Shown piece by piece: positions 1 to 64,000 of a stretch of DNA of 64,000 bases. The position numbers and the translations under genes are program-made. Each line of letters opens with the position of its first letter. The first letter of the stretch is position 1. Where the stretch lies: positions 46,754-110,753 of the forward strand of contig CAWFOW010000011.1 in the NCBI GenBank assembly GCA_963817535.1. Direction: 5' to 3'. A model generated the notes under the pieces. The model saw only the letters and a program-made list of their open reading frames with translations. It searched no databases and had not been told where the DNA came from. The stretch is from an uncultured Alphaproteobacteria bacterium (GTDB lineage Bacteria > Pseudomonadota > Alphaproteobacteria > MPNO01 > DASWLB01).

Positions 1-199
1 GCGAGGCGCGACGGACGCTGTGGTGGGATCGGGCTGTGCCGAGTTGCGTCGCGCGTGCCGGTCCAGCGGGCCGGCAATACGGGATCGGCATAGCGGAGCG
101 CGCCGACCGGCGGCGCCGCGTAGGGCACGCCGCGAAACTGGACAGCACCGTCCAGAGTCAAGCCGCGCAACGCGCCGAACGAAGTTTCGATCTCGGTGT

Positions 200-1663
200 T
201 CATGACTTGCCCTCCTCCGACCATGACGGCGCGGTCAGGCGTCGCTTGCCGTCCGCCGTCGTCGCGGTGCCGGGCTGTTCGAGCCCTTCTTTGTCCCACA
301 GCTGGCAGGTCACCGGCTTGTGCTTCTGGTCCAGCCCTTCGCAGTAGTTGGTGTATTCGCAGAGGCGGACTCGATCCCCTCGCCCGAGCGCGATCTTTCG
401 AAACCAGTCGGGGTCCGCGAGGGACTGACGCGCGGCGCCGACGATGTCGCACGCCCCTTCCGAGAGCAGCCGCTCGGCCGTTTCGAAATTGTGGACGCCG
501 CCGGTGCAGACGACCGGAGTCTCATGTCCTGCCTCGTGGATCGCTTGGCGGATGGAAGCGGTCGCGGCGACATTGCGGCCGAAGGGGCCGCGCGCGTCGG
601 AAAGATACTGCGGCATGCATTCGTAGCCGCTCGGACCGGTATAGGGATAGGCTGCCCAACCGACTGCCGGCTGCTTCGCATCGTCGAACTTGCCGCCGCG
701 CGAGGTGGAGAGGAAATCCATGCCGGCCTTCGCGAACCGGACGCCGAAATAGGCGGCGTCCTCAACGTCGCTGCCTTCCGCGATGCATTCGTCGGCCAGG
801 AACCGGCAACCGACCGCAAAGCCGCGCCCGACCCGGGCGCGCACGGCCGTGAACACCTCGAGGGGCAGGCGTACACGATTCTCCCGCATGCCGCCGTAGC
901 CGTCGGGACGGGTGTTCGTGCGCGACAAAAATGAGGCCATCGTGTAGGCGTGGGCATAGTGCAGTTCCACCCCGGCGAAGCCGGCCGCTTCGGCCCGCGC
1001 GGCCGCGTCAGCGAACAGGGGCGGCAACGCGGCGGGCAGGTCCCGAATGTGGGGAAGGTGCATGTCCGTCACGCGTTCTCGATAGCCGTACTCGAGCGCC
1101 TCGCGCTCGGCAGGGCTGAGGATTTCGGCGCGTACCGGTGCATCGAGCGCGGCGAGGCGTGCCCGCACGTCTGCTTCCGGCGCCTCCGGCATGCCAAGCG
1201 CGCGCCGGTGCTGGTCCGTGATGGCCAGGAACCGCGCGAAGTACCTTTCCGGGTCGGGCCGGCGTCGGATCGCCAGGAAGTCGATGACCTGGATGAACAA
1301 ACGCGTGTGGCCGCCGCTTGCGCGCCGCACCGTTTCGACGAGCTTGCGCAGCCCGGGGATGTAGCGGTCGTGACCGATCCGCAGCAACGGTCCGCTGGGC
1401 ACGTCGCGGACGCCGGTGGCCTCGACCACCAGTCCGCCTGGCCGGCCTCGGGCAAAGCGCTCGTACCACTGGATGACGGCGTCGGTAACGAAGCCATCCT
1501 CGGTCGCGCGCCAGGGAACCATTGCCGGCACCCAGGTGCGTGTCTCGAGCGCAACGGGTCCGATCGAAACGGGAGAGAACAGCCGAGACCGCGCGGCTTC
1601 GTCGCGCGTCGGCACGTGACCGGACGTCGCCTTGAACCGGAGCCGTTCTTGCGGCCGCCACAT
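200..1663 (-). CDS. Old Yellow Enzyme family NADH:flavin oxidoreductase with a ~120-aa Cys-containing C-terminal extension
   Basis: 487-aa ORF. OYE-like TIM-barrel N-terminus (LFSPVSIGPVALETRTWVPAMV, HYAHAY..., GVELHYAHAYTMASFLS). C-terminal CEYTNYCEGLDQKHKPVTC motif is reminiscent of 2,4-dienoyl-CoA reductase-type Fe-S extensions. Confidence 0.7.
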   Translation of the reverse strand: MWRPQERLRFKATSGHVPTRDEAARSRLFSPVSIGPVALETRTWVPAMVPWRATEDGFVTDAVIQWYERFARGRPGGLVVEATGVRDVPSGPLLRIGHDRYIPGLRKLVETVRRASGGHTRLFIQVIDFLAIRRRPDPERYFARFLAITDQHRRALGMPEAPEADVRARLAALDAPVRAEILSPAEREALEYGYRERVTDMHLPHIRDLPAALPPLFADAAARAEAAGFAGVELHYAHAYTMASFLSRTNTRPDGYGGMRENRVRLPLEVFTAVRARVGRGFAVGCRFLADECIAEGSDVEDAAYFGVRFAKAGMDFLSTSRGGKFDDAKQPAVGWAAYPYTGPSGYECMPQYLSDARGPFGRNVAATASIRQAIHEAGHETPVVCTGGVHNFETAERLLSEGACDIVGAARQSLADPDWFRKIALGRGDRVRLCEYTNYCEGLDQKHKPVTCQLWDKEGLEQPGTATTADGKRRLTAPSWSEEGKS

Positions 1664-1692
1664 CCTATGAATTTCCGCTGGCAGCTAAATTA

Positions 1693-1705
1693 TTTCAAGC
1701 TTAAA
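1693..1705. promoter_or_regulatory. Imperfect palindrome TTTCAAGCTTAAA in the OYE/MarR divergent promoter (putative MarR operator)
   Basis: AT-rich island in a GC-rich genome, centred on AAGCTT, between divergent starts. Confidence 0.4.
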
Positions 1706-1713
1706 GTATATAG

Positions 1714-2250
1714 ATGCCCTCGATATGCGCTTGCGGGAATTCGGGGATGGAGGCAGCGACGCGTCCGCTCGACGCTGAGACCAAAGCGGTCGAGCGACCG
1801 GGCGATCACAAGGACGAGCTGCGGCTGTGGCTTCGGCTGTTCAGCTGCACGACCATGATCGAGCGCGAGATCCGCCGCCGCCTGCGCGAGACGTTCCATA
1901 CCACCCTGCCACGCTTCGACCTGATGGCGCAGCTCGACAAGATGCCCGACGGCATGAAGCTGGGCGAACTCTCGCAGCGCCTGATGGTGTCGAACGGCAA
2001 CATCACCGGGCTGGTCGACCGGCTGGTCAGCCAGGGGCTGCTCGACTGCCAGCCGGCGCCGAACGACCGGCGCACCCAGATCGTACGGCTGACCGCCTCT
2101 GGCCGTCGCCAGTTCCGCACCATGGCCACCGCGCACGAAGGCTGGATCGCCGAGATCTTCTCGGGGCTTGATTCGGACGACATCGCGAGATTGATGAAGC
2201 TGACAGCGCAGGCGAAGCAGTCGGCCTACCGGGCGACGCAGCTGCGATGA
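1714..2250 (+). CDS. MarR family transcriptional regulator
   Basis: wHTH MarR signature (GELSQRLMVSNGNITGLVDRLVSQGLL...DRRTQIVRLTASGRRQF). Stop overlaps the next start (ATGA). The true start may be the internal Met at ~1747, because a palindrome sits just upstream of 1714. Confidence 0.8.
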   Translation: MPSICACGNSGMEAATRPLDAETKAVERPGDHKDELRLWLRLFSCTTMIEREIRRRLRETFHTTLPRFDLMAQLDKMPDGMKLGELSQRLMVSNGNITGLVDRLVSQGLLDCQPAPNDRRTQIVRLTASGRRQFRTMATAHEGWIAEIFSGLDSDDIARLMKLTAQAKQSAYRATQLR

Positions 2251-3890
2251 CGGAGCGGTCGGCCCACCTCAACTCGTTCGCGCGCGACAATCTGCCGCCG
2301 CGCGACCAGTGGCCCGACTTGATCTTTACCCTTTCCGAGCTGACCTACCCCGAGCGGATGAATGCGGCGACGGCGTTCCTCGATGCGCGCATCGCGGCCG
2401 GCGACGGCGACAGGATCTGCCTCATCTCTCCCGCCGAGCGCTGGACCTACGCCGAACTCGCCGACCGGGTGAACCGCATCGCCAATGTGCTGACCCGCGA
2501 GCTGGGCATGGTCCCGGGAAACCGCGTGCTGTTGCGCGCCGCCAACGAACCGATGCTGGTGGCGGCCTACTTTGCGGTGCTGAAGGCGGGCGGCATCGTG
2601 GTGCCGACCATGCCGCTGTTGCGCGCGAAGGAGCTGTCCTACCCCATCGGCAAGGCGGAGATCCGCTTAGCCCTGTGCGACGTGCGGCTGTTGGACGAGC
2701 TCGCGAAGGCCGCGCCGGACGGGCGCACGCGTATCGTTACCTGGGGCGACGGCCGGGATGGCGGCCTGGAATCCCTGATGGCCAAGCCCGGCTACGACAC
2801 GTTCGCCGCCTGCGACACGGCGGCCGACGACGTGTGCCTGATCGCCTTCACCTCGGGTACCACCGGGGTGCCCAAGGGCACCATGCATTTCCACCGCGAC
2901 CTGCTGGCGATCTGCGACACCTATGCGCGGCACGTGCTGCGCGCGTCGCCATCCGACCGTTTCATCGGCTCACCACCGCTCGCCTTTACGTACGGGCTCG
3001 GCGGTCTGGTGCTGTTCCCGATGCGTATCGGGGCGAGTTCGGTGCTGTTGGAGAAGGCGCCGCCCGAGACGCTGATGGAGGCGATCGAGACCTGGGGCGC
3101 GACCGTCTGCTTCACCGCGCCCACCGCCTACCGTGCGATGCTGGCGTTGGGCGACAAGTTCGACATCTCGTCCCTGCGCAAATGCGTTTCGGCCGGCGAA
3201 ACCTTGCCCAAGGCGACGTTCGAGGCGTGGCGCGAGGCGACCGGAATCGCGATCCAGGACGGCCTCGGCTCGACCGAGATGCTGCACATGTTCATCTGCT
3301 GTCGCGAAGACGAGATGCGCGGCGGCGCCACCGGCAAGGCGATCCCCGGCTTTGAGGCGCGCGTGATCGATGCGGACGGCAAGGAGGTGCCGCCCGGAAC
3401 CGTCGGCCGGCTGGCCGTGCGCGGCCCGACCGGCTGCCGCTATTTGGCCGACGAGCGCCAGCGCGACTATGTGATCGACGGGTGGAACGTGACCGGCGAC
3501 ACCTATTTGATGGAGCCGGACGGGTACTTCGTGTACCAGGCGCGATCCGACGACATGATCGTCTCGGCCGGCTACAATATTGCGGGTCCGGAGGTGGAAG
3601 CCGCGCTCCTCGAGCACCCGGCGGTCGCCGAGTGCGGCGTGGTGGGCGCGCCCGACCCGGATCGCGGCCAGATCGTGAAGGCCTATGTCGTGCTGCGTGA
3701 GGGACATGTGAGCGACGCTGCACTGGTGCGCGCGCTGCAGGATCACGTCAAGGCGAATATCGCCCCCTACAAGTATCCGCGCGCCATCGATTTCGTGCCT
3801 CGCCTGCCGCGCACGGAAAGCGGTAAGTTGCAGCGGTTCGAGCTGCGCCGTCGGGCGGCGCAGCCGCCGGACGCAACTCAGGCTTGGTAG
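2247..3890 (+). CDS. AMP-dependent aryl/acyl-CoA ligase (benzoate-CoA ligase-like)
   Basis: 547 aa. AMP-binding motifs TSGTTGVPKG, YGSTE-like, GDTY...; the adenylate-forming Lys is near the C-terminus (SGKLQR). Confidence 0.85.
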   Translation: MTERSAHLNSFARDNLPPRDQWPDLIFTLSELTYPERMNAATAFLDARIAAGDGDRICLISPAERWTYAELADRVNRIANVLTRELGMVPGNRVLLRAANEPMLVAAYFAVLKAGGIVVPTMPLLRAKELSYPIGKAEIRLALCDVRLLDELAKAAPDGRTRIVTWGDGRDGGLESLMAKPGYDTFAACDTAADDVCLIAFTSGTTGVPKGTMHFHRDLLAICDTYARHVLRASPSDRFIGSPPLAFTYGLGGLVLFPMRIGASSVLLEKAPPETLMEAIETWGATVCFTAPTAYRAMLALGDKFDISSLRKCVSAGETLPKATFEAWREATGIAIQDGLGSTEMLHMFICCREDEMRGGATGKAIPGFEARVIDADGKEVPPGTVGRLAVRGPTGCRYLADERQRDYVIDGWNVTGDTYLMEPDGYFVYQARSDDMIVSAGYNIAGPEVEAALLEHPAVAECGVVGAPDPDRGQIVKAYVVLREGHVSDAALVRALQDHVKANIAPYKYPRAIDFVPRLPRTESGKLQRFELRRRAAQPPDATQAW

Positions 3891-4357
3891 AGGCGCGCGT
3901 GTCAGCACGTTCTCCGCTTAAAGACTCCGCTGTCCGGTCGCCCGGTTCGCACGAAGTGCTGCTGCCCGCCGGCTGGCCGCGCCCGCGGGGCTACGCCAAC
4001 GGCATCCGCGCGAAAGGCGAGTTCGTCTTCGTCGGCGGAATGGTGGGGTGGGACGCGGCCGGAAATTTCGCCGAAGGCTTCGTCGCCCAGGCACGCCAGG
4101 CGCTGCAGAACGTCCGCGCGGTACTGGCCGAGGGCGGTGCACGGCCCGAGGACGTGGTGCGCCTGACCTGGTACGTGATCGACCTCGACGAATACCGCGC
4201 GAGCCTCGCCGCCCTGGGCGCCGCCTATCGCGAGCTGATGGGCAGCCACTACCCGGCGATGGCATTGGTCCAGGTGGCTGGGCTGGTCGAGCCACGCGCG
4301 CGGCTCGAGATCGAGGCGACGGCGGTGATTCCGGACCGCGCGGAGCGGGCGCGATGA
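3884..4357 (+). CDS. ridA: RidA/YjgF family reactive-intermediate deaminase
   Basis: YjgF/chorismate-mutase-like fold signature (GFVAQARQALQNVRAVLAEGGARPEDVVRLTWYV...IEATAV). Overlaps neighbours at both ends. Confidence 0.75.
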   Translation: MVEARVSARSPLKDSAVRSPGSHEVLLPAGWPRPRGYANGIRAKGEFVFVGGMVGWDAAGNFAEGFVAQARQALQNVRAVLAEGGARPEDVVRLTWYVIDLDEYRASLAALGAAYRELMGSHYPAMALVQVAGLVEPRARLEIEATAVIPDRAERAR

Positions 4358-5169
4358 GCGCTGGTGGCGCGATAGCGACCGCGGCGGCGCCGCCGCCGGT
4401 GATCGTGCTGGACAACGTGTCGGTCGAGTTGTCTGGCGAACGCATCTACAATTCCATCGGATTTGCGGTCCGGCCCGGAGAGTTCCTGTGCATCCTGGGC
4501 CCCTCCGGGTGCGGCAAGTCCACCTGCCTGCGCCTGATGGGAGATCTCTTGCAGGCGAACGGCGGGACCGTGCGCGTCGACGGGCGGACCCCCGCCGAAG
4601 CGTGGGACCAGCTCGCCTACGTGTTCCAGGCGCCGCGCCTTGTGCCGTGGCGCACCGCGCTCGGCAATGTGATGCTGGCGATGGAGCTGCGCTTTGGGCG
4701 GGGTGCCAGGCGCGACATGGAGTCGAAGGGCCGCGCGCTGCTGGACCTTGTCGGGCTCGCCAACGATATCGAGAAATATCCCCGGATGCTTTCGGGCGGC
4801 GAGCGCCAGCGCGTCGCCATCGCCCGTGCCCTGGCGGTCGAGCCGAAGATCGTGCTTATGGACGAGCCGTTTTCGGCGCTGGATCTTAACACGCGCCGCC
4901 GGCTACGCGCCCAGATGATCTCGATCTGGGAGGAGACGGGGAAGACCATCGTCTTTGTCACCCATGACATCGACGAAGCGCTGGTCCTGGCCGACCGGAT
5001 CCTGTTGATGTCGAACAAGCCGACGCGCGTGATCGAGACCATCGAGATTGACCGGCCGCGACCGCGCGACCTGGACGGAACGCCCGAGCTTCGCGCTCAT
5101 CGCGACCATCTGCACCGTTTGTTCCGTCAGCTCGAGCCGGGATCCGAGGAAGAAACCCAACCGGGGTGA
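4354..5169 (+). CDS. ABC transporter ATP-binding protein, NitT/TauT (nitrate/sulfonate/bicarbonate) family
   Basis: Walker A GPSGCGKST, signature LSGGERQRVAIARAL, Walker B IVLMDEPFSALD. Start ATG shares ATGA with the RidA stop. Confidence 0.85.
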   Translation: MSAGGAIATAAAPPPVIVLDNVSVELSGERIYNSIGFAVRPGEFLCILGPSGCGKSTCLRLMGDLLQANGGTVRVDGRTPAEAWDQLAYVFQAPRLVPWRTALGNVMLAMELRFGRGARRDMESKGRALLDLVGLANDIEKYPRMLSGGERQRVAIARALAVEPKIVLMDEPFSALDLNTRRRLRAQMISIWEETGKTIVFVTHDIDEALVLADRILLMSNKPTRVIETIEIDRPRPRDLDGTPELRAHRDHLHRLFRQLEPGSEEETQPG

Positions 5170-5198
5170 GTGGACCCCGAAATACGGAGGCAGACGCA

Positions 5199-6185
5199 AT
5201 GAAGCGAACGATTGTCGGCGCGCTCGGCGCGCTTGCGGTGGCCCTGGTCGCCGCCGGCCCGGCCCTCGCAAAGGAAAGGATCAGCTATGCCTACCTGATC
5301 GATCCCGCCCTGGAGGGCATCTTGTACGGCATCAAGTCAGGCAAGGTGCATTCCGACACGGTCGAACTGGTGGCCACACCGCTGCCGATACCCGCGCTGA
5401 TCCAGTCGACAACGACCAAGCAGTACGACGTGATCATGAACGCCGTGCTGTCGATTCCGCGCGCCCTGGAGAAGGGGCTGAGGATGGAAGTGCTGTCGAC
5501 GGCCCTGCGCTCGGTGCCGAGCGCGGTGAGCGGCGCGGCCTGGGTCAAGAAGGACGGGCCCTACAAGACGCTGGCGGACCTGAAAGGCAAGACGATCGGT
5601 GACACATCGCTGCAATCGACCGGCACCATGTGGACGCGCATTGCCATGTGGAAGAAGCACGGCATTAACGTGATGTACGATAATGGCGACTTCAAATGGG
5701 TGCAGCTTCCGGCCTCGGGCCTTCTTGGCGCGGTGCAGACCGGGCGCATCGACGCAGCGAATCTGATCCACCTTCAGGCGTATGAGGCGCTGAAGTCGGG
5801 CAACTACGTCTCGCTCCTGCACACCGCTCAGGACCTCCACGAAATGTTCGGCGTGCGGCAGGTCTCGGCGGTCAATGTCGGTTATCCCGAGAAGCTCAAC
5901 GCGCGGCCCGATGCGTTCAAGGAGTTCGACCGCATGATCAAGGCCACGGTCGATTATGCCAGTGCCCACACGGCCGAAGTCGGCGAGGCGATTGCGAAGG
6001 AGTTCAAGATCTCGCCCGAGTTCTTCGGCTGGTGGCTTAAGAACTATTCGACGTTTCCCGGTGTGGTAAGCGATGGCGATCTGAAGGCCATGGAAGTGGT
6101 TTGGCAGAACGCGCACGATCTGCACGCGATGGGGACGTTCCCGAAGGCCGAGTCGGTCGTCTGGAAGTACGCGATCCGCGAGTAG
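5199..6185 (+). CDS. ABC transporter substrate-binding protein, NMT1/THI5-like (NitT/TauT family)
   Basis: Signal peptide MKRTIVGALGALAVALVAAGPALA and an SsuA/NMT1-like fold. RBS ggagg upstream. Confidence 0.8.
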   Translation: MKRTIVGALGALAVALVAAGPALAKERISYAYLIDPALEGILYGIKSGKVHSDTVELVATPLPIPALIQSTTTKQYDVIMNAVLSIPRALEKGLRMEVLSTALRSVPSAVSGAAWVKKDGPYKTLADLKGKTIGDTSLQSTGTMWTRIAMWKKHGINVMYDNGDFKWVQLPASGLLGAVQTGRIDAANLIHLQAYEALKSGNYVSLLHTAQDLHEMFGVRQVSAVNVGYPEKLNARPDAFKEFDRMIKATVDYASAHTAEVGEAIAKEFKISPEFFGWWLKNYSTFPGVVSDGDLKAMEVVWQNAHDLHAMGTFPKAESVVWKYAIRE

Positions 6186-6194
6186 ACTGGCCCC

Positions 6195-6992
6195 GTGGCG
6201 CGCGCGCTCGAAAACACCCGGAGCAGGTGGACCGCGGGCCGGCGTTCCCGGTTGGCGGCCCACCTGTTCACGCTCGCCGCGCTCGCGGTGTGGCAGCTTT
6301 ATTCGATGACGGTAGAGCCGTTCGTGATGCCCGGCCCGTGGCCGGTGGCGGAACGGCTCTACCAGTTCCTTACGACGTGGAGCCTCGCCAAGCACACGTT
6401 CTACTCGTTCGGGCATATATTTGCGGCAATGGCGATTTCGTTCCTGGTGGGGAGCGGGCTCGCGTTCCTTGCCCATTATGCTCCGGCCTTCCGTCTTGCC
6501 GTGCATGGGCGGCTGAGCCCGTTCCTGAACTCGTTCTCCGGGATCGGCTGGACGCTGCTCGCCATCGTCTGGTTCGGGGTGAACGACCTGACGGTCATTT
6601 TCGCGATCAGCGTGGTGCTGACGCCCTTCGCCATCATCAACATGCGTGAGGGGCTCGAGACGCTGGATTCCGAGCTGTTGGAGATGTCGGCGAGCTTCAC
6701 CCGCCGGCGTGGCCGGGAGTTCACGCGCATCGTGCTTCCGGCTCTGATGCCCTTCATTTTCGCGACGGCGCGGATCAGCTTCGGCGTGTCGTGGAAGGTG
6801 ACGCTGGCTGCCGAGCTGTTCGGCGGGCGCACCGGGCTTGGCTACCTGTTCAACCTGGCGCGTCAGGATTTCGACATGGCGCTGATCCTGGTTGTGATCG
6901 TGGTCATCATCGCCTTCGTCTACGGCACCGACAGGCTGGTCTTCGCACCGCTCCAGGCTCGGCTCGGCCGCCACCACGAGGCGGAACCGTGA
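6195..6992 (+). CDS. ABC transporter permease (NitT/TauT family)
   Basis: Multi-TM protein with the EAA-like loop typical of BPD permeases. GTG start. Confidence 0.8.
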   Translation: MARALENTRSRWTAGRRSRLAAHLFTLAALAVWQLYSMTVEPFVMPGPWPVAERLYQFLTTWSLAKHTFYSFGHIFAAMAISFLVGSGLAFLAHYAPAFRLAVHGRLSPFLNSFSGIGWTLLAIVWFGVNDLTVIFAISVVLTPFAIINMREGLETLDSELLEMSASFTRRRGREFTRIVLPALMPFIFATARISFGVSWKVTLAAELFGGRTGLGYLFNLARQDFDMALILVVIVVIIAFVYGTDRLVFAPLQARLGRHHEAEP

Positions 6993-7774
6993 CCGCCATC
7001 GCCAGCTCCACGCCGCGCCCGCCCCGGCGCAGGCCGTTCACCCAGCGCGCCATCGCGGATGGGCTGGTGATCGCCGTGCTCGTCGGCTGGTGGCTGGCCG
7101 CGCGCCATCTGCCGGAATTCATCCTTCCTGGTCCGGTGAGTATCGCGAAGACCCTGGCGGCGCTGTTCGTCACCCCGTCGCTCCTGGTCGACACGGCCAC
7201 AAGCGCTTTGCGGGTGATCGTGGCGGTGGTCGTGTCCGTCGCACTGGGTGGCGTGCTCGCAATTCTGCCCTATCGTTGGCCGGTGCTCGACGGCATCGTG
7301 CACGACCGCATCAAGCCGTTCCTCAACTCGTTCCCATCGGTGGGCTGGGCGATCCTCGCGATGGTGTGGTTCGGCACGTCATCCATCTCGGTGATTATCG
7401 TCGAGGTGATGATCCTGACGCCGTTCTGCCTGGTGAACGTGTCGGAAGGCATTCGCGAGCTCGACGATGAGCTGCTCGAAATGGGAGAAAGCTTCACCCG
7501 CAGCCGGCCGCGCGTGATGCTCAAGATCGTGGTGCCGCTTTTGTTGCCCTATGCGGTTTCGGCGGTGCGCATCGCCTACGGCGTGGCGTGGAAGATCGCG
7601 CTGGTTGCCGAGCTGTTCGGAGCGACCAGCGGCCTGGGCTATGTGATGCTCAAGGCGGAGATCGTGTCGGACGCCGCGACGGTTTACGCCACCTGCTTCG
7701 CCATCGTGATCCTGTTCCTTGCCGGCGAGAAGCTGGTGATCGATCCCCTGTCGCGCGTGGTGGCCTACAAATGA
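6989..7774 (+). CDS. ABC transporter permease (NitT/TauT family), second subunit
   Basis: Paralog of the preceding permease (shared ...FLNSF...GW..LA.VWFG... pattern). GTG start overlaps the upstream stop (GTGA). Confidence 0.8.
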   Translation: MTAIASSTPRPPRRRPFTQRAIADGLVIAVLVGWWLAARHLPEFILPGPVSIAKTLAALFVTPSLLVDTATSALRVIVAVVVSVALGGVLAILPYRWPVLDGIVHDRIKPFLNSFPSVGWAILAMVWFGTSSISVIIVEVMILTPFCLVNVSEGIRELDDELLEMGESFTRSRPRVMLKIVVPLLLPYAVSAVRIAYGVAWKIALVAELFGATSGLGYVMLKAEIVSDAATVYATCFAIVILFLAGEKLVIDPLSRVVAYK

Positions 7775-7796
7775 ACAGCTACCCCGAAGGAGAGAC

Positions 7797-9425
7797 GTGA
7801 TGATCACCGCGGATTTGCTGCTGAAGAACGGCAACGTGATGACGATTGATGCGATGTCAACGCGGACCGACGCTGTCGCCATCGCGAACGGGCGCATCGT
7901 CGCGCTCGGCAAGGAGGCACAGGAGCTGGCCGGACCCAACACCCAGATCATCGATCTGGGCGGCCGCACGGCCGTTCCCGGGCTGTTCGACAGCCATATC
8001 CACACGATGATGGGCGGGCAGAACGAGCTCGCGGTTTCGCTCGAGGATGCGAAATCCGTCGCCGACGTGCAGAAGGCCTTCGCAGCCCGCGCGCAAGGCG
8101 CTGCGCCCGGGAACTGGATCCTGGGAGGCAGCGGCTGGCACGAAAGCCAGCTCGCCGAGGGGCGCATGCCGCACCGGAAAGAGCTCGACGCAGTAACGCC
8201 GAATAACCCCGTCTTCCTGCGCAGGGGCGGTCACGTCGCGGTCGCGAACAGCGCGGCCCTGAAAATTGCGGGTATCACGAAGGATACGCCCGACCCGCAT
8301 GACGGTGTGATCGGGCGCGATGCAGGCACCAACGAGCCGAACGGCATGCTGGTCGAGCGCGCGGCCTTCACCCAAGTGCTGAAGCACGTGCCGCGCCCGA
8401 CCCGTGGCGACCTGGTCGAGGGGTTGAAGAGATACACCGCGCGCCTCAATAGTCGCGGCATCACGGCGACGTTGGAGCCCGGCATCAGCCTGGACGAGAT
8501 CGCCGCCTACATGGAGCTGTGGCGCCAGGGGAAGATGACCACGCGGGCGCGTATCCTCCAGCGCATCGCATGTGCGGACGATGTGTCGGGCCTCACCCAG
8601 GTGCTGGCACCCGAGTTCGGCGACGACTGGCTGCGCATCGGCGGCTTCAAGTTCATGGCCGACGGCGGCGTGGAAGCGGCCTTTCTGCGCGAGCCCTATC
8701 GCGTGATCGAGGGCGAGCAGAACGACCCCGATTTCGTGGGGAAGATGGTGCTGCCGCCTGGCGGTCTCGACGAGCTGCGCGAGATGCTGATGGTTGCGGC
8801 CGCACAGGGTTGGCAGGTGCAGATCCACATGGTGGGCGACGCTACGATCGACACCATCGTCGGGCTGGTCGAGGAGGTGGCAAGGAAATATCCGGTCGGC
8901 GATATGCGCTGGACCATGATGCACGTCTTCCTGCCGACCGACGAAGCATTGACCAAGATGAAGCGGCTCGGCCTCCGCGCGACGGTGCAGGACCATCCCG
9001 TTAAGCTTGGTCACAACATGCTGCGCTACTGGGGCGAGGAGCGGGCGTCGCGCTCGATCCCGGTGCGGTCGATCCTCGCGGCGGGCATTCCCACCGGCGG
9101 CGGCACCGATGCCCCCGTTGTCGACTGGAATCCGTTCGAATCAATCTGGTGGATGACCACGCGCAAGGTCTTCGCCCAGGGCGGGGTGCGGGTACTCGGC
9201 CCCGACGAGGCAATCGGCCGCGAGGAGGCGCTGCGCCTCTACACGCTGGGCAGCGCCGAGACCTGCTTCATGGAGAGCATCGTGGGTACGATCGAGCCCG
9301 GCAAGCTCGCCGACATTGCGGTGCTCGATGCCGACCCGATGACGGTCGCCGACGATGCGCTGCGCGACATCAAAGCGGCGCTGACCGTCGTCGGCGGCCG
9401 GATCGTTCATCGCGCGGGGGTCTGA
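7797..9425 (+). CDS. Amidohydrolase family protein (Amidohydrolase_3, metal-dependent hydrolase)
   Basis: 542 aa. N-terminal ...IDLGGRTAVPGLFDSHIHTMMGG metal-binding HxH motif and C-terminal GGTDAPV... typical of the Amidohydro_3 family. RBS aaggagag. Confidence 0.8.
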   Translation: MMITADLLLKNGNVMTIDAMSTRTDAVAIANGRIVALGKEAQELAGPNTQIIDLGGRTAVPGLFDSHIHTMMGGQNELAVSLEDAKSVADVQKAFAARAQGAAPGNWILGGSGWHESQLAEGRMPHRKELDAVTPNNPVFLRRGGHVAVANSAALKIAGITKDTPDPHDGVIGRDAGTNEPNGMLVERAAFTQVLKHVPRPTRGDLVEGLKRYTARLNSRGITATLEPGISLDEIAAYMELWRQGKMTTRARILQRIACADDVSGLTQVLAPEFGDDWLRIGGFKFMADGGVEAAFLREPYRVIEGEQNDPDFVGKMVLPPGGLDELREMLMVAAAQGWQVQIHMVGDATIDTIVGLVEEVARKYPVGDMRWTMMHVFLPTDEALTKMKRLGLRATVQDHPVKLGHNMLRYWGEERASRSIPVRSILAAGIPTGGGTDAPVVDWNPFESIWWMTTRKVFAQGGVRVLGPDEAIGREEALRLYTLGSAETCFMESIVGTIEPGKLADIAVLDADPMTVADDALRDIKAALTVVGGRIVHRAGV

Positions 9426-9426
9426 C

Positions 9427-9897
9427 GTGGCGGGGCAGGGGGCCATCCTGTCGGCGCACGGTCGCAACCATGGCGACCTGGTGGCGGCGCGCGACATTGC
9501 ACGCCTGCCGGCGGCGACCGACAACTACCCGCTGCTGACATTCCGCGAAATCTACGCCACCGTCGGAGTCATCGGACTTCGCATCGGCGAGGAGGCGCGG
9601 GCGCTCGACGGCCGGCCCGTGCGGGTGCGCGGGTACATGGCGCCGCCGGTCGCTGACCGCGACAGCTTCTTCATGCTGACGCGGACCCCGTTCGTTACCT
9701 GTCCGTTCTGCGACCCGGCGGCGAGCTGGCCCGATGACGTGGTACTGGCCTGCCTGGAAAAGGACAGTGCCTTCGTCGATCCGACCCTCGCGGTCGAGCT
9801 GGTCGGCGAGCTCGATATCGGTCCGAAGCGCGACCCTCGGACGGGTACGACGCGCTACGTGCGTCTCGTCGATGCGCGCTGGCAGCTGGTGTCTTGA
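9427..9897 (+). CDS. Hypothetical protein, 156 aa, co-transcribed with the amidohydrolase
   Basis: GTG start 2 nt after the amidohydrolase stop. Contains a CPFCD motif. No family recognised. Confidence 0.4.
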   Translation: MAGQGAILSAHGRNHGDLVAARDIARLPAATDNYPLLTFREIYATVGVIGLRIGEEARALDGRPVRVRGYMAPPVADRDSFFMLTRTPFVTCPFCDPAASWPDDVVLACLEKDSAFVDPTLAVELVGELDIGPKRDPRTGTTRYVRLVDARWQLVS

Positions 9898-9966
9898 TGG
9901 TGCGCGCCGCAATCCGCGCGGGGTGAATCTATTCAAAATAAACAGCCTTATTCTTCAAGAACACCA

Positions 9967-10854
9967 ATGACAAATTCTCAAAATCATTTTTATGTCGATT
10001 CGGAAACTGGATCACTCAGCGACGTGTTGCTGTGTGCTCCAGAATATTATGAATGGGTGCCGCACAACGCGGTCACGAGGCGGTCGATGCAGTCCCTCGG
10101 CAGCTTCGACATGCAGGCCGCGCGGGCTCAATTCGCCGAGTTCGAGCAGGCCTTCGCCGAGGCGGGCGTGAACCGTCATTATCTGATGCCGGACGCCTGC
10201 CTTCCCGATCAGCTCTACACGCGCGATACGAGCCTCGTCACGCCGTGGGGTCCGGTCGTGCTGCAGCCGATGCAGCCCCGCCGCCGCGGCGAGGTCGGGC
10301 CGGTGGTCGATTTCTTTGACCGGGCGGGGGTGGCGCGATGGCGCTGGGCGACCGCGGGCTCGGTCGAAGGCGGCGATATCCATATGATCCGGCCCGGCCT
10401 TCTGGTGATCGGCTATTCGGGCGAACGGACCACGATCGAGGGCGCCCAGCAGGTCGGAGGCTGGTTCCGAGACGCCGGGTGGAAGGTCCGCTACGAGAGC
10501 TTTCCCGAGCATTTTCTCCATTTCGACCTGCTCTTTGCCATGGTTGGCGAGGCGTTGGCGGTCGCCTGCATCGAGGCGCTGTCCGAAGACTATCTTGCCT
10601 GGCTCAAACAGAAGAAAATCGACGTCATTCCCGTGTCCTATGGCGAGGCCATGCGCCTCGGCTGCAACCCCCTTTCGCTCGGCGACAGGCGAGTGATCTC
10701 GTCGGCCACGTGCCGCGAGCTGAATCAGCGGCTTCGGGCTGCCGGAATCCGGGTCTACGACCCCGACATCTCGGTGTTCACCGGGGGCGGCGGAGGGCCC
10801 CGCTGCATGTCGATGGCCCTGCGCCGCGAGCCGCTGGCCCGCCCAAGCAATTAG
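9967..10854 (+). CDS. Amidinotransferase-superfamily hydrolase (dimethylarginine dimethylaminohydrolase / arginine deiminase-like)
   Basis: 295 aa. C-terminal catalytic-Cys motif DISVFTGGGGGPRCMSMAL matches the DDAH/ADI GGxxCMS signature. The first ~100 nt are markedly AT-rich. Confidence 0.7.
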   Translation: MTNSQNHFYVDSETGSLSDVLLCAPEYYEWVPHNAVTRRSMQSLGSFDMQAARAQFAEFEQAFAEAGVNRHYLMPDACLPDQLYTRDTSLVTPWGPVVLQPMQPRRRGEVGPVVDFFDRAGVARWRWATAGSVEGGDIHMIRPGLLVIGYSGERTTIEGAQQVGGWFRDAGWKVRYESFPEHFLHFDLLFAMVGEALAVACIEALSEDYLAWLKQKKIDVIPVSYGEAMRLGCNPLSLGDRRVISSATCRELNQRLRAAGIRVYDPDISVFTGGGGGPRCMSMALRREPLARPSN

Positions 10855-10931
10855 CTGTACGCCGTAGGGAAAATCGGTGTTGGTTAACAGGAACGAATAG
10901 GAACGTCGGGCGCGGCAAAGTCGTGGTATAA

Positions 10932-11978
10932 ATGATCGTCAAGACGTCGGATGTCGAACAATATCGACCTGACGAGAGGCTGAGGCGCGTGAGTAAGATT
11001 CGAATCGACCAATATGTGTCGGGGCCGTCGCCCGATGCGACGATAAGTGTCGCGTCGCCACATGTGCTTGCCGAGGCCGCGGCGATGTGGAAGTTCGCCC
11101 GCCGGGCCGGTTTCGCCGCGGAGCTCAAGGCGCTGCAGCGGCCGCGCGTCGCGCGGTCGGTGACGGCGGCGGTGCTCGACTGGGAGCTGATCGGGCTGGC
11201 GGCGGCTTCCGTCGTCTGGTTGGGCTGGTGGGCGGTGCCGGTCGCGCTGCTGGTCATCGGCAACCGCCAGCGCGCCCTCGGCAACCTGCTGCACGACGCC
11301 TCGCACTGGACGATGGATGGCAACCGGTCCCGGGCGACGGTGCTCGCCAACCTCCTGTTCTGCTGGCCGCTGACCGTGTCGATGGCGGTCTACCGGGCGG
11401 ATCACACCCGGCATCACAAATGCCTCGGCGATCCGGCCGACGACCCCGACTTCATTCACGATCCCGACCGCCTCGCGCGCGGCTGGGTGCGTGTCTGGTT
11501 CGACCAGGTCGGCTCGTGGCGGGGCCTGCGCTCGTCCGTGCTCGGCAATCTCGACCGGATGGAGGGCGCGATGCTGGCCGGCGTGGCCGCATGGTGGTGC
11601 GTCGTTCTCGGTGCGGCGGCCGCCGCGGCGGGACCCTCGGCGGCCTTGGTCTTCCTCGGCCTCTGGGTCGCGGCGCGGGCGACCGTGTTCCATGCGGTCA
11701 CCTGCTTTCGCGAAATCTCCGACCATGTCGGGCTGGTGCCCGGTACGCTGATCGGGTTCAGCCGGAACCATCCGTTCGGCGGGGTGCTGGGCCAACTCGT
11801 GCATCCGCACAACAACGGGTACCACCTGCTGCATCACCTGGACCCCGGCATCCCGTTTCACGCCCTTCCCCGGGCCCACCGGCTGCTGCTGCAATGGCCG
11901 GACTACGCAACGGCCGAACACTGCACGTCCTATTTCGGGGGCGAGGGGAGCGCGGTCCGCTCCTGGGTGTGCCGTTAG
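10932..11978 (+). CDS. Fatty acid desaturase family membrane protein (three His-box di-iron enzyme)
   Basis: His boxes HDASH, HTRHH, HNNGYHLLHH plus hydrophobic TM segments. Confidence 0.75.
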   Translation: MIVKTSDVEQYRPDERLRRVSKIRIDQYVSGPSPDATISVASPHVLAEAAAMWKFARRAGFAAELKALQRPRVARSVTAAVLDWELIGLAAASVVWLGWWAVPVALLVIGNRQRALGNLLHDASHWTMDGNRSRATVLANLLFCWPLTVSMAVYRADHTRHHKCLGDPADDPDFIHDPDRLARGWVRVWFDQVGSWRGLRSSVLGNLDRMEGAMLAGVAAWWCVVLGAAAAAAGPSAALVFLGLWVAARATVFHAVTCFREISDHVGLVPGTLIGFSRNHPFGGVLGQLVHPHNNGYHLLHHLDPGIPFHALPRAHRLLLQWPDYATAEHCTSYFGGEGSAVRSWVCR

Positions 11979-11996
11979 CCGTGGCGTCCGCCGTCG

Positions 11997-12257
11997 TCAC
12001 CGGCGCGCCGCGCGCCAGTCCTCGACCATGGCGGCGAGGGAGGCAAGGGTGTCGAAGCGCTGCGGATCGAACTCGATCTCGGTGAAGTCGACGCCGAACG
12101 CGGTCTCGAGGAATGTGACCAGCTTTATTACCGCCAGCAAGTCGAGGCGGCCGGTCGAGATCAGGGAGGTGGCGTCGGCGAACGGCGCCGAGTCGTTCTG
12201 ATCGCGCAGGAGCTCGGTAAGGTAGGTCCTGATCCTTACCCGATCGTCCTCAGCCAT
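11997..12257 (-). CDS. DltC-like aminoacyl/acyl carrier protein homolog with Leu in place of the phosphopantetheinyl-Ser
   Basis: 86 aa. Four-helix carrier pattern ...ADATSLISTGRLDLLAVIKLVTFLETAFGVDFTEIEF. Start overlaps the MBOAT 3' end by ~22 nt. Confidence 0.6.
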   Translation of the reverse strand: MAEDDRVRIRTYLTELLRDQNDSAPFADATSLISTGRLDLLAVIKLVTFLETAFGVDFTEIEFDPQRFDTLASLAAMVEDWRAARR

Positions 12258-13762
12258 TGATCCATCCCCAGGACATTGAGCAAGAATTCGAGGTGCCAGC
12301 CGAGCGGCGCGTGCGGGAACGGCCCGTCCAGAAACGATAGCAGGCAGAAGAACGTCAACACACCCACCGACGGCAACATCTGGCGCCGCCACCACGGAGC
12401 GTGCGGATCCGCCCGCCGCGGCATGAGCTGGGAGAGGACGATCCCGCCCGCGAGCAGCAGGCAATAGAATGCATAGGTCTGCGACTGGAGCAGACTTTGC
12501 CACATGCCCTGGCTCGCCAGGTCGGGGAGCCTGCGGAATATCTGATGGGACAGGTAGTTGCCGACGCCCGCCGCCATGAACGTGGCGAAGGCCAGCCGCA
12601 GCCGCGGGTGCCGTTTGAAGCAGCGGAGGAACGCCGGGTAGAAGTAGATATGAACCAGCGCTTCCTTGAAATAGTAGTCGTACCGGTTCCAGAACTCGGC
12701 GATGCTGCGTGATGACAATGGTCGGTAAGTATTGCGCAATAGTCTAAATCCCGCCAAACGCGCGAGGGCGACGGCCTTGTGGCCCCAGATCGCGAGGACC
12801 AGCAATCGCTCCGGGAAATTGAGCAGAATTCCCCAGAGCCCGGCCGGACCCGGTCCCTTGCCGGTATCGAGGAAGTGCACGAACGTCTGCGACAGCGGCG
12901 CGATGCCGGCCAGGCCGTAGAAGACGTGGCGCATCAGCCACAGGACGACCGTCAGGACGAACGCCCAGCACAAAAGCTTGAGGCCGGAGAGCTGGGTGGC
13001 CGCCAGTTCCTCGGCCGAGCCGGCCTCGACGCTCCGCCACGACGCGGCACCGCGACCGACCGGCTCGATCACCCAGGGGGCGAAGAAGGGGTGGAAGGCG
13101 GCAAAATGGCGGATCGTCGGCTGGGGCTGGCGGCGCTGCTGATCGAGCAGCGCGTAGCAGAGGAACCAGATGAAGGCCGCCAGCACGGCGGTCAGGCTCC
13201 ACAGCGCCACCTCCGGCAGGCCATGCAGCAGGTTGGCGCAGGCGGCCGCGATCATGGCGAAGCAGGCCAGGTGGACGGCGAGGATCGGCCGCCGCCCGAC
13301 CGGATGGTCGCGCCACTGCCGGGCGAGCCAGAGCACCGCGAGCGCGAGGGGCGCTGCGGCCAGCAGGCTGCCGGCGCGCACCCAGCGTGCCTCGAACATG
13401 CTCTGCAGACCCTGCTGCGCGAGGACCATGGCCTCGAGGCCCGGCGAGAACCAATCCATGTGGATCAGCAGCATGCCGGCACCGCCAACTGCCGCGATCA
13501 AGAAGCGGTGACGGCCGGCCACCCCCGCGACGGACGCGATCAGGGAGACGGTCAGGGCCAGCCTCAGCGAATAGCTGCCCATTAGGTTCAGCAGCACCGC
13601 GAAGGCCAGGAACAGGACCAGCTTGCCGGGGATCGTCTGTGCAAAGGCGACCAGCGCGTCGTCGGTCTCGATCGGCGGCATCCGCCATTTCCAGGGCGGC
13701 TTGCCGAGCCCGGCCTGACGCGCCAGAAGGCCGACGCGGCCGATGAGGGGCGTGGGCGGCAT
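12236..13762 (-). CDS. MBOAT family membrane O-acyltransferase (DltB/AlgI-like)
   Basis: 508 aa, multi-TM. MBOAT signature RSIAEFWNRYDYYFKEALVHIYFYP with the conserved His. Start ATG overlaps the upstream stop (TGATG). Confidence 0.8.
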   Translation of the reverse strand: MPPTPLIGRVGLLARQAGLGKPPWKWRMPPIETDDALVAFAQTIPGKLVLFLAFAVLLNLMGSYSLRLALTVSLIASVAGVAGRHRFLIAAVGGAGMLLIHMDWFSPGLEAMVLAQQGLQSMFEARWVRAGSLLAAAPLALAVLWLARQWRDHPVGRRPILAVHLACFAMIAAACANLLHGLPEVALWSLTAVLAAFIWFLCYALLDQQRRQPQPTIRHFAAFHPFFAPWVIEPVGRGAASWRSVEAGSAEELAATQLSGLKLLCWAFVLTVVLWLMRHVFYGLAGIAPLSQTFVHFLDTGKGPGPAGLWGILLNFPERLLVLAIWGHKAVALARLAGFRLLRNTYRPLSSRSIAEFWNRYDYYFKEALVHIYFYPAFLRCFKRHPRLRLAFATFMAAGVGNYLSHQIFRRLPDLASQGMWQSLLQSQTYAFYCLLLAGGIVLSQLMPRRADPHAPWWRRQMLPSVGVLTFFCLLSFLDGPFPHAPLGWHLEFLLNVLGMDQWLRTIG

Positions 13763-15342
13763 CAGGTGCCTCCGCCGGCCTCGAGCCAATCGAGCAGGGC
13801 GCGCCGGTCAAGCTTGCCGCTGGTCGTCAGCGGCATCGCCGCCAGGATATGAATGGCTGCGGGAACCATGTGCGGCGGAACGCGGCTCCTCAGGGCGTCC
13901 CGCAGCGCCGGTGCAGGGCCGGCCTCGCCGCCGACAAAGCCGACAATGCCCTGGGCGACGCCGTCCGCCACCGGCCACGCGACCGCGGCCACATCTTCGA
14001 CACCGGCCACCACGCGCAGATGCGCCTCGATATCCTCGAGCTCGACCCGGTGCCCGTGGATCTTGATTTGATGGTCAAGCCGGCCGAGGTGGTGAAAACG
14101 ACCGGTTTCGTCCCTCAGCGCAAGGTCGCCGGTCAGGTACCACCGGCGCCCGTCCAGTATGGGGAAACGCTCCGCGGTCAGGTCCGGCGCGCCGAGATAG
14201 CCGATGGCGAGCTGCGCGCCGGCGATGGCGAGCTCGCCAGCCACGTTGTTCGCGACGGGCCGCCGGTCCGGCCCCAGAACCGCCAGCGCGCTGCCGGGGT
14301 GCGGCGTGCCGATCGCCACCACGTCGCGGCCGGGCGTGAGGGCCGGCGTGGCGCCCGGCGCGATCCGCTCGCCGCAGCAATCGACCGTGGCCTCGGTCGG
14401 GCCGTAGAAATTGTCGATCGCGCTGTTGGGCGCGGCCGCCTGCCAGGCGCGCACCGAGGCGAGGGGCAGCGGCTCGCCGCCAAAGGAGGAGTAGCGCAGG
14501 CTGGGTAAGGAACCCGGCGCCAGGGAGCGCGTCTGCCGCATCCAGGTGATCGCGGCCGGGGCCGAGCCCCATACGGTCAGGCGGCGGTCGCGAATGAACC
14601 GGGCGGGCGACACCTGGCTGACCGCCGGAACCACGTGGAGCGACGCGCCGGCCTGCCACGGCAAGAAGATTTCGCCCAGGGACGGATCGAACGACAGCTC
14701 GGTGAATTGGGAGGCGCGGTCCTGCTCGGTCAGCTCTTTGCGGGCCTGCAGCGCGGACAGGTACGCGGCAACCGCGCCGGCGGACACCATGACGCCCTTG
14801 GGCGTGCCGGTGGTTCCCGAGGTGAAGATGACATAGAGCATGTGATCATCGGCCATGTCGGCGGGCGGCTCGAGAGGCTGCGGCTCCGGCAGCGCATCCA
14901 GCGCCAGCACAGAAAGCCCGAGACGATCCGTCCGCAACGCGGCGGCGGCGGAGCCATCGGGCACGAAAGCCAGATGCAGCCGGTCGAGGGTCGTGGGTGT
15001 CAGGCGGCGCACGCCATTGCCGTCGGCGATCACGGCGTCGATTCCGGCGAGGTCGAGCACCGTCTCGATGCGTGCCGCTGGCCAACGCAGCCCGAGGGGC
15101 ACGTAGGTCGCGCCGGCCCAGGCGGCGGCCAGCACCGCCTCCATCGCGACCAGGCTGCGCGAGGCGAGGATGCCGATCCGGCGTCCGGCGCCGTAGCTGC
15201 GGTCGTGCAGCGCAGCAGCCAGACGGCCGCCGCGCCGGGCGAGCTCGCCATAGGACAGGGTGACGCCATCGGCGTCGAGCGCCAGCCGCTCCGGCGCCAG
15301 CCGCGCGCGTTCATAGACTGGCCAGCACGGATTCGTCGTCAT
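13762..15342 (-). CDS. Stand-alone NRPS-type adenylation enzyme (DltA-like aminoacyl-AMP ligase)
   Basis: 526 aa. A-domain cores FTSGTTGTPKGV (A3), FDPSLGEIF (A4), NFYGPTEATV (A5), YLTGDLA (A7), GRLDHQIKIHGHRVELEDIE (A8), PLTTSGKLDRRAL (A10). Confidence 0.85.
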   Translation of the reverse strand: MTTNPCWPVYERARLAPERLALDADGVTLSYGELARRGGRLAAALHDRSYGAGRRIGILASRSLVAMEAVLAAAWAGATYVPLGLRWPAARIETVLDLAGIDAVIADGNGVRRLTPTTLDRLHLAFVPDGSAAAALRTDRLGLSVLALDALPEPQPLEPPADMADDHMLYVIFTSGTTGTPKGVMVSAGAVAAYLSALQARKELTEQDRASQFTELSFDPSLGEIFLPWQAGASLHVVPAVSQVSPARFIRDRRLTVWGSAPAAITWMRQTRSLAPGSLPSLRYSSFGGEPLPLASVRAWQAAAPNSAIDNFYGPTEATVDCCGERIAPGATPALTPGRDVVAIGTPHPGSALAVLGPDRRPVANNVAGELAIAGAQLAIGYLGAPDLTAERFPILDGRRWYLTGDLALRDETGRFHHLGRLDHQIKIHGHRVELEDIEAHLRVVAGVEDVAAVAWPVADGVAQGIVGFVGGEAGPAPALRDALRSRVPPHMVPAAIHILAAMPLTTSGKLDRRALLDWLEAGGGT

Positions 15343-15642
15343 GGAATACGCCGATCAAGTGTCCGGGCGCTTCGGGAACGCCGGCGAGGGGGCGATGCGG
15401 TTGCAGCCTACCCGAGGCATGCGCGAGGGGCCAATGGTGCCACGCCGGGCAATAAAGGCGAGGCGCGCCTCAGGCTGCCTATTTGATCGTACAAGAGCAA
15501 ACTCGCCGAAGCGATAACGCGTCCGCGAGTCCCTGGTGCGCCTGGCTGCCGCCGTGGTCAACGATGACCGGTGACCTGCCCTTCTTAACCGGGTCCAAAA
15601 GGGGAGCTAGTGCGCTTTCCGATCGAACCGGTCCGGCCCTCT

Positions 15643-15696
15643 CCCCCGCCCGGCCACCCAGACCAGCATACTGTCGTTGGGTGGCCGGGCCGGGGG
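15643..15696. repeat. Strong GC-rich hairpin (18-bp stem, 17-nt loop), REP-like palindromic element
   Basis: ccccgcccggccaccca ...17 nt... tgggtggccgggccggggg. No flanking U-tract on either strand. Confidence 0.5.
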
Positions 15697-15808
15697 AAGC
15701 GGGCCGGCGCGATTCCGCGCGAGCGGAAGATGCACTAGGTCATTTACCCATAAATGGGATTCCCATTTTTTGGGAAGGGTGATTCAGTCTCCTCGAAGGG
15801 AGACCGAG

Positions 15809-16578
15809 ATGGCACGTTTCGATCTGACGGATTTCGAGTGGTCTGTGATCCAGCCACTGCTGCCGAACAAGCCGCGCGGTGTGCCGCGTGTTGACGACCG
15901 CCGGGTGTTGAACGGGATTTTCTGGCGGCTTCGCACCGGCGCGCCGTGGGCCGACATTCCCGAGCGTTACGGTCCGCACACGACCTGCGTGAACCGCTTC
16001 AACCGCTGGCGCAGGGCGGGGGTGTGGGATCGGCTTCTCGAGGCGGTTTCCAAGGCTTACGAGGGCGACATCCAGATGATCAACTCCTCGATCATCCGCG
16101 TGCATCAGCACGCCGCCAACGCCCAAAAAAAGACGACCGATCCCGTTGCATGGGTCGCTCGCGCGGCGGGCTGACGACCAAGATCCATGCGCTGGTCGAT
16201 GCGAACGGCCTGCCGATCGTCCTCAAGCTGACCGAAGGCCAGGCCCATGACGGGCGCAGTGCCGAAGACATGTTCGGCTCTCTTGAAGCCGGCGACATCC
16301 TGCTCGCCGACCGGGCCTACGACAGCGACGCGCTCCGGCGAACCCTCGCCATGCGCGGCGCGTGGGGCAACATCAAGCCCATGCCCGGCCGCACCAACAT
16401 CCCAGCCTTCAGCCCGTTTCTTTACCGCTACCGCAACCTCGTCGAGCGCTTCTTCAACAAGCTCAAGCACTTTCGAGCCGTCGCCACCCGCTACGACAAA
16501 AGACCCGAAAACTACCTCGCATCCGTCAAGCTGGCCGCAGCCCGAATATGGATGCGATTTAATGAGTCGATGACCTAG
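15809..16578 (+). CDS. IS5/IS427-group transposase OrfAB (OrfA 15809-16174; OrfB frame continues to 16578 after programmed -1 frameshift)
   Basis: OrfA begins MARFDLTDFEWSVIQPLLP (DUF4096-type N-terminus). OrfB carries the DDE domain ...RGGLTTKIHALVDANGLPI...LLADRAYDSD... Confidence 0.8.
16126..16132 (+). other. Programmed -1 ribosomal frameshift slippery heptamer A_AAA_AAG
   Basis: In the OrfA frame the codons are CAA AAA AAG. OrfB is in the -1 frame relative to OrfA. Confidence 0.7.
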
Positions 16579-16711
16579 TGAAGCGTGCCCGGGTTGCGAT
16601 GAAGGGGGCAAGTCAGCGTCGCAGTCGTCAACGGCGTCGTCATGGGCAGCCACACCTGCATTGCCCAATGATACCGCGGGACCGTGCTGAGAATGGCGTC
16701 GACCGCGTGGG

Positions 16712-17686
16712 TCACTTGGGCAGGTAGGCCTCGGTGTAGAGCGTTGACATGTCGGGCGTGGATTTCAGGAGCTTCATGTCGAGGAACATGCGCTCCAGGG
16801 TCGCCACGGATTCGTGGCCGAACCTGCAATCGTCGGTGAACATCCCGATCGTGCGATCATAGTCCTTCGACGTGACATCTTCCGAATAGCCGGTCACCGC
16901 GCTTTCGACCTTCACGGTCTCTGCCTTGTGCGACTTCATATAGTGAACGGTCTCGATCCAGCCGGCCAGGAAGGCGCGGATCGCCTCGGGGTTGCTCGCA
17001 ATCAGACGGTTGGACGCGAAGATCATGCCCCCCGCGACCGACCCCATATAGGCAGACACGGGGACCAGCGCGCGGCCGATCTTCTTCTCTTCCATTGCGA
17101 GGAATGTCGACGTGCCACCCATATAGGCGTCGATGATGTGCATACGGAATGCCGAGGCGGATGCCGACGGGCTGCTGCCGATCGGCGCCCGCTTGACGCC
17201 GTCGGGGCCCCAGCCCTGAGTGCGCGTGAGCTCCCGCGCCAGCCAGTCCGTCAGCGAGCCCGCGCTCGAAATGCCGATCGTCTTGCCCTTGAGGTCGTCG
17301 ATCGACTTCAGCGGCGAATCCCACGGCACACCGATGACGAAGGGCAGCTGGGACGCATCCTCACAGATCGCGATCATCGGCGCGCCCTTGACGATGAAGG
17401 CCATCTGAATGCCGGCGCCCACGCCGATGTCGATGCTTCCGGCGGTCAATGCCTGCAGCATCTTGCTGCCGCCCTGGAAATCCAGCACCTCGACATCGAG
17501 CCCGCGCTTCTTGAACATGCCAAGCTTGTCGCCGACATTGGCTGCCAAATTGGATTCTGACGTCGCCGCGGATTTGCCGACGACCAGTTTTGTCGCGGCG
17601 CGGGCCGGCGCCGACGTCGCGAGCGCCCCGGCAAGTATGACGGCGAGCGCCGCCCGAATGGTGACAGGCACGCCGTGGTTCCACAT
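16712..17686 (-). CDS. NMT1/SsuA-like periplasmic substrate-binding protein (orphan; paralog of 22636-23610)
   Basis: Signal peptide MWNHGVPVTIRAALAVILAGALATSAPARA. About 60% identical by eye to the 22636 protein. Confidence 0.8.
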   Translation of the reverse strand: MWNHGVPVTIRAALAVILAGALATSAPARAATKLVVGKSAATSESNLAANVGDKLGMFKKRGLDVEVLDFQGGSKMLQALTAGSIDIGVGAGIQMAFIVKGAPMIAICEDASQLPFVIGVPWDSPLKSIDDLKGKTIGISSAGSLTDWLARELTRTQGWGPDGVKRAPIGSSPSASASAFRMHIIDAYMGGTSTFLAMEEKKIGRALVPVSAYMGSVAGGMIFASNRLIASNPEAIRAFLAGWIETVHYMKSHKAETVKVESAVTGYSEDVTSKDYDRTIGMFTDDCRFGHESVATLERMFLDMKLLKSTPDMSTLYTEAYLPK

Positions 17687-17745
17687 CGCCGTCCTTCCCC
17701 TCGTTGTCGGCGTCTGGTGGTGTGCCCTGTGGCACGCCGCCCCGA

Positions 17746-18783
17746 TCAGCCCCGCAAATATCCGCGATCGCGATAGAAGCGCTCGGCGCCCGGATGCAGC
17801 GGTGCACCGCGCGGAGTCTCCGGATCGGGCGTGCAGAGCTGCACCATGTCCAGTGGCCGGAAATTGTCAGTCGGGATGACAAGCTTGCGCGCCTCGATCG
17901 CCTCGCACAGCGCGTAGGCGACGTCGTCCTCCATGTCGGCGTGGACAATCATCGGCCAGCCAGAGAAGTCGACGGCCGTGACCGGCGCGCTGAGGGCGGG
18001 GATGCGCTCTTTCGTCAGATTGATCATGTCGAATCCTTCTGCGGAAAGGCGCGCGTTCACCGCCCCCTCGACCGGCAGGATGCGGAAGCCGTGTTCGAGC
18101 GCGAACTGTCCCCAGCTCAGCAGGCCCTCGTCGAACACGGCGTCGATTTCGCCCTTGCGGATCATTTCGGCGCGATGCGGATGGCTGGGGCGCGAGACGG
18201 AGTGGACCGTACCGCCCCAGGCACGGATGTCGTCGAACGAGAATCCCGACGCCGACATCAGGGCGTTGACCGACAGCATGGTCGGGTCCTCGTCGAACGG
18301 CGGCGCAATTGGGGTGCCGGTCGAGATGCGCAGCGGCGGGCGCCGCTCCCGAATTTGCTCGAGCGAGGTGATGCCGGTCAATTCGTGGACGGCGATGACC
18401 ACGGCGTCCCAGGACGGGAACACCGCGATCGCGCGCAAGGGGAGGGGGCTCTCGAAAGGCGCACATCCCTTGTAGGCGAGGGCGAGCGGCGCGTTGGGGT
18501 TGATCCAGAGCAGCGAGAGGTCTTTTCGTGCGACCCTCAGCAGGTTGTCACGCGAGCCTCCGATCCCGAACGACAGGCCCAGCCCGACGTCAGACGGCGA
18601 ATCGCGTCGGGACTCGATCCGCATCGACAGGTTCGTGCCGAGGCGGGAATCGATCTGGGGGACGTTCGTGCCGCTGCGGGTGGAGCGGCGGGAGAGCGAC
18701 GTGTCGTAGAGCGCCGCCGCCAGCTCGAGAAGACCTTTCGAACGCTGGATGCCCGAGTTGTAACGGGTCGGTATCTCGACCAT
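17746..18783 (-). CDS. TAXI-family-like SBP-fold protein without signal peptide (paralog of 23654-24625)
   Basis: C-terminal ...VDFSGWPMIVHAD...APLHPGAERFYRDRGY resembles the TAXI HPGA..Y signature. N-terminus MVEIP... has no hydrophobic leader. Confidence 0.55.
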   Translation of the reverse strand: MVEIPTRYNSGIQRSKGLLELAAALYDTSLSRRSTRSGTNVPQIDSRLGTNLSMRIESRRDSPSDVGLGLSFGIGGSRDNLLRVARKDLSLLWINPNAPLALAYKGCAPFESPLPLRAIAVFPSWDAVVIAVHELTGITSLEQIRERRPPLRISTGTPIAPPFDEDPTMLSVNALMSASGFSFDDIRAWGGTVHSVSRPSHPHRAEMIRKGEIDAVFDEGLLSWGQFALEHGFRILPVEGAVNARLSAEGFDMINLTKERIPALSAPVTAVDFSGWPMIVHADMEDDVAYALCEAIEARKLVIPTDNFRPLDMVQLCTPDPETPRGAPLHPGAERFYRDRGYLRG

Positions 18784-18810
18784 CTCTCACTCCGACGTGG
18801 ACGGCGCTCT

Positions 18811-19815
18811 CTACTTCGTGACCCCCAGCTTGGCGAGTTCGGCCCGGTAGGCTTCAATCACCTTTTCGCCGTCTGGTGTGGCCTTGAGCCATTGCTCCAC
18901 GACCGGCCGCATCACCTTGCGAAGCTCGCCAAGATCCGAGTCGGACATCTCCGTCACGGTCTGGTGCGCGGCCTCGACCTTTTTTACGCCCATGTCGGTC
19001 TCCTCCTGCGCCGACTTGCCGAGGCTCATCGACAGCTTCAGGCCGGTCGTCGCGTCGAAAACCTTGCGCACATCCTCGGGCAGCTTCGCGTGAGACTCCT
19101 TGTTCATCAGGAGGTACTCCGTCGTCTGACCCAGCGGCGCATTGAGATAGTAGCTCGCCACCTCGGTCAGCTTGTAGGCGGCGACGGCCGCCATTCCGAC
19201 CGTGGCGCCGTCCACCAGCCCACGCTGCATTGCCTGGTAGATTTCGGGCGTAGCGAGTGTGATCGGCGCGCCGCCGAGGACCTCGATCTCCTGGCCATAG
19301 ATGCGCGACGTGACGCTGATCTTCAGGCCGTTCACGTCGCCGATCTTTCGCAGCTCGCGGCGCGAGATGATCGCGGTCGGCGGGAAGCACGAGAAGCCGA
19401 GCGGACGGACCTTCTCGTACTCGTCGGCGATCACGCCGCTGGTGTAGAGCGCCCAGACCGCCTGGGTGCATTGGGCCCCCGTGGCGGGAAAGCCCGGCAG
19501 GGCGGTCACACTCGTCTTCTGAAAGGTCTTGCCCATTATGCCATGCAGCCCGAACACGATATCGGCGACGCCATTCAGCATCCGGTCGTAGCCGTTGCGG
19601 TGCGAGGCGAGCGTACCGCCGGCAAAGATCTGGATCTTGAGCTGTCCGTGTGTCGCCTTCTCGATCTCGTTCGCCCAGGGCACCAGGGTTCCGCCGTAGA
19701 AGTGCGACACGGGCGGCGGCGGGAAGCCGAGCTTCAGCGTGATAGGCGGGGCTGCGTAGGCGGCGAGCGGGGCCACGACGGCGAGCGCAGCGACAACGGG
19801 CCTCAGGATACGCAT
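18811..19815 (-). CDS. TRAP-transporter DctP-family periplasmic solute-binding protein (orphan, no DctQM)
   Basis: Signal peptide MRILRPVVAALAVVAPLAAYA. DctP-like ...LKLGFPPP... Confidence 0.8.
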   Translation of the reverse strand: MRILRPVVAALAVVAPLAAYAAPPITLKLGFPPPPVSHFYGGTLVPWANEIEKATHGQLKIQIFAGGTLASHRNGYDRMLNGVADIVFGLHGIMGKTFQKTSVTALPGFPATGAQCTQAVWALYTSGVIADEYEKVRPLGFSCFPPTAIISRRELRKIGDVNGLKISVTSRIYGQEIEVLGGAPITLATPEIYQAMQRGLVDGATVGMAAVAAYKLTEVASYYLNAPLGQTTEYLLMNKESHAKLPEDVRKVFDATTGLKLSMSLGKSAQEETDMGVKKVEAAHQTVTEMSDSDLGELRKVMRPVVEQWLKATPDGEKVIEAYRAELAKLGVTK

Positions 19816-20141
19816 GTCTTCCTCCCTTTATCTGTTTCCGTCTGCGGCCCCGGGGGCCGCGGCGTGGCACGGTGCGCTCTCTTCTCGGCGCGGCACTGTG
19901 CGACAAGCCCTCCGCGGGCAAGCGACCCAGCGTGCTTGCGAGCGCCTCGCGACTTCGTGCCAGCGTGCCATTCGCCCGGTGACGCAGAAAGCCGGATCGC
20001 TCGCGTGTTGCACTAAGCGCAACAGTGCACAGGGACAGGTTGCCAGACGCCCCGTTGACGGCCACGTTTCGCAAGCTCTCCAACGGCTTCGATGTTCGGC
20101 GAACGGGCCGTTTTTCGTGGAATGAAGAGGCTCCGACACTC

Positions 20142-21347
20142 ATGACCGGCGCGAAAATGTTTAATGAATACAAGGATATGACCATCTCCTACGAGGAGGC
20201 GATCGAGCGGGCGCGAACGATCGTGCCTGTTGCCAAGCGCAACGCTTCCGCCGCCGAGGAGCTGCGCCGGATGCCCGAGGAGAACATCCGGGCCATTCTG
20301 GATTCCGGGCTGATGCCCTTGGTTCGGCCGCGTCGGTTTGGCGGCTATGAAGCGGACTGGATGACGCAGATCGATTGTGTGTCCGAGGTGGCCCGCTTCT
20401 GCGGATCGACCGGCTGGTGCATGACCTTCTTCATCCAGCACCAGTATTTCCTGAGCCTGTTCGGCGAGGAGGCGCAATGCCACGTCTATGAGCGTCAGCC
20501 GGACCCGACCATCCTCACCTCGTTCAACCAGACGGGGAAGGTCAAGGAGGTCAAGGGCGGCTACGAAATCAGCGGCCGCTGGCATTTCGCGTCCGGCGGC
20601 GACTATTGCAAGTGGGCCATCCTCGGCGGCGTGACGCGGAACGAGGATGGCTCGCTCAAGAAGCGGCTGAACTTCCTGCTGGGGCCCGACCAGTTCAAGA
20701 TCGACCGCGTGTGGAACGCGATGGGCCTCAAGGGCTCGGGCAGCAACGACGTGATCGTCGAGCCGGCCTTCGTTCCCGAGAACTTTGTGTACGACCATGA
20801 CGATGCGCTGGTCGGATGTGCGCCCGGCCACACGGTGAACGAGGGTGTCCTCTATCGTATGCCGCTGATCCTGAATTCGGGGTTCGCGGTGATGTCGCCG
20901 CTCCACGGGATCGCCCGAGGCGCGTACGAATCCTTCGTCGAGCTCACCTCCGGGCGCGGTGCGCGGCCGATGGGGGCGCGACCCAGCGATCGGGCGGAGA
21001 CGCAGATCGCGATTGGTGAATCCGGGGCCGAGATCGATCTCGCCTATCTTCTGACCGAACGGCTGACCGCAACGATTTTCCGGGGCGAGAAGGTCACGCG
21101 CGCGGTGGCCACGCGGCACCGGCGCGACATGATGATGGTGCTCAAGCTGCTGCAGCGCGCCGTGGACCGCCTGTTCGACATCAGTGGGGCGCACGGACTT
21201 GACGGGGATCACCCGATCCAGCGCCACTGGCGCGACCTGCACGCGATCGGGCATCATGCGCAGTGGCAGGCCCCGGCGCTGCAGATCGCCGGGCGCGATG
21301 CGCTTGGCCTGCCGCCGCTGCCGAGCGACACGTACCCCTTCGACTAG
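20142..21347 (+). CDS. Acyl-CoA-dehydrogenase-fold flavin-dependent monooxygenase, oxygenase component (HsaA/C2/DszC-like)
   Basis: ~400 aa. N-terminus YEEAIERARTIVPVAKRNASAAEELRRMPEENIRAILDSGLMPLVRPRRFGGYEADW typical of group D two-component monooxygenases. Confidence 0.7.
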   Translation: MTGAKMFNEYKDMTISYEEAIERARTIVPVAKRNASAAEELRRMPEENIRAILDSGLMPLVRPRRFGGYEADWMTQIDCVSEVARFCGSTGWCMTFFIQHQYFLSLFGEEAQCHVYERQPDPTILTSFNQTGKVKEVKGGYEISGRWHFASGGDYCKWAILGGVTRNEDGSLKKRLNFLLGPDQFKIDRVWNAMGLKGSGSNDVIVEPAFVPENFVYDHDDALVGCAPGHTVNEGVLYRMPLILNSGFAVMSPLHGIARGAYESFVELTSGRGARPMGARPSDRAETQIAIGESGAEIDLAYLLTERLTATIFRGEKVTRAVATRHRRDMMMVLKLLQRAVDRLFDISGAHGLDGDHPIQRHWRDLHAIGHHAQWQAPALQIAGRDALGLPPLPSDTYPFD

Positions 21348-21357
21348 GAGTCCCGCG

Positions 21358-22566
21358 ATGACACAGGATCGGCCGTTGGTGATCGTCGGCGGCGGGCTCG
21401 CCGGGCTTGGCATGGCCAACGCCCTCAAGACGTTCGGCTTCGCAGCGGAGGTGTACGAGGCAGCGCCGACATTGGGCGAGATCGGTGCCGCGGTGAATAC
21501 CAGCCCCAACGCGACCAAGGTGCTGCAGGCGGTCGGGCTGGGTGAGAAGATCGCCGAGGTCGGCAACCTGTCGCCCGGCATCTACACCCGCAACATGCAG
21601 ACCGGCGAGTTCGTCGAGTTCAGGGACCGGCGGAAGGAGCCCCTGCGCCATGGCGCACCGCACTATTCCTACCATCGCGCCGACCTGTTGAACGTGCTGG
21701 CCAGCGGGATCGACCCGAAGACAGTCCATCTCGGCCACCGCCTGGCCGGGATCGAGGAGCATCCCGACCGGGTGACGCTGAAATTCTCCAACGGCGTCTC
21801 GGTCGAGGCCGATCTGGTCATCGGCGCGGACGGCGTCCGGTCGGTGATCCGCCAGGCGCTCTATGGCGACGACAACCCGACCTATACCGGCCAGATGGTG
21901 TGGCGTTCGCTGCTCAAGGGTAGCGACGTGCCGCCCGAGGTGCTGGAGCCGAACGGCCACGTCCAGTGGGTCGGGCCGGGCTGCCACTTCATCGCCTACT
22001 ACATTCGCGGCCGCGAGCTGGTGAACATCGTCACCCAGGAGGACACGGACAAGTGGGTGGCGGAGGGATGGTCGACCCGCGGCGACGTCGACGAGATGCG
22101 GCGCAGTTTCCCGGACCCCGAGCCACGCCTTGCCAATATCCTCAGCATCGTCACGGAATGCTCGAAATGGGGCCTGTTCACCCGGCCGCTGACCGAGAAC
22201 TGGGGACGCGGTCGCATCCAGCTGATCGGCGATTCGGCGCACGCGATGCTGCCGAACGCCGGACAGGGGGCGTGCCAGGCGTTCGAGGACGCGTACATCC
22301 TGGCGCATTGGTTGCAGGCCTGTCCCGACCCGGTCGAGGCCTTCGCCAACTTCCGTCGCATTCGCATCCCGCGCGTCCACGCGGTGCAGCGCATTTCGCT
22401 GGCCAACGCGAAATTCAAGCACATGCACGACGCCAAGGCGCAGAAGGATCTGATCGCGGCGGGCAAGGGAAGCACGCAGGGCCATGCCGAATGGCTGTGG
22501 GGCTACGACCCCATTCTCGATTGGGACAAGGTGCCGTCTGTCCCGGAACTCGGAGTGCCAGCCTAA
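21358..22566 (+). CDS. FAD-dependent aromatic hydroxylase (salicylate 1-monooxygenase / 3-hydroxybenzoate 6-hydroxylase-like)
   Basis: Rossmann motif VIVGGGLAGLGMA, DLVIGADGVRSVIR, GDSAHAMLPNAGQGACQAFEDA. Confidence 0.8.
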   Translation: MTQDRPLVIVGGGLAGLGMANALKTFGFAAEVYEAAPTLGEIGAAVNTSPNATKVLQAVGLGEKIAEVGNLSPGIYTRNMQTGEFVEFRDRRKEPLRHGAPHYSYHRADLLNVLASGIDPKTVHLGHRLAGIEEHPDRVTLKFSNGVSVEADLVIGADGVRSVIRQALYGDDNPTYTGQMVWRSLLKGSDVPPEVLEPNGHVQWVGPGCHFIAYYIRGRELVNIVTQEDTDKWVAEGWSTRGDVDEMRRSFPDPEPRLANILSIVTECSKWGLFTRPLTENWGRGRIQLIGDSAHAMLPNAGQGACQAFEDAYILAHWLQACPDPVEAFANFRRIRIPRVHAVQRISLANAKFKHMHDAKAQKDLIAAGKGSTQGHAEWLWGYDPILDWDKVPSVPELGVPA

Positions 22567-22635
22567 TAGAAACGTCAGTGGCGCGGCCGTTTGCGCGTCT
22601 CGAAACCATAATTCTGAACACGGTGGAGGAACGTC

Positions 22636-23610
22636 ATGAGAGCGAACCTGTTGCACGCGGCGACCCGATACGCGCTCGGGATCGTGGTCGGATCGGCGTT
22701 GCTGTCACTCCCGGCTCAGGCCGACACCACCCTCGTCGTCGGCAAGGCGAACCCGAACGCGGACAACACCATTCCCGTCAATGTCGGCGACCGGCGCGGC
22801 ATCTTCAAGAAGCACGGGCTCGACCTGAAGATCATCGACTTCCAGGGCGGCAGCAAGATGATCCAGGCGATGATCGCGGGGAACATCGATATTGCGGTCG
22901 GTGCAGGTGTCGAGATGGCGTTCATTGCCCGTGGATCGCCGATGATGGCCGTGTGCGAGAGCGCTTCGACGATTCCCTTCCTCAGCGTCGGGATACCTTG
23001 GGACTCGCCGATCAAGTCGCTCAAGGATCTCAAAGGAAAGAAGATCGGCGTGTCGAGCTCGGGCTCGCTCACCGATTGGCTGGCGAAGCAACTCGCCATC
23101 AAGCAGGGCTGGGGAATCGACGGCGTCAAGCGCGCCCCGATCGGCGGCAGCCCCACCGCGTCGATGGCGGCCTTCAAGGCAAATCTGATCGATGCCGACA
23201 TCGGGGGCACGGCCACGTTCCTGCGCATGTCGGAATCCAAGGTTGGGAAGGTGCTGGCGCCCGCCTCGTCCTACATGGGCCACATCGCGTCGGGCGTGCT
23301 CTACGCATCGAACAAGCTGATCGAAAGCAATCCCGCTGCGGTCAAGGCGTTCGTCGCAGGATGGCTCGATACGATCAAGTTCATCCGGGCGAACAAGGCC
23401 GAAACGGTGAAGATCGAAATGTCCGTCACGAAATACACGGAGAACGTGATGTCGCAGGAGTATGACTTCGTGGTCGGCATGTACACGTCGGATTGCAAGT
23501 TCGACGCTCAGTCGCTCGACACGCTCAAGCAATCGTTCGCCGACCTGAAGCTCCTGAAGGAGGAACCCGACATGTCGAAGCTTTACACCGAAGCCTTCCT
23601 GCCGAAATGA
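22636..23610 (+). CDS. NMT1/SsuA-like periplasmic substrate-binding protein (orphan; paralog of 16712-17686)
   Basis: Signal peptide MRANLLHAATRYALGIVVGSALLSLPAQA. Shared blocks FQGGSKM, DLKGK.IG.SS.GSLTDWLA. Confidence 0.8.
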   Translation: MRANLLHAATRYALGIVVGSALLSLPAQADTTLVVGKANPNADNTIPVNVGDRRGIFKKHGLDLKIIDFQGGSKMIQAMIAGNIDIAVGAGVEMAFIARGSPMMAVCESASTIPFLSVGIPWDSPIKSLKDLKGKKIGVSSSGSLTDWLAKQLAIKQGWGIDGVKRAPIGGSPTASMAAFKANLIDADIGGTATFLRMSESKVGKVLAPASSYMGHIASGVLYASNKLIESNPAAVKAFVAGWLDTIKFIRANKAETVKIEMSVTKYTENVMSQEYDFVVGMYTSDCKFDAQSLDTLKQSFADLKLLKEEPDMSKLYTEAFLPK

Positions 23611-23653
23611 TCTGGCCGCCCGTCGCCCGCAGTTCCGCAAGAGGAAACCACCC

Positions 23654-24625
23654 ATGTTGACCATCCCCAAGGTAATCCGCACGCCGCCCATCATTCGGTC
23701 GCGGCTGATGCTCGAGACCGTGTCCGAGCTGGTCGCTGCGGACGAGTGGCAGAACAAGCAGGTGATGATCCTGATGCGCCCGCAGGGCGACGACAAATGG
23801 CGCATCCGCTTCTTCGCAAGCGACAGCCCCGCATCGGTCGAGGCGGTGGCGAGCGGGGAGGCGGATATCGCCATCTGCAATCCGGGCGGCGTGCTGGGCA
23901 TGGCGATGCGGGGACGCGGCCCTTACAAGAAGGCCCATCCGTTCCGGTCGATCATGGTGCTGCCGCAGTTCGACCAGCTCGGCTTCGCAGTCAGCGGGGA
24001 GACCGGCCTCAAGACGCTGGCGGACCTCAAGCGGACGCGCTTTCCGCTCCGCGTGTCCCTGCGCGGCCAGCCGGACCATTCCGTTCATTTGATCACGAAC
24101 CACGTGCTCGGCGCCTACGGCATGTCGCTCGACGACATCAAGAGCTGGGGCGGCAAGGTCGTGTACACCGAGGGCATGCCTTACGGGCCGGACCGTCTGG
24201 GCGCGGTCAAGCGCGGCGAGCTGGACGCCGTGTGGGACGAGGCGCTGCCTTTGTTCGCGAACGAGGTGATCGCGATGGGCATGCGGTTCCTCGCGGTCGA
24301 TGAGCCGCAGCTGAAATCGCTCGAGGCGGACGGGCTGATGCGTCAGGCGATCACGGACGAGGAATATCCCGGTCTGGGCGAGACTGTCTGGTCGGTGGAT
24401 TTCAGCGGCTGGCCGGTGTTCTGCCTGGAGAGCGCCCCCGACGACATGATCTATTATTTCTGCGCGGCGCTCGATGCGCGCAGGGACCGCATCCCGTGGT
24501 GGGACAGCGAGGGCCGGCCTTTGCCTCTCGAAAAGCTGTGCAAGGACAGCAAGGAGGGGCCGCTCTACCTTCCGCTCCATCCCGGGGCAGAACGGTACTG
24601 GCGGGAAAAGGGCTACATTTCCTAA
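23654..24625 (+). CDS. TAXI-family-like SBP-fold protein without signal peptide (paralog of 17746-18783)
   Basis: N-terminus MLTIP... with no leader. C-terminus VDFSGWPVFCLE...LPLHPGAERYWREKGY. Good RBS aagaggaaa. Confidence 0.55.
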   Translation: MLTIPKVIRTPPIIRSRLMLETVSELVAADEWQNKQVMILMRPQGDDKWRIRFFASDSPASVEAVASGEADIAICNPGGVLGMAMRGRGPYKKAHPFRSIMVLPQFDQLGFAVSGETGLKTLADLKRTRFPLRVSLRGQPDHSVHLITNHVLGAYGMSLDDIKSWGGKVVYTEGMPYGPDRLGAVKRGELDAVWDEALPLFANEVIAMGMRFLAVDEPQLKSLEADGLMRQAITDEEYPGLGETVWSVDFSGWPVFCLESAPDDMIYYFCAALDARRDRIPWWDSEGRPLPLEKLCKDSKEGPLYLPLHPGAERYWREKGYIS

Positions 24626-24730
24626 GCGGTGGCCCAAGGTTCCGCCGCGGTCGCACTTGACCGATGCGCGGCGGCCGTGCTGAGATTCGCTTTCAGGCCA
24701 CGCACCTCTTGAAACCAATTCGAGGCTCTA

Positions 24731-25594
24731 GTGGCCTCGTTGCGGCGCCTGGAAGAGGCACCACCGCATATGCTGCGCACCGCAAAAGGCGTCGAGGAAT
24801 CGGGCACTGCGCCGGCGGCGGTCGGCGCTACGGGCGCCGTTCTGCGGCGTGCGCCGCCCGGGTCGACAGCGCGACAAGCCCTCAAGATTCTCGAACTCTT
24901 TTCGCCCGAGGAGCCAGTGCTCGGCGTTTCGGAAATCAGCCGGCGCCTTGGTGTGCACAAGAGCAACGTGTCGCGGCTGGTGGCGGCGTTGATGGGCGAA
25001 GGCTTCCTGGCCCGCACCGAAAACGGCCGCTACCGCCTCAGCCTCCGGCTCTACGTGATGGGGGCGAGCATCACGCACAGTCACGCGCTGTATCAGGCCG
25101 CGCTTGCGGAGCTGAGCGACGTACGCATCATCACGGGCGAGAGTACCCATCTCGCGGTCCTGGTGGATGCGGAGGTCGTCCACCTCGAGCGCCTCCGCTC
25201 CGACTACCTCATGAAAAGTCACATACGTTCGGGCAGCCATGTGCCCGCGCACGCGACGAGCACCGGGAAGGCGTTGCTTGCCTACGCGCCCAGCGAAACA
25301 TTCGATACGGTGGTCGCGCGCGGACTGCGCCGTTTTACCACGCGTACGCTGACGGACCCGGAGGCATTGCGCACCGAACTGAGCGGCGTCCGGCTGCGCG
25401 GCTATGCACTGGACCGGGGCGAGTTCCTGAAGGGGATCACCTCGCTCGCCGTCCCCATCGTCGCGCGCGACCGCCAGACCGTTGCCGCGATGGCGGTGGT
25501 GGCGCCGTCCGATCGCATGACCGGGCTTCACATGCGCGATACGCTGCGCGTCCTGCAAGGCGTAGCCGCTCGGATCGCCCGACAGAACGCTTAA
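24731..25594 (+). CDS. IclR family transcriptional regulator
   Basis: HTH ...LGVSEISRRLGVHKSNVSRLVAALMGEGFL... plus a C-terminal IclR effector domain. Confidence 0.85.
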   Translation: MASLRRLEEAPPHMLRTAKGVEESGTAPAAVGATGAVLRRAPPGSTARQALKILELFSPEEPVLGVSEISRRLGVHKSNVSRLVAALMGEGFLARTENGRYRLSLRLYVMGASITHSHALYQAALAELSDVRIITGESTHLAVLVDAEVVHLERLRSDYLMKSHIRSGSHVPAHATSTGKALLAYAPSETFDTVVARGLRRFTTRTLTDPEALRTELSGVRLRGYALDRGEFLKGITSLAVPIVARDRQTVAAMAVVAPSDRMTGLHMRDTLRVLQGVAARIARQNA

Positions 25595-27114
25595 GCCTTC
25601 CGGTCGGGCAGCTCGCGTAGGGCCGTTTTCAGCACCTTGCCATAGTTGTTCTTGGGAATGGCGTCGACGAAGCGGTAGGCGCGGGGCCGCTTGAAGCGCG
25701 CGATGTGGTCGAGGCAGAGCGCGTCGAGCTCGGCCTCCGAGGCGTTGGCGCCGGGCCGGCAGACGACGAACGCGATCACCTCTTCGCCCCAGTCGGGGTG
25801 GGGCCGGCCGATCACTGAGACTTCCAGAACGCGCGGATGCTTGAGCAGCACCTCCTCCACCTCGCGGGGATAGATGTTGCTGCCGCCGGAGATGATGACG
25901 TCCTTCACGCGATCCTTGAGGGTGAGATAGCTGCTCTCGTCGAACGCGCCGACGTCGCCGGTGTGCAGCCAGCCGGCGCGCAGCGTCGCGGACGTCGCCG
26001 CTGCATTACCCCAATAGCCTTTCATCACGGCTGGGCCACGGACCAGAACTTCGCCGACCTGACCCTGCGGCACGTCGACGTCCTGTTGGTCGCAAACGCG
26101 CACCTCGACGCCGGCGAAAGCCCGTCCGACGGAGGCGAGCCGCGCCAGGTCGCCGGCGTCGCCGTGATCCGCACGCGCGAGGCACGTAATCGTCATCGGC
26201 GACTCGCCCTGGCCGTAGATCTGCACCAGCTTCGGCCCAAAAATTTCGAGTGCCGCGACGCAACCCTCCGCGTACATCGGCCCGCCCCCGTAGACGAGGG
26301 TCTTCAGGTTCCGGAAATCGGCATCGCCCGCGCCCGGCGCGCGTACCAGCCGCATCACCATGGTCGGCGCGAAAAAGAACGTCACGCCGTGATGGGCGCG
26401 GAGCAGCGTGAAGATTTCGTCCGGTTCGAACCCGCCGCTCTCGGGGATAACGTGGCACGCGGCCCGCGCGAGGTGCGGCAGGATATAAAGCCCCGAGCCA
26501 TGGGACATCGGCGCCGCGTGGATGATGGAATCGCCGGACGTAATCCCGTCCACGTTGGCGAAATAGGCGCGCGTCATCGCCGCGAGGTTGCCATGGCTCA
26601 GCATCGCGCCCTTGGGGCGACCTGTGGTGCCCGATGTATAGAACAGCCACGCGAGATCGTCGGACTGGACGACGCGCATCGGGGCCGGATCTGCGCCCAG
26701 GAATCGGCTGTAGTCCGGGCTTCCGGCGCATACGATGGCTTGCAGCGTGGAATTGCCGCGTGCCGCTTCCACGACCGCGCCTGCGAGATCGTGGCTGACG
26801 AAACAGGCACGCGCACCGGAATCATCCAGGATCCACGCGAACTCGCGGGGATGCAGCTTGGCGTTCATCGGGACGGCGACGAGCCCCGCGTGCCACGCGG
26901 CGAGAAGCACCTCGACGTATTCCGGCGTGTTCGACATGGCAATCGCGATCCGGTCGCCATCGCCGAGCCGCAATTCGCCGCGCAACGCGGCGGCCAGGCG
27001 CGCGACACGTTCCGCGAGCGCTCGATAGGTCAGGATCGGCGTTTCGCCGTGCGCGATCGCCGGGAGATCGCCGTGGCGAGACGCGCTGTCGACCAGCAGC
27101 CCCGCGAGGTTCAC
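25591..27114 (-). CDS. AMP-dependent acyl-CoA synthetase
   Basis: YTSGTTGRPKGAMLSH, YGQGESP, TGDVG, NYGKVLK. GTG start overlaps the thiolase stop (GTGA). Confidence 0.8.
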   Translation of the reverse strand: MNLAGLLVDSASRHGDLPAIAHGETPILTYRALAERVARLAAALRGELRLGDGDRIAIAMSNTPEYVEVLLAAWHAGLVAVPMNAKLHPREFAWILDDSGARACFVSHDLAGAVVEAARGNSTLQAIVCAGSPDYSRFLGADPAPMRVVQSDDLAWLFYTSGTTGRPKGAMLSHGNLAAMTRAYFANVDGITSGDSIIHAAPMSHGSGLYILPHLARAACHVIPESGGFEPDEIFTLLRAHHGVTFFFAPTMVMRLVRAPGAGDADFRNLKTLVYGGGPMYAEGCVAALEIFGPKLVQIYGQGESPMTITCLARADHGDAGDLARLASVGRAFAGVEVRVCDQQDVDVPQGQVGEVLVRGPAVMKGYWGNAAATSATLRAGWLHTGDVGAFDESSYLTLKDRVKDVIISGGSNIYPREVEEVLLKHPRVLEVSVIGRPHPDWGEEVIAFVVCRPGANASEAELDALCLDHIARFKRPRAYRFVDAIPKNNYGKVLKTALRELPDRKA

Positions 27115-28274
27115 CTCAGCTTCTCGAGGATGCTGGCATAGTTGGCCACGCCGGTTCCACCCATGTTGAACACGCCGGCGAGGCGTGCGCCCGGAATCTG
27201 CATGCCACCTGCCTGTCCCTCGAGCTGCATCGCCGCAAGGACATGCATGGAAACGCCTGTGGCGCCGATCGGGTGGCCCTTCGATTTGAGCCCGCCCGAT
27301 GGGTTGATAGGCAGGCGCCCGTCCTTCTCCGTCCAGCCCTCGTCGATCGCACGCGCCCCGCCGCCGTGGGGCGTGAGGCCAATGGCTTCGTAGGTCATCA
27401 GCTCGGCGATGGTGAAACAGTCGTGGACCTCCATGAGCTGAAGGTCGTCGAGCCTGACGCGCGCCTCGGCGAAGGCCGCCTGCCACGCATGGGCGGCGCC
27501 CTCAAGGCGGGTCGCGTCCCGCCGGCGGATCGGCAGGAAGTCGTTGACGTGCTGCGCCGCCCGAAACACGACGGCCTTGGGGCCGGCAAGCGCGGTGTCC
27601 AGATCGGCCAGCACCAGAGCCGCAGCGCCATCGGTTACCGGCGAGCAGTCCGTGCGGCGCAGCGGCCCGGCCACCATCGGGTTCTTGTCGGACGTCGCGG
27701 CGCAAAACGCGTAGCCCAGATCCTTCTGGAAATGCGCATAGGGGTTGACGGCGCCGTTCTTGTGATTCTTGGCGGCGATGCGGGCCAGCGCGTCGGACTT
27801 GTCGCCGAAACGCTGGAAGTAGCGGTCGGCGATGTGCCCGAATATGTCGGCAAAGCTCGCGTGGTCGCTTTCGTCCTTGAGATAGCTTGCCTTGGTCAGT
27901 ATCTCGCCAATGGCAGCACCGGCCAGTTCCGTCATCTTTTCGACGCCGACCACCAGCACGATACGCGCCTTCCTCGCGTCGATCGCGTGCAGTCCTTGAT
28001 AGATTGCGGCCGATCCAGTCGCGCACGCGTTCTCAACCCGTGTCGCCGGCTTGAAGCGCAAATCGTCGTGCGCCTGAAGCACCAGCGAGGCCGGAAAATC
28101 CTGCTTCACGAAGCCGGCGTTGAAGGTGCCGAGATAGATCTCATCGACGTCCTTCGGTGCGATTTGCGCGTCGGCCAGCGCCGCTCCGGCGACGTCGACG
28201 ATCATCGACTCGACGTCGATTCCATCGTGTTTGCCGAATTTGCCGTGCGCCCAGCCGATGATGCAAGCAGTCAT
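27111..28274 (-). CDS. Thiolase-like / SCP-x-type lipid-transfer protein thiolase
   Basis: 387 aa. Thiolase C-terminus NPSGGLKSKGHPIGATGV and catalytic Cys region. Paralog of 33054-34208. Confidence 0.75.
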   Translation of the reverse strand: MTACIIGWAHGKFGKHDGIDVESMIVDVAGAALADAQIAPKDVDEIYLGTFNAGFVKQDFPASLVLQAHDDLRFKPATRVENACATGSAAIYQGLHAIDARKARIVLVVGVEKMTELAGAAIGEILTKASYLKDESDHASFADIFGHIADRYFQRFGDKSDALARIAAKNHKNGAVNPYAHFQKDLGYAFCAATSDKNPMVAGPLRRTDCSPVTDGAAALVLADLDTALAGPKAVVFRAAQHVNDFLPIRRRDATRLEGAAHAWQAAFAEARVRLDDLQLMEVHDCFTIAELMTYEAIGLTPHGGGARAIDEGWTEKDGRLPINPSGGLKSKGHPIGATGVSMHVLAAMQLEGQAGGMQIPGARLAGVFNMGGTGVANYASILEKLR

Positions 28275-28505
28275 GGTACGGCGATGATGTCACGGGCCGG
28301 GGCGGGCCGACAAGTCGCCCGGCGGGCGCGCGATCTTGCTGCCTTGACATTCGGGGCGGCGCCAACATAGCCATTGCCGGGCGGTTGTCTATAAAGACTA
28401 AAATCGCGCGTGAGCCTGCTTGCGAATGCTCCGGACCCGCGTCGAAAAGACGGGTCGGGCCAGGGCGTCGTGGGACGCACGAGATGTTGGAGTGGAGGCA
28501 CGGCC

Positions 28506-29708
28506 ATGGCCAGTGATCAAGTCATCATCGCCGGCGGCGGGATCGGGGGATTCGCGGCGGCGCTCGCGCTCAGCCGCAAGGGCCGTCCCGTGAAGCTGCT
28601 GGAGCAGGCGTCGGAATTCGGCGAGGTGGGGGCCGGCATCCAGATTGGCCCCAACGTGTTCAAGATGTTCGACGTCCTTGGTGTCACGGATGCGATTCGT
28701 GATGTCGCGGTGTTCCCCGACAAGCTCATCATGCGCGACGCGTTGACGGGTGCGCTGATTACCAGCGTGCCGATCGGGTCCCCGGCCTTCCGCGCGCGCT
28801 ATGCCTATCCGTACGGGGTCATCTACAGACCCGACCTCCACAATGTGCTGATCCATGCGGCGCAGGCCTCACCCCTGGTCGAAACCCAGGTCAATCAGAA
28901 GGTGACGGGCTTCGAGGATACCGGCGCCAAGGTGCGCGTGTTCACCGAAGGCGGAACGACTCACGAGGGCGCGGCGCTGATCGGCGCGGACGGGCTGTGG
29001 TCGGCCATTCGTGCGAAGCTGGTCGGCGACGGCAAGCCGCGCGTGTCGGGGCATATCGCCTATCGCGCGGTGCTCCCCACCGCCGAGGTCCCCGAGCACA
29101 TCCGCCAGAACAACGTCGTGCTCTGGGCCGGTCCCAGGACCCATCTCGTCCACTATCCGCTGCACCGGGGCGACATCTACAACTTGGTCGCGGTGTTCCA
29201 CAGCGACCGCTACGAGGAAGGCTGGGACACATACGGCGATCCCGAGGAGTTGAACGCCCGCTTCCGCGGCGAGCACCAGGACGTGCTGACCATGCTCGGC
29301 AAGATCGAAAGCTGGCGCATGTGGGTCCTCTGCGACCGCGAGCCGATCCGCGACTGGAGCCGGGGCAGGGTCACGCTGCTGGGCGATGCGGCCCACCCGA
29401 TGCTCCAATACCTGGCGCAGGGCGCGTGCATGGCGACCGAGGACGGTGTTTGCCTGGCGACCCGCGTCGTGGCCAACGGCGACGACTACGAAACGGCGTT
29501 CAAGGAGTACGAAAAGCTGCGATACCTGCGCACCGCGCGGGTCCAGCTGACGGCGCGCCTGTTCGGCGACATCTATCATGCCGCGGGCGCAACGGCCGAT
29601 CTGCGCAACATGCTGCTGAGCGCCCAGGACCCGACCAAGCCCGGCGAAGGGATGGCGTGGCTGTACGAGGGGCTCGACGATACCGGCGCCCAGCAGTTCG
29701 GCGGATAG
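28506..29708 (+). CDS. FAD-dependent aromatic hydroxylase (paralog of 21358-22566)
   Basis: VIIAGGGIGGFAAAL, IGADGLWSAIR, GDAAHPMLQYLAQGACMATEDG. Confidence 0.8.
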   Translation: MASDQVIIAGGGIGGFAAALALSRKGRPVKLLEQASEFGEVGAGIQIGPNVFKMFDVLGVTDAIRDVAVFPDKLIMRDALTGALITSVPIGSPAFRARYAYPYGVIYRPDLHNVLIHAAQASPLVETQVNQKVTGFEDTGAKVRVFTEGGTTHEGAALIGADGLWSAIRAKLVGDGKPRVSGHIAYRAVLPTAEVPEHIRQNNVVLWAGPRTHLVHYPLHRGDIYNLVAVFHSDRYEEGWDTYGDPEELNARFRGEHQDVLTMLGKIESWRMWVLCDREPIRDWSRGRVTLLGDAAHPMLQYLAQGACMATEDGVCLATRVVANGDDYETAFKEYEKLRYLRTARVQLTARLFGDIYHAAGATADLRNMLLSAQDPTKPGEGMAWLYEGLDDTGAQQFGG

Positions 29709-29747
29709 CGGCTTTGCGATGCGCAGGATTTTTCCGAGGAAACGGCC

Positions 29748-30152
29748 ATGGAGCGAACCGCCACGTGCCATTGCGGGGACCTGCGGGTGATCGCCTCGGG
29801 TGATCCAGACGCGGTGTATCTCTGCCATTGCAGCGCCTGCCAGCACAGGACCGGCGCGGTCGTTCACGCGGGAAGCCGGTTCAAGCGGACGCAGGTCAGG
29901 ATCGAAGGCGCGGCAATGGTCTACGAGCGGGTCGGCGACAGCGGCGGCACGGTCCGCTATCACTTTTGTCCCCGATGCGGCACGAACCTTTACTGGACGC
30001 AGGATCGGTTCCCGGACAGCTACGGCATCGCCGTCGGGGCGTTCGCCGATCCGGCGTTTCCGGTGCCGACGGCCTCGCTGTGGGAAGAGAGCAAGCACGC
30101 CTGGGTCGGATTGCCGGCGGGAATCGCCTGCTTTCGCCAGGGCCGCGTCTGA
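29748..30152 (+). CDS. GFA (glutathione-dependent formaldehyde-activating / CENP-V-like) family Zn protein
   Basis: CHCG...CHCSACQ...CPRCG Cys pattern. Confidence 0.7.
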   Translation: MERTATCHCGDLRVIASGDPDAVYLCHCSACQHRTGAVVHAGSRFKRTQVRIEGAAMVYERVGDSGGTVRYHFCPRCGTNLYWTQDRFPDSYGIAVGAFADPAFPVPTASLWEESKHAWVGLPAGIACFRQGRV

Positions 30153-30182
30153 CGCGCTGGCCGGGGGCTTGCCCGCGGCTCC

Positions 30183-31310
30183 CTACGAGGCGATCACCGG
30201 TGACTTCTCGTGGTCGGTGAAGTTCTTGCCCGCGTCGAAGCGGATGATGTCGTTTCCGGGCTGATCCCGCACGACGCCGTGTGGATCACGACCCGCCTCG
30301 ACGGCGGCGATCGAGTTGAAGGCCAGCTTGCGCCACATCACGACGCCGCGATCAGACGTGGCGAGGAACTCGCGGGTGCGGTCGTGGATCAGCCCCTGGC
30401 TTTCCTGCGCGGCCCGATCCTGGTCGTCCGACGCGAGGCCCCACCAGCCGTCCTCGACGCGCTCATAGACACCGCGGACAGTCGCCTTGAGGCCGCGGCA
30501 CTCGCGCTTGTAAGGGCCTTGCGGCTTGAACCGGCTTTCCACGAAGAACGTCGTGGTGGTGTGGTCGTCGGTGGGCACGCGGATATGCAGGAACTCGCTC
30601 GGCAGGCTGCCCGCGCGCGCGTTGTGGCGCCGCGTGGATGAGGGAAAGATGTCGTGCACGATGTTGCGATTGCCGCCGGGATATTCCGACTGGGTGCGGA
30701 ACCCGTACCAGGTCGGAGAAAACTCGACCTCCGGGCGCTTGAGCGCGATAGACGGATAGACCGACGCGTGCAGCGCCATGCTGTGATAGGTGTCGACGCC
30801 GTTCTCGGCGCGCTGCACCCAGTTGCAATGATCGTCGGCCGCCCAGACGGTGCGGTCGCAATCGTCGAGGAACAGCAGGTCGTAGCGCGGCAGTTGGGGC
30901 GCGGGAAGTGGGCCAAGATACGCAAAGACCAGCCCGGCCGCCACTTGCACTTGGGCCGACCGCACGCACACCTCTTCGTGGAGGCGGCTGCCCGGCGGCT
31001 CGGCCGGCATTTCGAGGCACTGCCCGCCGGCATCGTAAAGCCAACCGTGATAGCAGCAGCGAAGTCCGCGGTCCTCGACGCGGCCGAGCGTCAGGAGCGC
31101 CCGCCGATGCGCGCAAACGGCCTCGAGCATTCCGATGCGTCCCGCGCCGTCCCGGAACAGGACGAACTCCTCGCCCAGAAGGCGGATCGCCATCGGCTTC
31201 GATTCGATCTTCTCCTCGAACCAAACCGGCCACCAGTAGCGCCGCAGCATTTCGCCGCCGGGCGTTCCCGGACCGACACGCGTCAACCTTTCATTCTCTT
31301 CCGGAGTCAT
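30183..31310 (-). CDS. Rieske non-heme iron oxygenase alpha-type subunit (single-subunit, phthalate-family/VanA-KshA-like)
   Basis: Rieske CAHRRALLTLG...CCYHGW. Mononuclear iron ENGVDTYHSMALH. No beta subunit gene adjacent. Confidence 0.8.
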   Translation of the reverse strand: MTPEENERLTRVGPGTPGGEMLRRYWWPVWFEEKIESKPMAIRLLGEEFVLFRDGAGRIGMLEAVCAHRRALLTLGRVEDRGLRCCYHGWLYDAGGQCLEMPAEPPGSRLHEEVCVRSAQVQVAAGLVFAYLGPLPAPQLPRYDLLFLDDCDRTVWAADDHCNWVQRAENGVDTYHSMALHASVYPSIALKRPEVEFSPTWYGFRTQSEYPGGNRNIVHDIFPSSTRRHNARAGSLPSEFLHIRVPTDDHTTTTFFVESRFKPQGPYKRECRGLKATVRGVYERVEDGWWGLASDDQDRAAQESQGLIHDRTREFLATSDRGVVMWRKLAFNSIAAVEAGRDPHGVVRDQPGNDIIRFDAGKNFTDHEKSPVIAS

Positions 31311-31586
31311 CGGACGTATCCCCGCTTGCGTCAGGGCCTCCCTGGCTAGCCCGCGGGAAGTATACCGCTTGCACCCCGACCAGCAAGGTCGAAGGGATTT
31401 CGTCGGACGAAATCATCCGACGTGACTGGATATCGGTGGTGATCGAGTATAGAGTTTTTGGAACGAGCTCGCGCCGGGGGATCGAATGACCGTCGTTACA
31501 TTCCGCCGCGGTGTTGCCCGCTCCGGCCCGTCCCGCCGGGATTTCGGCGTCGTACTTGCGGCCATGATCACGGTTGGATTCGCGGC

Positions 31587-32606
31587 ATGACCCAGACCAT
31601 GAAGGCGGTTCGCCTGTTCGCGCATGGCGGGCCGGAAGCCCTGACCTACGGCGACTTTCCGATTCCCGAGGTCGGGCCTGACGACGTGCTGGTGCGCGTG
31701 CTGGCGACCACGGTTTCGGGCTGGGACGTCAAGTACCGGATCGGCGAGTCCGGGGGCGCGCCGCCGTTTAAGCTGCCGATGCAGCCGGGCCGTGACGCGG
31801 CGGGCGTCGTCGAGGCGGTCGGCGACCGGGTGACCGCATTCAAGCCCGGCGATCGTGTGGTGGGCCTGGTGCATCCCGTTGGCCCCAAGGGAGAAAGCAT
31901 CTATCCCGGCCATATCACGTTCGGCGGCAACGCCCAGTTCGTCGCGCGGCCCGAAGGGCAGTGGTTGGCCTTGCCGGCGCATGTCGAGCCGGCGGCCGCG
32001 GCCGCGGCGATGTGGTCGTATTCCACCTCGCATCGCGTCATGCTCGACCGGCTCGGATCGCGGCTGGGCGATACGGACTTCGTCGTCGGCGGCTCCGGCG
32101 GCATGGGATCGGCAATCCTCGATCTCGCCAAGGCGATGGGCGTGCGCACGATCGCCTACACCCGCTCGCCGGCGAAGGTGGAATTCCTGCGCCGCCTGGG
32201 CGCGACCGAGGTCGTGGTGGCGCAGGACGATGCCGCGGCGGCGGTCCGCAAGCTGGCGCCGCCCGCTGGCTGCGACGGCGCGATCGAGTGCAGCGGCGCG
32301 CAGGACATGATGCGGCTGTGCATCGACGTGCTGCGCCGTGGGGGTACGTTCATTCCCGTTGCGTCCGAGGGCCGGCCGGCGCCGATGCCGATCACGGTGG
32401 CGGACTGCACCCGACTGGAGTTGACCATCCGGGGCGCACGGGCGTCGACTTATGCCGATCAGCGCGCCGTGGTGGACCTTCTCGCGCAGGGGCGAATCAG
32501 CCCGGCCATCGATACTGTGATGCCGCTGTCCGAGCTGCGTCGGGCGCACGAACGCCTCCAATCCGGTACGGTGCTCGGGCGGATCGTGCTGGATCCGTGG
32601 CGCTGA
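31587..32606 (+). CDS. Zn-dependent alcohol dehydrogenase / quinone oxidoreductase (MDR superfamily)
   Basis: GroES-like N-terminus, NAD(P) Rossmann motif VVGGSGGMGSAILDLAKAMG. Confidence 0.8.
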   Translation: MTQTMKAVRLFAHGGPEALTYGDFPIPEVGPDDVLVRVLATTVSGWDVKYRIGESGGAPPFKLPMQPGRDAAGVVEAVGDRVTAFKPGDRVVGLVHPVGPKGESIYPGHITFGGNAQFVARPEGQWLALPAHVEPAAAAAAMWSYSTSHRVMLDRLGSRLGDTDFVVGGSGGMGSAILDLAKAMGVRTIAYTRSPAKVEFLRRLGATEVVVAQDDAAAAVRKLAPPAGCDGAIECSGAQDMMRLCIDVLRRGGTFIPVASEGRPAPMPITVADCTRLELTIRGARASTYADQRAVVDLLAQGRISPAIDTVMPLSELRRAHERLQSGTVLGRIVLDPWR

Positions 32607-32635
32607 CGGCGGCATGACGGCAAAGAGTTGAATCC

Positions 32636-33037
32636 ATGTCACGACCGGTCATTCCCGCCGCCAACTTCGACACCCAGCCATTCTGGGAGGGCTGCGCACG
32701 CGGCGAACTCCTGCTGCAACGCTGCGACGCATGCGGGTCCTATCGCCATCCGCCGAGCCCTGTCTGCCCGAACTGCCTGAGCGACAAGCATGCCTGGGTC
32801 CCGTCCAGCGGGCGCGGCAAGGTCTATACTTTCGTGGTGGTCCGCGAGACCCGGGCCCGCGGCTGGGACAAGATGGTGCCCTACGTCGTAGCCGTCATTT
32901 CGCTCGACGAGGGACCGCACATGCTGACCGACCTGATCAATGTCGCGCCGGAAGCGGTGACGATCGACATGCCCGTCGCGGTAACGTTCGAAGAGCTCGA
33001 CGGGACGACCCGGCTGCCGCTCTTTCGGCCGGCATGA
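32636..33037 (+). CDS. Zn-ribbon/OB-fold protein (DUF35), partner of SCP-x thiolase
   Basis: CDACGSYRHPPSPVCPNC zinc ribbon followed by an OB fold. Immediately precedes a thiolase. Confidence 0.7.
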   Translation: MSRPVIPAANFDTQPFWEGCARGELLLQRCDACGSYRHPPSPVCPNCLSDKHAWVPSSGRGKVYTFVVVRETRARGWDKMVPYVVAVISLDEGPHMLTDLINVAPEAVTIDMPVAVTFEELDGTTRLPLFRPA

Positions 33038-33053
33038 GGGGAGCCACGCCGCT

Positions 33054-34208
33054 ATGACCGGGATCAGCGGACGGTATGCAATCGCAGGAGTTGGCGAATC
33101 CGACGTCGGACGCCATCTCGGGCGCTCCGGCATGGCGCTCCATCTCGAAGCGATCACTCGCGCGCTGGACGACGCCGGCCTGGAAAAATCCGACGTCGAC
33201 GGTCTGTTGGTCCGGCCGAGCCGGAGCGAGCCGCAGTTCAACTACTCGGCGGTGCTTGCCGGTCGGCTCGGAATCCAGCCCACCTATTTCTCCGACGTGG
33301 CGCTCGGCGGGGCGTCGTCCGCCTCCATGATCCTCGACGCCGTCGCGGCGCTCGAAGCGGGGCTGTGCACGACGGTGCTCTGCGTTAACGGCGACGCCCA
33401 GACCGCGCGCGGCGCGGTCCGCCGGGGCGGGCTGACCAACTGGATCGAGGATTTCGAGCGGCCGTTCGGCATGATCGGCGCACCCGAAAGCTATGGACTC
33501 GGCGCGCGCCGGCACATGCACGAGTACGGCACGACCAGCGAGCAGTTCGGGCAGATCGCCGTAGCTTGTCGCAAGCATGCCAGCCTCAACCCCGCCGCGA
33601 CATTCCGCACGCCAATGACGCTGGCCGATCACCAGGCGTCCCGCTACGTGGTCGAGCCGCTTCGCCTGCTCGATTGTTGCCCCGTGACGGACGGGGCGGG
33701 CGCGGTCATCGTGACTAGCGCCGAGCGGGCGCGCGACCTGGCGCAGCCTCCCGTATTCCTGCTCGGGCTGGGGCAGGGTTTTACCCACTCGGACCTGCCC
33801 TACGCGTCGTCGATGACCACCGTCTCGATGCGAAGCGCGTCGGAGCGTGCGTACGCCATGGCGGGGCTCGGCCCAACGGATATCGACCTGGCCCAGCTCT
33901 ACGATTGCTTCACCTCGGTCGTGCTGGTGACGCTCGAGGATTACGGGTTCTGCAAGAAGGGCGAGGGCGGCGCGTTCGTTGAGGACGGCCGGATCGAGCT
34001 CGGCGGCGAGCTGCCGGTCAATACCGGCGGCGGGCTGCTGTCGCACGCTCATGCGAGCGGCATGATGCTGGTCACCGAAGGGGCGATACAGATCCGCGGC
34101 GCGGCCGGGGATCGCCAGGTCGCCCACGCGGAAACGGCCATCGTCAGCGGACAGTGCGGCGTGACCGGGATCAACGTCTGCCTGATTTTCGCCAAGCATC
34201 TGAACTGA
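33054..34208 (+). CDS. Thiolase-like / SCP-x-type thiolase
   Basis: 384 aa. Thiolase N and C blocks (NTGGGLLSHAHASGMMLV). Confidence 0.8.
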   Translation: MTGISGRYAIAGVGESDVGRHLGRSGMALHLEAITRALDDAGLEKSDVDGLLVRPSRSEPQFNYSAVLAGRLGIQPTYFSDVALGGASSASMILDAVAALEAGLCTTVLCVNGDAQTARGAVRRGGLTNWIEDFERPFGMIGAPESYGLGARRHMHEYGTTSEQFGQIAVACRKHASLNPAATFRTPMTLADHQASRYVVEPLRLLDCCPVTDGAGAVIVTSAERARDLAQPPVFLLGLGQGFTHSDLPYASSMTTVSMRSASERAYAMAGLGPTDIDLAQLYDCFTSVVLVTLEDYGFCKKGEGGAFVEDGRIELGGELPVNTGGGLLSHAHASGMMLVTEGAIQIRGAAGDRQVAHAETAIVSGQCGVTGINVCLIFAKHLN

Positions 34209-34300
34209 TGCCATTTTTGATCGGATGATTTCGTCCGACGATCTGGCATTTCGGGTTGCTCGTGCGAAGAGAGTTTGTATAGTCGAGAGGGAGGACGGAG

Positions 34301-34834
34301 ATGGCCGAACGTGAGCGCACCCGGGTGCGCGAGAAGGAGCCGCCCCGCGTCAGCTCCTACGAGCTCGCGATCAAGAACATGCGGGAATTCGCCGAGCGGA
34401 ACATGTTCGGCCGGATCGTGTGCAAGCTCGAGGACACCGAGCAGAACCTGACTCGGCAGGGCCGGCTTCGCACCTATCTCGGATTCACGGTCAAGGACAC
34501 GCCGCTCCAGGATTGGGTCGTCTTCACGCACGAGATCCGCACCGCGTCCGGCAAGCACCGGCACCAGGGCGGGCTGATCATCTATGTCATCGACGGGACG
34601 GGATACTCCATCGTCGACGGCGAGCGAGTCGATTGGGAGAAGGGCGATCTGGTTCTCCTGCCGCTTCGCGAAAAGGGCGTCGAGCACCAGCATTTCAATA
34701 CCAACCCGGAGAAGCCCGCCGTGTGGATGGCCTTCATCCGCCGTGCCCTCCAGGACTATGTCGCCTCGGAGATCACCCAGTCGGAGCCCTCGCCGGAGTA
34801 CAAGGCTGCCGAGGCGGCCGGTCGCGCGGAATGA
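34301..34834 (+). CDS. Small cupin-domain protein (paralog of 41905-42423)
   Basis: Conserved-barrel motif GGLIIYVIDGTGYSIVDGERVDWEKGDLVLLP...QHFN. Confidence 0.6.
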   Translation: MAERERTRVREKEPPRVSSYELAIKNMREFAERNMFGRIVCKLEDTEQNLTRQGRLRTYLGFTVKDTPLQDWVVFTHEIRTASGKHRHQGGLIIYVIDGTGYSIVDGERVDWEKGDLVLLPLREKGVEHQHFNTNPEKPAVWMAFIRRALQDYVASEITQSEPSPEYKAAEAAGRAE

Positions 34835-34838
34835 TGCG

Positions 34839-36060
34839 ATGAGCGCCGCCCGCCCGCTGCCCTTGTCCGGCATTCGCGTGCTCGATTTCGGGCATATCGT
34901 GGCGGGCCCCTTCTGCGTGCGGATGCTGGCGGATCTCGGCGCCGACGTCGTCAAGATCGAGACGGCATCGCGCCAGGGGCGCACCGGCGCCCGGCGCGGC
35001 AGCAGCGGACGGGGCGGCAATACCAGTGGTCGGACGCCGATTCTGTTTCACATCAACCGCAACCGCCGGTCCATCGACCTCGACCTGAAGACCGAGCGCG
35101 GTTGTGACGTCGCGCACCGGCTTGTCGATGTCGCGGACGTGATCGTCGAGAATTTCTCGAGCGGCGTCATGGATCGACTCGGGTTCGGCTACGACGCGCT
35201 GGCAACCACCAATCCGCGGCTCGTCTACGCCAGCATGTCGGCCTTCGGCCATTCGGGTCCGCACCGAGACTGGACCGGCATGAACGTCACGCTCCAGGCC
35301 TGCTCCGGCCTGATGCTCGCGACCGGACGGGCCGGCGATCCGCCGATCGGGATCTCCAACAGCTGGAACGACTATATCGGCGGGCTTCACGCCGCGGTCG
35401 CGATCATCGGCGCCCTGTCCGAGCGCGCGCAGACCGGCCGTGGCCGTCATCTCGACGTGTCGCAGTTCGAATGCAGCGTCGCGATGATCGGCAGCCTGCT
35501 GCTTTCCAGCATTATCGACCGGGCACCGCCTGAGCGTATCGGAAGCCGCTCGCGCGCCGTCGCGCCTCAGGGCTGCTATCGCTGCGCCGGCGAGGATCAA
35601 TGGTGCGCGATCAGCGTGCAGGACGACGAGCAGTGGCGCGCGCTCGTCGACGAGCTTGGCGAGGCCGCGACGTCTTTTCACGATCCGCGCTACGCGACCC
35701 TGGCCGGCCGGCTCGAGAATCACGACGCGATCGACGAAGTGATCGAATTCTTGGACCCAGGAGCTTGGTCCGACGGACGTCGAGCGCCGCCTCGGTGCGC
35801 GCGGCGTACCGGGGGCCGCGATGCGGCGCGGCGACGAGATAGCCGGTATGGAGTCCTGGCGCCAGGTTTTGCGCCCGGTCGCGGGTCGGGACGGGCCGTC
35901 TGAAAGGTCCGTCGGGTTGCCGTTCACCTTCGGCGGGTGCGCCCCGGTGGGCGCAACGCCCGCGCCCCGCATGGGCGAGCAGGGGCGCGAGGTCGTGCGC
36001 GACTGGCTGAAGCTCGATGATCGTGCGGTCGAGGAGCTGTTCCCGGAGGTTTCGGTCTGA
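34839..36060 (+). pseudogene. Family III CoA-transferase (CaiB/BaiF) gene with apparent +1 frameshift near 35755-35770
   Basis: N-terminus LSGIRVLDFGHIVAGPFCVRMLADLGADVVKIE. The C-terminal CaiB block (ELGPTDVERRLGARGVPGAAMRRGDEIAG...APRMGEQGREVVRDWLKLDDRAVEEL) is in the +1 frame (track ORF 35821-36060). Confidence 0.65.
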
Positions 36061-37179
36061 TGGCGCGCATCCTCGACCTGACGAGCGTGACGGGCGCGTA
36101 TGGCATGCGCCTCCTGGCCGAGATGGGTCACGAGGTGGTGCGTGTCGAGCGTCCCGAAGGCGACGAGGTGCGGCGCCTTTACCCGCATATCGGCGCCGTA
36201 CCGGACGCCGAGTTCGAGCGCGTTTCATCAGTTCCTCAACGCCGGCAAGCGCAGCTTTGCGGTGGACGTCGAAACCGAGGACGGGCGGCGCCGGCTTCTG
36301 GCCCTGGTCGCTACGGCGGACGCGATGGTGGCGAGCCTGCCGCTGCCACTCGACGAGGACGCATTGCACGCCGCCAACCCGGATATGGTCCTTGTTCGGC
36401 TCGACGACGGGCCGCCCGAGCTCTGCGGCTTCGCGGCATCGGGGCTGCTTGGCATTACAGGGGAGCCCGATGGCCGGCCGGTTCCGCTCGGCGGTCACGT
36501 TCCCAGCTCGGCCGTCGGCATCTATGTCGCGATGGCGACCGCCGCCGCGCTGTTCGCCCGTGACGGCGCCGGCGCGGGGCAGTTGGTGGATGTCTCGGCG
36601 GAGCAGTGCCTCGCCGCGCTTGCCGAGCAGGTCTGGGTTGAGTACGCGTCGTCGGGCGAGACGCTGGAGCGGCTCGGCTCGTGCGGCGGCGTCACGGCGC
36701 TCGCCGGCGCGCTTCCGTGCGCGGACGGCCACTGGATGGTGAGCGTACCGCCCGACCCGCAGGGCTGGGCGAACTTCGTCCAGCTCGTGCCGGACCCCGC
36801 GTTCAAGGACGATGCGTCGATGGCCGACGAGGCACTGCGGCGAGAGCGGAAGCACGAGATTCTCGATCGCGTCGCGGTTTGGTCGACGCCGCGCAAGAAG
36901 GCCGAGATCGTCGAGGAGGCGCAGCGCCGGCACATCCCCGCGGCGCCGGTGTCGAGCCCGGACGAGCTTGCCCACAATCCGCAGCTTCTCGCGCGCGGCT
37001 TCCTGCGCGAGGTCGATCATCCTGTCGCGGGCAGGATCAATTTTCCGGTGGGAGCGCTGGCAAGCCTCTGGGGACGATCGCCTCCCCTGGCGCCGCGCCT
37101 TGGCCAGGACAATGCCGCAATCCTGAATGAGCTCGACAATTCGGCCGATGATCCCGCGCAACCGTCGCGCGGCACGTGA
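36060..37179 (+). pseudogene. Second family III CoA-transferase (CaiB/BaiF) gene with apparent +1 frameshift near 36215-36235
   Basis: N-terminus MARILDLTSVTGAYGMRLLAEMGHEVVRVERPEGDEV is in frame 36060. The remainder, FHQFLNAGKRSFAVDV...HPVAGR..., is in frame 36100. Confidence 0.65.
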
Positions 37180-38339
37180 CCGACCAGGGGAGACCTCCGA
37201 TGACGACAGCCTGTCTTGCCCCTAACGGCATGAACGTCTATCGCGGCGATGCGGCCGTGACACGCCTTCTCGTCGGTACGGCGAACGGCGTGGTGGTGCT
37301 CGAACGCACGCCAGGAAGCGACTGGGCGGTGACCGGCATGACGCTCGACGGGCCGCATATCAGCTCGCTTCTGATTGAGCCCGTACGCGGCGGCATCTTC
37401 GCCGGGGTGCATCGCGGCGGCATCTATTACAGCCCCGACGGCGGCCGGAGCTGGGAGCCGCGCAGCGAAGGCATTACGATCGAGCACGTGTTCACCCTGG
37501 GCTGCACGGTCGAGAACGGCGAGCCGGTCATCCTTGCGGGCACCGAGCCGGTCAGCGCGTTCTGCAGCCGCGACGAGGGGCGGAGCTGGAAGGAGTTGCC
37601 GGGGCTACACGACATGAAGGGCAAGGAAAAGTGGATGTTCCCCATGCCGCCCCATGTCGCGCATGCGAAGACGATCGCGGTCGATCCGCGCGATCCGAGG
37701 ACCATCTATGTCGGCATCGAGCAGGGTGGGCTTTTCAAGACCGTCGATGGCGGACAGAACTGGCGCGAGCTCGAATCCTATTGGCGACCCGAGGACGAGG
37801 CGTACCGGGACGTTCACCAGATCGTGCTGCGTCCGAACCATCCCGACGAGGTCTACATGACCGGCGGCATGGGGCTCTATCGCAGCATGGACGGCGGCGA
37901 AAACTGGACGCACCTGACCGAGCGGCACGGCTTCCGCATTGGATATCCCGACAAGCTGATCTTCGCGCCCGACGACGACCGCACGATGTATATGTGCGGT
38001 TCGATGGGCAACCCGGGCACCTGGATCGAGCTGCATACCGCGAACGCGACCGTCCTGGTGAGCCACGACCGCGGCGAGACCTGGGCTTCTGCACATAAGG
38101 GTTTGCCCGACCCGATGACCGCCAATCTCGAAGCAATGTGCCGCTACGACTCGCCCGATGGGTTCGAGCTGTTCGCCGGCACGACCGAGGGCAAGGTCTA
38201 TTGCAGCGAAGGCGGCAGCAACAAATGGCGCCTGATCGCTGGTGAGTTGGCGCCGGTCTCGAAGGTCGCGCATTTCCGGCTGCTGCTACCGGGTGCCGTG
38301 TCCTCGCGCGGCAAGCGCCCGACCCAAGCGCCGGCATAA
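37176..38339 (+). CDS. BNR/Asp-box repeat beta-propeller protein, no signal peptide (paralog of 44627-45721)
   Basis: Repeated S-x-D-x-G-x-(T/S)-W motifs: SPDGGRSW, SRDEGRSW, TVDGGQNW, SMDGGENW, SHDRGETW. Confidence 0.6.
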   Translation: MTDQGRPPMTTACLAPNGMNVYRGDAAVTRLLVGTANGVVVLERTPGSDWAVTGMTLDGPHISSLLIEPVRGGIFAGVHRGGIYYSPDGGRSWEPRSEGITIEHVFTLGCTVENGEPVILAGTEPVSAFCSRDEGRSWKELPGLHDMKGKEKWMFPMPPHVAHAKTIAVDPRDPRTIYVGIEQGGLFKTVDGGQNWRELESYWRPEDEAYRDVHQIVLRPNHPDEVYMTGGMGLYRSMDGGENWTHLTERHGFRIGYPDKLIFAPDDDRTMYMCGSMGNPGTWIELHTANATVLVSHDRGETWASAHKGLPDPMTANLEAMCRYDSPDGFELFAGTTEGKVYCSEGGSNKWRLIAGELAPVSKVAHFRLLLPGAVSSRGKRPTQAPA

Positions 38340-38350
38340 GCCCCAGCGCC

Positions 38351-39400
38351 ATGGACAAGCCGCAGGCGGCCACGCTCGACGAGCTACAGGCGTGGATCGG
38401 CCGCGAACATCACTTCGCGGGCGTCGACGAGGTTTCGCGCAACGACATAAGGCGCAAGCTCGAAGCCTATTGCTTCGACTGCCCGCTGCACTACGACAAT
38501 GCGGTGGCGCGGGCGCACGGCTATCGCGGCCTGGTCGCTCCCGTATCGATGACACCGCTCTGGGCCATGCCGGCATACTGGAGTCCCGGCGACCCGGTCG
38601 CCTTCGTGCCCGGTGCGCGAGAAAATCCGGGCGGCATGAGGACCGACTTGCCGATCGTCTTCCCGCGCGGCGTGAACACGGGCACGGAGTGGGAGTTCTT
38701 CGAGCCGCTCTATCCCGGCGACGAACTCGAGGGAGTCTGGCGTCTGGCCGAGATCAAGCCGCGCCAGACGCGTCTCGGCAACGGGGCGTTTCTGATCGTC
38801 GACACCGACATCCACAAGCGGACGGGCGAACTGGTCGCGAAGAACCGCAATACCAACTATCGCTATACCGAGAATCCGGACGGCGCCAAGCGGGAAAAGC
38901 GCGACGCATCGAAGTCGGACGCGCCGCCGACCGAAATCGCCGCGCCCGTGGTGACGTCGGCAGAGCCGCCGGATTGGAGCCGGCAGCTCCGCTTCGGTGA
39001 CGTGGCGGTCGGCGACGAGGTGCCGTCTTACGCCCTGTGGCTGAGCTACCAGCGTATCGTGATGAGCGTCGCGGTTGACCGCATGTTCTCTGGCATCCAC
39101 CACAACCGCGAGCGCGCCCGCGAAGCGGGGTTCGGCGACATCATCTTCAATACCCGCAGCTACGAGATGCTGTTCGAGGCGATGCTGCGCCGCTGGATCG
39201 GCTTGGATGGGCGGATCCGGAGGCTCGGTCCGTTCCGTATGGGTGGCAGCAGCTACCCTGACGACGTGGTCACCGCGCGCGCCACGGTCGTCGATACCGA
39301 GTCCGGCGCTGCAGAGCGGCGGATCAAGGTCGAGCTCGTCGCGACAAACAATAGAGGCGAGGCGGCGCGCGGCGAGGCGGAGGTCGAGCTACCCGCATAG
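38351..39400 (+). CDS. Double hot-dog MaoC-like (R)-specific enoyl-CoA hydratase/dehydratase
   Basis: 349 aa with N- and C-terminal hotdog halves. C-terminal MaoC-like ...FNTRSYEMLFEAMLRRWIG... Confidence 0.65.
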   Translation: MDKPQAATLDELQAWIGREHHFAGVDEVSRNDIRRKLEAYCFDCPLHYDNAVARAHGYRGLVAPVSMTPLWAMPAYWSPGDPVAFVPGARENPGGMRTDLPIVFPRGVNTGTEWEFFEPLYPGDELEGVWRLAEIKPRQTRLGNGAFLIVDTDIHKRTGELVAKNRNTNYRYTENPDGAKREKRDASKSDAPPTEIAAPVVTSAEPPDWSRQLRFGDVAVGDEVPSYALWLSYQRIVMSVAVDRMFSGIHHNRERAREAGFGDIIFNTRSYEMLFEAMLRRWIGLDGRIRRLGPFRMGGSSYPDDVVTARATVVDTESGAAERRIKVELVATNNRGEAARGEAEVELPA

Positions 39401-39455
39401 GCGCCGAGACGTCTTTGCGGGAGCGGCGCCCGCGCGGTTTCGTGAGGAGGAGCGA

Positions 39456-40937
39456 ATGGGTATTCGAAGCGGCACGGAGGTCCTTGCCGGGCTGCGCGAC
39501 GGTCGCGCGGTCTTTATCGATGGCGAGCGCGTGGTCGATGTCACGCGCGACCCGCGCTTCCGAGGCGCCGCGCGCACCGTTGCCGCGCTCTATGATATGC
39601 AGCACCAGCCGGAGCAGCGCGACACGCTGACTTATTCGTCGCCCAGTACCGGCGAACGGGTCGGGCTCTCCTTCATCGAACCCAAGTCACAGGACGACCT
39701 CCGCCGCCGCCGCGAAATGGTCAAATGCTGGCACGATTCGACGCTCGGCATGTTCGGACGTGCGCCCGATTTCCTCAACGTCCTCATCAGCACGTTCGGT
39801 TCGTGCGCCGAGGCATTCGGACCGGACTATGGCCCGAACATGCGTGCCTATTACGAGCGCGCCCGCGAGGGCGACCTGGTCGCGACCCACACGCTCAGCA
39901 ATCCTCAGGTCGATCGCACGCGCAACGTCGCGGCGCAGGAGAAGGATCTCGCGGCGCATGCGGTCGGCGACAACGACAAGGGCATCGTCATTCGCGGCGC
40001 CCGCATGCTGGCCACGCTCGCGGCCTATTCCGACGAGCTGCTGGTCATGCCGCCGCCATCGGGCCGCATGCCGGAGACCGAGGAGGCGAAGCCCTACGCT
40101 ATCGCGTTCGCCATTCCGGTCGCGACGCCGGGACTTCGGCTGATCTGCCGGCCGAGCGTCATGCATCTGGGCGCAGGCTCGGCACTCGATTACCCCCTGT
40201 CGGCGCGCTACGACGAGACCGACTGCATGGTGATATTCGACGACGTGCTTGTCCCGTGGGATCGGGTGTTCGTTTATCGTGACGTTCCGACCTATAACGC
40301 ACTCTACCGCCGCAGCGGCGCGTCGGCCCAGATGGCGCACCAATTCGTCACCAAGGACCTGGCGAAGGCCGAATTCATGATGGCGCTCGCCTTCGCACTG
40401 GTGCGCACGACCAAAGTCGACGAGTTTCTGCATATTCAGGGTGCACTTGCCGAGCTCATCAACCACGCCGAGGTGATCCGCTCCTGCCTGATTGCGTCGG
40501 AGCTCGGCGCGCGCCCGTCGCGCTACGGGATCATGATGCCGGCGGCGGGACCGCTCGACGCGATGCGACTGATGTTTCCGCAGATGTTCCGGCGCGCCTG
40601 CGAGATCATGCAGATCGTCGGTGCCGGGGGGCTGGTGATGGTGCCGTCCTTCGCGGAAGTCGAAGGTGCGCTGGCGTCCGACGTCGAAACCTACTATCAG
40701 GCGGCCAATGCCGACTCGCAAAGCCGCATAAAGCTGTTTCGCCTCGCCTTCGACTCGGCGCTGTCGAGCTTTTCCGGCCGGCAGCAGCTCTACGAACGCT
40801 ATTTTGCGGGCGATCCCGTTCGCGCCGCGGGCGGCCTCTACAACGCCTACGACAAGGAGCCGCACGTCGCGCGCATCTGGGACGTGCTCGACCGCTTCGA
40901 GCGGGAGGCACGGGACGACAGCGACGATTCTGTGTGA
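39456..40937 (+). CDS. 4-hydroxyphenylacetate 3-monooxygenase oxygenase-component family (HpaB-like) flavin monooxygenase
   Basis: 493 aa. HpaB-family blocks (GDLVATHTLSNPQVDR, KGIVIRGARMLATL). Strong RBS gaggagg. Confidence 0.75.
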   Translation: MGIRSGTEVLAGLRDGRAVFIDGERVVDVTRDPRFRGAARTVAALYDMQHQPEQRDTLTYSSPSTGERVGLSFIEPKSQDDLRRRREMVKCWHDSTLGMFGRAPDFLNVLISTFGSCAEAFGPDYGPNMRAYYERAREGDLVATHTLSNPQVDRTRNVAAQEKDLAAHAVGDNDKGIVIRGARMLATLAAYSDELLVMPPPSGRMPETEEAKPYAIAFAIPVATPGLRLICRPSVMHLGAGSALDYPLSARYDETDCMVIFDDVLVPWDRVFVYRDVPTYNALYRRSGASAQMAHQFVTKDLAKAEFMMALAFALVRTTKVDEFLHIQGALAELINHAEVIRSCLIASELGARPSRYGIMMPAAGPLDAMRLMFPQMFRRACEIMQIVGAGGLVMVPSFAEVEGALASDVETYYQAANADSQSRIKLFRLAFDSALSSFSGRQQLYERYFAGDPVRAAGGLYNAYDKEPHVARIWDVLDRFEREARDDSDDSV

Positions 40938-40970
40938 CGAGTGGAACCGGGCGGGAGCTGGATTGCGACC

Positions 40971-41681
40971 TTACGATTCGCCCGAGAAGAATCCTTCGGC
41001 TGCGTCAAGGATCGCCTGGCCGGAATTGTGCACGTGCTGGCGCATCGCGCGGTCGGCGCCCTTCGCGTCACCTTTCAGGATGGCCTTGACCACGCGGCCA
41101 TGCTCGAGGCGCGAGCGGCGCACGGCGGAAGGAGCGCGCTGGATCCGGTGAAACTGCAGCTCGAAGACCGAGAGGTTGGCCTGTTCCAGATAGCCCGGCA
41201 GCTCGTTGTGGCGCGCTGCCTCGACCACGAGAGCGTGGAACATTTCGTTGTATTCGGCGTAGCTCCAGTTCGGGATGCCGCGGTCCCAACGTCGCTCGAT
41301 GTCGATGAGTCGCTTGCGCTGCGCGGCATCGATCCATTCGGCGGCGCGTGCCGCCGCGAATCCCTCCAGCAAGGCGCGGATCTGGTTGGTCTCCGCGAAT
41401 TCGCGGCGCGAGATCTTGCGGATGCTCGCGCCGCGATAGAGCTCGATCTGGACGATGCCGTCGGCTTCCAGCCGACGCAGCGCCTCGCGCACGGAGCCCC
41501 GGCTGACCTGGAACTCACGCATGATGTCGGGCTCGACGAGTCGCTGGCCAAGCACGTAGCGGCCGTGTCGGATGCCGCGCTTGATCGAGTTGATGACGTG
41601 GTCGACGGCGGATACGGCGCCGACGGGGCCCGCCGGTATCGGTTCTTCGGTCTTCACGTTCGCCGTGGCACCCGTCGTCAT
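40971..41681 (-). CDS. GntR family (FCD-type) transcriptional regulator
   Basis: HTH ...RLVEPDIMREFQVSRGSVREALRRLEADGIV... plus a C-terminal FCD domain. Confidence 0.85.
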   Translation of the reverse strand: MTTGATANVKTEEPIPAGPVGAVSAVDHVINSIKRGIRHGRYVLGQRLVEPDIMREFQVSRGSVREALRRLEADGIVQIELYRGASIRKISRREFAETNQIRALLEGFAAARAAEWIDAAQRKRLIDIERRWDRGIPNWSYAEYNEMFHALVVEAARHNELPGYLEQANLSVFELQFHRIQRAPSAVRRSRLEHGRVVKAILKGDAKGADRAMRQHVHNSGQAILDAAEGFFSGES

Positions 41682-41904
41682 TGCCGTTCCTGCCCGCGCT
41701 GCTGCGCGCCTGTTAACGCCACCGGACCGGTGCCGGCGACCTTAGTGATGCCTGATGTCGGCTCACCTGACAAGCGGGTCGACAGGCGTTCAACGATTTC
41801 GTACAACGATATTAGGTCTGGCATCCCCGGCGCGAGGGGGCCTGCGCCCGGCTTCGAGTGGGTTCGACCGGATGCGCGTACCGTGATCTCGGGAGGCGGA
41901 AGAT

Positions 41905-42423
41905 ATGTCTGAGGAACGGACGAAGAGGCTGGCGGCGACCAATTTCTGGGACGAGTTGTTCAAGCTCCGCGACCAGCAGCGCGAACGGCGCTCCTCGGGC
42001 CTGCAGGTGATCAAGGGCTCGCAGCTGCCGCAAGAGATCAACCGCCAGGGTTTGATGCGCTGGTACATGCACCCGTCCATCACGGACACGATCCTCTCTA
42101 CCCACATCTTCTTCGAGCAGGAGGTACCACCGGGCAGCCGCTCGGGCCGGCTCAAGTTCCAGGGCGAACAGGTGATCTACATCCTCGAGGGCAAGGGCTA
42201 CACGCTGGTCGACGGCGTCAAGCATCGTTGGAAAGCCGGTGACGTGCTCAACCTTCCGATACGCAAGGAAGGCATCATCATCCAGCATGTGAACGAGGAT
42301 CCGGATGCGCCGGCGAAGTTCGTTGCAGCGGAGCCGAACCTGTACGCATGCACCGGCGTAGATCGCGGCTCCGGTTTCGAGCAGCTTGAGGATGCGCCCG
42401 AATACCGTCGCTCGGACCGCTAG
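41905..42423 (+). CDS. Small cupin-domain protein (paralog of 34301-34834)
   Basis: GEQVIYILEGKGYTLVDGVKHRWKAGDVLNLP...QHVN. Confidence 0.6.
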   Translation: MSEERTKRLAATNFWDELFKLRDQQRERRSSGLQVIKGSQLPQEINRQGLMRWYMHPSITDTILSTHIFFEQEVPPGSRSGRLKFQGEQVIYILEGKGYTLVDGVKHRWKAGDVLNLPIRKEGIIIQHVNEDPDAPAKFVAAEPNLYACTGVDRGSGFEQLEDAPEYRRSDR

Positions 42424-42561
42424 GCAGGCCGATGGCGGGCCTGTATCCCATCGAAATGGCACCTTAAAGCAGAGCCCAATGCGCTGCCGACGAGGCTTTG
42501 GATGAGTCACACGAACGCCGTTCACGATGGCGACCCGAGAAAGACCAAAGGAGGAAACAAG

Positions 42562-43563
42562 ATGACACGACTTTTCCTGCTCGCCGTGCTTGCCGTAGTT
42601 GCGGCCGGTCCGGCATCGGCCGCCGAGCCGATGACGCTCAAGATGAACTGGACGGTGATGCCGGCCAACATGTCGGCGTTGATGCCGTTGGTGCCCAAGG
42701 AGATCTACCGCCATTGGGGCAAGAGCTACGTGCTTGAGCCCGAGCGCATGCGCGGCTCGGGACCGGCGCTGACGGCGCTCGCGGCCGGGACGATCCAGCT
42801 ATCGACGTCCAGCCCGCAGTCGTTGGTGAACGCCGTCCAGCAGGCCAAGATCGACATCGTCGCGCTCGGCCAGGAGCTGACGACCGACCTGCCGGGCTAT
42901 GCCAGCGCCGGGACGTTCTGGGTGCGCAAGGACTCGGGGATCAACAGGATCGAGGACCTCAAGGGCAAGGTCGTTGCCGTCAACGCCTATGGCAGCCAGA
43001 TCTACGGCGTGATGCGCGCCAAGCTCAAGCAGCACGGACTCGAGGCCAGGAAGGACTACCAGGTCGTCGAGCTTCGGCTGCCAACACATCTTTCGGCGCT
43101 CCAGTCGAAGCGCGTGGATATGGCTTTCCTTCTGCTGCCGTTCAACTACAACGCCGAGCGGGATCCTTCGGTCAAGCTGCTGTTCAAGATGGGCGACGTC
43201 GCCGGTCCGCAGGAAACCGTGCTGTTCACCGCCAAACGCGATTGGCTGAGCAAGAATCATGCGGTGGTGGTCGACTTCCTTGAGGACATGTTGCGCTTCC
43301 GGCACTGGCTCTACGACCCCAAGACACGCATGCAGGCGATCGAGACCATGTCCAAGTTCACGAAGATTCCCGTAAAGTCATATGCGAGCTGGGCCTTCAC
43401 GAACCGAGACAATTACCGCGACCCGAACGGGCTGATCGACGTCGCTCGGCTTCAGAAGAACGTCGACTTCCTGAAGGCCTCGGAGGTCGTGCCCGAGACG
43501 ATCGATGCGAAAGCCCATGTGGATCTGTCGTATGTCAAGGAGGCCGCCGCACGGCTCAAGTAG
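42562..43563 (+). CDS. NMT1/SsuA-like periplasmic substrate-binding protein (orphan)
   Basis: Signal peptide MTRLFLLAVLAVVAAGPASA. RBS aaaggagga. Confidence 0.75.
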   Translation: MTRLFLLAVLAVVAAGPASAAEPMTLKMNWTVMPANMSALMPLVPKEIYRHWGKSYVLEPERMRGSGPALTALAAGTIQLSTSSPQSLVNAVQQAKIDIVALGQELTTDLPGYASAGTFWVRKDSGINRIEDLKGKVVAVNAYGSQIYGVMRAKLKQHGLEARKDYQVVELRLPTHLSALQSKRVDMAFLLLPFNYNAERDPSVKLLFKMGDVAGPQETVLFTAKRDWLSKNHAVVVDFLEDMLRFRHWLYDPKTRMQAIETMSKFTKIPVKSYASWAFTNRDNYRDPNGLIDVARLQKNVDFLKASEVVPETIDAKAHVDLSYVKEAAARLK

Positions 43564-43689
43564 CCAGGCCAAGTCAATCCCCGGCGTCGCGCCGGTGCGT
43601 CGGATCGGACTGTGTTAATGGCCGTTCGGTGGCAGTAGGGTGAGCCTCTGCTGCTACCACAGCCTGAACGCTGCAAGAGGGGAACCGTC

Positions 43690-44622
43690 GTGCCGATCGT
43701 CTTGGGCCTTGCGTCTTCGCACACGCCGTCGATGTTCGTCGCGGCCGATAAATGGCCGATGGTTCACCAGGGTCTTGTGCGCGACGTTCCCCAGCCGGCA
43801 CAAATCGCGCGCGAGACGCCCGACGTCATCGCGGAGCAAGTAGAGCGCGTGAGGCAGGGTTTCGCGGCGCTTCGGGCCGAGCTCGAGGCCGCAAAGCCCG
43901 ACGCGCTTATCATCCTGGGCGACGACCAGAACGAGCTGTTCTCGAACGCGTTGATCCCGAGCTTCGCCATCTTCATCGGCGAGGCGGCCGAAGGGACCTA
44001 CAGCATCACCTTCGTCGGCGAAAAGCCACAGGACAACTGGATGAATCTACCCTGCCATCCCGACCTGGCGCGGGTGGCGCTCGAAGGCCTCATCGAGCGC
44101 GGTTTCGACCTTGCCTATTCCGAAAAGCTGGTCCCGCTCGCCCGACCGGAAATCGGGATCGGTCATGCGTTCACCCGGATCAGCCGCGCGATGCGTTTGG
44201 CGGACTCGGGCATCCCGATCATCCCGATCTTCACCAATGCCTATCACCCGCCGCTGCCGAGCGCCGCGCGATGCTATGCGCTGGGCCAGGCGCTGCGCGA
44301 TATCTTCGCGAAACGCCCGGAACGCATTGCCATCTATGGTTCCGGTGGGCTGTCGCACGATCCGCGCGGGCCGCGCGCCGGGTGGGTGGACGAGCCGCTG
44401 GACCGGTGGGTGCTGGACCGGATCGCGCGCGGAGAAGGCGCGCAGCTTCGCAACCTCTTCACGACGGACTCCGCGACGTTGCGTGGTGGGACCGGCGAAA
44501 TCCGTAACTGGGTGGCGGTGGCAGGTGCCTATGACGGGCGCAAGGGGACGGTCGTGGACTACATCCCGTCCCACCATGCCGTGACCGGCCTCGGCTTCGC
44601 CTATTGGAACGAAGCCGCCTGA
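43690..44622 (+). CDS. Class III extradiol ring-cleavage dioxygenase (LigB family)
   Basis: 310 aa. LigB-type motifs (LASSHTPSMF..., GSGGLSHDP). Confidence 0.8.
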   Translation: MPIVLGLASSHTPSMFVAADKWPMVHQGLVRDVPQPAQIARETPDVIAEQVERVRQGFAALRAELEAAKPDALIILGDDQNELFSNALIPSFAIFIGEAAEGTYSITFVGEKPQDNWMNLPCHPDLARVALEGLIERGFDLAYSEKLVPLARPEIGIGHAFTRISRAMRLADSGIPIIPIFTNAYHPPLPSAARCYALGQALRDIFAKRPERIAIYGSGGLSHDPRGPRAGWVDEPLDRWVLDRIARGEGAQLRNLFTTDSATLRGGTGEIRNWVAVAGAYDGRKGTVVDYIPSHHAVTGLGFAYWNEAA

Positions 44623-44626
44623 ACGA

Positions 44627-45721
44627 TCACGCAGGCTGCAGCGGGCGATAATGGCGCCCCTTGGTGACCGGGGCGAGGCTGCCGGCGATCATCGTCCAGT
44701 TCTCCGCCCCGTCCTCGCTCGCCATGACGATGCCGTCCGTCGTTCCGGCGAAAAGAACGAACCCGCCGGGATATGTGGCAAGACTCATCGCCTCGATGTT
44801 GGCGCGCCGGCTTTCGGGAAAGCCCCGGCTCGCATCGGTCCAGGTCAGGCCCCGGTCGAGGCTTCGCGCGACCGTCCCGTCGGCGAAGCGGGACGTTTGC
44901 CAAGTGCCAGGGTCCTTCCCGGCACCGGCCATGAACATCGTATCGTGATCGAGCGGCGAGACGAAAAAGTGGTCCGGATACCCGATGCGAAAGTCGTTGT
45001 CGATGATCAGTGTCCAGCTTTCGCCCGCGTCGTAGCTGCGATAGAGCCCCATGCCGGTCGTCATGTAGAGTTCGGCCGAGCTCGACGGGTGGACGACGAT
45101 CAGGTGAATGTCACGATACGTCCAATCGCTCGGCTTCGAATAGTCGTCCAGAACGCGCCAGCTCGCGCCGCCGTCGGTCGTCTTCAAAAGGTCGCCCTGT
45201 TCGACTCCCGCATAGATCACGTTCGGATCGTGCGGATCGACAGTCATCGTCTTCACGTGCGCCTCGTGCGGCGGGCTCGGAAACGACCACTTCTCGCGCC
45301 CCCTGGTCTCCTTTACGCCCGGTAGCTCGATCCATGCCCGGCCGTAATCGTTGCTGCGGAACATCGAGGCCGGTTCGGTGCCGGCATAGAGCACGACGGC
45401 ATCGCCGTGATGTGCGTAGCCGAGCGAAAACACGTGCCCGATCGTAATGCCGTTCGAGCGGGGCTCCCACGTCTCGCCGCCATCCGCGCTGAAGAACAGG
45501 CCACCGGAATGCATGCCGGCGAAGATGCCGCCACGGCGGGGCTCGATCATGATCGAGCTGCAATGGTGCCCCTCCAGCCTCAGGCCTTGCTCGGCCCAGG
45601 GGGCATTCGGCGTTTCGCGCTCGAGGACGCTGATGCCGCGCAGCGTCGCGACGAGAAGGCGCGTCGGCGGAGAATCGCCGGTCATCTGATTCTGGCCATT
45701 CGGCGACAGGCACGCAATCAT
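44627..45721 (-). CDS. BNR/Asp-box repeat beta-propeller protein (paralog of 37176-38339)
   Basis: SADGGETW, SNDYGRAW, TTDGGASW, SYDAGESW, SLDRGLTW. About 55% identical to its paralog by eye. Confidence 0.6.
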   Translation of the reverse strand: MIACLSPNGQNQMTGDSPPTRLLVATLRGISVLERETPNAPWAEQGLRLEGHHCSSIMIEPRRGGIFAGMHSGGLFFSADGGETWEPRSNGITIGHVFSLGYAHHGDAVVLYAGTEPASMFRSNDYGRAWIELPGVKETRGREKWSFPSPPHEAHVKTMTVDPHDPNVIYAGVEQGDLLKTTDGGASWRVLDDYSKPSDWTYRDIHLIVVHPSSSAELYMTTGMGLYRSYDAGESWTLIIDNDFRIGYPDHFFVSPLDHDTMFMAGAGKDPGTWQTSRFADGTVARSLDRGLTWTDASRGFPESRRANIEAMSLATYPGGFVLFAGTTDGIVMASEDGAENWTMIAGSLAPVTKGRHYRPLQPA

Positions 45722-45757
45722 GTCAACCTCGCCTCTGCCCTAGGGGCTGTCCAATAA

Positions 45758-45774
45758 GTTACATACTGCACAAT
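45758..45774. promoter_or_regulatory. Operator-like motif GTTACATACTGCACAAT upstream of the BNR gene
   Basis: Shares the GTTA.A.ACTGCA.AA core with the palindrome at 46857-46879. Confidence 0.4.
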
Positions 45775-45795
45775 ATATATCGTCGTATCGCAGGC

Positions 45796-46773
45796 CTACA
45801 GCCGCAGCAGTCGTTCGGCATTGCCATGGGCGATCTTCTCGCGGTCCGCGGCGCTGAGGTCGATCTTGTTCCAGAACTCCATCGCCGTGCTGTTGGCCTC
45901 GTAGGGCCAGTCGATCGCCCAGAGCATGCGGTCCGCACCGATGGCGAGCAGGGTGCAGACGAAAGCCGGCTCGAACCAGTTGCCGCTCGCCGCCACATAA
46001 AGATTGTCGTGGATGTATTCGAGCGGCGTTTTCGCAAGCCCGCGCTGCCTTGCCACGAGATGCGTGTGTTCGTGCAGGCGATGCATCGCGAAGGGCAGCC
46101 CTTCGCCCAGATGTCCCATGATGATCTGAAGCTTCGGATAGGCGTCGAACACGCCCGCGAACAGCATGCGCAGGAAATGGATGCTAGTATCGACCGCGAA
46201 GCCCCAGCCCGGCCGCGCGAGCACGTCCTCGTAACCCTGGAAATAGGCCTTCATCGCATCGGGATGCGGTAGTGCCGGGTGCAGGAAGATCGGAACGTCG
46301 AGCGTCTCCGCCCGCTCGAATATGGGCCAGTACGCCTTGTCGTCGAGGAAGCTTCCGTTGGTATGGCCGTGGACCATTGCGCCAACGAAGCCGTGATCCT
46401 TGACGCAGCGTTCGAGCTCATCGGCCGAGGCTTCCGGCACCACGGTCGGCAGGGCGGCAAACCCGGCGAACCGCTTGGGGTGCTCGGCTTTTGCGACGGC
46501 AAGCCGTTCGTTAACCGCCTTCGCCATGGCGTTCGCCTCGCCCGGCGTGAAGCGCGACACCATCGGCATGTTGAACGACAGCACTTGGACGTCGATGCCC
46601 GCGGCGTCCATGTGCTTCAGACGGGACGGGCCGAGCTCGTCGAGCTCGAAGCCGATATCGTGCCCGATCGCGGCGCTGCGGGATGTCATGTAGAAGCTGC
46701 GGGCCTCGTTGACCTGCGCCTTCTCCCGGAAGGAGGGGAGGGAGAAATGCTCCTCGATGGCGATGATTCGCAT
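45796..46773 (-). CDS. Amidohydrolase_2 family metal-dependent hydrolase/decarboxylase (ACMSD/LigW/LigJ-like)
   Basis: MRIIAIEEHF start block, HPALPHPDAMKAY, IDWPYE... motifs of the amidohydrolase-2 family. Confidence 0.75.
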   Translation of the reverse strand: MRIIAIEEHFSLPSFREKAQVNEARSFYMTSRSAAIGHDIGFELDELGPSRLKHMDAAGIDVQVLSFNMPMVSRFTPGEANAMAKAVNERLAVAKAEHPKRFAGFAALPTVVPEASADELERCVKDHGFVGAMVHGHTNGSFLDDKAYWPIFERAETLDVPIFLHPALPHPDAMKAYFQGYEDVLARPGWGFAVDTSIHFLRMLFAGVFDAYPKLQIIMGHLGEGLPFAMHRLHEHTHLVARQRGLAKTPLEYIHDNLYVAASGNWFEPAFVCTLLAIGADRMLWAIDWPYEANSTAMEFWNKIDLSAADREKIAHGNAERLLRL

Positions 46774-46856
46774 GCATTTATCCTGTGCGCCGGCCATGGT
46801 CTATGGCCTTTCGATAGCCCGACGGTAGCATCGCGGCCGCTGGACGGGAAGGTCAA

Positions 46857-46879
46857 AATGTTATACACTGCATAACATT
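46857..46879. promoter_or_regulatory. Palindrome AATGTTATAcactgcATAACATT abutting the Rieske alpha start codon, in the divergent amidohydrolase/Rieske promoter
   Basis: 7-8 bp inverted arms ATGTTATA/TATAACAT with the ACTGCA core. AT-rich. Confidence 0.45.
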
Positions 46880-48184
46880 ATGAAGGCGTCCGACCTCATC
46901 GACCTCGAAGCCGGAACCCTCAATCGGGAAATCTTCTCGAGCGAGGAGATATTCCAGCGCGAGCTCGAGCGCGTGCTCGCCCCGGCCTGGAGTTATGTCG
47001 GCCATACCAGCCAGATCCCGGACAAGGGCGACTTTTTCCTGTCGCGCTGCGGGACGGAGGCCGTCATCGTCGCGCGTGGCCGGGACGGCACGGTCCGCGT
47101 GATGCTGAACAGCTGCCGTCATCGCGGCATGCCGGTCTGCCGCTACGATGCTGGCAACACGTCAAGCTTCGTCTGCAGCTATCACGGGTGGTCCTACGCG
47201 ATTGACGGCGCGCTCGACGGCGTGCCGCGCAAGGAACGCTACCAGGGCCGGCTCGAGTGCGAGAAATGGGGATTGGTCCAGGCCCGCGTGAGCGTGTTCC
47301 ACGGCTCCATCTGGGCGACGTTCGACGAGGCCCTGCCGACGTTCGAGGACTATCTCGGCCCGGACATGCAGTTCTATCTGCGATCCCTGCTGCAGGGGCC
47401 GGATGGCGATGACGACGGCTACGAGGTGATCGGTGGGATCGTCAAATGGCAGATCCCGTGCAACTGGAAGTTCGGCGCGGAGAACTTCGCCGGTGACCAC
47501 TACCACGGCTACAGCCATATCTCGGTCGAGCGCCTGTCGGTGGGGCTGAGCGGCAAGAAATCGCGGCACAATTTCGCCGCCGTAAAGACGCCACGCCAGG
47601 CGATGAGCGTCGCGGCGCCCGATCGCGGCCACACGATCCGGGCCAGCGTCTACCAGGCACTTGCCGGATACGACCCGCAAATGGGCGCGCCCGACGAGGT
47701 GAACGAGTATTACCAGAAGTGCCACGAGGAACGGCAGAGACGCCTGGGAGACAAGTCGCGCCTGCTGATCCACGGCGGCGTGATCTTTCCCAACACGCAT
47801 TTCAACAGCGCCGGGCGAACGACCATCGGCGTCTGGCTGCCGCTTTCCGCCTCCCGGACGGAGGTGTGGCGCTGGCTGTTCGTGCCGCGGAACGCGCCCG
47901 CGACCGTGAAGGACACGCTGCGCGAATATTATCTGCGCTATGCGGGGCCCGCAGGTCTGGTCGAGCAGGACGACATGGAAAACTGGTCGGCAGCGCAGCG
48001 CGGCACCCAGAGCCTCGTCGCGCGCCGATACCCGTTCAATTACCAGCTTGCGATGGGGCTGACGCGACGGGCGACGCCGGACGAATGGCTTGGCGACGAG
48101 GTGACGATCACCGAGGGCGTTGCCGAGCATAACCAGCGTGCGTTCTACGGCCACTGGGCGAATCTCATGGCAGGCGAGCCTTGA
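46880..48184 (+). CDS. Rieske aromatic ring-hydroxylating dioxygenase, alpha subunit
   Basis: Rieske CRHRGMPVCRYDAGNTSSFVCSYHGW. Catalytic-domain His/Asp motifs. Confidence 0.85.
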   Translation: MKASDLIDLEAGTLNREIFSSEEIFQRELERVLAPAWSYVGHTSQIPDKGDFFLSRCGTEAVIVARGRDGTVRVMLNSCRHRGMPVCRYDAGNTSSFVCSYHGWSYAIDGALDGVPRKERYQGRLECEKWGLVQARVSVFHGSIWATFDEALPTFEDYLGPDMQFYLRSLLQGPDGDDDGYEVIGGIVKWQIPCNWKFGAENFAGDHYHGYSHISVERLSVGLSGKKSRHNFAAVKTPRQAMSVAAPDRGHTIRASVYQALAGYDPQMGAPDEVNEYYQKCHEERQRRLGDKSRLLIHGGVIFPNTHFNSAGRTTIGVWLPLSASRTEVWRWLFVPRNAPATVKDTLREYYLRYAGPAGLVEQDDMENWSAAQRGTQSLVARRYPFNYQLAMGLTRRATPDEWLGDEVTITEGVAEHNQRAFYGHWANLMAGEP

Positions 48185-48717
48185 CGCCCACAGACCGCAC
48201 CCAGGCGCTAGAAGCGTTGCTGCTGCAGTCGGACGTCGAGCGCTTCTTCAGCGCCGAAGCCGAGATGCTCGACGAGCGGCGCTTCGACGACTGGCTCGAA
48301 CTGCTGCACGAGGACCTGCACTACTGGATGCCGATCGCGCGCAACGTGCGGTTCGACGCGCCCGAACTCGAATATACGCGCGAGCATCGCGATGCGAACT
48401 GGTTCGATGAGGGTAAGGACACGCTGCGCAAACGGGTGCAGCAAATTCAGGGCGGCGATCATTGGGCGGAGGAGCCGCGGTCGCGCACGACGCATCTCGT
48501 GGCAAACGTGCGGGTCGCGGCGACCAACGGTGCGGATATTACCGTCAAGTGCCGCTTCATCGTCTACACCAACCGCCTCGAGCACGAGTTCGAATTCTTC
48601 GTCGGCAAGCGCGTCGACGTGCTGCGCCGCGACGGTGGGACGTTGATGCTTCTGCGCCGCGCGATCTATCTCGACCAGAGCGTGCTCCTGTCGCGAAACC
48701 TGACCACCTTCTTCTAG
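48181..48717 (+). CDS. Ring-hydroxylating dioxygenase beta subunit
   Basis: NTF2-like beta-subunit pattern (EAEMLDERRFDDWLELL...). TTG start overlaps the alpha stop. Confidence 0.8.
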   Translation: MTPTDRTQALEALLLQSDVERFFSAEAEMLDERRFDDWLELLHEDLHYWMPIARNVRFDAPELEYTREHRDANWFDEGKDTLRKRVQQIQGGDHWAEEPRSRTTHLVANVRVAATNGADITVKCRFIVYTNRLEHEFEFFVGKRVDVLRRDGGTLMLLRRAIYLDQSVLLSRNLTTFF

Positions 48718-48720
48718 GAG

Positions 48721-49182
48721 GTGGCGATTTCAACGCGGCGCGTAAAAGATACCTCGGGTGGGCTCACGGACAGTCTGGACTTTCTGATCCGGGACACGCG
48801 ACTTCTGCTCACGAGGCAGATCGAGGTCCGGGTGGAAAAGCAGGGCATTCCGCTGCGAAGCTGGTTTCCGCTCCGCGTTCTATACAAGCGTGAAGGGATC
48901 ACCCAGCGCGAGCTCGGCTTGCTGCTGGGATATGGCGACGCGCATGCGGGGGTGATTGTGCGTTCCATGGAGCGCCGGCGGTTGATCGAACGGCGCCCGA
49001 GCCAGACGGACAAGCGCCGGATCGATCTCTATCTGACGCCGGAAGGAAAGAAGATGGCGCGCCAGACCCTGCGCCACATGCGGGCCATCAATGCTCGGAT
49101 CGTGGCGGGCTTCAGCGCCGCCGACGAACGGGCCTTCCGGTCGCTCCTGTCGCGAGCGCACGAAAATCTCGAAGAGACATGA
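48721..49182 (+). CDS. MarR family transcriptional regulator
   Basis: wHTH ...GITQRELGLLLGYGDAHAGVIVRSMERRRLIERRPSQTDKRRIDLYLTPEGKK. GTG start, RBS ctaggagg. Confidence 0.75.
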   Translation: MAISTRRVKDTSGGLTDSLDFLIRDTRLLLTRQIEVRVEKQGIPLRSWFPLRVLYKREGITQRELGLLLGYGDAHAGVIVRSMERRRLIERRPSQTDKRRIDLYLTPEGKKMARQTLRHMRAINARIVAGFSAADERAFRSLLSRAHENLEET

Positions 49183-49268
49183 CGACGGATGTCGTGACGC
49201 CGATGTCAATGATACGTCCGTTCTCTCCAAAGGCCGGTCCAACCAAAGCCTCATAGGGACATCTCATC

Positions 49269-50282
49269 ATGATTCGCCGAAATCTCGCCGTCGCCGCCGC
49301 CGTTGCCGGTCTTGTCGCTGGTGCGATGGCGCCCGCACGCGCGGACGAGCCGACCGTGCTCAAGTTCGCCTATCCGGGGCCGCTGGCGAGTTGGCCTGCG
49401 ACGAAGGGCGTCGCGCCGTGGGCGGCCAAGATCAAGGCGGCGTCCGGCGACCTCGTGGAGATCAAGATCTATCCCGGCATCGCGAGCTACCGCAATGTGT
49501 ACGACCGCATCCTCAACGGCGTTGCGGATTTCGGCTTCGGCACGTTCGGACGTATCGAAGGCCAGTTTCCGAAGACCTCCGTCACCGGATTGCCGTTCCT
49601 CGCGGACAACAGCGTCGAAACCGGGCTCGGTGTCTGGCGGCTCTATGCCAAAGGTGTCATTGCCGACGAATATCGCCGCGTGAAGCCCATCGCGATGTTC
49701 GGGTTCGGCAATTCCGAGCTCTTCCTGACCAGCGCCATCAAGTCGCTGGACGACCTTAAGGGCTTGAAGGTCTTCGCGAATGGCCGGTCCGTCGCACGAA
49801 TCGTCACGCTTGTCGGTGCCGTTCCGATCACGTCCAATCCCGCCGAGCTGTTCCAGGGGTTGAACCGCGGCATTGCGCATGGCGCAGTGTTTACCTGGTC
49901 GGGTGTCCAGCAGTTCAAGCTCGTCGAGCTGATCAAGTTCGACATCAACATCCCTTTCGGCCGGACGGGCGGATACTTTTTCATGAACAAGGAGGCGTTC
50001 GCGCGCCTCCCCGCGAAGGCGCAGCAGGCGATCGACAAGTATAGCGGTGACGACCTATCCCGGTTCATGGGCCAGGAAGCCGACAACCAGGACGAAGCGG
50101 ACCGGGCGCACGTCATGGCGGCCAATCCGAACCAGAAGGGCATGAAGCTTTCGGCTGCGGAGCTGGACAAGCTGCGCCACGTCCTGGCACCGGTGACCGA
50201 CGAGTGGGTCAAGGCCACGCCCGATGGGGCCAAGGTCCTTGCCGCCTATCGCGCCGAGGTCGAGGAGATGCGCAAGCACTGA
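49269..50282 (+). CDS. TRAP-transporter DctP-family solute-binding protein (orphan; paralog of 18811-19815)
   Basis: Signal peptide MIRRNLAVAAAVAGLVAGAMAPARA and DctP fold. Confidence 0.8.
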   Translation: MIRRNLAVAAAVAGLVAGAMAPARADEPTVLKFAYPGPLASWPATKGVAPWAAKIKAASGDLVEIKIYPGIASYRNVYDRILNGVADFGFGTFGRIEGQFPKTSVTGLPFLADNSVETGLGVWRLYAKGVIADEYRRVKPIAMFGFGNSELFLTSAIKSLDDLKGLKVFANGRSVARIVTLVGAVPITSNPAELFQGLNRGIAHGAVFTWSGVQQFKLVELIKFDINIPFGRTGGYFFMNKEAFARLPAKAQQAIDKYSGDDLSRFMGQEADNQDEADRAHVMAANPNQKGMKLSAAELDKLRHVLAPVTDEWVKATPDGAKVLAAYRAEVEEMRKH

Positions 50283-50330
50283 CGCTGACTACCAAGGAGC
50301 GCTACGTTTCGACGGGGGCGTGGGGCGAAT

Positions 50331-51095
50331 TCAGGCCTCGGCCACGACGGCGCGCGACAGGTGAAAGCGCCGGGACAGGACGCCCACGAGCCCGCCGATC
50401 GAAATCCAGAACACCGCCGAGGTGAGGAGGGCGGCGATCAAGAACTCGTGCTGCAGCGCTGCCGGGGCGAGTCCGGCGTGCACCTCCGGCTCGGGTGCGC
50501 CGATGACATGCGGGATGACCAGGGCCAGAGCACCGGCCGCCTTGGCCAACCCGCCCTTGCCGTAGACGAGCAGCGCGATGCCGATTCCCGTCGCCGCAGC
50601 TGTTCCGACCCACCAGACCTGGCGCGCCGCAAGGTCGGCGGTCGCGGTTCCCGGAAGCTCCGGCGGGAGGCCGAGCGCCGGTGCGGCGGCGAAAGCGAGG
50701 AAGCCAGCCCCGCCCCAGGCCAGCCCCGCTTTCAGAGTCGCTTCGGTGCGGCGCAGGGCGAAGGCGGCCGCGACCACGAGGGCGCCGCCTACGGCGAGGA
50801 TCGTGTTGGTGATCAGCGTCCAGATGCCGCGCTCGACCGGCGAGGCGGGCTCCCACGCCTTATCCCCGTCACCGTGCGCTTGATGCTGATGGGCGGCCAT
50901 GTCGTCGGTATGGCCCGCATGGGAATGCACCTGTGGCGGCCCCGCCGCTTCGTACTTCTCGGCCTCCACGATAAGGGGCACCGACCAAATCAACTGCAGG
51001 ACGCTAACGGAAACGCCCGCTACGGCGCCCGCGATCAGGGCGACCATAAAAATCCGCGCGAGCATTGCGTCGTACCTTGCGCGGCTTCGCGTCAA
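50331..51095 (-). CDS. cbtA: CbtA-family cobalt transporter subunit
   Basis: Multi-TM protein with His-rich loop HSHAGHTDDMAAHQHQAHGDGDK. Start overlaps the cbtB stop. Confidence 0.7.
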   Translation of the reverse strand: MTRSRARYDAMLARIFMVALIAGAVAGVSVSVLQLIWSVPLIVEAEKYEAAGPPQVHSHAGHTDDMAAHQHQAHGDGDKAWEPASPVERGIWTLITNTILAVGGALVVAAAFALRRTEATLKAGLAWGGAGFLAFAAAPALGLPPELPGTATADLAARQVWWVGTAAATGIGIALLVYGKGGLAKAAGALALVIPHVIGAPEPEVHAGLAPAALQHEFLIAALLTSAVFWISIGGLVGVLSRRFHLSRAVVAEA

Positions 51096-51277
51096 TGGCA
51101 GGGGAAGGCAAAGGTGTGGCGCCCGTCGTGCGCGGCGTTGTGAATCGCCGACGGCTGGGCGAACCCGACCCCGTAGATCAGGAACAGCCCAAGCAGCATC
51201 GCCGCCGTGACCGCGGGAATGCGCGCGATGAGGTCATGGTCCAGCCTGTCGGCAAGAACACGAGTCCCGGTAATCAT
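51092..51277 (-). CDS. cbtB: CbtB-family small cobalt transporter subunit
   Basis: 61 aa, one TM helix, C-terminal HDGRHTFAFPCH motif. Confidence 0.65.
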   Translation of the reverse strand: MITGTRVLADRLDHDLIARIPAVTAAMLLGLFLIYGVGFAQPSAIHNAAHDGRHTFAFPCH

Positions 51278-51439
51278 AATCCTTCTCCTTGTTGTTCGGT
51301 CGTTGCGGTCCGCCGGACCTTGATGTTTGCCACGCCTTGTGGGGCCGCAACCTTCCGCAGAGCGCCACGACGAACCGCTCGAGACAAGCCTAGAATCAGG
51401 CAGCCGGCAGTTCCGAGCGGAGCGCCCGCTTCCGATGAT
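51278..51439 (-). ncRNA. Candidate cobalamin (B12) riboswitch in the cbtBA leader
   Basis: Minus-strand GGAAGCGGGCGCTCCG...GGCTGCC...GTGGCGCTCTGCGGAAGG loosely resembles the GGGAAG/GCTGCC/B12-box/GGAAGG elements. The cbtAB genes are classically B12-riboswitch controlled. Confidence 0.35.
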
Positions 51440-52201
51440 CTATAGGTACTTCGTTGGGCGCCGGATGGTACGCCACATGTGTGCGACTGGCGAGTTGTCG
51501 TAACCGAGCCCTTCCTCCGGCTGACGGAAATTGCGCCCGATGATGTCGACGAACGGGTCCATGCTGACAACCGCGTTCGGATCGAACGAGTAGATGTCGT
51601 GCACCGTGATCAGGCGCGCCGTCATGTACCACTTGTGGTTCCGCGCGCGCCAATATGCTTCCTTGATGTAGTCGTCGGGCTCATAGTCCGCGCCGAAATA
51701 GCTGGTGTAGAGCTCGGGATACTTGTAGCCGACGGACTCGTCGGGGAAGAAGCGCAGCGCCTGATGCGCGCGGATCGCCCAGCTTACCTCCTCGTCGACA
51801 TAGGGCTCGATGAGCTGGGCGCCCCAATAGCCGTGGTCGCTCTTTATGAACAGCCCGTTCGCGATGTCGTGCAGCAGACAGGCGAGAATGATCTTCTCCT
51901 CCATCCCGGCCTTGAGGGCGTGGGTCGCGCTTTGCAGCAGGTGATTGGCGCCGCGCATGCGCAACTCGAAGTAGTCGAGCAGGGTGGGCTTCGCGGGCAT
52001 CTTCGGCAGGCGCGGATCGTCGCCGATCAGAAACAGCTTGCCCGCATGCTTCCTCTGTTCGGCGATGCCCATGCCGATGGCGCCGAGATGGCCATCCTCC
52101 ATGTTGGCGAGCGCCGACTTGGTCAGGATCACGTCGAGCTCGTCGCTCATCTTCAATTCGAGGTCGTCGGCAAGCTCGGACAGGTTCGCTTTGGTGGCCA
52201 T
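51440..52201 (-). CDS. HD-domain protein, myo-inositol-oxygenase (MIOX)-like family
   Basis: NHLLQSATHA...LLHDIANG...WAIRAHQALRFFPD...VHDIYSFDP parallels the MIOX H..Q / HD / ...H....YP.. / ...FD.. pattern. Confidence 0.5.
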   Translation of the reverse strand: MATKANLSELADDLELKMSDELDVILTKSALANMEDGHLGAIGMGIAEQRKHAGKLFLIGDDPRLPKMPAKPTLLDYFELRMRGANHLLQSATHALKAGMEEKIILACLLHDIANGLFIKSDHGYWGAQLIEPYVDEEVSWAIRAHQALRFFPDESVGYKYPELYTSYFGADYEPDDYIKEAYWRARNHKWYMTARLITVHDIYSFDPNAVVSMDPFVDIIGRNFRQPEEGLGYDNSPVAHMWRTIRRPTKYL

Positions 52202-52418
52202 GGGGTCATCCTCCCGTCAGGGGCGTGCGTCCATCCCGATTGGGGAAAAGCCTAGTCCAAGGCGCAATGCCCGGCAAAGGTTTTGGCAAGACCTGTCATT
52301 TAGGTGTCGCCGGTTCTGCCCCCGCTGGAGCCGGAACCAGCCATGAACTAGTATGCGGCCCGAACCGTCAATTGGGTGCTGCTCGCCAAGTCCTGGTCCG
52401 AGCTCGAGGAGAACAACT

Positions 52419-54041
52419 ATGACATCTCTCACCGCGACGCCAGCCTGGCAGGCGCTCACGACCCACTATGCGAAAATCAAGGACCTGCACCTGAGAAACC
52501 TGTTCGCCGACGATCCCGGCCGTGCCGAGCGGATGTGTGCCGAGGGCGCCGGCCTGTTCCTCGACTACTCGAAGAACCGGATCACCGACGATACGCTGCC
52601 CCTGCTACTGAAGCTCGCCGAGGAACGCGGTGTGGCCGCCCGGCGCGACGCAATGTTCGCGGGCGAGGCGATCAACACCACGGAGCGCCGCGCGGTGCTG
52701 CACGTGGCCCTCCGCGCGCCGCGAAGTGCCCGCATCGAGGTCGACGGGGCCGATGTGGTGCCTGATGTTCATCGGGTGCTGGACGCGATGGCGGATTTCA
52801 CGACGCGCCTGCGCAACGGCAGCGGGACAGGCCATACGGGGAAGCGCATCCGCAATGTCGTGAATATCGGTATCGGCGGGTCGTATCTCGGGCCCGAGAT
52901 GGCCTATCGCGCGCTGCGCCCGTTCAGCGACCGCTCGATGACATTCCGCTTCGTCGCTAATGTCGACGGTGCCGATTTCGGCGAGGCGACGCACGACCTC
53001 GACGCGGCCGAGACGCTGTTCATCGTCTCGTCGAAGACCTTCACGACGCTGGAGACCATGACCAACGCGGCGACGGCGCGCGCCTGGCTGGTCGGAAAGC
53101 TCGGCTCCGACAAGGCGGTGGCTAAGCATTTCGCGGCGGTCTCGACCAATATCCCTGCCGTCACAAAGTTCGGCATCGACGAGGCCAACACGTTCGGCTT
53201 CTGGGACTGGGTCGGCGGCCGCTATTCGATGGACAGCGCCATCGGGCTGTCCACGATGATCGCTTTGGGGCCGGATAACTATCGCGACCTGCTCGCGGGC
53301 TTCCATGCGATGGACGAGCATTTCCGCACGGCACCCGCGGCCCGCAACCTGCCGATGCTGCTCGGGCTCCTTACGGTCTGGTACAACAACTTCTTCGGCG
53401 CGCAGACCGTCGGTGTCATGCCGTACTCGGCCCACCTCGCGCGCTTCCCCGCCTATCTCCAACAACTGCAGATGGAGAGCAACGGCAAGCATGTCGATCT
53501 CGACGGCGACGTCGTCGACTATCAGACAGGCCCCGTCATCTGGGGCGAGCCTGGCACGGACGGCCAGCACTCATTCTACCAGCTGATCCATCAAGGCACG
53601 AAGCTCATCCCTTGCGACATGATCGGCTTCTGCCGCCCGCTGAGTCCGCTCGCCGATCAGCATGACCTGCTGATGGCCAACCTGTTCGCGCAGGCCGAAG
53701 CGCTGGCTTTCGGCAAGACCGCCGAGGAACTGGAGGCCGAAGGCTCGCCCAGCTTCCAAACGCCCCATCGAGTCGCCGAGGGTAACCGGCCGACCAACCT
53801 GATCCTGGCCGAGAAGCTCGACCCCGCGACGCTGGGAAGCCTAGTGTCATTGTACGAGCACTCGGTCTTCACTCAAGGCGCAATCTGGGGGATCGACAGC
53901 TTCGATCAGTGGGGCGTCGAGCTGGGCAAGGTCTTGGCCAGCCGCATCATCCCCGAACTCGGCCACGAAACTGAGCCGAAGCTGGCACATGACTCATCGA
54001 CCAACGCGCTGATTACGCGTTACCGGCGCTTGCGCGGGTGA
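52419..54041 (+). CDS. pgi: Glucose-6-phosphate isomerase
   Basis: 540 aa. PGI signature blocks ([40 protein letters not shown], the conserved catalytic Glu/His region). Confidence 0.9.
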
Positions 54042-54048
54042 TGCGGGC

Positions 54049-54827
54049 CTAGTTCATCGTCAGCCCGCCGGACACGCTGATCGCCTGTCCGGTGATATAG
54101 CCGCCGGCACCCGAGGCAAGGAACGCCATGGTGCCGGCGATCTCGCGGGCTGTTCCGGGTCGCTTTAGCGGTACGCGGCGGATCATCTCCTCGACGATCT
54201 TGGAGCCGGTGGTGCCGCGACTGCGCAGCCCGTCGAGCGTCGGTCCCTCTGTCGGTCCCGGACAGACGACGTTTACGGTGATACCGTTGCGTCCGACTTC
54301 ACGCGCAAGCGCTTTCGCGAAGGCGATCATTCCGCCATGCGCCGCCGATGCGACGGCGGCGCCGGACTGGCCGACCTTGCCGCCGTCCGATCCGACCTGC
54401 ACGATCCGTCCGGCCCCCTGAGCCACCATGTGTGGTACGACCGCGCGTGCGAGATTGACGAACCCCATCATCTGCACGGCGACCAGATCTCGCCATACCT
54501 CAGGCGACTGCTCGGTGAACAGTACGAACCCTTCGTCCGATCGCCAGCCGACGCAGCTCGCCAGAACGTCGATCCGACCGTACTCGGCGAGAACACTGGC
54601 GGTCCATGCCTCGACGGCCTTGAGATCGGAAACGTCGAGCTTATCCAATCGGGCCCGTCGCCCCAATGACCTGACGTCCTCCAACGCGGCCCGCGCCTCG
54701 CCGTCGCGCGAATGGTAGGTCAGTGCGAGGTCTGCGCCGCACTCGGCAAAGACGCGCGCCACGTCGCGGCCGATCCCGCCGGCCGCCCCCGGTATCAGCG
54801 CCACCTTGCCGATCAGGTCGATCATTT
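54049..54827 (-). CDS. SDR family oxidoreductase
   Basis: GAAGGIGRDVA cofactor motif. Catalytic region and NVVCPG. Confidence 0.8.
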
Positions 54828-55042
54828 CCCCGGAATCCCTCGTGCGATTTCTGCCCAACTTATATCCGGGCGAATCCGACGCGTACACCGGTTGTCTGCG
54901 AAGGCTGGACATGGGGGCCCGACACCGGCGAATATTCGCCAAGGAACACGTCTTTCGCGGAACGGATCGGGCAGGAGCCGGCGCGCCGCATTCTGGCCGG
55001 AACCAGACAGGCTCTCGATCCGTGCCCTTGGGAGGAAGCGCC

Positions 55043-55966
55043 ATGAAGACCGTCACCATCTGCTCGATCGACTACGTCGAAACCCACGAGGCTGGGATCG
55101 GCCGGGCTGGCCGCATGCTCGCCAAGGGCTTCCCCCTCGACACGGGCATCCCTGGCGTCGAGATGGAGTTTGCCTGGACGCACTACTTCCCGGGCTACGG
55201 GACGCCACGCCACAAGCACACGTTCGACCAGTTCCGCTTCGCGCTTGAAGGCCCGCGCGAGATCAAGGGCGGGGTGCTCGCGCCCGGCGATTGCGGCTTC
55301 TACCCCGAAGGCGTGCTTTACGGGCCACAGCTCCAGACCGAAGAATCATCGGGGCTGGGGCTGCAGTTCATGGGCCCGAACGGCGGGCTTTACCTGACCC
55401 ACGAGGCGCTGCAGAACGCGCGCAAGGAGTTGTCGGCCGAAGGTGCGACGTTCGAGGGCGGCGTCTATACGCGCGTCATGCCGGGCGGGCGCAAGGTCAA
55501 CATGGATTCGCACGCCGCGTGCTACGAGAAGATCACCGGTCACAAGCCGAAATTCCCCAAGGGCCGGATCGACGGGCCGGTGATCATGCGGGCCGATGCG
55601 GCGAAGTGGGTGCCCGACCGGCGGATCGCGGGGCTTGAGCACAAGCATTACGGCAGCTTCGGCGAATACCGTTCGGGCATCGGCATGCACCGCCTCGCGC
55701 CCGGCGCCAAAATCCCGGCGCACGTCCAGGAGGACGCGGAGATCGTCTATTTTACCGAGGGCTCGATCGAGTATGACGGCAGGACTTGGCTGGGTGGCAG
55801 GACGCGCGAGCGCGGCACCTACATGTTCATCCAGAACGGCGCCGAGGTGAAGGAGATCGCCTCGAAGACGGGCGCGACCTGCCTGTTTATCTCGCTGCCC
55901 ATGCTGGCCGATATCGAGGCCGAGCGCGCCATGGCGGCACGGGCTCGCGAAACCGTCGACGCGTGA
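55043..55966 (+). CDS. Bicupin-like cupin-domain protein
   Basis: 307 aa with two cupin-like halves (His-containing G(X)5HXH-like segments). No closer family recognised. Confidence 0.5.
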   Translation: MKTVTICSIDYVETHEAGIGRAGRMLAKGFPLDTGIPGVEMEFAWTHYFPGYGTPRHKHTFDQFRFALEGPREIKGGVLAPGDCGFYPEGVLYGPQLQTEESSGLGLQFMGPNGGLYLTHEALQNARKELSAEGATFEGGVYTRVMPGGRKVNMDSHAACYEKITGHKPKFPKGRIDGPVIMRADAAKWVPDRRIAGLEHKHYGSFGEYRSGIGMHRLAPGAKIPAHVQEDAEIVYFTEGSIEYDGRTWLGGRTRERGTYMFIQNGAEVKEIASKTGATCLFISLPMLADIEAERAMAARARETVDA

Positions 55967-55973
55967 GGATTCG

Positions 55974-57017
55974 ATGAAGTTCGGATTGTTCGACCACGTC
56001 GACCGCTCGACCCTGCCGCTCGCGGAGCAGTTCGACAAGCGCCTGGAATTCATCGCCGCGGCCGACAAGACCGACTTCTACTGCTACCACGTGGCCGAGC
56101 ATCACGCGACGCCGCTCAACATGGTGCCGGTGCCGGGCGTGTATCTCGGCGCGATCGCGCGCACGACCGAGCGCATCCGCTTGGGCCCGCTAGTCTACCT
56201 CCTGACGCTCTATTCGCCGTTGCGGCTCATAGAGGAGATCTGCATCCTCGATCATCTGTGCCACGGACGGCTCGATGTCGGGGTTGGGCGCGGCGTCTCA
56301 CCCTTCGAGCTCAACTACCACAACATCGATTTCGCGACGACGCGCGAGGTGTTTCTCGAAGCGCTCGATGCGGTGATCCATGGGCTCACTCACGACACGC
56401 TCGAGCACGAGGGCAAGCATTTCAGCTACAAGAACGTGCCGATGGAATTGCGCCCCCTCCAGGCGCCTCACCCGCCCATCTGGTATCCGTCCTCTGGGGC
56501 CGAGAGCTCGGCCTTCATTGGCGCAGCCGGTTATCACTACTCCACGCTAGGCACGGTCGAGGCGGCGAGAAAATGCGTCGACGCCTACAAGGCCGCCTAT
56601 GCCAAGCGCGGCGGTGCGTCAGGCGCGGCGACCGGGTTTCCAGGCGGCCCGGCGATCGGCGTGAACCGGCATGTCGTGGTTGCCGAGACCGATGCCGCCG
56701 CGAAGCGCATCGCCGAGCCGGCCTATGACGCGTGGTACGCCAGCCTGACCAAGCTGTGGCGCGAGAATAAGGTGCAGGGTCCTGCCATCACCCGCGACAC
56801 CGTCTCGCATCTTGACGAGGCGATGAAGGGTGGCTCGTTCATCGTGGGCTCGCCGTCCACGGTGCGCGCAGAGATCGAGCGCCAGGTGGCGGCGATCGGC
56901 GTCAACTATTTCGTCTGCGGCATGTATTTCGGCACGATGGCGCACGGCGACGCGATGCAGTCGCTCGCCCTCTTTGCCGACGAGGTAATGCCGCACTTCA
57001 GCCGGGTCGCAGCCTGA
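55974..57017 (+). CDS. LLM-class (luciferase-like) flavin-dependent oxidoreductase
   Basis: MKFGLFDH..., TIM-barrel LLM blocks (LDHLCHGRLDVGVGRG). Confidence 0.8.
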   Translation: MKFGLFDHVDRSTLPLAEQFDKRLEFIAAADKTDFYCYHVAEHHATPLNMVPVPGVYLGAIARTTERIRLGPLVYLLTLYSPLRLIEEICILDHLCHGRLDVGVGRGVSPFELNYHNIDFATTREVFLEALDAVIHGLTHDTLEHEGKHFSYKNVPMELRPLQAPHPPIWYPSSGAESSAFIGAAGYHYSTLGTVEAARKCVDAYKAAYAKRGGASGAATGFPGGPAIGVNRHVVVAETDAAAKRIAEPAYDAWYASLTKLWRENKVQGPAITRDTVSHLDEAMKGGSFIVGSPSTVRAEIERQVAAIGVNYFVCGMYFGTMAHGDAMQSLALFADEVMPHFSRVAA

Positions 57018-57039
57018 CCGGTCGCGCCGCGCAGCCACG

Positions 57040-58794
57040 CTACTCCGAACGTTCGACCTTGCCTTCCGGTGTGACTTGAACGCCGTAGTCCCGCGTCGCC
57101 GCTTCCGGCGACACGTAGCCGCGCCGCACGTCGCGCGCCACCTCCTCGACGGGGCGATCTCTCGCGGGGCCATACCCGCCGCCGCCGCCGGTCTCGACCA
57201 GCACCAGGTCGCCTGGGCGCAGGACCAGGTCGTCGGTCTTGTTGGCAAGGATCGGCGCGCCGCCTTCGGCGCGGTGCACTTCGACACGGCCGGTCGCGCC
57301 GGGTCCCCCGCCGAGCACGCCCCAGGGCGGGCATCCCGTGCGGTCGACATTGGTCCGGAGCACGCATTCGGCCAGCATGCGGTAGCGCTTGACGAAGCCG
57401 AGCCCGCCGCGAAACCGGCCGGCGCCGCCGGAATCGGCACGCAGGGACAGCTCCTCGTAGCGGTAGGGATAGATCGTCTCCTGCAGTTCCATCGGGATGA
57501 TGCGCGTGTCCCCATGCGCCATGCTGCGGAACGGGCCCGCCCCGTCACGCGCGGCGCAGGCGCCCCAGCCGCCGTGGCCCGAGTCGTGGCAGTTGAACGG
57601 ACGCCCGTTGGGCAGGCGCCCGGCGAAACCCACCGAGGAGTAGGTGCCGAAATGCGCGCCCGTCACCCGTTCGGGCAGCGCCTTTTCCATCGCCTTGATG
57701 AAGGTGTCGACGATGGTCGGGAAGGGGGTGCCGTACATGCCCATCGGCGCCGTCGGCTTGGCGCTGACGATCTTGCCTGGCGGCAGGACGAGCTTCAGCG
57801 GGCGGAACGTGCCTTCATTGGCGGGCTCGCCCGAGGCGATCAGGTACATGAACGCGACGCGCGCCGTGGTGACACCGCCGCCGTGATGGCCGGAATTGAT
57901 GCAGCCCTCGACCTCGGGCGGCATGTCCGAGTAGTCGATCGTCATATCGTCGCCGGCGACGATCACCTTCACCCTGATCGGGATGCGAATCTCGTGCACC
58001 CCGTCATTGTCGAGGAACGCCTCGGCCTCGTAAGTGCCGTCGGGAATGGCGCGGATGCGATCTCGGACCGCGGCCTCGCACTGGTCGAGGATCAGGTTCA
58101 CTGCCGAATGATAGGTGTCGAGCCCGAATTTGTCGGCGAGCCGCGCGGTCAGATCACGCCCCAGCAGGCAGCCGGAAAGCTGCGCCTCGATGTCGCCCAT
58201 CAGCTCCTGCGGGAAGCGCGTGTTGTCCTCGATGATGCGGTAGATCTCCTCGATCGGTTCGCCCTTCGACCAGATCTTGATGGTGCGGTACTGGATCCCC
58301 TCCATGAAGATGTCGGTGGAGGAGTACGAGGCCGAGCCGACAGCCGCGCCGCCGATGTCGATCCAGTGCACGTTGATGGCGAAGAAGCCGATCAGGGTCG
58401 TGCCGTCCGGGCCGGCATAGATCGGCGTGTACATCACCGTGTTGTTCAGATGCTGGCCCTGCACCGACGGCGCATTGCAAACGACGACGTCGCCCTTGTG
58501 CAGCCGTTCCTTGCCATAAATCTTCAACCCGTCACGCACAGCGCTTCCCACGGCGTCGGCGACGAAGATCGGCATGCCCCCATTGCATTGCGCGATCAGC
58601 CGCCCGTCCGCGTCGGTCATGCCGACGGCGTAGTCCTTGTATTCGTAGATATAGGGGCTGAACGCCGTCCGGGTGATGTTGGCGTCGATCTGATCGGTGA
58701 TCGAGACGATGCCGTGGCGGATCACTTCGAGCGTGATCGGATCGATCGCCGCCGCTTCAGCGGCAGCAGGCGGGCGAAGCTGGGTTGTCGCCAT
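57040..58794 (-). CDS. Hydantoinase B / oxoprolinase family protein (HyuB)
   Basis: 584 aa. HyuB blocks (GDVVVCNAPSVQGQHLNN..., GGYGP...). Confidence 0.85.
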   Translation of the reverse strand: MATTQLRPPAAAEAAAIDPITLEVIRHGIVSITDQIDANITRTAFSPYIYEYKDYAVGMTDADGRLIAQCNGGMPIFVADAVGSAVRDGLKIYGKERLHKGDVVVCNAPSVQGQHLNNTVMYTPIYAGPDGTTLIGFFAINVHWIDIGGAAVGSASYSSTDIFMEGIQYRTIKIWSKGEPIEEIYRIIEDNTRFPQELMGDIEAQLSGCLLGRDLTARLADKFGLDTYHSAVNLILDQCEAAVRDRIRAIPDGTYEAEAFLDNDGVHEIRIPIRVKVIVAGDDMTIDYSDMPPEVEGCINSGHHGGGVTTARVAFMYLIASGEPANEGTFRPLKLVLPPGKIVSAKPTAPMGMYGTPFPTIVDTFIKAMEKALPERVTGAHFGTYSSVGFAGRLPNGRPFNCHDSGHGGWGACAARDGAGPFRSMAHGDTRIIPMELQETIYPYRYEELSLRADSGGAGRFRGGLGFVKRYRMLAECVLRTNVDRTGCPPWGVLGGGPGATGRVEVHRAEGGAPILANKTDDLVLRPGDLVLVETGGGGGYGPARDRPVEEVARDVRRGYVSPEAATRDYGVQVTPEGKVERSE

Positions 58795-58810
58795 GGCGGA
58801 ACTCCCGGAC

Positions 58811-60868
58811 CTAGCTGCTGGGGGTGCAGTATACGCGGATCTCGCCCAGCGCGCCGATCTCGAACCGGTCGCCGGGCCAGACCACCGTGGTCGAGCCGTA
58901 CTCCTCGATGATCGCGGGGCCGGCGGCGGCGAAGCCGGGGGCGAGGGCGAAGCGGTCATAGACCCTTGTCTCGACCATCCCGCCGGCATCGGCGAAATAG
59001 ACCGGGCGCGTGCCACGATCGCCGCCGCCCGCGGCAAGCGCTCGGGTCAGCCGGCCGAGATCGGGCCGGTCGAATCGGGCCGCCGTCGACAGATGCAGCG
59101 CCTGCACCTCGACCGCGGCCTTCGAATCGGCATGTCCGTAACGGCGCTGATAGTCGCGGTCGAACGCGGCGCGGATCGCGCCGGCATCGGCAAGGCCTGT
59201 AATCGGCACCTTGATGTTGTGGCGTTGGCCGCGATAGCGCATCTCCGCGGCGCGCTCGAACAAGACCTCGTCGTTGCCGATTTCGCGCCGGATGGCATCC
59301 TGCGACTGCGCCTCCATCTGCTCGAACTCGATGGCCATGGTCGCAATGGTCGGATCGTCGAGCACACCCACGTAGGTTTTTGAGGTGTCGAGCCGCGCGT
59401 CTGCCATCAGCATCCCCGACGCCGAGAAGTTGCCCGGCTCGGGCGGGATCACCACCATCGGGATGGCGAGCTCGCGCGCCAGGGCTGAGGCGTGCAACGG
59501 CCCGCCACCGCCATAGCTGAACAGCACGAAGTCGCGCGGGTCGCGCCCGTGCTCCACCGTCTGGCGTCGTATGGCGCCAGCCATGATGATCGTCGCGATC
59601 GAGACGATGCCGTCGGCCATGGCGACCGCCCCGCCGGCGCCCGTATAGCCGAGCGGCGTGCCGACGCGGTCGAGGATCGCTTTCTCCGCAGACGCGCGGT
59701 CGAGCGTGAGTTCGCCGCCGAGGAATCTCGCCGGGTCGAGCCGGCCGAGCACGAGGTTCGCATCGGTCACGGTCGGCTCCGTCCCGCCACGCCCGTAGCA
59801 GACGGGGCCGGGGGTCGAGCCGGCCGAGCGCGGCCCCACATGCAGCCGGTTCTGCCCATCGAGCCAGGCGATCGATCCGCCGCCCGACCCGACCTCGATG
59901 ATGTCGATCACCGCCGCCTTGATCGGGTATCCCTGCACATAGCCGCCGGCGAAGTAGATGGAATCGACCGAGAAACGCCCGTCCTCGACCAGCGCGCATT
60001 TTGCCGTCGTGCCGCCCATGTCGAACGAGATCACGTTCGCGAAGCCGAGTGCCTCCGCGTAAGCGGCGGCGCCGATGCAACCGCCGATGGGGCCCGACTC
60101 GACCAGCGCGATAGGTTGCCGCACCGCGCGCTCGGCGGACAGCACACCGCCATTCGAGCCCATCATGAACAGTGAGCCCTCAAACCCGTCGTCGCGCAGC
60201 GCGCGATCGAGCCGGCCGACATATCCGGAGACCAACGGCCCGACGAAGGCATTCGCCGCCACCGTCGAGGTGCGCTCATACTCGTACCACTCGCGCGAGA
60301 GCTCCGTGCCGTGCGTGACGTACACGTCGGGCAGGAGCCGGGTCAGAAGTTCGGCCGCGCGCTCTTCATGCGCGGGATTTGCATAGGAGTTCATGAAGGA
60401 AAGCGCGATGGCTTCGACGTTCTCGGCCGCAAGAACATCGGCCAGCTTTGCGATCCCTGCTTCATCGAGCGGCGCGAGTTCCGCCCCATCGGAGCCCACG
60501 CGCTCCGCCACTTCGTAGCGCAGTTCGCGGGGGATCAACGGCTCGTCGCGCTGGTAGTGCAGGTCGAACGGGTCCGGCCGGTTGCCGCGCGCGATTTCGA
60601 GCACGTCGCGGAAACCCTCGGTTGCGATCAGCGCGGCCTTGGCGCCCTGGCGCTGGATCAACGCGTTGATCACCAGGGTCGTGCCGTGATTGACGAAGCG
60701 CACCTTGGATGGGTCGGTGCGCGCCTTGCGCAGGCAATCGGCAATGCCGGCAACGAAATTGTCGTAGGTCGTCGGGCTCTTCGTGTAGCGGACATCGCCC
60801 GTTTCGTGGTCGAACGCGACGAGGTCGGTGAACGTGCCGCCGATATCGACGGCAATGACGTAAGCCAT
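58811..60868 (-). CDS. Hydantoinase A / oxoprolinase family protein (HyuA)
   Basis: 685 aa. MAYVIAVDIGGTFTDLV, IISFDMGGTTAKCALV ATPase folds. Confidence 0.85.
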   Translation of the reverse strand: MAYVIAVDIGGTFTDLVAFDHETGDVRYTKSPTTYDNFVAGIADCLRKARTDPSKVRFVNHGTTLVINALIQRQGAKAALIATEGFRDVLEIARGNRPDPFDLHYQRDEPLIPRELRYEVAERVGSDGAELAPLDEAGIAKLADVLAAENVEAIALSFMNSYANPAHEERAAELLTRLLPDVYVTHGTELSREWYEYERTSTVAANAFVGPLVSGYVGRLDRALRDDGFEGSLFMMGSNGGVLSAERAVRQPIALVESGPIGGCIGAAAYAEALGFANVISFDMGGTTAKCALVEDGRFSVDSIYFAGGYVQGYPIKAAVIDIIEVGSGGGSIAWLDGQNRLHVGPRSAGSTPGPVCYGRGGTEPTVTDANLVLGRLDPARFLGGELTLDRASAEKAILDRVGTPLGYTGAGGAVAMADGIVSIATIIMAGAIRRQTVEHGRDPRDFVLFSYGGGGPLHASALARELAIPMVVIPPEPGNFSASGMLMADARLDTSKTYVGVLDDPTIATMAIEFEQMEAQSQDAIRREIGNDEVLFERAAEMRYRGQRHNIKVPITGLADAGAIRAAFDRDYQRRYGHADSKAAVEVQALHLSTAARFDRPDLGRLTRALAAGGGDRGTRPVYFADAGGMVETRVYDRFALAPGFAAAGPAIIEEYGSTTVVWPGDRFEIGALGEIRVYCTPSS

Positions 60869-61014
60869 GCGGGGTGGGCCTTCTCTTCAAACAGGCGGAG
60901 GCGGGCGCGCTCGACACGCCCTCGGGGTGCAGCTAGTATCTTTACCGATTTCAGCGCGTTTCGCTTGCGCAGGCAACACCCGAGCCGGCCGACCGCGCCA
61001 CAAAACCAATCGTC

Positions 61015-62127
61015 ATGCGGGAGGGAACCATCGTGACATACAGCATTCGAGTACGGCCGCTTTGGGCGGTTGCCGCGTTCGCCGTCTTTGTCGGCGCCGC
61101 GTCGCTGCCAGCTGCGGCTGCGGACATGACGCCGGAATTGCAGAAAGTGATCGCGGGTGCCAAGGCGGAGGGTTCGTTGCACCTGTCCTACGCGAGCAAC
61201 ATCCTGGGTGGTGCGGATGGCGCGCGGCTCGCGGCGAAAGCGATCAAAGAGAAGTACGGCGTATCGCTCGACATCAACTTTACGCCGGGCCCGTCCTTCG
61301 CGCAGATGGCGACGAAGCTGTATACGGAAATGCAGGCCCAGCAGAAGGCTTCGACCGACGTCTATAACGGTACCGCGGTGCAGGTTTCGCCCTATCTGTC
61401 GCGCGGCCTGTGGCGTTCGATCGAATGGACAAAGCTCTATCCGGGTCGCATCACAGCCGAGATCGCCGAGGCCGATGGCCGCGCGCTCCGGGTGGTGACC
61501 TCGCTTTCGGGGGTTCTCTACAATAAGAACACCGCGCCCGAATTCGGCAAGATCGTCACGATGAACGACCTCTTGAAGCCGCAGTACAAGGGCAAGGTCT
61601 TTACGACGCCCTACCTCGCCGGCTTCGACGTTCTGCTCGCGGACGACGTATGGGGCTACGACAAGACGCTGGCCTACGTGCAAAAGCTGTCGAAGCAGGT
61701 TGGCGGTCTGATGCCGTGTGCGGCTACCGACCGTATCGCGTCGGGCGAGGTTCCCGGCCTCGCAATCGACTGCAGCGGTAGCGAAGAGAACACGGCGAAA
61801 TACAAGAACGTCCTCGGTCACGTGATCATTCACGATGCAGCGATGCGGCGCTACAATTACCTGTGTATCCCGAAGAACGCCGAACACCCGAACGCGGCCA
61901 TCCTGTTTGGGCTCTACGCGTCGTCACCCGAAGGGCAGAGGGACATGGCGTTCGGCCTGTTCGGCGCCGATCTCGATACCTATCCGGAAGCCCAGACGCA
62001 CGCGCGCGTGGCGGCCCTCCAGAAGGTGGGGGTGAAGTTCACGGATGTCACGATCGACTGGTGGACGTCGCAGAAGAACGTCGGCGCCAACCTCAAGAAG
62101 CTGACCGCCATCATTCGCAAACGATAG
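61015..62127 (+). CDS. ABC transporter periplasmic substrate-binding protein (iron(III)/family-1 type)
   Basis: Signal peptide ...PLWAVAAFAVFVGAASLPAAAA. SBP_bac_1-like. Confidence 0.7.
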   Translation: MREGTIVTYSIRVRPLWAVAAFAVFVGAASLPAAAADMTPELQKVIAGAKAEGSLHLSYASNILGGADGARLAAKAIKEKYGVSLDINFTPGPSFAQMATKLYTEMQAQQKASTDVYNGTAVQVSPYLSRGLWRSIEWTKLYPGRITAEIAEADGRALRVVTSLSGVLYNKNTAPEFGKIVTMNDLLKPQYKGKVFTTPYLAGFDVLLADDVWGYDKTLAYVQKLSKQVGGLMPCAATDRIASGEVPGLAIDCSGSEENTAKYKNVLGHVIIHDAAMRRYNYLCIPKNAEHPNAAILFGLYASSPEGQRDMAFGLFGADLDTYPEAQTHARVAALQKVGVKFTDVTIDWWTSQKNVGANLKKLTAIIRKR

Positions 62128-62197
62128 GCGGACGCCGCCGTTCCGTCCCGGAGCCTTCGCGGGCTCCGGGCACGGATGGCGCAAACGACAGCGACGC

Positions 62198-63949
62198 ATG
62201 GTGAGTATCGCCGATCGTCCGGCGCGGGGCGCCGCACGGGCCAGCCGCCGCGAATGGCTGCCGTCGCTGTTCGTCGGGCTCGCCGTCCTGGTGAGCATCA
62301 CCGTGGCCGCGCTTCTCGCCGTGGTCATCTGGCTCAGCTTCGTCGAGGGCACGCCGGGCGACGCCCAGCTCATCTATACGCTCCAGCATTATCGCGAGAT
62401 ATTCCTCGACAGCTTCACCTATCGGGTGATCGGCAACACTATTCTGTTCTCGACGATTACGCTCGCAGTGGCGCTCAGCCTCGGCCTGCCGATGGCCTAC
62501 CTCATCGAGCGCACCGACTTCCCGGCCAAGCGTCTCGTCTTCACGCTTCTGACCGTCGCTCTGCTCATTCCGGCTTACGCGGTGGCGATGGGATGGGTGT
62601 TCCTGCTCAATCCGCGCATCGGACTGATCAACACCGCGCTGCGCCAGGTCTTCGGGCTGGCCAACTCTCCCTTCAATATCTCGACGATATTGGGCATGGG
62701 AATCGTCGAGGGGCTGAGCCTCACGCCGGTCACCTTCGTGATGACGGCGATCGTGTTCCGTTCGATGGACGCCTCGCTCGAGGAGGCGTCGCGAATGTCC
62801 GGCGCGACGATCGGGCAGACGCTTCGGCGGGTTACCTTGCCGGTCGCGTGGCCGGGAATCCTGGCCGCGAGCATCTACGTCTTCACGATCGGTTTCGCAG
62901 CGTTCGACGTGCCCGCGATCATCGGGCTCTCGAGCCGCATCTTCACGTTTTCGACCTATGTCTATCTTCAGGTGAGCCCGACCGAGGGCCTGCCACAATA
63001 TGGCGGCGTGGCCGCGCTCAGCGTGTTCATGGTCGCGCTCGCGATCGTCCTGAGCTGGTGGTACGGGCGCGTCCAGAGGCGCGCGCCGCAATTCGCCGTG
63101 ATCACCGGCAAGAATTATCGGCCCAGCCAGATCCGGCTGGGCCGCCTGAAATGGGTCGCGGTCGCATTCGTTGCGATCTATTTCCTGTTCAGCCAGGTTC
63201 TCCCCGTCCTCACCTTGATCTGGTCGGCCGGGCTTCCGTTCCTTCAGCCCGTCAGCGCGGCGGCCTTCGAAAGCCTGTCCTTCACGAATTTCCGCGCCTT
63301 GCCACAGGGGCTGGTGCTGAACGGACTGCGCAACACCGTCGGACTCATGCTCATCGTGCCGACGATCACGGTGACGCTCAGCGTGGCGGTCTCGTGGGTC
63401 GTGCTGCGCTCGCGCCTCCGTTTCCGCGCGCTGTTCGACTTCTTCGCCTTCCTGCCGCATACCGTGCCCGCCATCGTGTTCAGTGTCGCGGCGTGGCTTC
63501 TCGCGCTGTTCGTGCTACAGGGCACGGTCCCGATCTACGGCACCATCTGGATCCTAGTTCTGGTCTACGTCGTCGCCACGATCAGCTACGGCTCGCGCAT
63601 GACCAACAGCGCGATGATCCAGATCCATAGCGAGCTTGAGGAATCCGCGCGGGTCAGCGGTGCCGGACTCGGCGGCATCATGCGCTCGATCGTCGTGCCG
63701 CTGCTCGGCCCGGCGATGATGTATGCCTGGATCTGGATCGCGCTGCTTGCCTATCGCGAGCTGACCCTGCCGGTCGTGCTGTCGACCAGCGACAACCAGC
63801 CGCTCTCGGTCGTCGTCTGGAGCCTCGTCCTCAGCTCTTCCTACGGCCAGGGATCGGCCGTCGCCGTCGGGATGCTGGTGCTGCTGATCCCGATCCTGGG
63901 GCTCTACTGGAGCGTCGCGCGCCGGACCGGGATCGTGCCGCAGGGCTGA
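62198..63949 (+). CDS. ABC transporter permease, fused two-domain (iron(III)-type, FbpB-like)
   Basis: 583 aa with two repeated six-TM permease modules, each with an EAA loop. Confidence 0.8.
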   Translation: MVSIADRPARGAARASRREWLPSLFVGLAVLVSITVAALLAVVIWLSFVEGTPGDAQLIYTLQHYREIFLDSFTYRVIGNTILFSTITLAVALSLGLPMAYLIERTDFPAKRLVFTLLTVALLIPAYAVAMGWVFLLNPRIGLINTALRQVFGLANSPFNISTILGMGIVEGLSLTPVTFVMTAIVFRSMDASLEEASRMSGATIGQTLRRVTLPVAWPGILAASIYVFTIGFAAFDVPAIIGLSSRIFTFSTYVYLQVSPTEGLPQYGGVAALSVFMVALAIVLSWWYGRVQRRAPQFAVITGKNYRPSQIRLGRLKWVAVAFVAIYFLFSQVLPVLTLIWSAGLPFLQPVSAAAFESLSFTNFRALPQGLVLNGLRNTVGLMLIVPTITVTLSVAVSWVVLRSRLRFRALFDFFAFLPHTVPAIVFSVAAWLLALFVLQGTVPIYGTIWILVLVYVVATISYGSRMTNSAMIQIHSELEESARVSGAGLGGIMRSIVVPLLGPAMMYAWIWIALLAYRELTLPVVLSTSDNQPLSVVVWSLVLSSSYGQGSAVAVGMLVLLIPILGLYWSVARRTGIVPQG

Positions 63950-63959
63950 CGCCGCGAGC

Positions 63960-64000
63960 CGGCTCAGTGCCGCTCGGCGACGTCGATCAGCGTTCCATCG
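63960..64000 (-). CDS. 3' end of an unidentified minus-strand gene running off the window
   Basis: Stop codon TGA at 63960 on the minus strand. Only ~13 codons visible. Confidence 0.3.

Follow-up and report, generated by a model that had tools for sequence, protein, structure and literature searches.

β-Propellers for comparison

The solved relative of the two proteins described here is 3b7f (Reut_B4987, YP_299179.1), which was determined by structural genomics from Cupriavidus pinatubonensis (Ralstonia eutropha JMP134); it is labelled a 'putative glycosyl hydrolase with BNR repeats' and is without an assigned function (PMC2716378). Ycf48/HCF136 (PF14870; PDB 2xbg and 5ojr), comparable in size, is likewise built as one seven-bladed Asp-box β-propeller. 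It is not enzymatic but binds the D1 protein, as a lumenal lipoprotein of phototrophs. The dispase autolysis-inducing protein (DAIP, 5fzp), also a single seven-bladed propeller (~340 amino acids), is secreted by Streptomyces and binds metalloproteases. GH74 xyloglucanases (6p2k, 3a0f, 2cn2, and others) are secreted, ~750 amino acids in length, and composed of two tandem propellers, with the catalytic Asp residues located in the cleft between both. GH33 sialidases (BNR_2, PF13088) share Asp-box repeats; they are six-bladed and possess an Arg triad together with a FRIP motif, as well as a nucleophile pair of Tyr and Glu. Carboxymuconate cyclase (1jof), 6-phosphogluconolactonases, and virginiamycin B lyase (2z2n) are cytoplasmic seven-bladed enzymes that carry out C-O chemistry beside a carboxylate through His, Glu, and Tyr on the top face, in some cases together with a metal. 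PL22 oligogalacturonate lyase belongs to this same group of cytoplasmic propeller lyases, lactonases, and cycloisomerases, whose known members mostly act on C-O bonds of carboxylates or esters and often use a divalent metal.

Two paralogous cytoplasmic propellers

The window, meaning the whole stretch of 64,000 nucleotides analyzed, encodes two Asp-box propellers, here called BNR1 and BNR2.

37200-38339, forward strand: BNR1, a 379-amino acid cytoplasmic seven-bladed Asp-box β-propeller
37431-38084, forward strand: canonical Asp-boxes of BNR1 by motif match (37431-37454, 37566-37589, 37740-37763, 37884-37907, and 38061-38084)
44627-45721, reverse strand: BNR2, a 364-amino acid paralogue of BNR1 with the same fold
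44840-45490, reverse strand: canonical Asp-boxes of BNR2 by motif match (45467-45490, 45332-45355, 45158-45181, 45014-45037, and 44840-44863)

BNR1 and BNR2 share 55% identity across 362 residues (E = 1e-141) and are thus paralogues, as originally predicted; no third copy was found within the window. Each has exactly five matches to the pattern [STA]x[DN]xGxx[WF], the number first noted from the sequence, as compared to ~0.04 in shuffled sequences. These occur at amino acids 78, 123, 181, 229, and 288 of BNR1 and 78, 123, 181, 229, and 287 of BNR2, and a sixth, degenerate Asp-box is located in the last blade of both (SEDGAENW in BNR2). Pfam matches were to Sortilin-Vps10 (5.9e-19 for BNR1 and 1.7e-11 for BNR2), BNR (5.8e-12 and 4.1e-08), and PSII_BNR (2.4e-09 and 6.8e-08). 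The AlphaFold model of BNR1 had a pLDDT of 90.0 and a pTM of 0.90, and the best PDB match of BNR1 was 3b7f (E = 1.1e-21). BNR1 and BNR2 are single-domain seven-bladed Asp-box β-propellers, and belong to an uncharacterized family, of which 3b7f is the solved relative (25–28% identity). Members of the family number in the thousands in metagenomes and are nearly absent from cultured organisms, and a literature search found no paper on it and no characterized member.

BNR1 had been predicted to span 37176-38339. The open reading frame stands, but the in-frame GTG at 37176 is probably not its start, because the ATG at 37200 is preceded at a distance of 8 nt by a GGGGAG ribosome-binding site, the public gene call is 379 amino acids, and orthologues begin MTTACLAPNG; the ATG is most likely the start. 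A signal peptide is impossible for either protein, in keeping with the original prediction, since the frames are open for merely 0–8 codons 5' of the start, and the N-terminus (MxxCLSPNG) is conserved in the family and modelled as a propeller β-strand. BNR1 and BNR2 are therefore cytoplasmic. The accompanying premise that secretion is the norm for BNR propellers was too strong, as this family alone has thousands of cytoplasmic members. Cytosolic GH33 proteins are also known (PMC2716378).

Comparison with characterized propellers

Database names for the family include 'glycosyl hydrolase' and 'exo-alpha-sialidase', and a true glycoside hydrolase, similar to sialidases or to GH74, could deglycosylate imported aromatics before ring degradation. 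Partial matches to the NCBIfam 'glycosylhydrolase' model F510_1955, GH74 domains as the next-best structural matches, and the frequent location of propeller genes after transporter binding-protein genes are consistent with such a role. However, F510_1955 scores (80–94 bits) fall short of the cutoff of 175, as do those for BNR_2 (21 and 14 bits versus 31.4); there are seven blades rather than the six of sialidases; and the GH74 cleft requires two propellers, whereas BNR1 and BNR2 each have one, are cytoplasmic, and have no polysaccharide context. The FRIP motif and Tyr/Glu pair are missing, the family has no conserved Arg and hence no Arg triad, and sugar-catabolic genes were not found in the conserved neighborhoods. 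We consider a glycosidase very unlikely, which bears out the original doubt about such an assignment.

Similarity to Ycf48 consists of partial Pfam matches and a Foldseek E of ~1e-9, and is the source of the label 'photosystem II stability/assembly factor-like' in JGI annotations. BNR1 and BNR2 are only 14–19% identical to Ycf48, lack a signal peptide, have no genes for photosynthesis nearby, and score 32–36 bits with NCBIfam PRK13684 against a cutoff of 326. DAIP was the second-best Foldseek match (16–17% identity, TM 0.54–0.60). The closest characterized single-propeller relatives, Ycf48 and DAIP, are thus non-catalytic binders, an observation that runs counter to an enzymatic role.

Gene neighborhood

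The genes surrounding the propellers are as follows.

30183-31310, reverse strand: LigXa/VanA-like Rieske monooxygenase, a gene type that recurs near distant propeller relatives
31458-34834, forward strand: upstream side-chain-cleavage module, 5' of the CoA-transferases
31458-32606, forward strand: Zn-alcohol dehydrogenase of this module
32636-33037, forward strand: DUF35/ChsH2 OB-fold protein of this module
33054-34208, forward strand: SCP-x-type thiolase of this module
34301-34834, forward strand: cupin of this module
34860-37179, forward strand: two family III CoA-transferase genes, 5' of BNR1 and in the same operon
~34860-35903, forward strand: CoAT1, the first of these, which appears truncated (truncation or frameshift)
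36100-37179, forward strand: CoAT2, the second, resembling CaiB/BaiF and benzylsuccinate CoA-transferase
38351-39400, forward strand: double hot-dog MaoC/FAS1_DH-type enoyl-CoA hydratase, distantly ChsH1/ChsH2-like, 11 nt 3' of BNR1
39456-40937, forward strand: HpaB-type 4-hydroxyphenylacetate 3-hydroxylase-like flavin monooxygenase, the last gene of the BNR1 operon
43690-44622, forward strand: LigB-type extradiol dioxygenase, convergent with BNR2 and 4 nt apart
45796-46797, reverse strand: Amidohydro_2 non-oxidative hydroxybenzoate decarboxylase, 74 nt 5' of BNR2 and co-directional with it
46880-48717, forward strand: Rieske ring-hydroxylating dioxygenase of the biphenyl/phenylpropionate type (alpha 46880-48184, beta 48181-48717), divergent from the Amidohydro_2-BNR2 pair

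Both propellers thus lie within the aromatic/CoA catabolic cluster that had been described, BNR1 between the family III CoA-transferases and the MaoC-type hydratase and BNR2 next to LigB. The Amidohydro_2 protein belongs to the family of gamma-resorcylate, 2,3-dihydroxybenzoate, and 5-carboxyvanillate decarboxylases. The BNR1 operon has no acyl-CoA dehydrogenase gene, and ferredoxin and reductase genes are absent from the propeller clusters.

Conservation of gene neighborhoods

Other genomes were scanned with family-specific peptide patterns, which returned only MAGs; the neighborhood counts that follow are raw tallies. Rieske alpha/beta genes of the biphenyl/phenylpropionate type occur in 18 of 21 BNR2-clade loci, at 80–3700 nt from the propeller, accompanied by LigB (12/21), Amidohydro_2 (10/21), and α/β-hydrolase (12/21) genes. 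In all seven BNR1-clade loci, the propeller gene is 42–85 nt upstream of a ChsH-like MaoC hydratase gene. Clades at 42–45% and 62% identity have the gene orders MaoC-BNR-cupin and thiolase-BNR-CoA-transferase, respectively. More distant relatives adjoin Rieske, UbiD, HyuAB, or α/β-hydrolase genes, and further contexts contain HyuA/HyuB, UbiD, LigXa-type Rieske, VOC dioxygenase with aldo-keto reductase, and GST-zeta. Two loci are on plasmids of cultured strains: one in Roseomonas (flavin reductase, ACAD-like protein, α/β-hydrolase, BNR, and MFS) and one in Mycobacterium (SDR, Zn-ADH, BNR, Rieske alpha, Rieske beta, SCP2, and intradiol dioxygenase). Roseomonas gilardii ATCC 49956 encodes a homologue, MVG78_RS19815. 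The 3b7f clade in Ralstonia has another context, beside a MoaD/ThiS-like gene near hppD. Propeller gene neighborhoods are conserved across several phyla, and in uncultured soil bacteria the family occurs consistently in operons for the breakdown of aromatic acids.

Products of biphenyl/phenylpropionate-type Rieske dioxygenases, to which the alpha subunit here belongs, usually require a short-chain dehydrogenase (SDR), and yet an SDR gene lies within 8 kb in just one of 19 Rieske alpha/beta loci. Together with the missing acyl-CoA dehydrogenase, this would fit a cofactor-independent or metal/O2-dependent dehydrogenating (re-aromatizing or desaturating) enzyme, with BNR2 replacing a cis-dihydrodiol dehydrogenase and BNR1 the acyl-CoA dehydrogenase before the MaoC hydratase; the His-rich conserved site described below could bind Fe or Cu. 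The propellers, however, have no nucleotide- or flavin-binding motif, known Asp-box propellers offer no precedent, and in Mycobacterium the genes next to the propeller already include both an SDR and a Zn-ADH. As ferredoxin and reductase genes are missing as well, gene absence from these loci is weak evidence, and the dehydrogenase genes are probably just encoded elsewhere. An ibuprofen-type route, in which dioxygenation of a CoA ester is followed by thiolase/DUF35 cleavage, needs no dehydrogenase. A dehydrogenating role is accordingly quite unlikely. No one neighbor gene is common to all propeller loci, so the reaction is not derivable by a missing-step argument.

A conserved set of residues outside the Asp-boxes

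Conservation was assessed in 49 sequences: the two window proteins, seven from scanned loci, and 40 representatives taken among the 150 best-scoring, each standing for one 50%-identity cluster in a library of 1.8 billion proteins. The strictly conserved polar and aromatic amino acids outside the Asp-boxes are W145, F147, H152, H155, K157, E174, D204, H206, Y248, D250, W274, E310, K354, and H357. W145, F147, E174, D204, and H206 are 100% conserved; H155, Y248, and W274 98%; and K157, D250, and H357 94%, 92%, and 90%, respectively.

37632-37664, forward strand: BNR1 W145-x-F-P-x-P-P-H152-x-x-H155, in a long loop before the blade 4 inner strand and followed by K157; invariant in A2
45257-45289, reverse strand: family motif of BNR2, W145-S-F-P-S-P-P-H-E-A-H155
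37719-37721, forward strand: BNR1 E174 (E-Q-G, blade 4 loop 2-3), candidate catalytic or metal-binding residue
45200-45202, reverse strand: BNR2 E174
37809-37817, forward strand: BNR1 D204-x-H206, N-terminal end of the blade 5 inner strand
45104-45112, reverse strand: BNR2 D204-I-H206

The family constellation is WxFPxPPHxxH, K157, E174, D204-x-H206, Y248-P-D, and W274. Its core (H155, K/R157, E174, and D-x-H) is still present in Mycobacterium (29.5% identity) and haloarchaeal (30.2%) homologues. In contrast, 3b7f lacks WxFPxPPHxxH, Y-P-D, and the C-terminal S-K-x-x-H, and E174 is missing throughout the 3b7f/Ralstonia clade; D204-x-H206 is kept even in 3b7f. In the modelled secondary structure, the conserved residues map to the N-termini of inner strands and to loops 2-3. 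These positions define the top face of Asp-box propellers, where, in known Asp-box enzymes, every residue for catalysis or ligand binding is located (PMC2716378). To judge from strand positions, the conserved residues of BNR1 and BNR2 would therefore share a central pocket on this face.

Such conservation bears on whether the propellers are catalytic at all. As binding, scaffolding, or assembly factors comparable to Ycf48 or DAIP, the nearest characterized single-propeller structures after 3b7f, they could tether or stabilize pathway enzymes, a Rieske oxygenase or DUF35-MaoC complex for instance, or sequester a reactive or hydrophobic intermediate. Propeller genes that abut or overlap MaoC (by 4 nt in one pair), Zn-ADH, and Rieske genes are compatible with complex formation, as is an operon composed of DUF35-BNR-MaoC without a thiolase. 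But invariant His, Asp, Glu, Lys, and Tyr at <30–50% identity and across several phyla would be unusual for a protein-protein interface, the partner genes vary greatly among loci, and the Ycf48 threshold was missed by far. A non-catalytic role is unlikely.

Proposed function

Our favored reading, a tentative one, is that BNR1 and BNR2 are cytoplasmic catabolic enzymes of aromatic-acid degradation, rather than glycosidases or secreted binding proteins. With modest confidence, we propose possibly metal-assisted acid-base enzymes for an oxygenated pathway intermediate. The top-face pocket would be the acid-base centre, possibly binding a metal through His, Asp, and Glu, and might support chemistry of the lyase, hydrolase, or isomerase type, acting on a non-aromatic intermediate that carries oxygen. 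The cytoplasmic lyases and lactonases of the 1jof, 6-phosphogluconolactonase, and 2z2n type serve as a working mechanistic analogy. For the original suggestion of a lactonase/cycloisomerase propeller, similar chemistry is conceivable; descent from 3-carboxymuconate cycloisomerase or 6-phosphogluconolactonase with secondarily gained Asp-boxes is extremely improbable, no homology supporting it.

BNR2-type propellers may act with the Rieske alpha/beta dioxygenase, hydroxybenzoate decarboxylase, LigB, and α/β-hydrolase route, with a cis-dihydrodiol or ring-fission product as candidate substrate. BNR1-type propellers may serve the side-chain route of CoA-transferase, MaoC hydratase, and DUF35/thiolase, where the candidate substrate is an enoyl- or 3-hydroxyacyl-CoA. 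One invariant residue set across differing pathway modules is the pattern of an enzyme superfamily having a shared mechanism and varied substrates, and the family looks like a so-far unrecognized catabolic enzyme.

Two cytoplasmic seven-bladed propellers

The window has a GC content of ~66% and carries two propeller genes:

37200-38339, + strand, BNR1, 379 amino acids
44627-45721, - strand, BNR2, 364 amino acids

Both open reading frames of the original prediction are present, and BNR2 has the extent proposed for it. The start of BNR1 had been placed at a GTG at 37176. The ATG at 37200 is the best reading, since a GGGGAG ribosome-binding site precedes it by 8 nt, the public gene call gives 379 amino acids, and BNR1 orthologues begin with MTTACLAPNG. 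The two proteins are indeed paralogues (55% identity end to end, E = 1e-141); a third copy was not found within the 64-kb window.

Each protein has five canonical Asp-boxes, the number first counted (~0.04 expected from shuffled sequences), along with a degenerate sixth, and matches Pfam BNR (E = 5.8e-12 for BNR1 and 4.1e-08 for BNR2). AlphaFold2 models, built from alignments of 39 and 36 homologues, were confident for both proteins (pLDDT 91.9 and pTM 0.91 for BNR2; pLDDT 90.0 and pTM 0.90 for BNR1). Both models have seven four-stranded blades, with the Asp-boxes between strands 3 and 4 of blades 2–6. BNR1 and BNR2 thus have the hallmark of the Asp-box superfamily, repeated S-x-D-x-G-x-T-W hairpins at loop 3-4 of successive four-stranded blades.

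As first proposed, neither protein has a signal peptide, nor was one found at the N-termini of the relatives compared. A signal peptide or lipobox is excluded because the possible upstream in-frame extension is at most 8 codons for both genes, the N-terminus is conserved (MxxCLSPNG in closer relatives, with variants such as MAIGLSHGG in a distant clade), and this segment forms a propeller strand in both models.

Comparison with known propeller families

Pfam returned only generic Asp-box matches (Sortilin-Vps10, BNR, and partial PSII_BNR), and no NCBIfam family reached threshold for either protein. The signs that the original prediction had set against itself, namely a known glycosidase family, an Arg triad, and a cryptic signal peptide, were looked for and not found. 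GH33 sialidases require six blades, whereas both models and their best structural matches have seven. The GH33 Arg triad (including the FRIP Arg) and Tyr/Glu pair appear to be lacking, as no Arg is at least 85% conserved in the aligned family; a FRIG segment at residues 244–247 is not kept in relatives. Scores against Pfam BNR_2 (PF13088) were 21.3 and 14.4 bits, compared with a gathering cutoff of 31.4. In GH74 xyloglucanases, two tandem seven-bladed propellers form the catalytic cleft in chains of ~700–790 amino acids, whereas BNR1 and BNR2 are one propeller each. The F510_1955 glycosylhydrolase family (NCBIfam NF045728) was matched in four partial stretches at 80.2 and 94.0 bits, short of its 175-bit cutoff. 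It is very unlikely that these proteins are true glycosidases.

The Ycf48/HCF136 family was likewise rejected. Scores against NCBIfam PRK13684 were 36.4 and 31.7 bits (threshold 326), and the best PF14870 stretches span 100 (BNR1) and 60 (BNR2) of 303 model positions. Ycf48/HCF136 is an exported lipoprotein of photosynthetic organisms, whereas BNR1 and BNR2 have no signal peptide, and no photosystem genes were found in the window.

The suggestion that these are lactonase- or cycloisomerase-type propellers gained no support from sequence or structure. The lactonase/carboxymuconate cycloisomerase family (PF10282) was absent from the Pfam search at E ≤ 1 and from the PDB profile search at E ≤ 0.01, and structural similarity of PF10282 propellers to BNR1 and BNR2 was not above that of unrelated seven-bladed propellers. 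Homology to these enzymes is extremely improbable.

Conserved residues and a predicted top-face pocket

Conservation outside the Asp-boxes was evaluated in an alignment of 49 sequences, consisting of the two window proteins, seven from scanned loci, and 40 full-length representatives (one per 50%-identity cluster). Residue numbers are those of BNR2.

Conserved non-Asp-box residues in the 49-sequence alignment
W145, F147, E174, D204, H206: 100%
H155, Y248, W274: 98%
K157: 94%
P249, D250: 92%
H357: 90%
E310, K354: 86%

H152 is kept in most members, below the 85% cutoff. The family signatures are WxFPxPPHxxH-x-K, E-[QV]-G, D-x-H, Y-P-D, and S-K-x-x-H. Nearly all signature residues are present in a Roseomonas homologue, and H155, K/R157, E174, and D-x-H are present in Mycobacterium and haloarchaeal homologues. 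Only 12 positions distinguish the BNR1 and BNR2 clades, and these were uninformative.

In the models, the N-terminal ends of the inner strands of blades 2–7 carry H53, H96, H155/K157, D204/H206, Y248/D250, and E310. Loops 2-3 hold H71, E174, and W274, and the long connector between blades 3 and 4 carries W145 to H152. The top face of Asp-box propellers is formed by the inner-strand N-terminal ends and loop 2-3; in known Asp-box proteins all catalytic and ligand-binding residues are on this face, and the Asp-boxes support the bottom face (PMC2716378). By this definition, the strand positions of these residues point to a single top-face pocket, predicted to be rich in His, Asp, Glu, Lys, Tyr, and Trp.

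Among solved structures, the one specific relative of BNR1 and BNR2 is 3b7f, from Reut_B4987 of Ralstonia eutropha JMP134 (profile E = 3.5e-39, full length). The Foldseek comparison proposed for deciding between sialidase and lactonase propellers placed 3b7f first for both models. 3b7f is a structural-genomics entry from 2007, and its function is listed as 'not known' in a survey of Asp-box proteins (PMC2716378). BNR1 and BNR2 correspond to 3b7f in sequence and structure along their full length, but the putative functional residues differ. WxFPxPPHxxH, E174, Y-P-D, and S-K-x-x-H are missing in 3b7f and in its Ralstonia and Streptomyces relatives, and D-x-H and H96 are the sole residues of the set common to the window proteins and the 3b7f clade. 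Because most of the conserved set is missing in that clade, the window proteins form, by alignment, a distinct sister subfamily that adjoins 3b7f. On a Ralstonia solanacearum megaplasmid (locus L075, 6690-8152), a small MoaD/ThiS-family gene immediately precedes a 3b7f-like propeller gene, which is close to hppD, RidA, and an MBL-fold hydrolase, a context unlike that of the window subfamily.

Gene neighborhoods in the window

The BNR1 operon has short spacers, and all of its genes are on the + strand:

34301-34834, + strand, cupin
~34860-35903, + strand, CoA-transferase III, apparently truncated
36100-37179, + strand, CoA-transferase III resembling CaiB/BaiF and benzylsuccinate CoA-transferase
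38351-39400, + strand, MaoC double hot-dog hydratase downstream of BNR1, distantly ChsH1/ChsH2-like
39456-40937, + strand, HpaB-type hydroxylase, last of the operon

BNR1 therefore follows the CoA-transferase genes and precedes the MaoC hydratase, the order originally described. Ahead of the operon are Zn-ADH, DUF35, and SCP-x thiolase genes (31458-34208) and a divergent LigXa-like Rieske gene. The BNR1-side genes constitute a CoA-dependent side-chain-shortening module.

BNR2, also as described, adjoins the LigB-type dioxygenase gene, with which it forms a convergent pair. It begins 74 nt downstream of an Amidohydro_2 gene nearest to gamma-resorcylate, 2,3-dihydroxybenzoate, and 5-carboxyvanillate decarboxylases (3.3e-65). 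The Amidohydro_2-BNR2 pair is divergent from genes for a Rieske alpha/beta dioxygenase of the biphenyl/phenylpropionate type (1e-74 to 5e-77), which are followed by MarR and then DctP. The spacer between the Amidohydro_2 stop and the BNR2 start (45722-45795) is AT-rich (…atatatattgtgcagtatgtaacttattgga…) in surroundings of 65% GC, and may serve as an internal promoter or as a binding site for a regulator.

Orphan periplasmic binding-protein genes are unusually dense in the window, with six NMT1-like and two TRAP DctP genes:

5166-6185, 16712-18783, 22636-24625, and 42502-43563, NMT1-like binding-protein genes
18811-19815 and 49269-50282, TRAP DctP genes

The window also contains a HyuB-HyuA hydantoinase/oxoprolinase pair (57040-60868, - strand) and a 517-amino acid open reading frame (12236-13789, - strand) that has coding-type codon bias, matches no Pfam family at E ≤ 1e-5, and overlaps the beginning of the gene for an AMP-binding enzyme (13762-15342).

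Window positions 34624-55720 are 99.48% identical over 21 kb to a 1.48-Mb soil metagenome contig (ENA ERZ25039495 contig_11352), with 101 mismatches and 7 gap openings. The differences cluster at 35000-36000 and 37500-38000, and the latter result in 15 amino acid changes in BNR1. Both versions of BNR1 look functional, and the exact BNR1 sequence of the window is recorded on a different 758-kb contig, which suggests strain-level heterogeneity or a recombined patch. The first CoA-transferase III gene spans profile positions 1-286 of 366, stops at 35903, and is separated from the second by a 197-nt gap; its orthologues are 398–416 amino acids in length. Indels relative to contig_11352 occur at 35428/35431, 35675-35676, and 36213. 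A frameshift, pseudogene, or long-read assembly error is probable for this gene.

Family distribution and conserved synteny

Of 8,000 candidates scored in a word-indexed search, 2,356 were related to BNR2 at E ≤ 1e-3. The listed proteins are ~364 amino acids in length, with a few truncated at 268–338, and most are unnamed or called 'photosystem II stability/assembly factor-like'. For BNR1, 1,089 relatives reached E ≤ 1e-20. When 1.84 billion cluster representatives were searched exhaustively with a profile, 4,535 matched at E ≤ 1e-30; among the top 150, ~40 are full-length single propellers of 330–430 amino acids, and the others are giant proteins with multiple propellers, whose scores come from their repeated Asp-boxes. 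In the homologue lists, family-type matches (single, full-length, ~330–430 amino acids) carry no extra domain, and the long matches are unrelated multi-propeller proteins.

Scanning 185,579 species genomes with family-specific motif patterns yielded 68 loci, all in MAGs, from Stellaceae and other Alphaproteobacteria, Eremiobacterota (Lustribacter), Binatia, 'Deltaproteobacteria', Rokubacteria, Chloroflexota, and Verrucomicrobia. MAGs of uncultured Alphaproteobacteria and Stellaceae supplied the closest orthologues, so the window probably stems from a Stellaceae-like alphaproteobacterium. The only cultured carriers found are plasmid-borne (Roseomonas gilardii ATCC 49956, MVG78_RS19815, 35% identity; Mycobacterium sp., K3G64_RS00925, 29.5%). 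Ralstonia, Streptomyces, and haloarchaea carry 3b7f-like genes that are more distant. The plasmid homologues of Haloterrigena, Streptomyces, and Ralstonia, also distant, sit in contexts that are unrelated or hard to interpret, and the Novosphingobium record is unannotated.

Neighbors were compared by tblastn of window genes against the 68 loci, and were also clustered independently by BLAST, with cluster labels checked by Pfam.

Raw occurrence of neighbor families within ±8 kb of the propeller in 68 MAG loci
NMT1-like binding proteins: 38
Amidohydro_2: 22
alpha/beta-hydrolases: 22
Rieske alpha: 19
LigB: 14
LigXa-like Rieske: 14
Peripla_BP_6: 14
HyuA: 8
MaoC: 8

NMT1-like genes, the commonest neighbor, are often directly upstream of the propeller gene. 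The BNR2 clade (≥66% identity, 21 loci) is accompanied by Rieske alpha/beta in 18 loci, LigB in 12, alpha/beta-hydrolase in 12, and Amidohydro_2 in 10; of the three loci lacking Rieske genes, two are on short contigs. Eremiobacterota members of this clade start 78–126 nt from Rieske alpha and have no LigB there. For the BNR1 clade (~70% identity), MaoC follows 42–85 nt after the propeller in all seven genes, and on another metagenome contig a BNR1-type gene and MaoC overlap by 4 nt, with DUF35 upstream.

More divergent clades have other arrangements. The order is CoAT-CoAT-MaoC-BNR-cupin at 42–45% identity and thiolase-BNR-CoAT in an Eremiobacterota clade at 62%. A Binatia/delta clade at ~40% typically has NMT1-BNR-HyuA-HyuB, with HyuA-HyuB right after the propeller (e.g., L039, L042, L045, and L057), and is also near LigXa-type Rieske, alpha/beta-hydrolase, TctC, UbiD, and Amidohydro_2 genes. 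Single loci show LigXa-Rieske, VOC dioxygenase, aldo-keto reductase, BNR; DctP, BNR, NMT1, BNR, DctP, DctQM; and, with UbiD on both sides, UbiD, BNR, luciferase-like monooxygenase, NMT1-like binding protein, UbiD. The Roseomonas locus reads flavin reductase, ACAD-like protein, alpha/beta-hydrolase, BNR, MFS, and the Mycobacterium locus SDR, Zn-ADH, BNR, Rieske alpha, Rieske beta, SCP2, intradiol dioxygenase, where the BNR start overlaps the Zn-ADH stop. These neighborhoods tie the family to oxygenase-centered aromatic catabolism in at least four groups: Alphaproteobacteria, Eremiobacterota, Actinomycetota, and Binatia.

Several MAG loci have two propeller paralogues within 10 kb (L007, L031, L036, L046, L054, L069, and L082). 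L036 has two separate BNR-MaoC pairs, and the order in L054 and L069 is BNR, isochorismatase, BNR, GST-zeta. Duplication of the family inside catabolic islands is thus evident both in these loci and in the window.

Possible function

Since an invariant polar set occurs in cytoplasmic, operon-encoded proteins whose paralogues belong to different modules, an enzyme superfamily with one mechanism and varied substrates is the best fit. Cytoplasmic propeller enzymes include carboxymuconate cyclase, 6-phosphogluconolactonase, virginiamycin B lyase, and PL22 oligogalacturonate lyase. By analogy with these, BNR1 and BNR2 may be catabolic enzymes of a general acid-base kind, a tentative reading to which we give a little less than an even chance. 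They would carry out lyase-, hydrolase-, or isomerase-type chemistry, possibly metal-assisted, on an oxygenated, non-aromatic pathway intermediate. It is less likely, although conceivable, that they are non-catalytic binders or scaffolds in the manner of Ycf48 or DAIP.

The neighborhoods bear on another role, that of a dehydrogenating or re-aromatizing enzyme replacing locally missing dihydrodiol or acyl-CoA dehydrogenases. An SDR occurs within 8 kb in just one of the 19 Rieske alpha/beta loci (L006-L048), which is suggestive. Within the window, no SDR dihydrodiol dehydrogenase was found among the open reading frames scanned with Pfam; one adh_short (SDR) gene, in the public gene calls of the near-identical contig, is past the PGI gene ~8–9 kb beyond BNR2, outside the cluster and the scanned frames. 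However, the same scan found neither a ferredoxin nor a reductase for the Rieske and HpaB-type oxygenases. We rejected the missing SDR as proof of a dehydrogenase because ferredoxin and reductase genes are equally missing from the loci. An ibuprofen-type CoA route would, moreover, require no dehydrogenase. A dehydrogenating role is a distinctly unlikely one.

A bolder and improbable proposal is that the family represents a new class of propeller enzyme in aromatic catabolism, with a His/Asp/Glu metal center on an Asp-box scaffold acting on oxygenase or hydratase products. On the Rieske side this would be cofactor-independent re-aromatization or elimination of cis-dihydrodiols, and on the MaoC side a lyase or desaturase step. 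If true, canonical NAD- or FAD-dependent dehydrogenases would be replaced in uncultured soil lineages.

The fold and the orphan relative 3b7f are already known. We found no functional study of the propeller family or 3b7f/Reut_B4987 in the literature, including work on Asp-box/BNR proteins with aromatic catabolism or Rieske enzymes; the BNR protein of the fitness study of Price et al. is of the unrelated periplasmic COG4447/DUF1329-RND type. The subfamily, its candidate active site, and its systematic place in aromatic-catabolic operons of uncultured soil phyla appear to be undescribed in the literature searched.

Uncultured lineages, such as Stellaceae-like Alphaproteobacteria, Eremiobacterota, Binatia, Rokubacteria, and Chloroflexota, dominate the turnover of aromatic and lignin-derived carbon in soil, and their pathways are deduced from enzymes of model strains. 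In their aromatic operons sits a conserved, enzyme-looking propeller that carries no annotation beyond 'sialidase', 'glycosyl hydrolase', or 'PSII assembly factor-like'. Such names make it a clear example of systematic misannotation, with thousands of proteins mislabeled automatically. Its presence there suggests a step or accessory function still to be assigned in Rieske- and CoA-dependent aromatic degradation. Once defined, the reaction would extend the known catalytic uses of the Asp-box propeller beyond glycoside chemistry and give a function to the superfamily of the 2007 orphan structure 3b7f. As a candidate for an unassigned step of aromatic degradation in soil, the propeller is both concrete and tractable.

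Follow-up and report, generated by a model that had tools for sequence, protein, structure and literature searches.

The window analysed here is a 64-kb stretch of DNA from an uncultured alphaproteobacterium, in which a three-gene Rieske dioxygenase operon lies divergent from a decarboxylase gene. The first gene of the operon (46880..48184, plus strand; Pfam Rieske and Ring_hydroxyl_A) encodes the HcaE/BphA-like alpha subunit of a ring-hydroxylating dioxygenase. The second (48181..48717, plus strand; Pfam Ring_hydroxyl_B) encodes the beta subunit, with a start that overlaps the alpha stop, and the third (48721..49182, plus strand; Pfam MarR_2/MarR) begins 3 nt after the beta stop and encodes a MarR-family regulator, whose winged helix-turn-helix domain is recognized by two profiles above their cut-offs (PF12802, 3e-9; PF01047, 1e-6). 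The ATG at 46880 is the sole possible start of the alpha subunit; it lacks a Shine-Dalgarno sequence, and the N-terminus M-x-x-S/A-D-L/F-I-D is kept from the same ATG in 16 loci. The minus strand carries the Amidohydrolase_2 gene (45796..46773), encoding a gamma-resorcylate-decarboxylase-like non-oxidative decarboxylase, followed by a gene for a BNR/Asp-box repeat protein (44627..45721; assigned from Pfam and sequence), which has its own Shine-Dalgarno sequence, GAGG, 5 nt before the ATG at 45721. A start of the amidohydrolase at 46797 was rejected in favor of the ATG at 46773 (MRIIAIEEHF; AGGA 8 nt upstream), given that the orthologues align from residue 1 of the 325-aa form, which is also the length reported by the gene caller. 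LigB (43690-44622, plus strand) is convergent with the BNR gene. Two other regulators are encoded in the window, a GntR/FCD protein (40971-41681) and an IclR (24731-25594).

A dyad without assigned strand, referred to here as site 2, occupies positions 46857..46879 (AATGTTATACACTGCATAACATT; 21-bp core 46858-46878), and its 3' edge directly touches the ATG of the Rieske alpha gene. It reads AATGTTAT-ACACTGC-ATAACATT, with perfect 8-bp arms (46857-64 and 46872-79) around a 7-nt spacer in which A46865 and C46871 are unpaired and the inner CA/TG (46866-67, 46869-70) is again symmetric, so that 10/11 positions obey the dyad. A preliminary description of this DNA had placed a palindrome in the amidohydrolase/Rieske divergent region, ending at the Rieske ATG. 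The sequence agrees with that position and the palindrome is real, but the arms given for it, ATGTTATA and TATAACAT, are off by one and include the non-pairing A46865 and C46871. The same description correctly located both this element and a related one upstream of the BNR gene (site 1) in AT-rich islands, since GC over 60 bp is 0.45 at site 2 and 0.47 at site 1 against a window mean of 0.66. Such islands are not unique to the two sites, which are two of about 12 stretches with 40-bp windows at or below 40% GC (16 overlapping intervals, equivalent to roughly a dozen stretches).

Promoter-like elements surround the dyad and extend into it. For the Rieske operon the predicted -35-like hexamer is TGGACG (46841..46846, plus strand). 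A predicted -10-like element (46862..46869, plus strand) lies inside the left half of the dyad, either as TATACA (46862-67, 15-bp spacer) or as TACACT (46864-69, 17-bp spacer). These hexamers are weak, agreeing with the consensus at 8-9/12 positions and standing 15 bp apart if TATACA is the -10. A scan of 45650-46950 for the sigma-70 consensus returned no promoter, nor a strong match at the -10-like element, and the -10 assignment is therefore drawn from conservation. With the predicted transcription start placed by the conserved hexamers in this way, and not by a strong promoter from the consensus scan, the dyad would cover both TATACA and that start. A terminator search over 45650-46950 found one chance-level terminator only, inside the amidohydrolase gene. 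A sigma-54 reading of TGGAC was also considered and rejected, as the 16-locus alignment shows no conserved GC element at the required spacing. On the minus strand, TTGACC (46851..46856), 1 bp from the 21-bp core, may be the -35 of an amidohydrolase promoter; no credible -10 was found for it, nor for a BNR promoter near site 1.

The cassette T-N-GAC-N / 15-16 bp / TATACA / dyad / ATG is shared by 16 distinct loci whose Rieske alpha subunits are 77-89% identical. T-N-GAC and TATACA are invariant in all 16, separated by 15 bp (16 bp in locus L007) of variable sequence, and the alpha ATG, without a Shine-Dalgarno sequence, follows TATACA by 11-12 nt in 15/16. In L007, T-N-GAC is kept although it falls inside the upstream coding region. 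Ten columns of the 21-bp core are invariant and five near-invariant, the central base alternates between C and G among loci, and the surrounding intergenic DNA is not conserved. Recurrence and conservation in orthologous loci had been named beforehand as the test of the motif, and site 2 withstands it. In the commonest orthologous layout there is a single site per locus, and a TTGACA-N17-TAGCGT-like promoter, about 45 bp from the dyad, serves an SBP-BNR-LigB-amidohydrolase operon; with a promoter of its own and no second site, this divergent operon is not obviously under the same control. L007 and its relatives carry three sites, one in each of three promoter regions (LigB/SDR, BNR/Mo-hydroxylase and the one immediately ahead of alpha), which argues that multi-site control does occur.

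A MarR orthologue (61-75% identity) is the third gene, in the order alpha-beta-MarR, in all 15 loci that extend past beta; the sequence of the sixteenth, L002, ends too early to show its position. The recognition helix GDAHAGVIV and the wing DKRRIxLYLT are invariant across 12 orthologues whose overall identity is just 64-71%, and 223 relatives of the protein were found in soil metagenomes at E <= 1e-10. When 79 Rieske-homologue loci were scanned, sites of at least 19 bits appeared only in the seven closest (alpha at least 77% identical), namely six with a MarR orthologue plus the truncated L002, a co-occurrence that is confounded by the kinship of the loci. The 72 more distant loci showed neither a MarR orthologue in the available sequence nor a site of at least 19 bits. 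Two of these 72 carry a distant MarR homologue (28-31% identity). The canonical dyad is missing from L008 and L009 (alpha 61-62%), whose available sequence, which for L008 ends within beta, also shows no MarR orthologue, and the only inverted repeats upstream of the Rieske homologues of L008-L011 are GC-rich, unrelated palindromes. Two of L008-L011 have a distant, divergent MarR. By these comparisons the putative operator is traceable only within the clade of alpha identity of at least 77%. As the MarR gene is never found apart from alpha/beta, a motif that follows MarR and one that follows the Rieske promoter are inseparable by comparison. A half-similar GYTATGCACTGCGGCAC in the 5' UTR of two Dehalococcoidia loci (L026, L051), which lack a MarR, was judged unrelated. 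A blastn search of a plasmid collection in distant mode yielded weak gene-level matches only and no syntenic locus.

Considering that site 2 recurs in 16 loci beside the MarR gene of the operon, it is probably the operator of the MarR-family repressor encoded third in the same operon, most likely the ordinary binding site of that protein. A MarR homodimer would bind the 21-bp dyad ATGTTAT-N7-ATAACAT, which appears to merge with the core promoter: the -10-like TATACA falls within the left half, and the right half would lie over the predicted start and reach up to the start codon. Because the dyad overlies the predicted core promoter, the bound repressor would exclude RNA polymerase and thereby repress its own operon, until set free by an aromatic acid akin to the substrate of the pathway. 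The short distance from the -10-like hexamer to the ATG, together with the missing Shine-Dalgarno sequence, predicts an mRNA that is leaderless or nearly so. The dyad, abutting the minus-strand TTGACC, may in addition affect the promoter of the divergent amidohydrolase gene; site b of L007 has the same layout, with TTGACA 2 bp from the dyad.

Site 1 (AAGTTACATACTGCACAATAT, 45756..45776, without assigned strand) is a degenerate second copy that agrees with site 2 at 16/21 core positions, and we propose it as a weaker auxiliary operator. The segment GTTACATACTGCACAAT (45758-45774) comes after the amidohydrolase stop (45796-45798) and precedes the BNR ATG (45721, minus strand) by 34 bp; both this position upstream of the minus-strand BNR gene and the similarity of the two sites had been read correctly in the preliminary description. 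The next best 21-mer against the site 2 core, on both strands of the window, reaches 13/21, and the probability of at least 16/21 is 0.018 in 1.5 kb of random sequence of 35% GC. An earlier degenerate pattern matched at sites 1 and 2 only when the window was scanned; given that it was derived from both sites, its two matches are no independent test. A position weight matrix (PWM) built from seven orthologous sites, all from other genomes, gave 38.8 bits for site 2 and 17.4 bits for site 1, the best non-self match, with the next at 7.8 bits. A score of 17.4 bits was reached by a fraction of 5e-5 of the shuffles of the site 1 intergenic region and by 4.5e-4 of those of its AT-rich core.

A second copy gained in the amidohydrolase-BNR spacer of this lineage could give BNR its own MarR-controlled promoter. 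There is, at slightly less than even chances, another explanation for site 1 alone, in which it is a non-functional relic, or arose by chance from an AT-rich insertion or a rearrangement scar, and site 2 is the sole working operator. Site 1 sits in a lineage-specific AT-rich insertion, is a poor palindrome (3/8 arm positions) and breaks 4/14 columns that are conserved in at least 15/16 orthologous sites (T7C, C9T, T16C, C19T). In addition, three loci that share the amidohydrolase-to-BNR order (L002, L093, L097) have a spacer of 21-40 bp with neither the motif nor the AT-rich insertion. The weaker copy upstream of BNR thus seems peculiar to this genome, and since site 1 is not positionally conserved, co-control of BNR through it is only plausible. 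The flanking ATTGGACAGCC is similar to the TTGACAGCC promoter block that stands beside the dyad elsewhere, as might be expected of a piece moved out of an ancestral divergent promoter. The relic explanation is opposed by the rank of site 1 as the top non-self match in 64 kb for a matrix from other genomes, a score that composition-matched shuffles rarely equal, by its sensible distance to the BNR ATG (34-54 bp), by the existence of multi-site loci such as L007, and by a related AT-rich element in L009 at an equal distance from the BNR gene. The L009 element has shared flanks and a 1-bp indel, and it falls under the PWM threshold. The idea of a common regulator acting on a LigB/BNR/amidohydrolase unit and on the Rieske genes therefore survives in part: the motif is operator-like and recurs, but the unit itself does not hold, as LigB, encoded on the plus strand, runs convergent to BNR and no site lies ahead of it in the window; a share of site 1 in the control likewise finds no counterpart in the spacers of L002, L093 and L097.

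With regard to site 2, the invariance of TATACA and T-N-GAC at fixed spacing, with the ATG 11-12 nt downstream in 15/16 loci, would also be expected if the element were a compact promoter and translation-initiation cassette only, bound by no repressor and symmetric by accident, and selection on a leaderless 5' end could preserve the stretch that separates the -10 from the ATG. We consider this unlikely. The right arm, (T/G)GC(A/G)TAACAT, mirrors the left, and the C/G flip at the center is as expected for the site of a dimer. At site b of L007 the ATGTTAT/ATAACAT arms are perfect although TATACA is missing and the nearest start codon is 108 bp away, which implies that the dyad itself, and not merely a -10 box, is the conserved unit. 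Site c of L007, like site 1 of the window, is distant from any ATG, and in L006 the dyad is retained though it stands 24 nt further from the ATG.

It is very unlikely that the dyad serves another regulator, be it the GntR/FCD protein, the IclR or an unlinked factor. The left half of site 2 contains GT-N3-AC (GTTATAC), which we take to resemble, loosely, the GntR-type half-sites of the Rigali consensus, and an unlinked trans-acting factor is compatible with the comparative data. GT-N3-AC is lost in site 1 (GTTACAT), however, and the full T-N-GT-N3-AC-N-A pattern is absent; the best matches of the GntR protein are phosphonate-utilisation-type regulators and its neighbor is an SsuA/PhnD-like binding protein, while the IclR gene is 22 kb from the cluster. 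No GntR or IclR homologue is present in the 15 dyad-bearing loci, in flanks of up to 10 kb. Among the MarR, GntR and IclR proteins put forward initially, only the MarR is hence retained, as the third operon gene in 15/15 loci. An RNA hairpin masking the start codon region of a longer transcript, by translational control or attenuation, is scarcely credible: an 8-bp A-U stem can fold beside the AUG, but the fold is no better than that of shuffles (z = -1.34), covariation (0.163 against 0.168 shuffled) reveals no compensatory changes, the left-arm T-to-C and G-to-A changes in L001, L003, L082, L086, L097 and L098 are uncompensated, as would be expected of a DNA operator, and a transcript starting within the right arm, as predicted from the conserved -35/-10-like elements, could not form the hairpin.

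A search of the PDB with this MarR retrieved distant relatives only, all of them MarR-family proteins. The nearest solved structure (2fbk/5dd8, E = 5e-10) is deposited as 'MarR family transcriptional regulator' and is presumably HucR of Deinococcus radiodurans; HpaR gave a weak NCBIfam match. HucR, E. coli MarR and HpaR have the winged-helix MarR fold and bind as dimers to a pseudo-palindrome over their own promoter, from which a ligand releases them. Site 2 is a pseudo-palindrome of 21-23 bp, in keeping with the roughly 16-24 bp usual for such operators, directly upstream of, and in the promoter region of, the alpha-beta-MarR operon that encodes its proposed regulator. The homology of these three proteins to this MarR is only distant, and to our knowledge ATGTTAT-N7-ATAACAT is unrelated to their known operators. 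Unlike in those systems, here the putative operator, the -10-like element and the start codon fall within one 44-bp cassette with no Shine-Dalgarno sequence.

The best-scoring named NCBIfam for this MarR is the Saro_0803 family, DesR-like (NF053777), at 44.4 bits against a cut-off of 200, so the protein is not a member of the Saro_0803/DesR-like subfamily. Saro_0803 of Novosphingobium aromaticivorans is described as a resveratrol-responsive MarR-like regulator of nov1 and a repressor that leaves its catabolic promoter upon binding an aromatic ligand (PMC10046596); its target gene and ligand differ from those proposed here. DesR and FerC of Sphingobium sp. SYK-6 are MarR-type repressors of the catabolism of lignin-derived aromatic acids, and repression by DesR, which aromatic-acid substrates relieve, extends to more than one transcription unit (ligM, desB) (bioRxiv 10.1101/2020.07.27.224295). 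The control proposed here would resemble theirs as MarR-type negative regulation of aromatic-acid catabolic genes in an alphaproteobacterium, and that of DesR in the logic of one MarR acting at several promoter-proximal sites. In contrast to those systems, this locus combines an HcaE/BphA-like two-subunit Rieske dioxygenase with a decarboxylase, LigB and a BNR protein, the presumed regulator is encoded at the end of the operon that it would control, and the putative operator directly adjoins the start codon; no close sequence relationship of DesR or FerC with this MarR was seen.

On present sequence evidence, the locus is best read as an ordinary autoregulated MarR-type promoter/operator of an uncharacterised aromatic-acid cluster, and the understanding of MarR regulation is unchanged by site 2. 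A literature search for this gene combination found nothing specific. A broader interpretation, which we regard as possible and hold tentatively, is that the 44-bp cassette is a multifunctional element, with promoter, MarR operator and (near-)leaderless 5' end superimposed, heading a widespread soil-alphaproteobacterial pathway whose regulon is rewired by dispersed copies. Such superimposed functions would explain its unusual conservation amid unconserved intergenic DNA. If true, the pathway would comprise an HcaE-like dioxygenase, a gamma-resorcylate-decarboxylase-like enzyme, a LigB-type extradiol dioxygenase and a BNR beta-propeller protein, and in some lineages dispersed operators, of which L007 has three and this locus two, would reconnect rearranged genes to a single MarR regulon. 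A candidate operator and a matching regulator are now proposed for an uncharacterised aromatic-acid cluster that is common in soil metagenomes. The pair could become a ligand-responsive biosensor part once the effector is identified, and the layout, which lacks a Shine-Dalgarno sequence and abuts the start codon, is a clean candidate for the study of leaderless expression in Alphaproteobacteria.

Genes around the two sites were identified through Pfam, NCBIfam and PDB searches. A GntR/FCD regulator (40971-41681, minus strand), an SsuA/NMT1-like binding protein (42502-43563, plus), a LigB-type class III extradiol dioxygenase (43690-44622, plus), a BNR/Asp-box protein (44627-45721, minus) and an Amidohydrolase_2 protein near gamma-resorcylate and 2,3-dihydroxybenzoate decarboxylases (45796-46773, minus; 3s4t, E = 3e-65) are followed on the plus strand by HcaE/BphA-like Rieske alpha (46880-48184) and beta (48181-48717) subunits, a MarR regulator (48721-49182) and a DctP-type binding protein (49269-50282). 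Alpha, beta and MarR form one operon, given their tight packing (alpha and beta overlap by 4 bp, and beta and MarR are 3 nt apart). Since LigB and BNR converge, the LigB/BNR/amidohydrolase unit proposed in the preliminary description is absent from the window. Translation of the amidohydrolase begins at ATG 46773 (MRIIAIEEHF), behind an AGGA, which gives a divergent amidohydrolase/Rieske region of 106 bp; ATG 46880 is the sole possible alpha start, as N-terminal conservation begins there and the frame has a stop codon at 46826. The BNR protein, a Sortilin/Ycf48-like beta-propeller of 364 aa, is encoded in synteny with LigB dioxygenase, Amidohydro_2 decarboxylase and Rieske-MarR operon at many loci of soil Alphaproteobacteria (the window and, among the numbered loci from other genomes and metagenomes, L001, L003-L005, L007, L086, L099, L101 and L102).

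Direct reading of the sequence placed both sites exactly where they had been described: GTTACATACTGCACAAT (site 1, 45758-45774) within the 74 bp that separate the amidohydrolase stop from the BNR ATG (45721, minus strand), and AATGTTATACACTGCATAACATT (site 2, 46857-46879) ending one base ahead of the Rieske alpha ATG (46880). The AT-rich islands noted around them are also real, with a GC content of 0.45-0.47 against a window mean of 0.66. The perfect arms of site 2 are AATGTTAT and ATAACATT, flanking ACACTGC, one position away from the originally assigned ATGTTATA/TATAACAT, and its dyad symmetry covers 10 of 11 positions, inner CA/TG included.

The degenerate pattern from which the motif was proposed matches only these two sites in a window scan, which is circular as a test. 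The likeness does hold up in tests independent of that pattern. Site 1 agrees with the site 2 core (21 bp) at 16/21 positions, against 13/21 for the runner-up among the 21-mers of the window (P = 0.018 for such a match of site 1 in 1.5 kb of random sequence at 35% GC). An operator PWM derived from seven sites, all from other genomes, ranked site 2 first in the window (38.8 bits) and site 1 second (17.4), followed by 7.8; the site 1 score was reached in 5e-5 to 4.5e-4 of composition-matched shuffles of its island. The same PWM found no site upstream of LigB or in the 820-bp interval between the GntR and SsuA-like genes (41682-42501), where the sole ORF, on the minus strand (41812-42714, 300 aa), has no Pfam match.

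Site 2 is conserved across 16 distinct orthologous loci (alpha identity 77-89%; for the most part from MAGs of Stellaceae and other Alphaproteobacteria), retrieved by an alpha-subunit genome scan, a MarR metagenome scan and MarR homologue look-ups. Ahead of alpha, all 16 carry a block of T-N-GAC-N, 15 bp (16 in L007), an invariant TATACA and the dyad, with consensus RYGTTATACASTGCRTAACAT. In the alignment, conservation is limited to T-N-GAC and the dyad, while the spacer and remaining intergenic DNA vary. Each 20-kb locus has exactly one high-scoring site, except L007 with its relatives and the window. TATACA lies 11-12 nt from the ATG, with no Shine-Dalgarno sequence, in 15 of the 16 loci (46862-46882 in the window; the gap is 35 nt in L006), a spacing that predicts a leaderless or near-leaderless mRNA for the catabolic operon.

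A MarR orthologue (61-75% identity) directly follows beta in all 15 loci that reach past it; the sixteenth, L002, ends too early to show this gene. Neither the GntR nor the IclR of the window has a homologue in these loci, so that of the three candidate regulators originally put forward the MarR is the predicted one for site 2. Among 79 Rieske-homologue loci, only the seven closest have a site of at least 19 bits, six with the MarR orthologue plus the truncated L002. The nearest outgroups, L008 and L009 (alpha 61-62%), display neither a MarR orthologue in the available sequence nor a canonical dyad, the L008 sequence ending within beta. Across 12 MarR orthologues that are elsewhere 64-71% identical, neither the recognition helix (GDAHAGVIV) nor the wing (DKRRIxLYLT) varies, in agreement with an invariant operator. 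Co-occurrence of motif and MarR partly reflects relatedness of the loci, and regulator and promoter are not formally separable by linkage because the MarR gene never occurs apart from alpha and beta in the loci compared.

L007 (also L094, with L095 and L096 near-identical) holds two more dyads: ATGTTATGCTGTACATAACAT (site b), between BNR and a molybdenum hydroxylase gene, with perfect arms and neither TATACA nor an adjacent ATG, and ACGCTTCACACTGCATAAGGT, between LigB and an SDR gene. The dyad is therefore a unit that recurs at different promoters, which points to an operator rather than a promoter element alone. These copies belong to a single lineage; at 446-466 and 3423-3443 (L094/L095 2591-2611 and 5568-5588), they occupy its divergent regions LigB/SDR-DLH and BNR/Mo-hydroxylase, and its locus also encodes DmpF/DmpG-like meta-cleavage lower-pathway proteins and a UbiD decarboxylase. 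An RNA hairpin is very unlikely: the centre base is C or G depending on the site, arm substitutions are uncompensated (covariation score 0.163 vs 0.168 shuffled) and the palindrome folds no better than its shuffles (z = -1.34). It is rather the pattern to be expected where a symmetric dimer reads a DNA site. At half-site position 6 the left half always has A (TATACA), against G in the right half and in L007 site b, which suggests that the left half is a compromise between operator and -10 box.

Fourteen columns are conserved in at least 15 of the 16 orthologous sites; site 1 retains 10 of them and is weakly symmetric. The motif is missing from the 21-40 bp amidohydrolase-to-BNR spacers of L002, L093 and L097, which share the gene order, implying that site 1 lies in a ~50-bp AT-rich insertion specific to the window's lineage; of the proposed shared motif, only the site 2 copy is thus conserved. 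(In L093, 5013-7051, and L097, 5076-8079, both long-read metagenome contigs, LigB, BNR and amidohydrolase appear as frame-shifted tblastn pieces, probably assembly indel errors rather than pseudogenes.) The site 1 flank ATTGGACAGCC (BNR orientation) resembles the TTGACAGCC block adjoining the dyad elsewhere. This block, GGCTGTCAA (TTGACAGCC on the minus strand), recurs ~55 bp upstream of the dyad in L001, L003-L005 and L086, with TAGCGT 17 bp further on in L004, and resembles a promoter for the divergent SBP-BNR-LigB-amidohydrolase operon; site 1 has a near-copy, TTGGACAGCC, on its flank at 45746-45755. L009, a Vulcanimicrobiota MAG (alpha 61% identical) with BNR and Rieske alpha directly divergent and no MarR found, has a related AT-rich element, AATAATGCTATATTACCATAATATTATT, in its 77-bp spacer (5924-6000), as far from the BNR gene as site 1 is and sharing with it the flank CCAATAA; a different regulator may use this element as a diverged operator. 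An ancestral promoter/operator close to BNR may be the source of site 1, as a displaced copy, and the odds between a working operator of lower affinity and a relic are about even.

In the proposed mechanism, a MarR dimer seated on the dyad would extend over the -10-like hexamer, the predicted transcription start (~46873-46880) and the start codon, repressing alpha-beta-marR in negative autoregulation until an aromatic-acid effector relieved it. A very short or absent leader would account for the fixed operator-to-ATG distance. On the minus strand of the window a TTGACC is 1 bp away from the core of the dyad, and at L007 site b a TTGACA is 2 bp away, so the divergent amidohydrolase promoter may also be affected; no -10 element is assignable to this TTGACC in the window. 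In the commonest layout (L001, L004, L005, L086, L099, L101 and L102) there is no second dyad site, and the divergent SBP-BNR-LigB-amidohydrolase operon is served by a separate TTGACA-N17-TAGCGT-like promoter that lies ~45 bp from the dyad, which argues against co-regulation of both operons as a general rule. Both sites are therefore confirmed as observed, and their interpretation is partly supported: MarR stands as the probable regulator, LigB leaves the unit and site 1 is lineage-specific.

By sequence the window MarR falls in no named subfamily. Its closest solved structure is 2fbk/5dd8 (E = 5e-10), deposited as a MarR-family regulator and presumably HucR. Two Dehalococcoidia Rieske homologues (47% identical; L026 and L051) have a TTGACA-N17-TAGACT promoter and, downstream of it in the 5' UTR, GYTATGCACTGCGGCACAT (5921-5941); only half-similar to the dyad and with no MarR homologue at either locus, this sequence is probably unrelated. 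The system would behave like classic autoregulated MarR repressors of aromatic catabolism, such as DesR and FerC of Sphingobium SYK-6 (bioRxiv 10.1101/2020.07.27.224295) and Saro_0803 (PMC10046596). Against the Saro_0803 family the window MarR scores 44 bits, below the 200-bit cut-off. The only mildly unusual point is that promoter, operator and start codon are fused into a single 44-bp cassette, and as a probable case of a known type of MarR autoregulation the system is of low to moderate interest.
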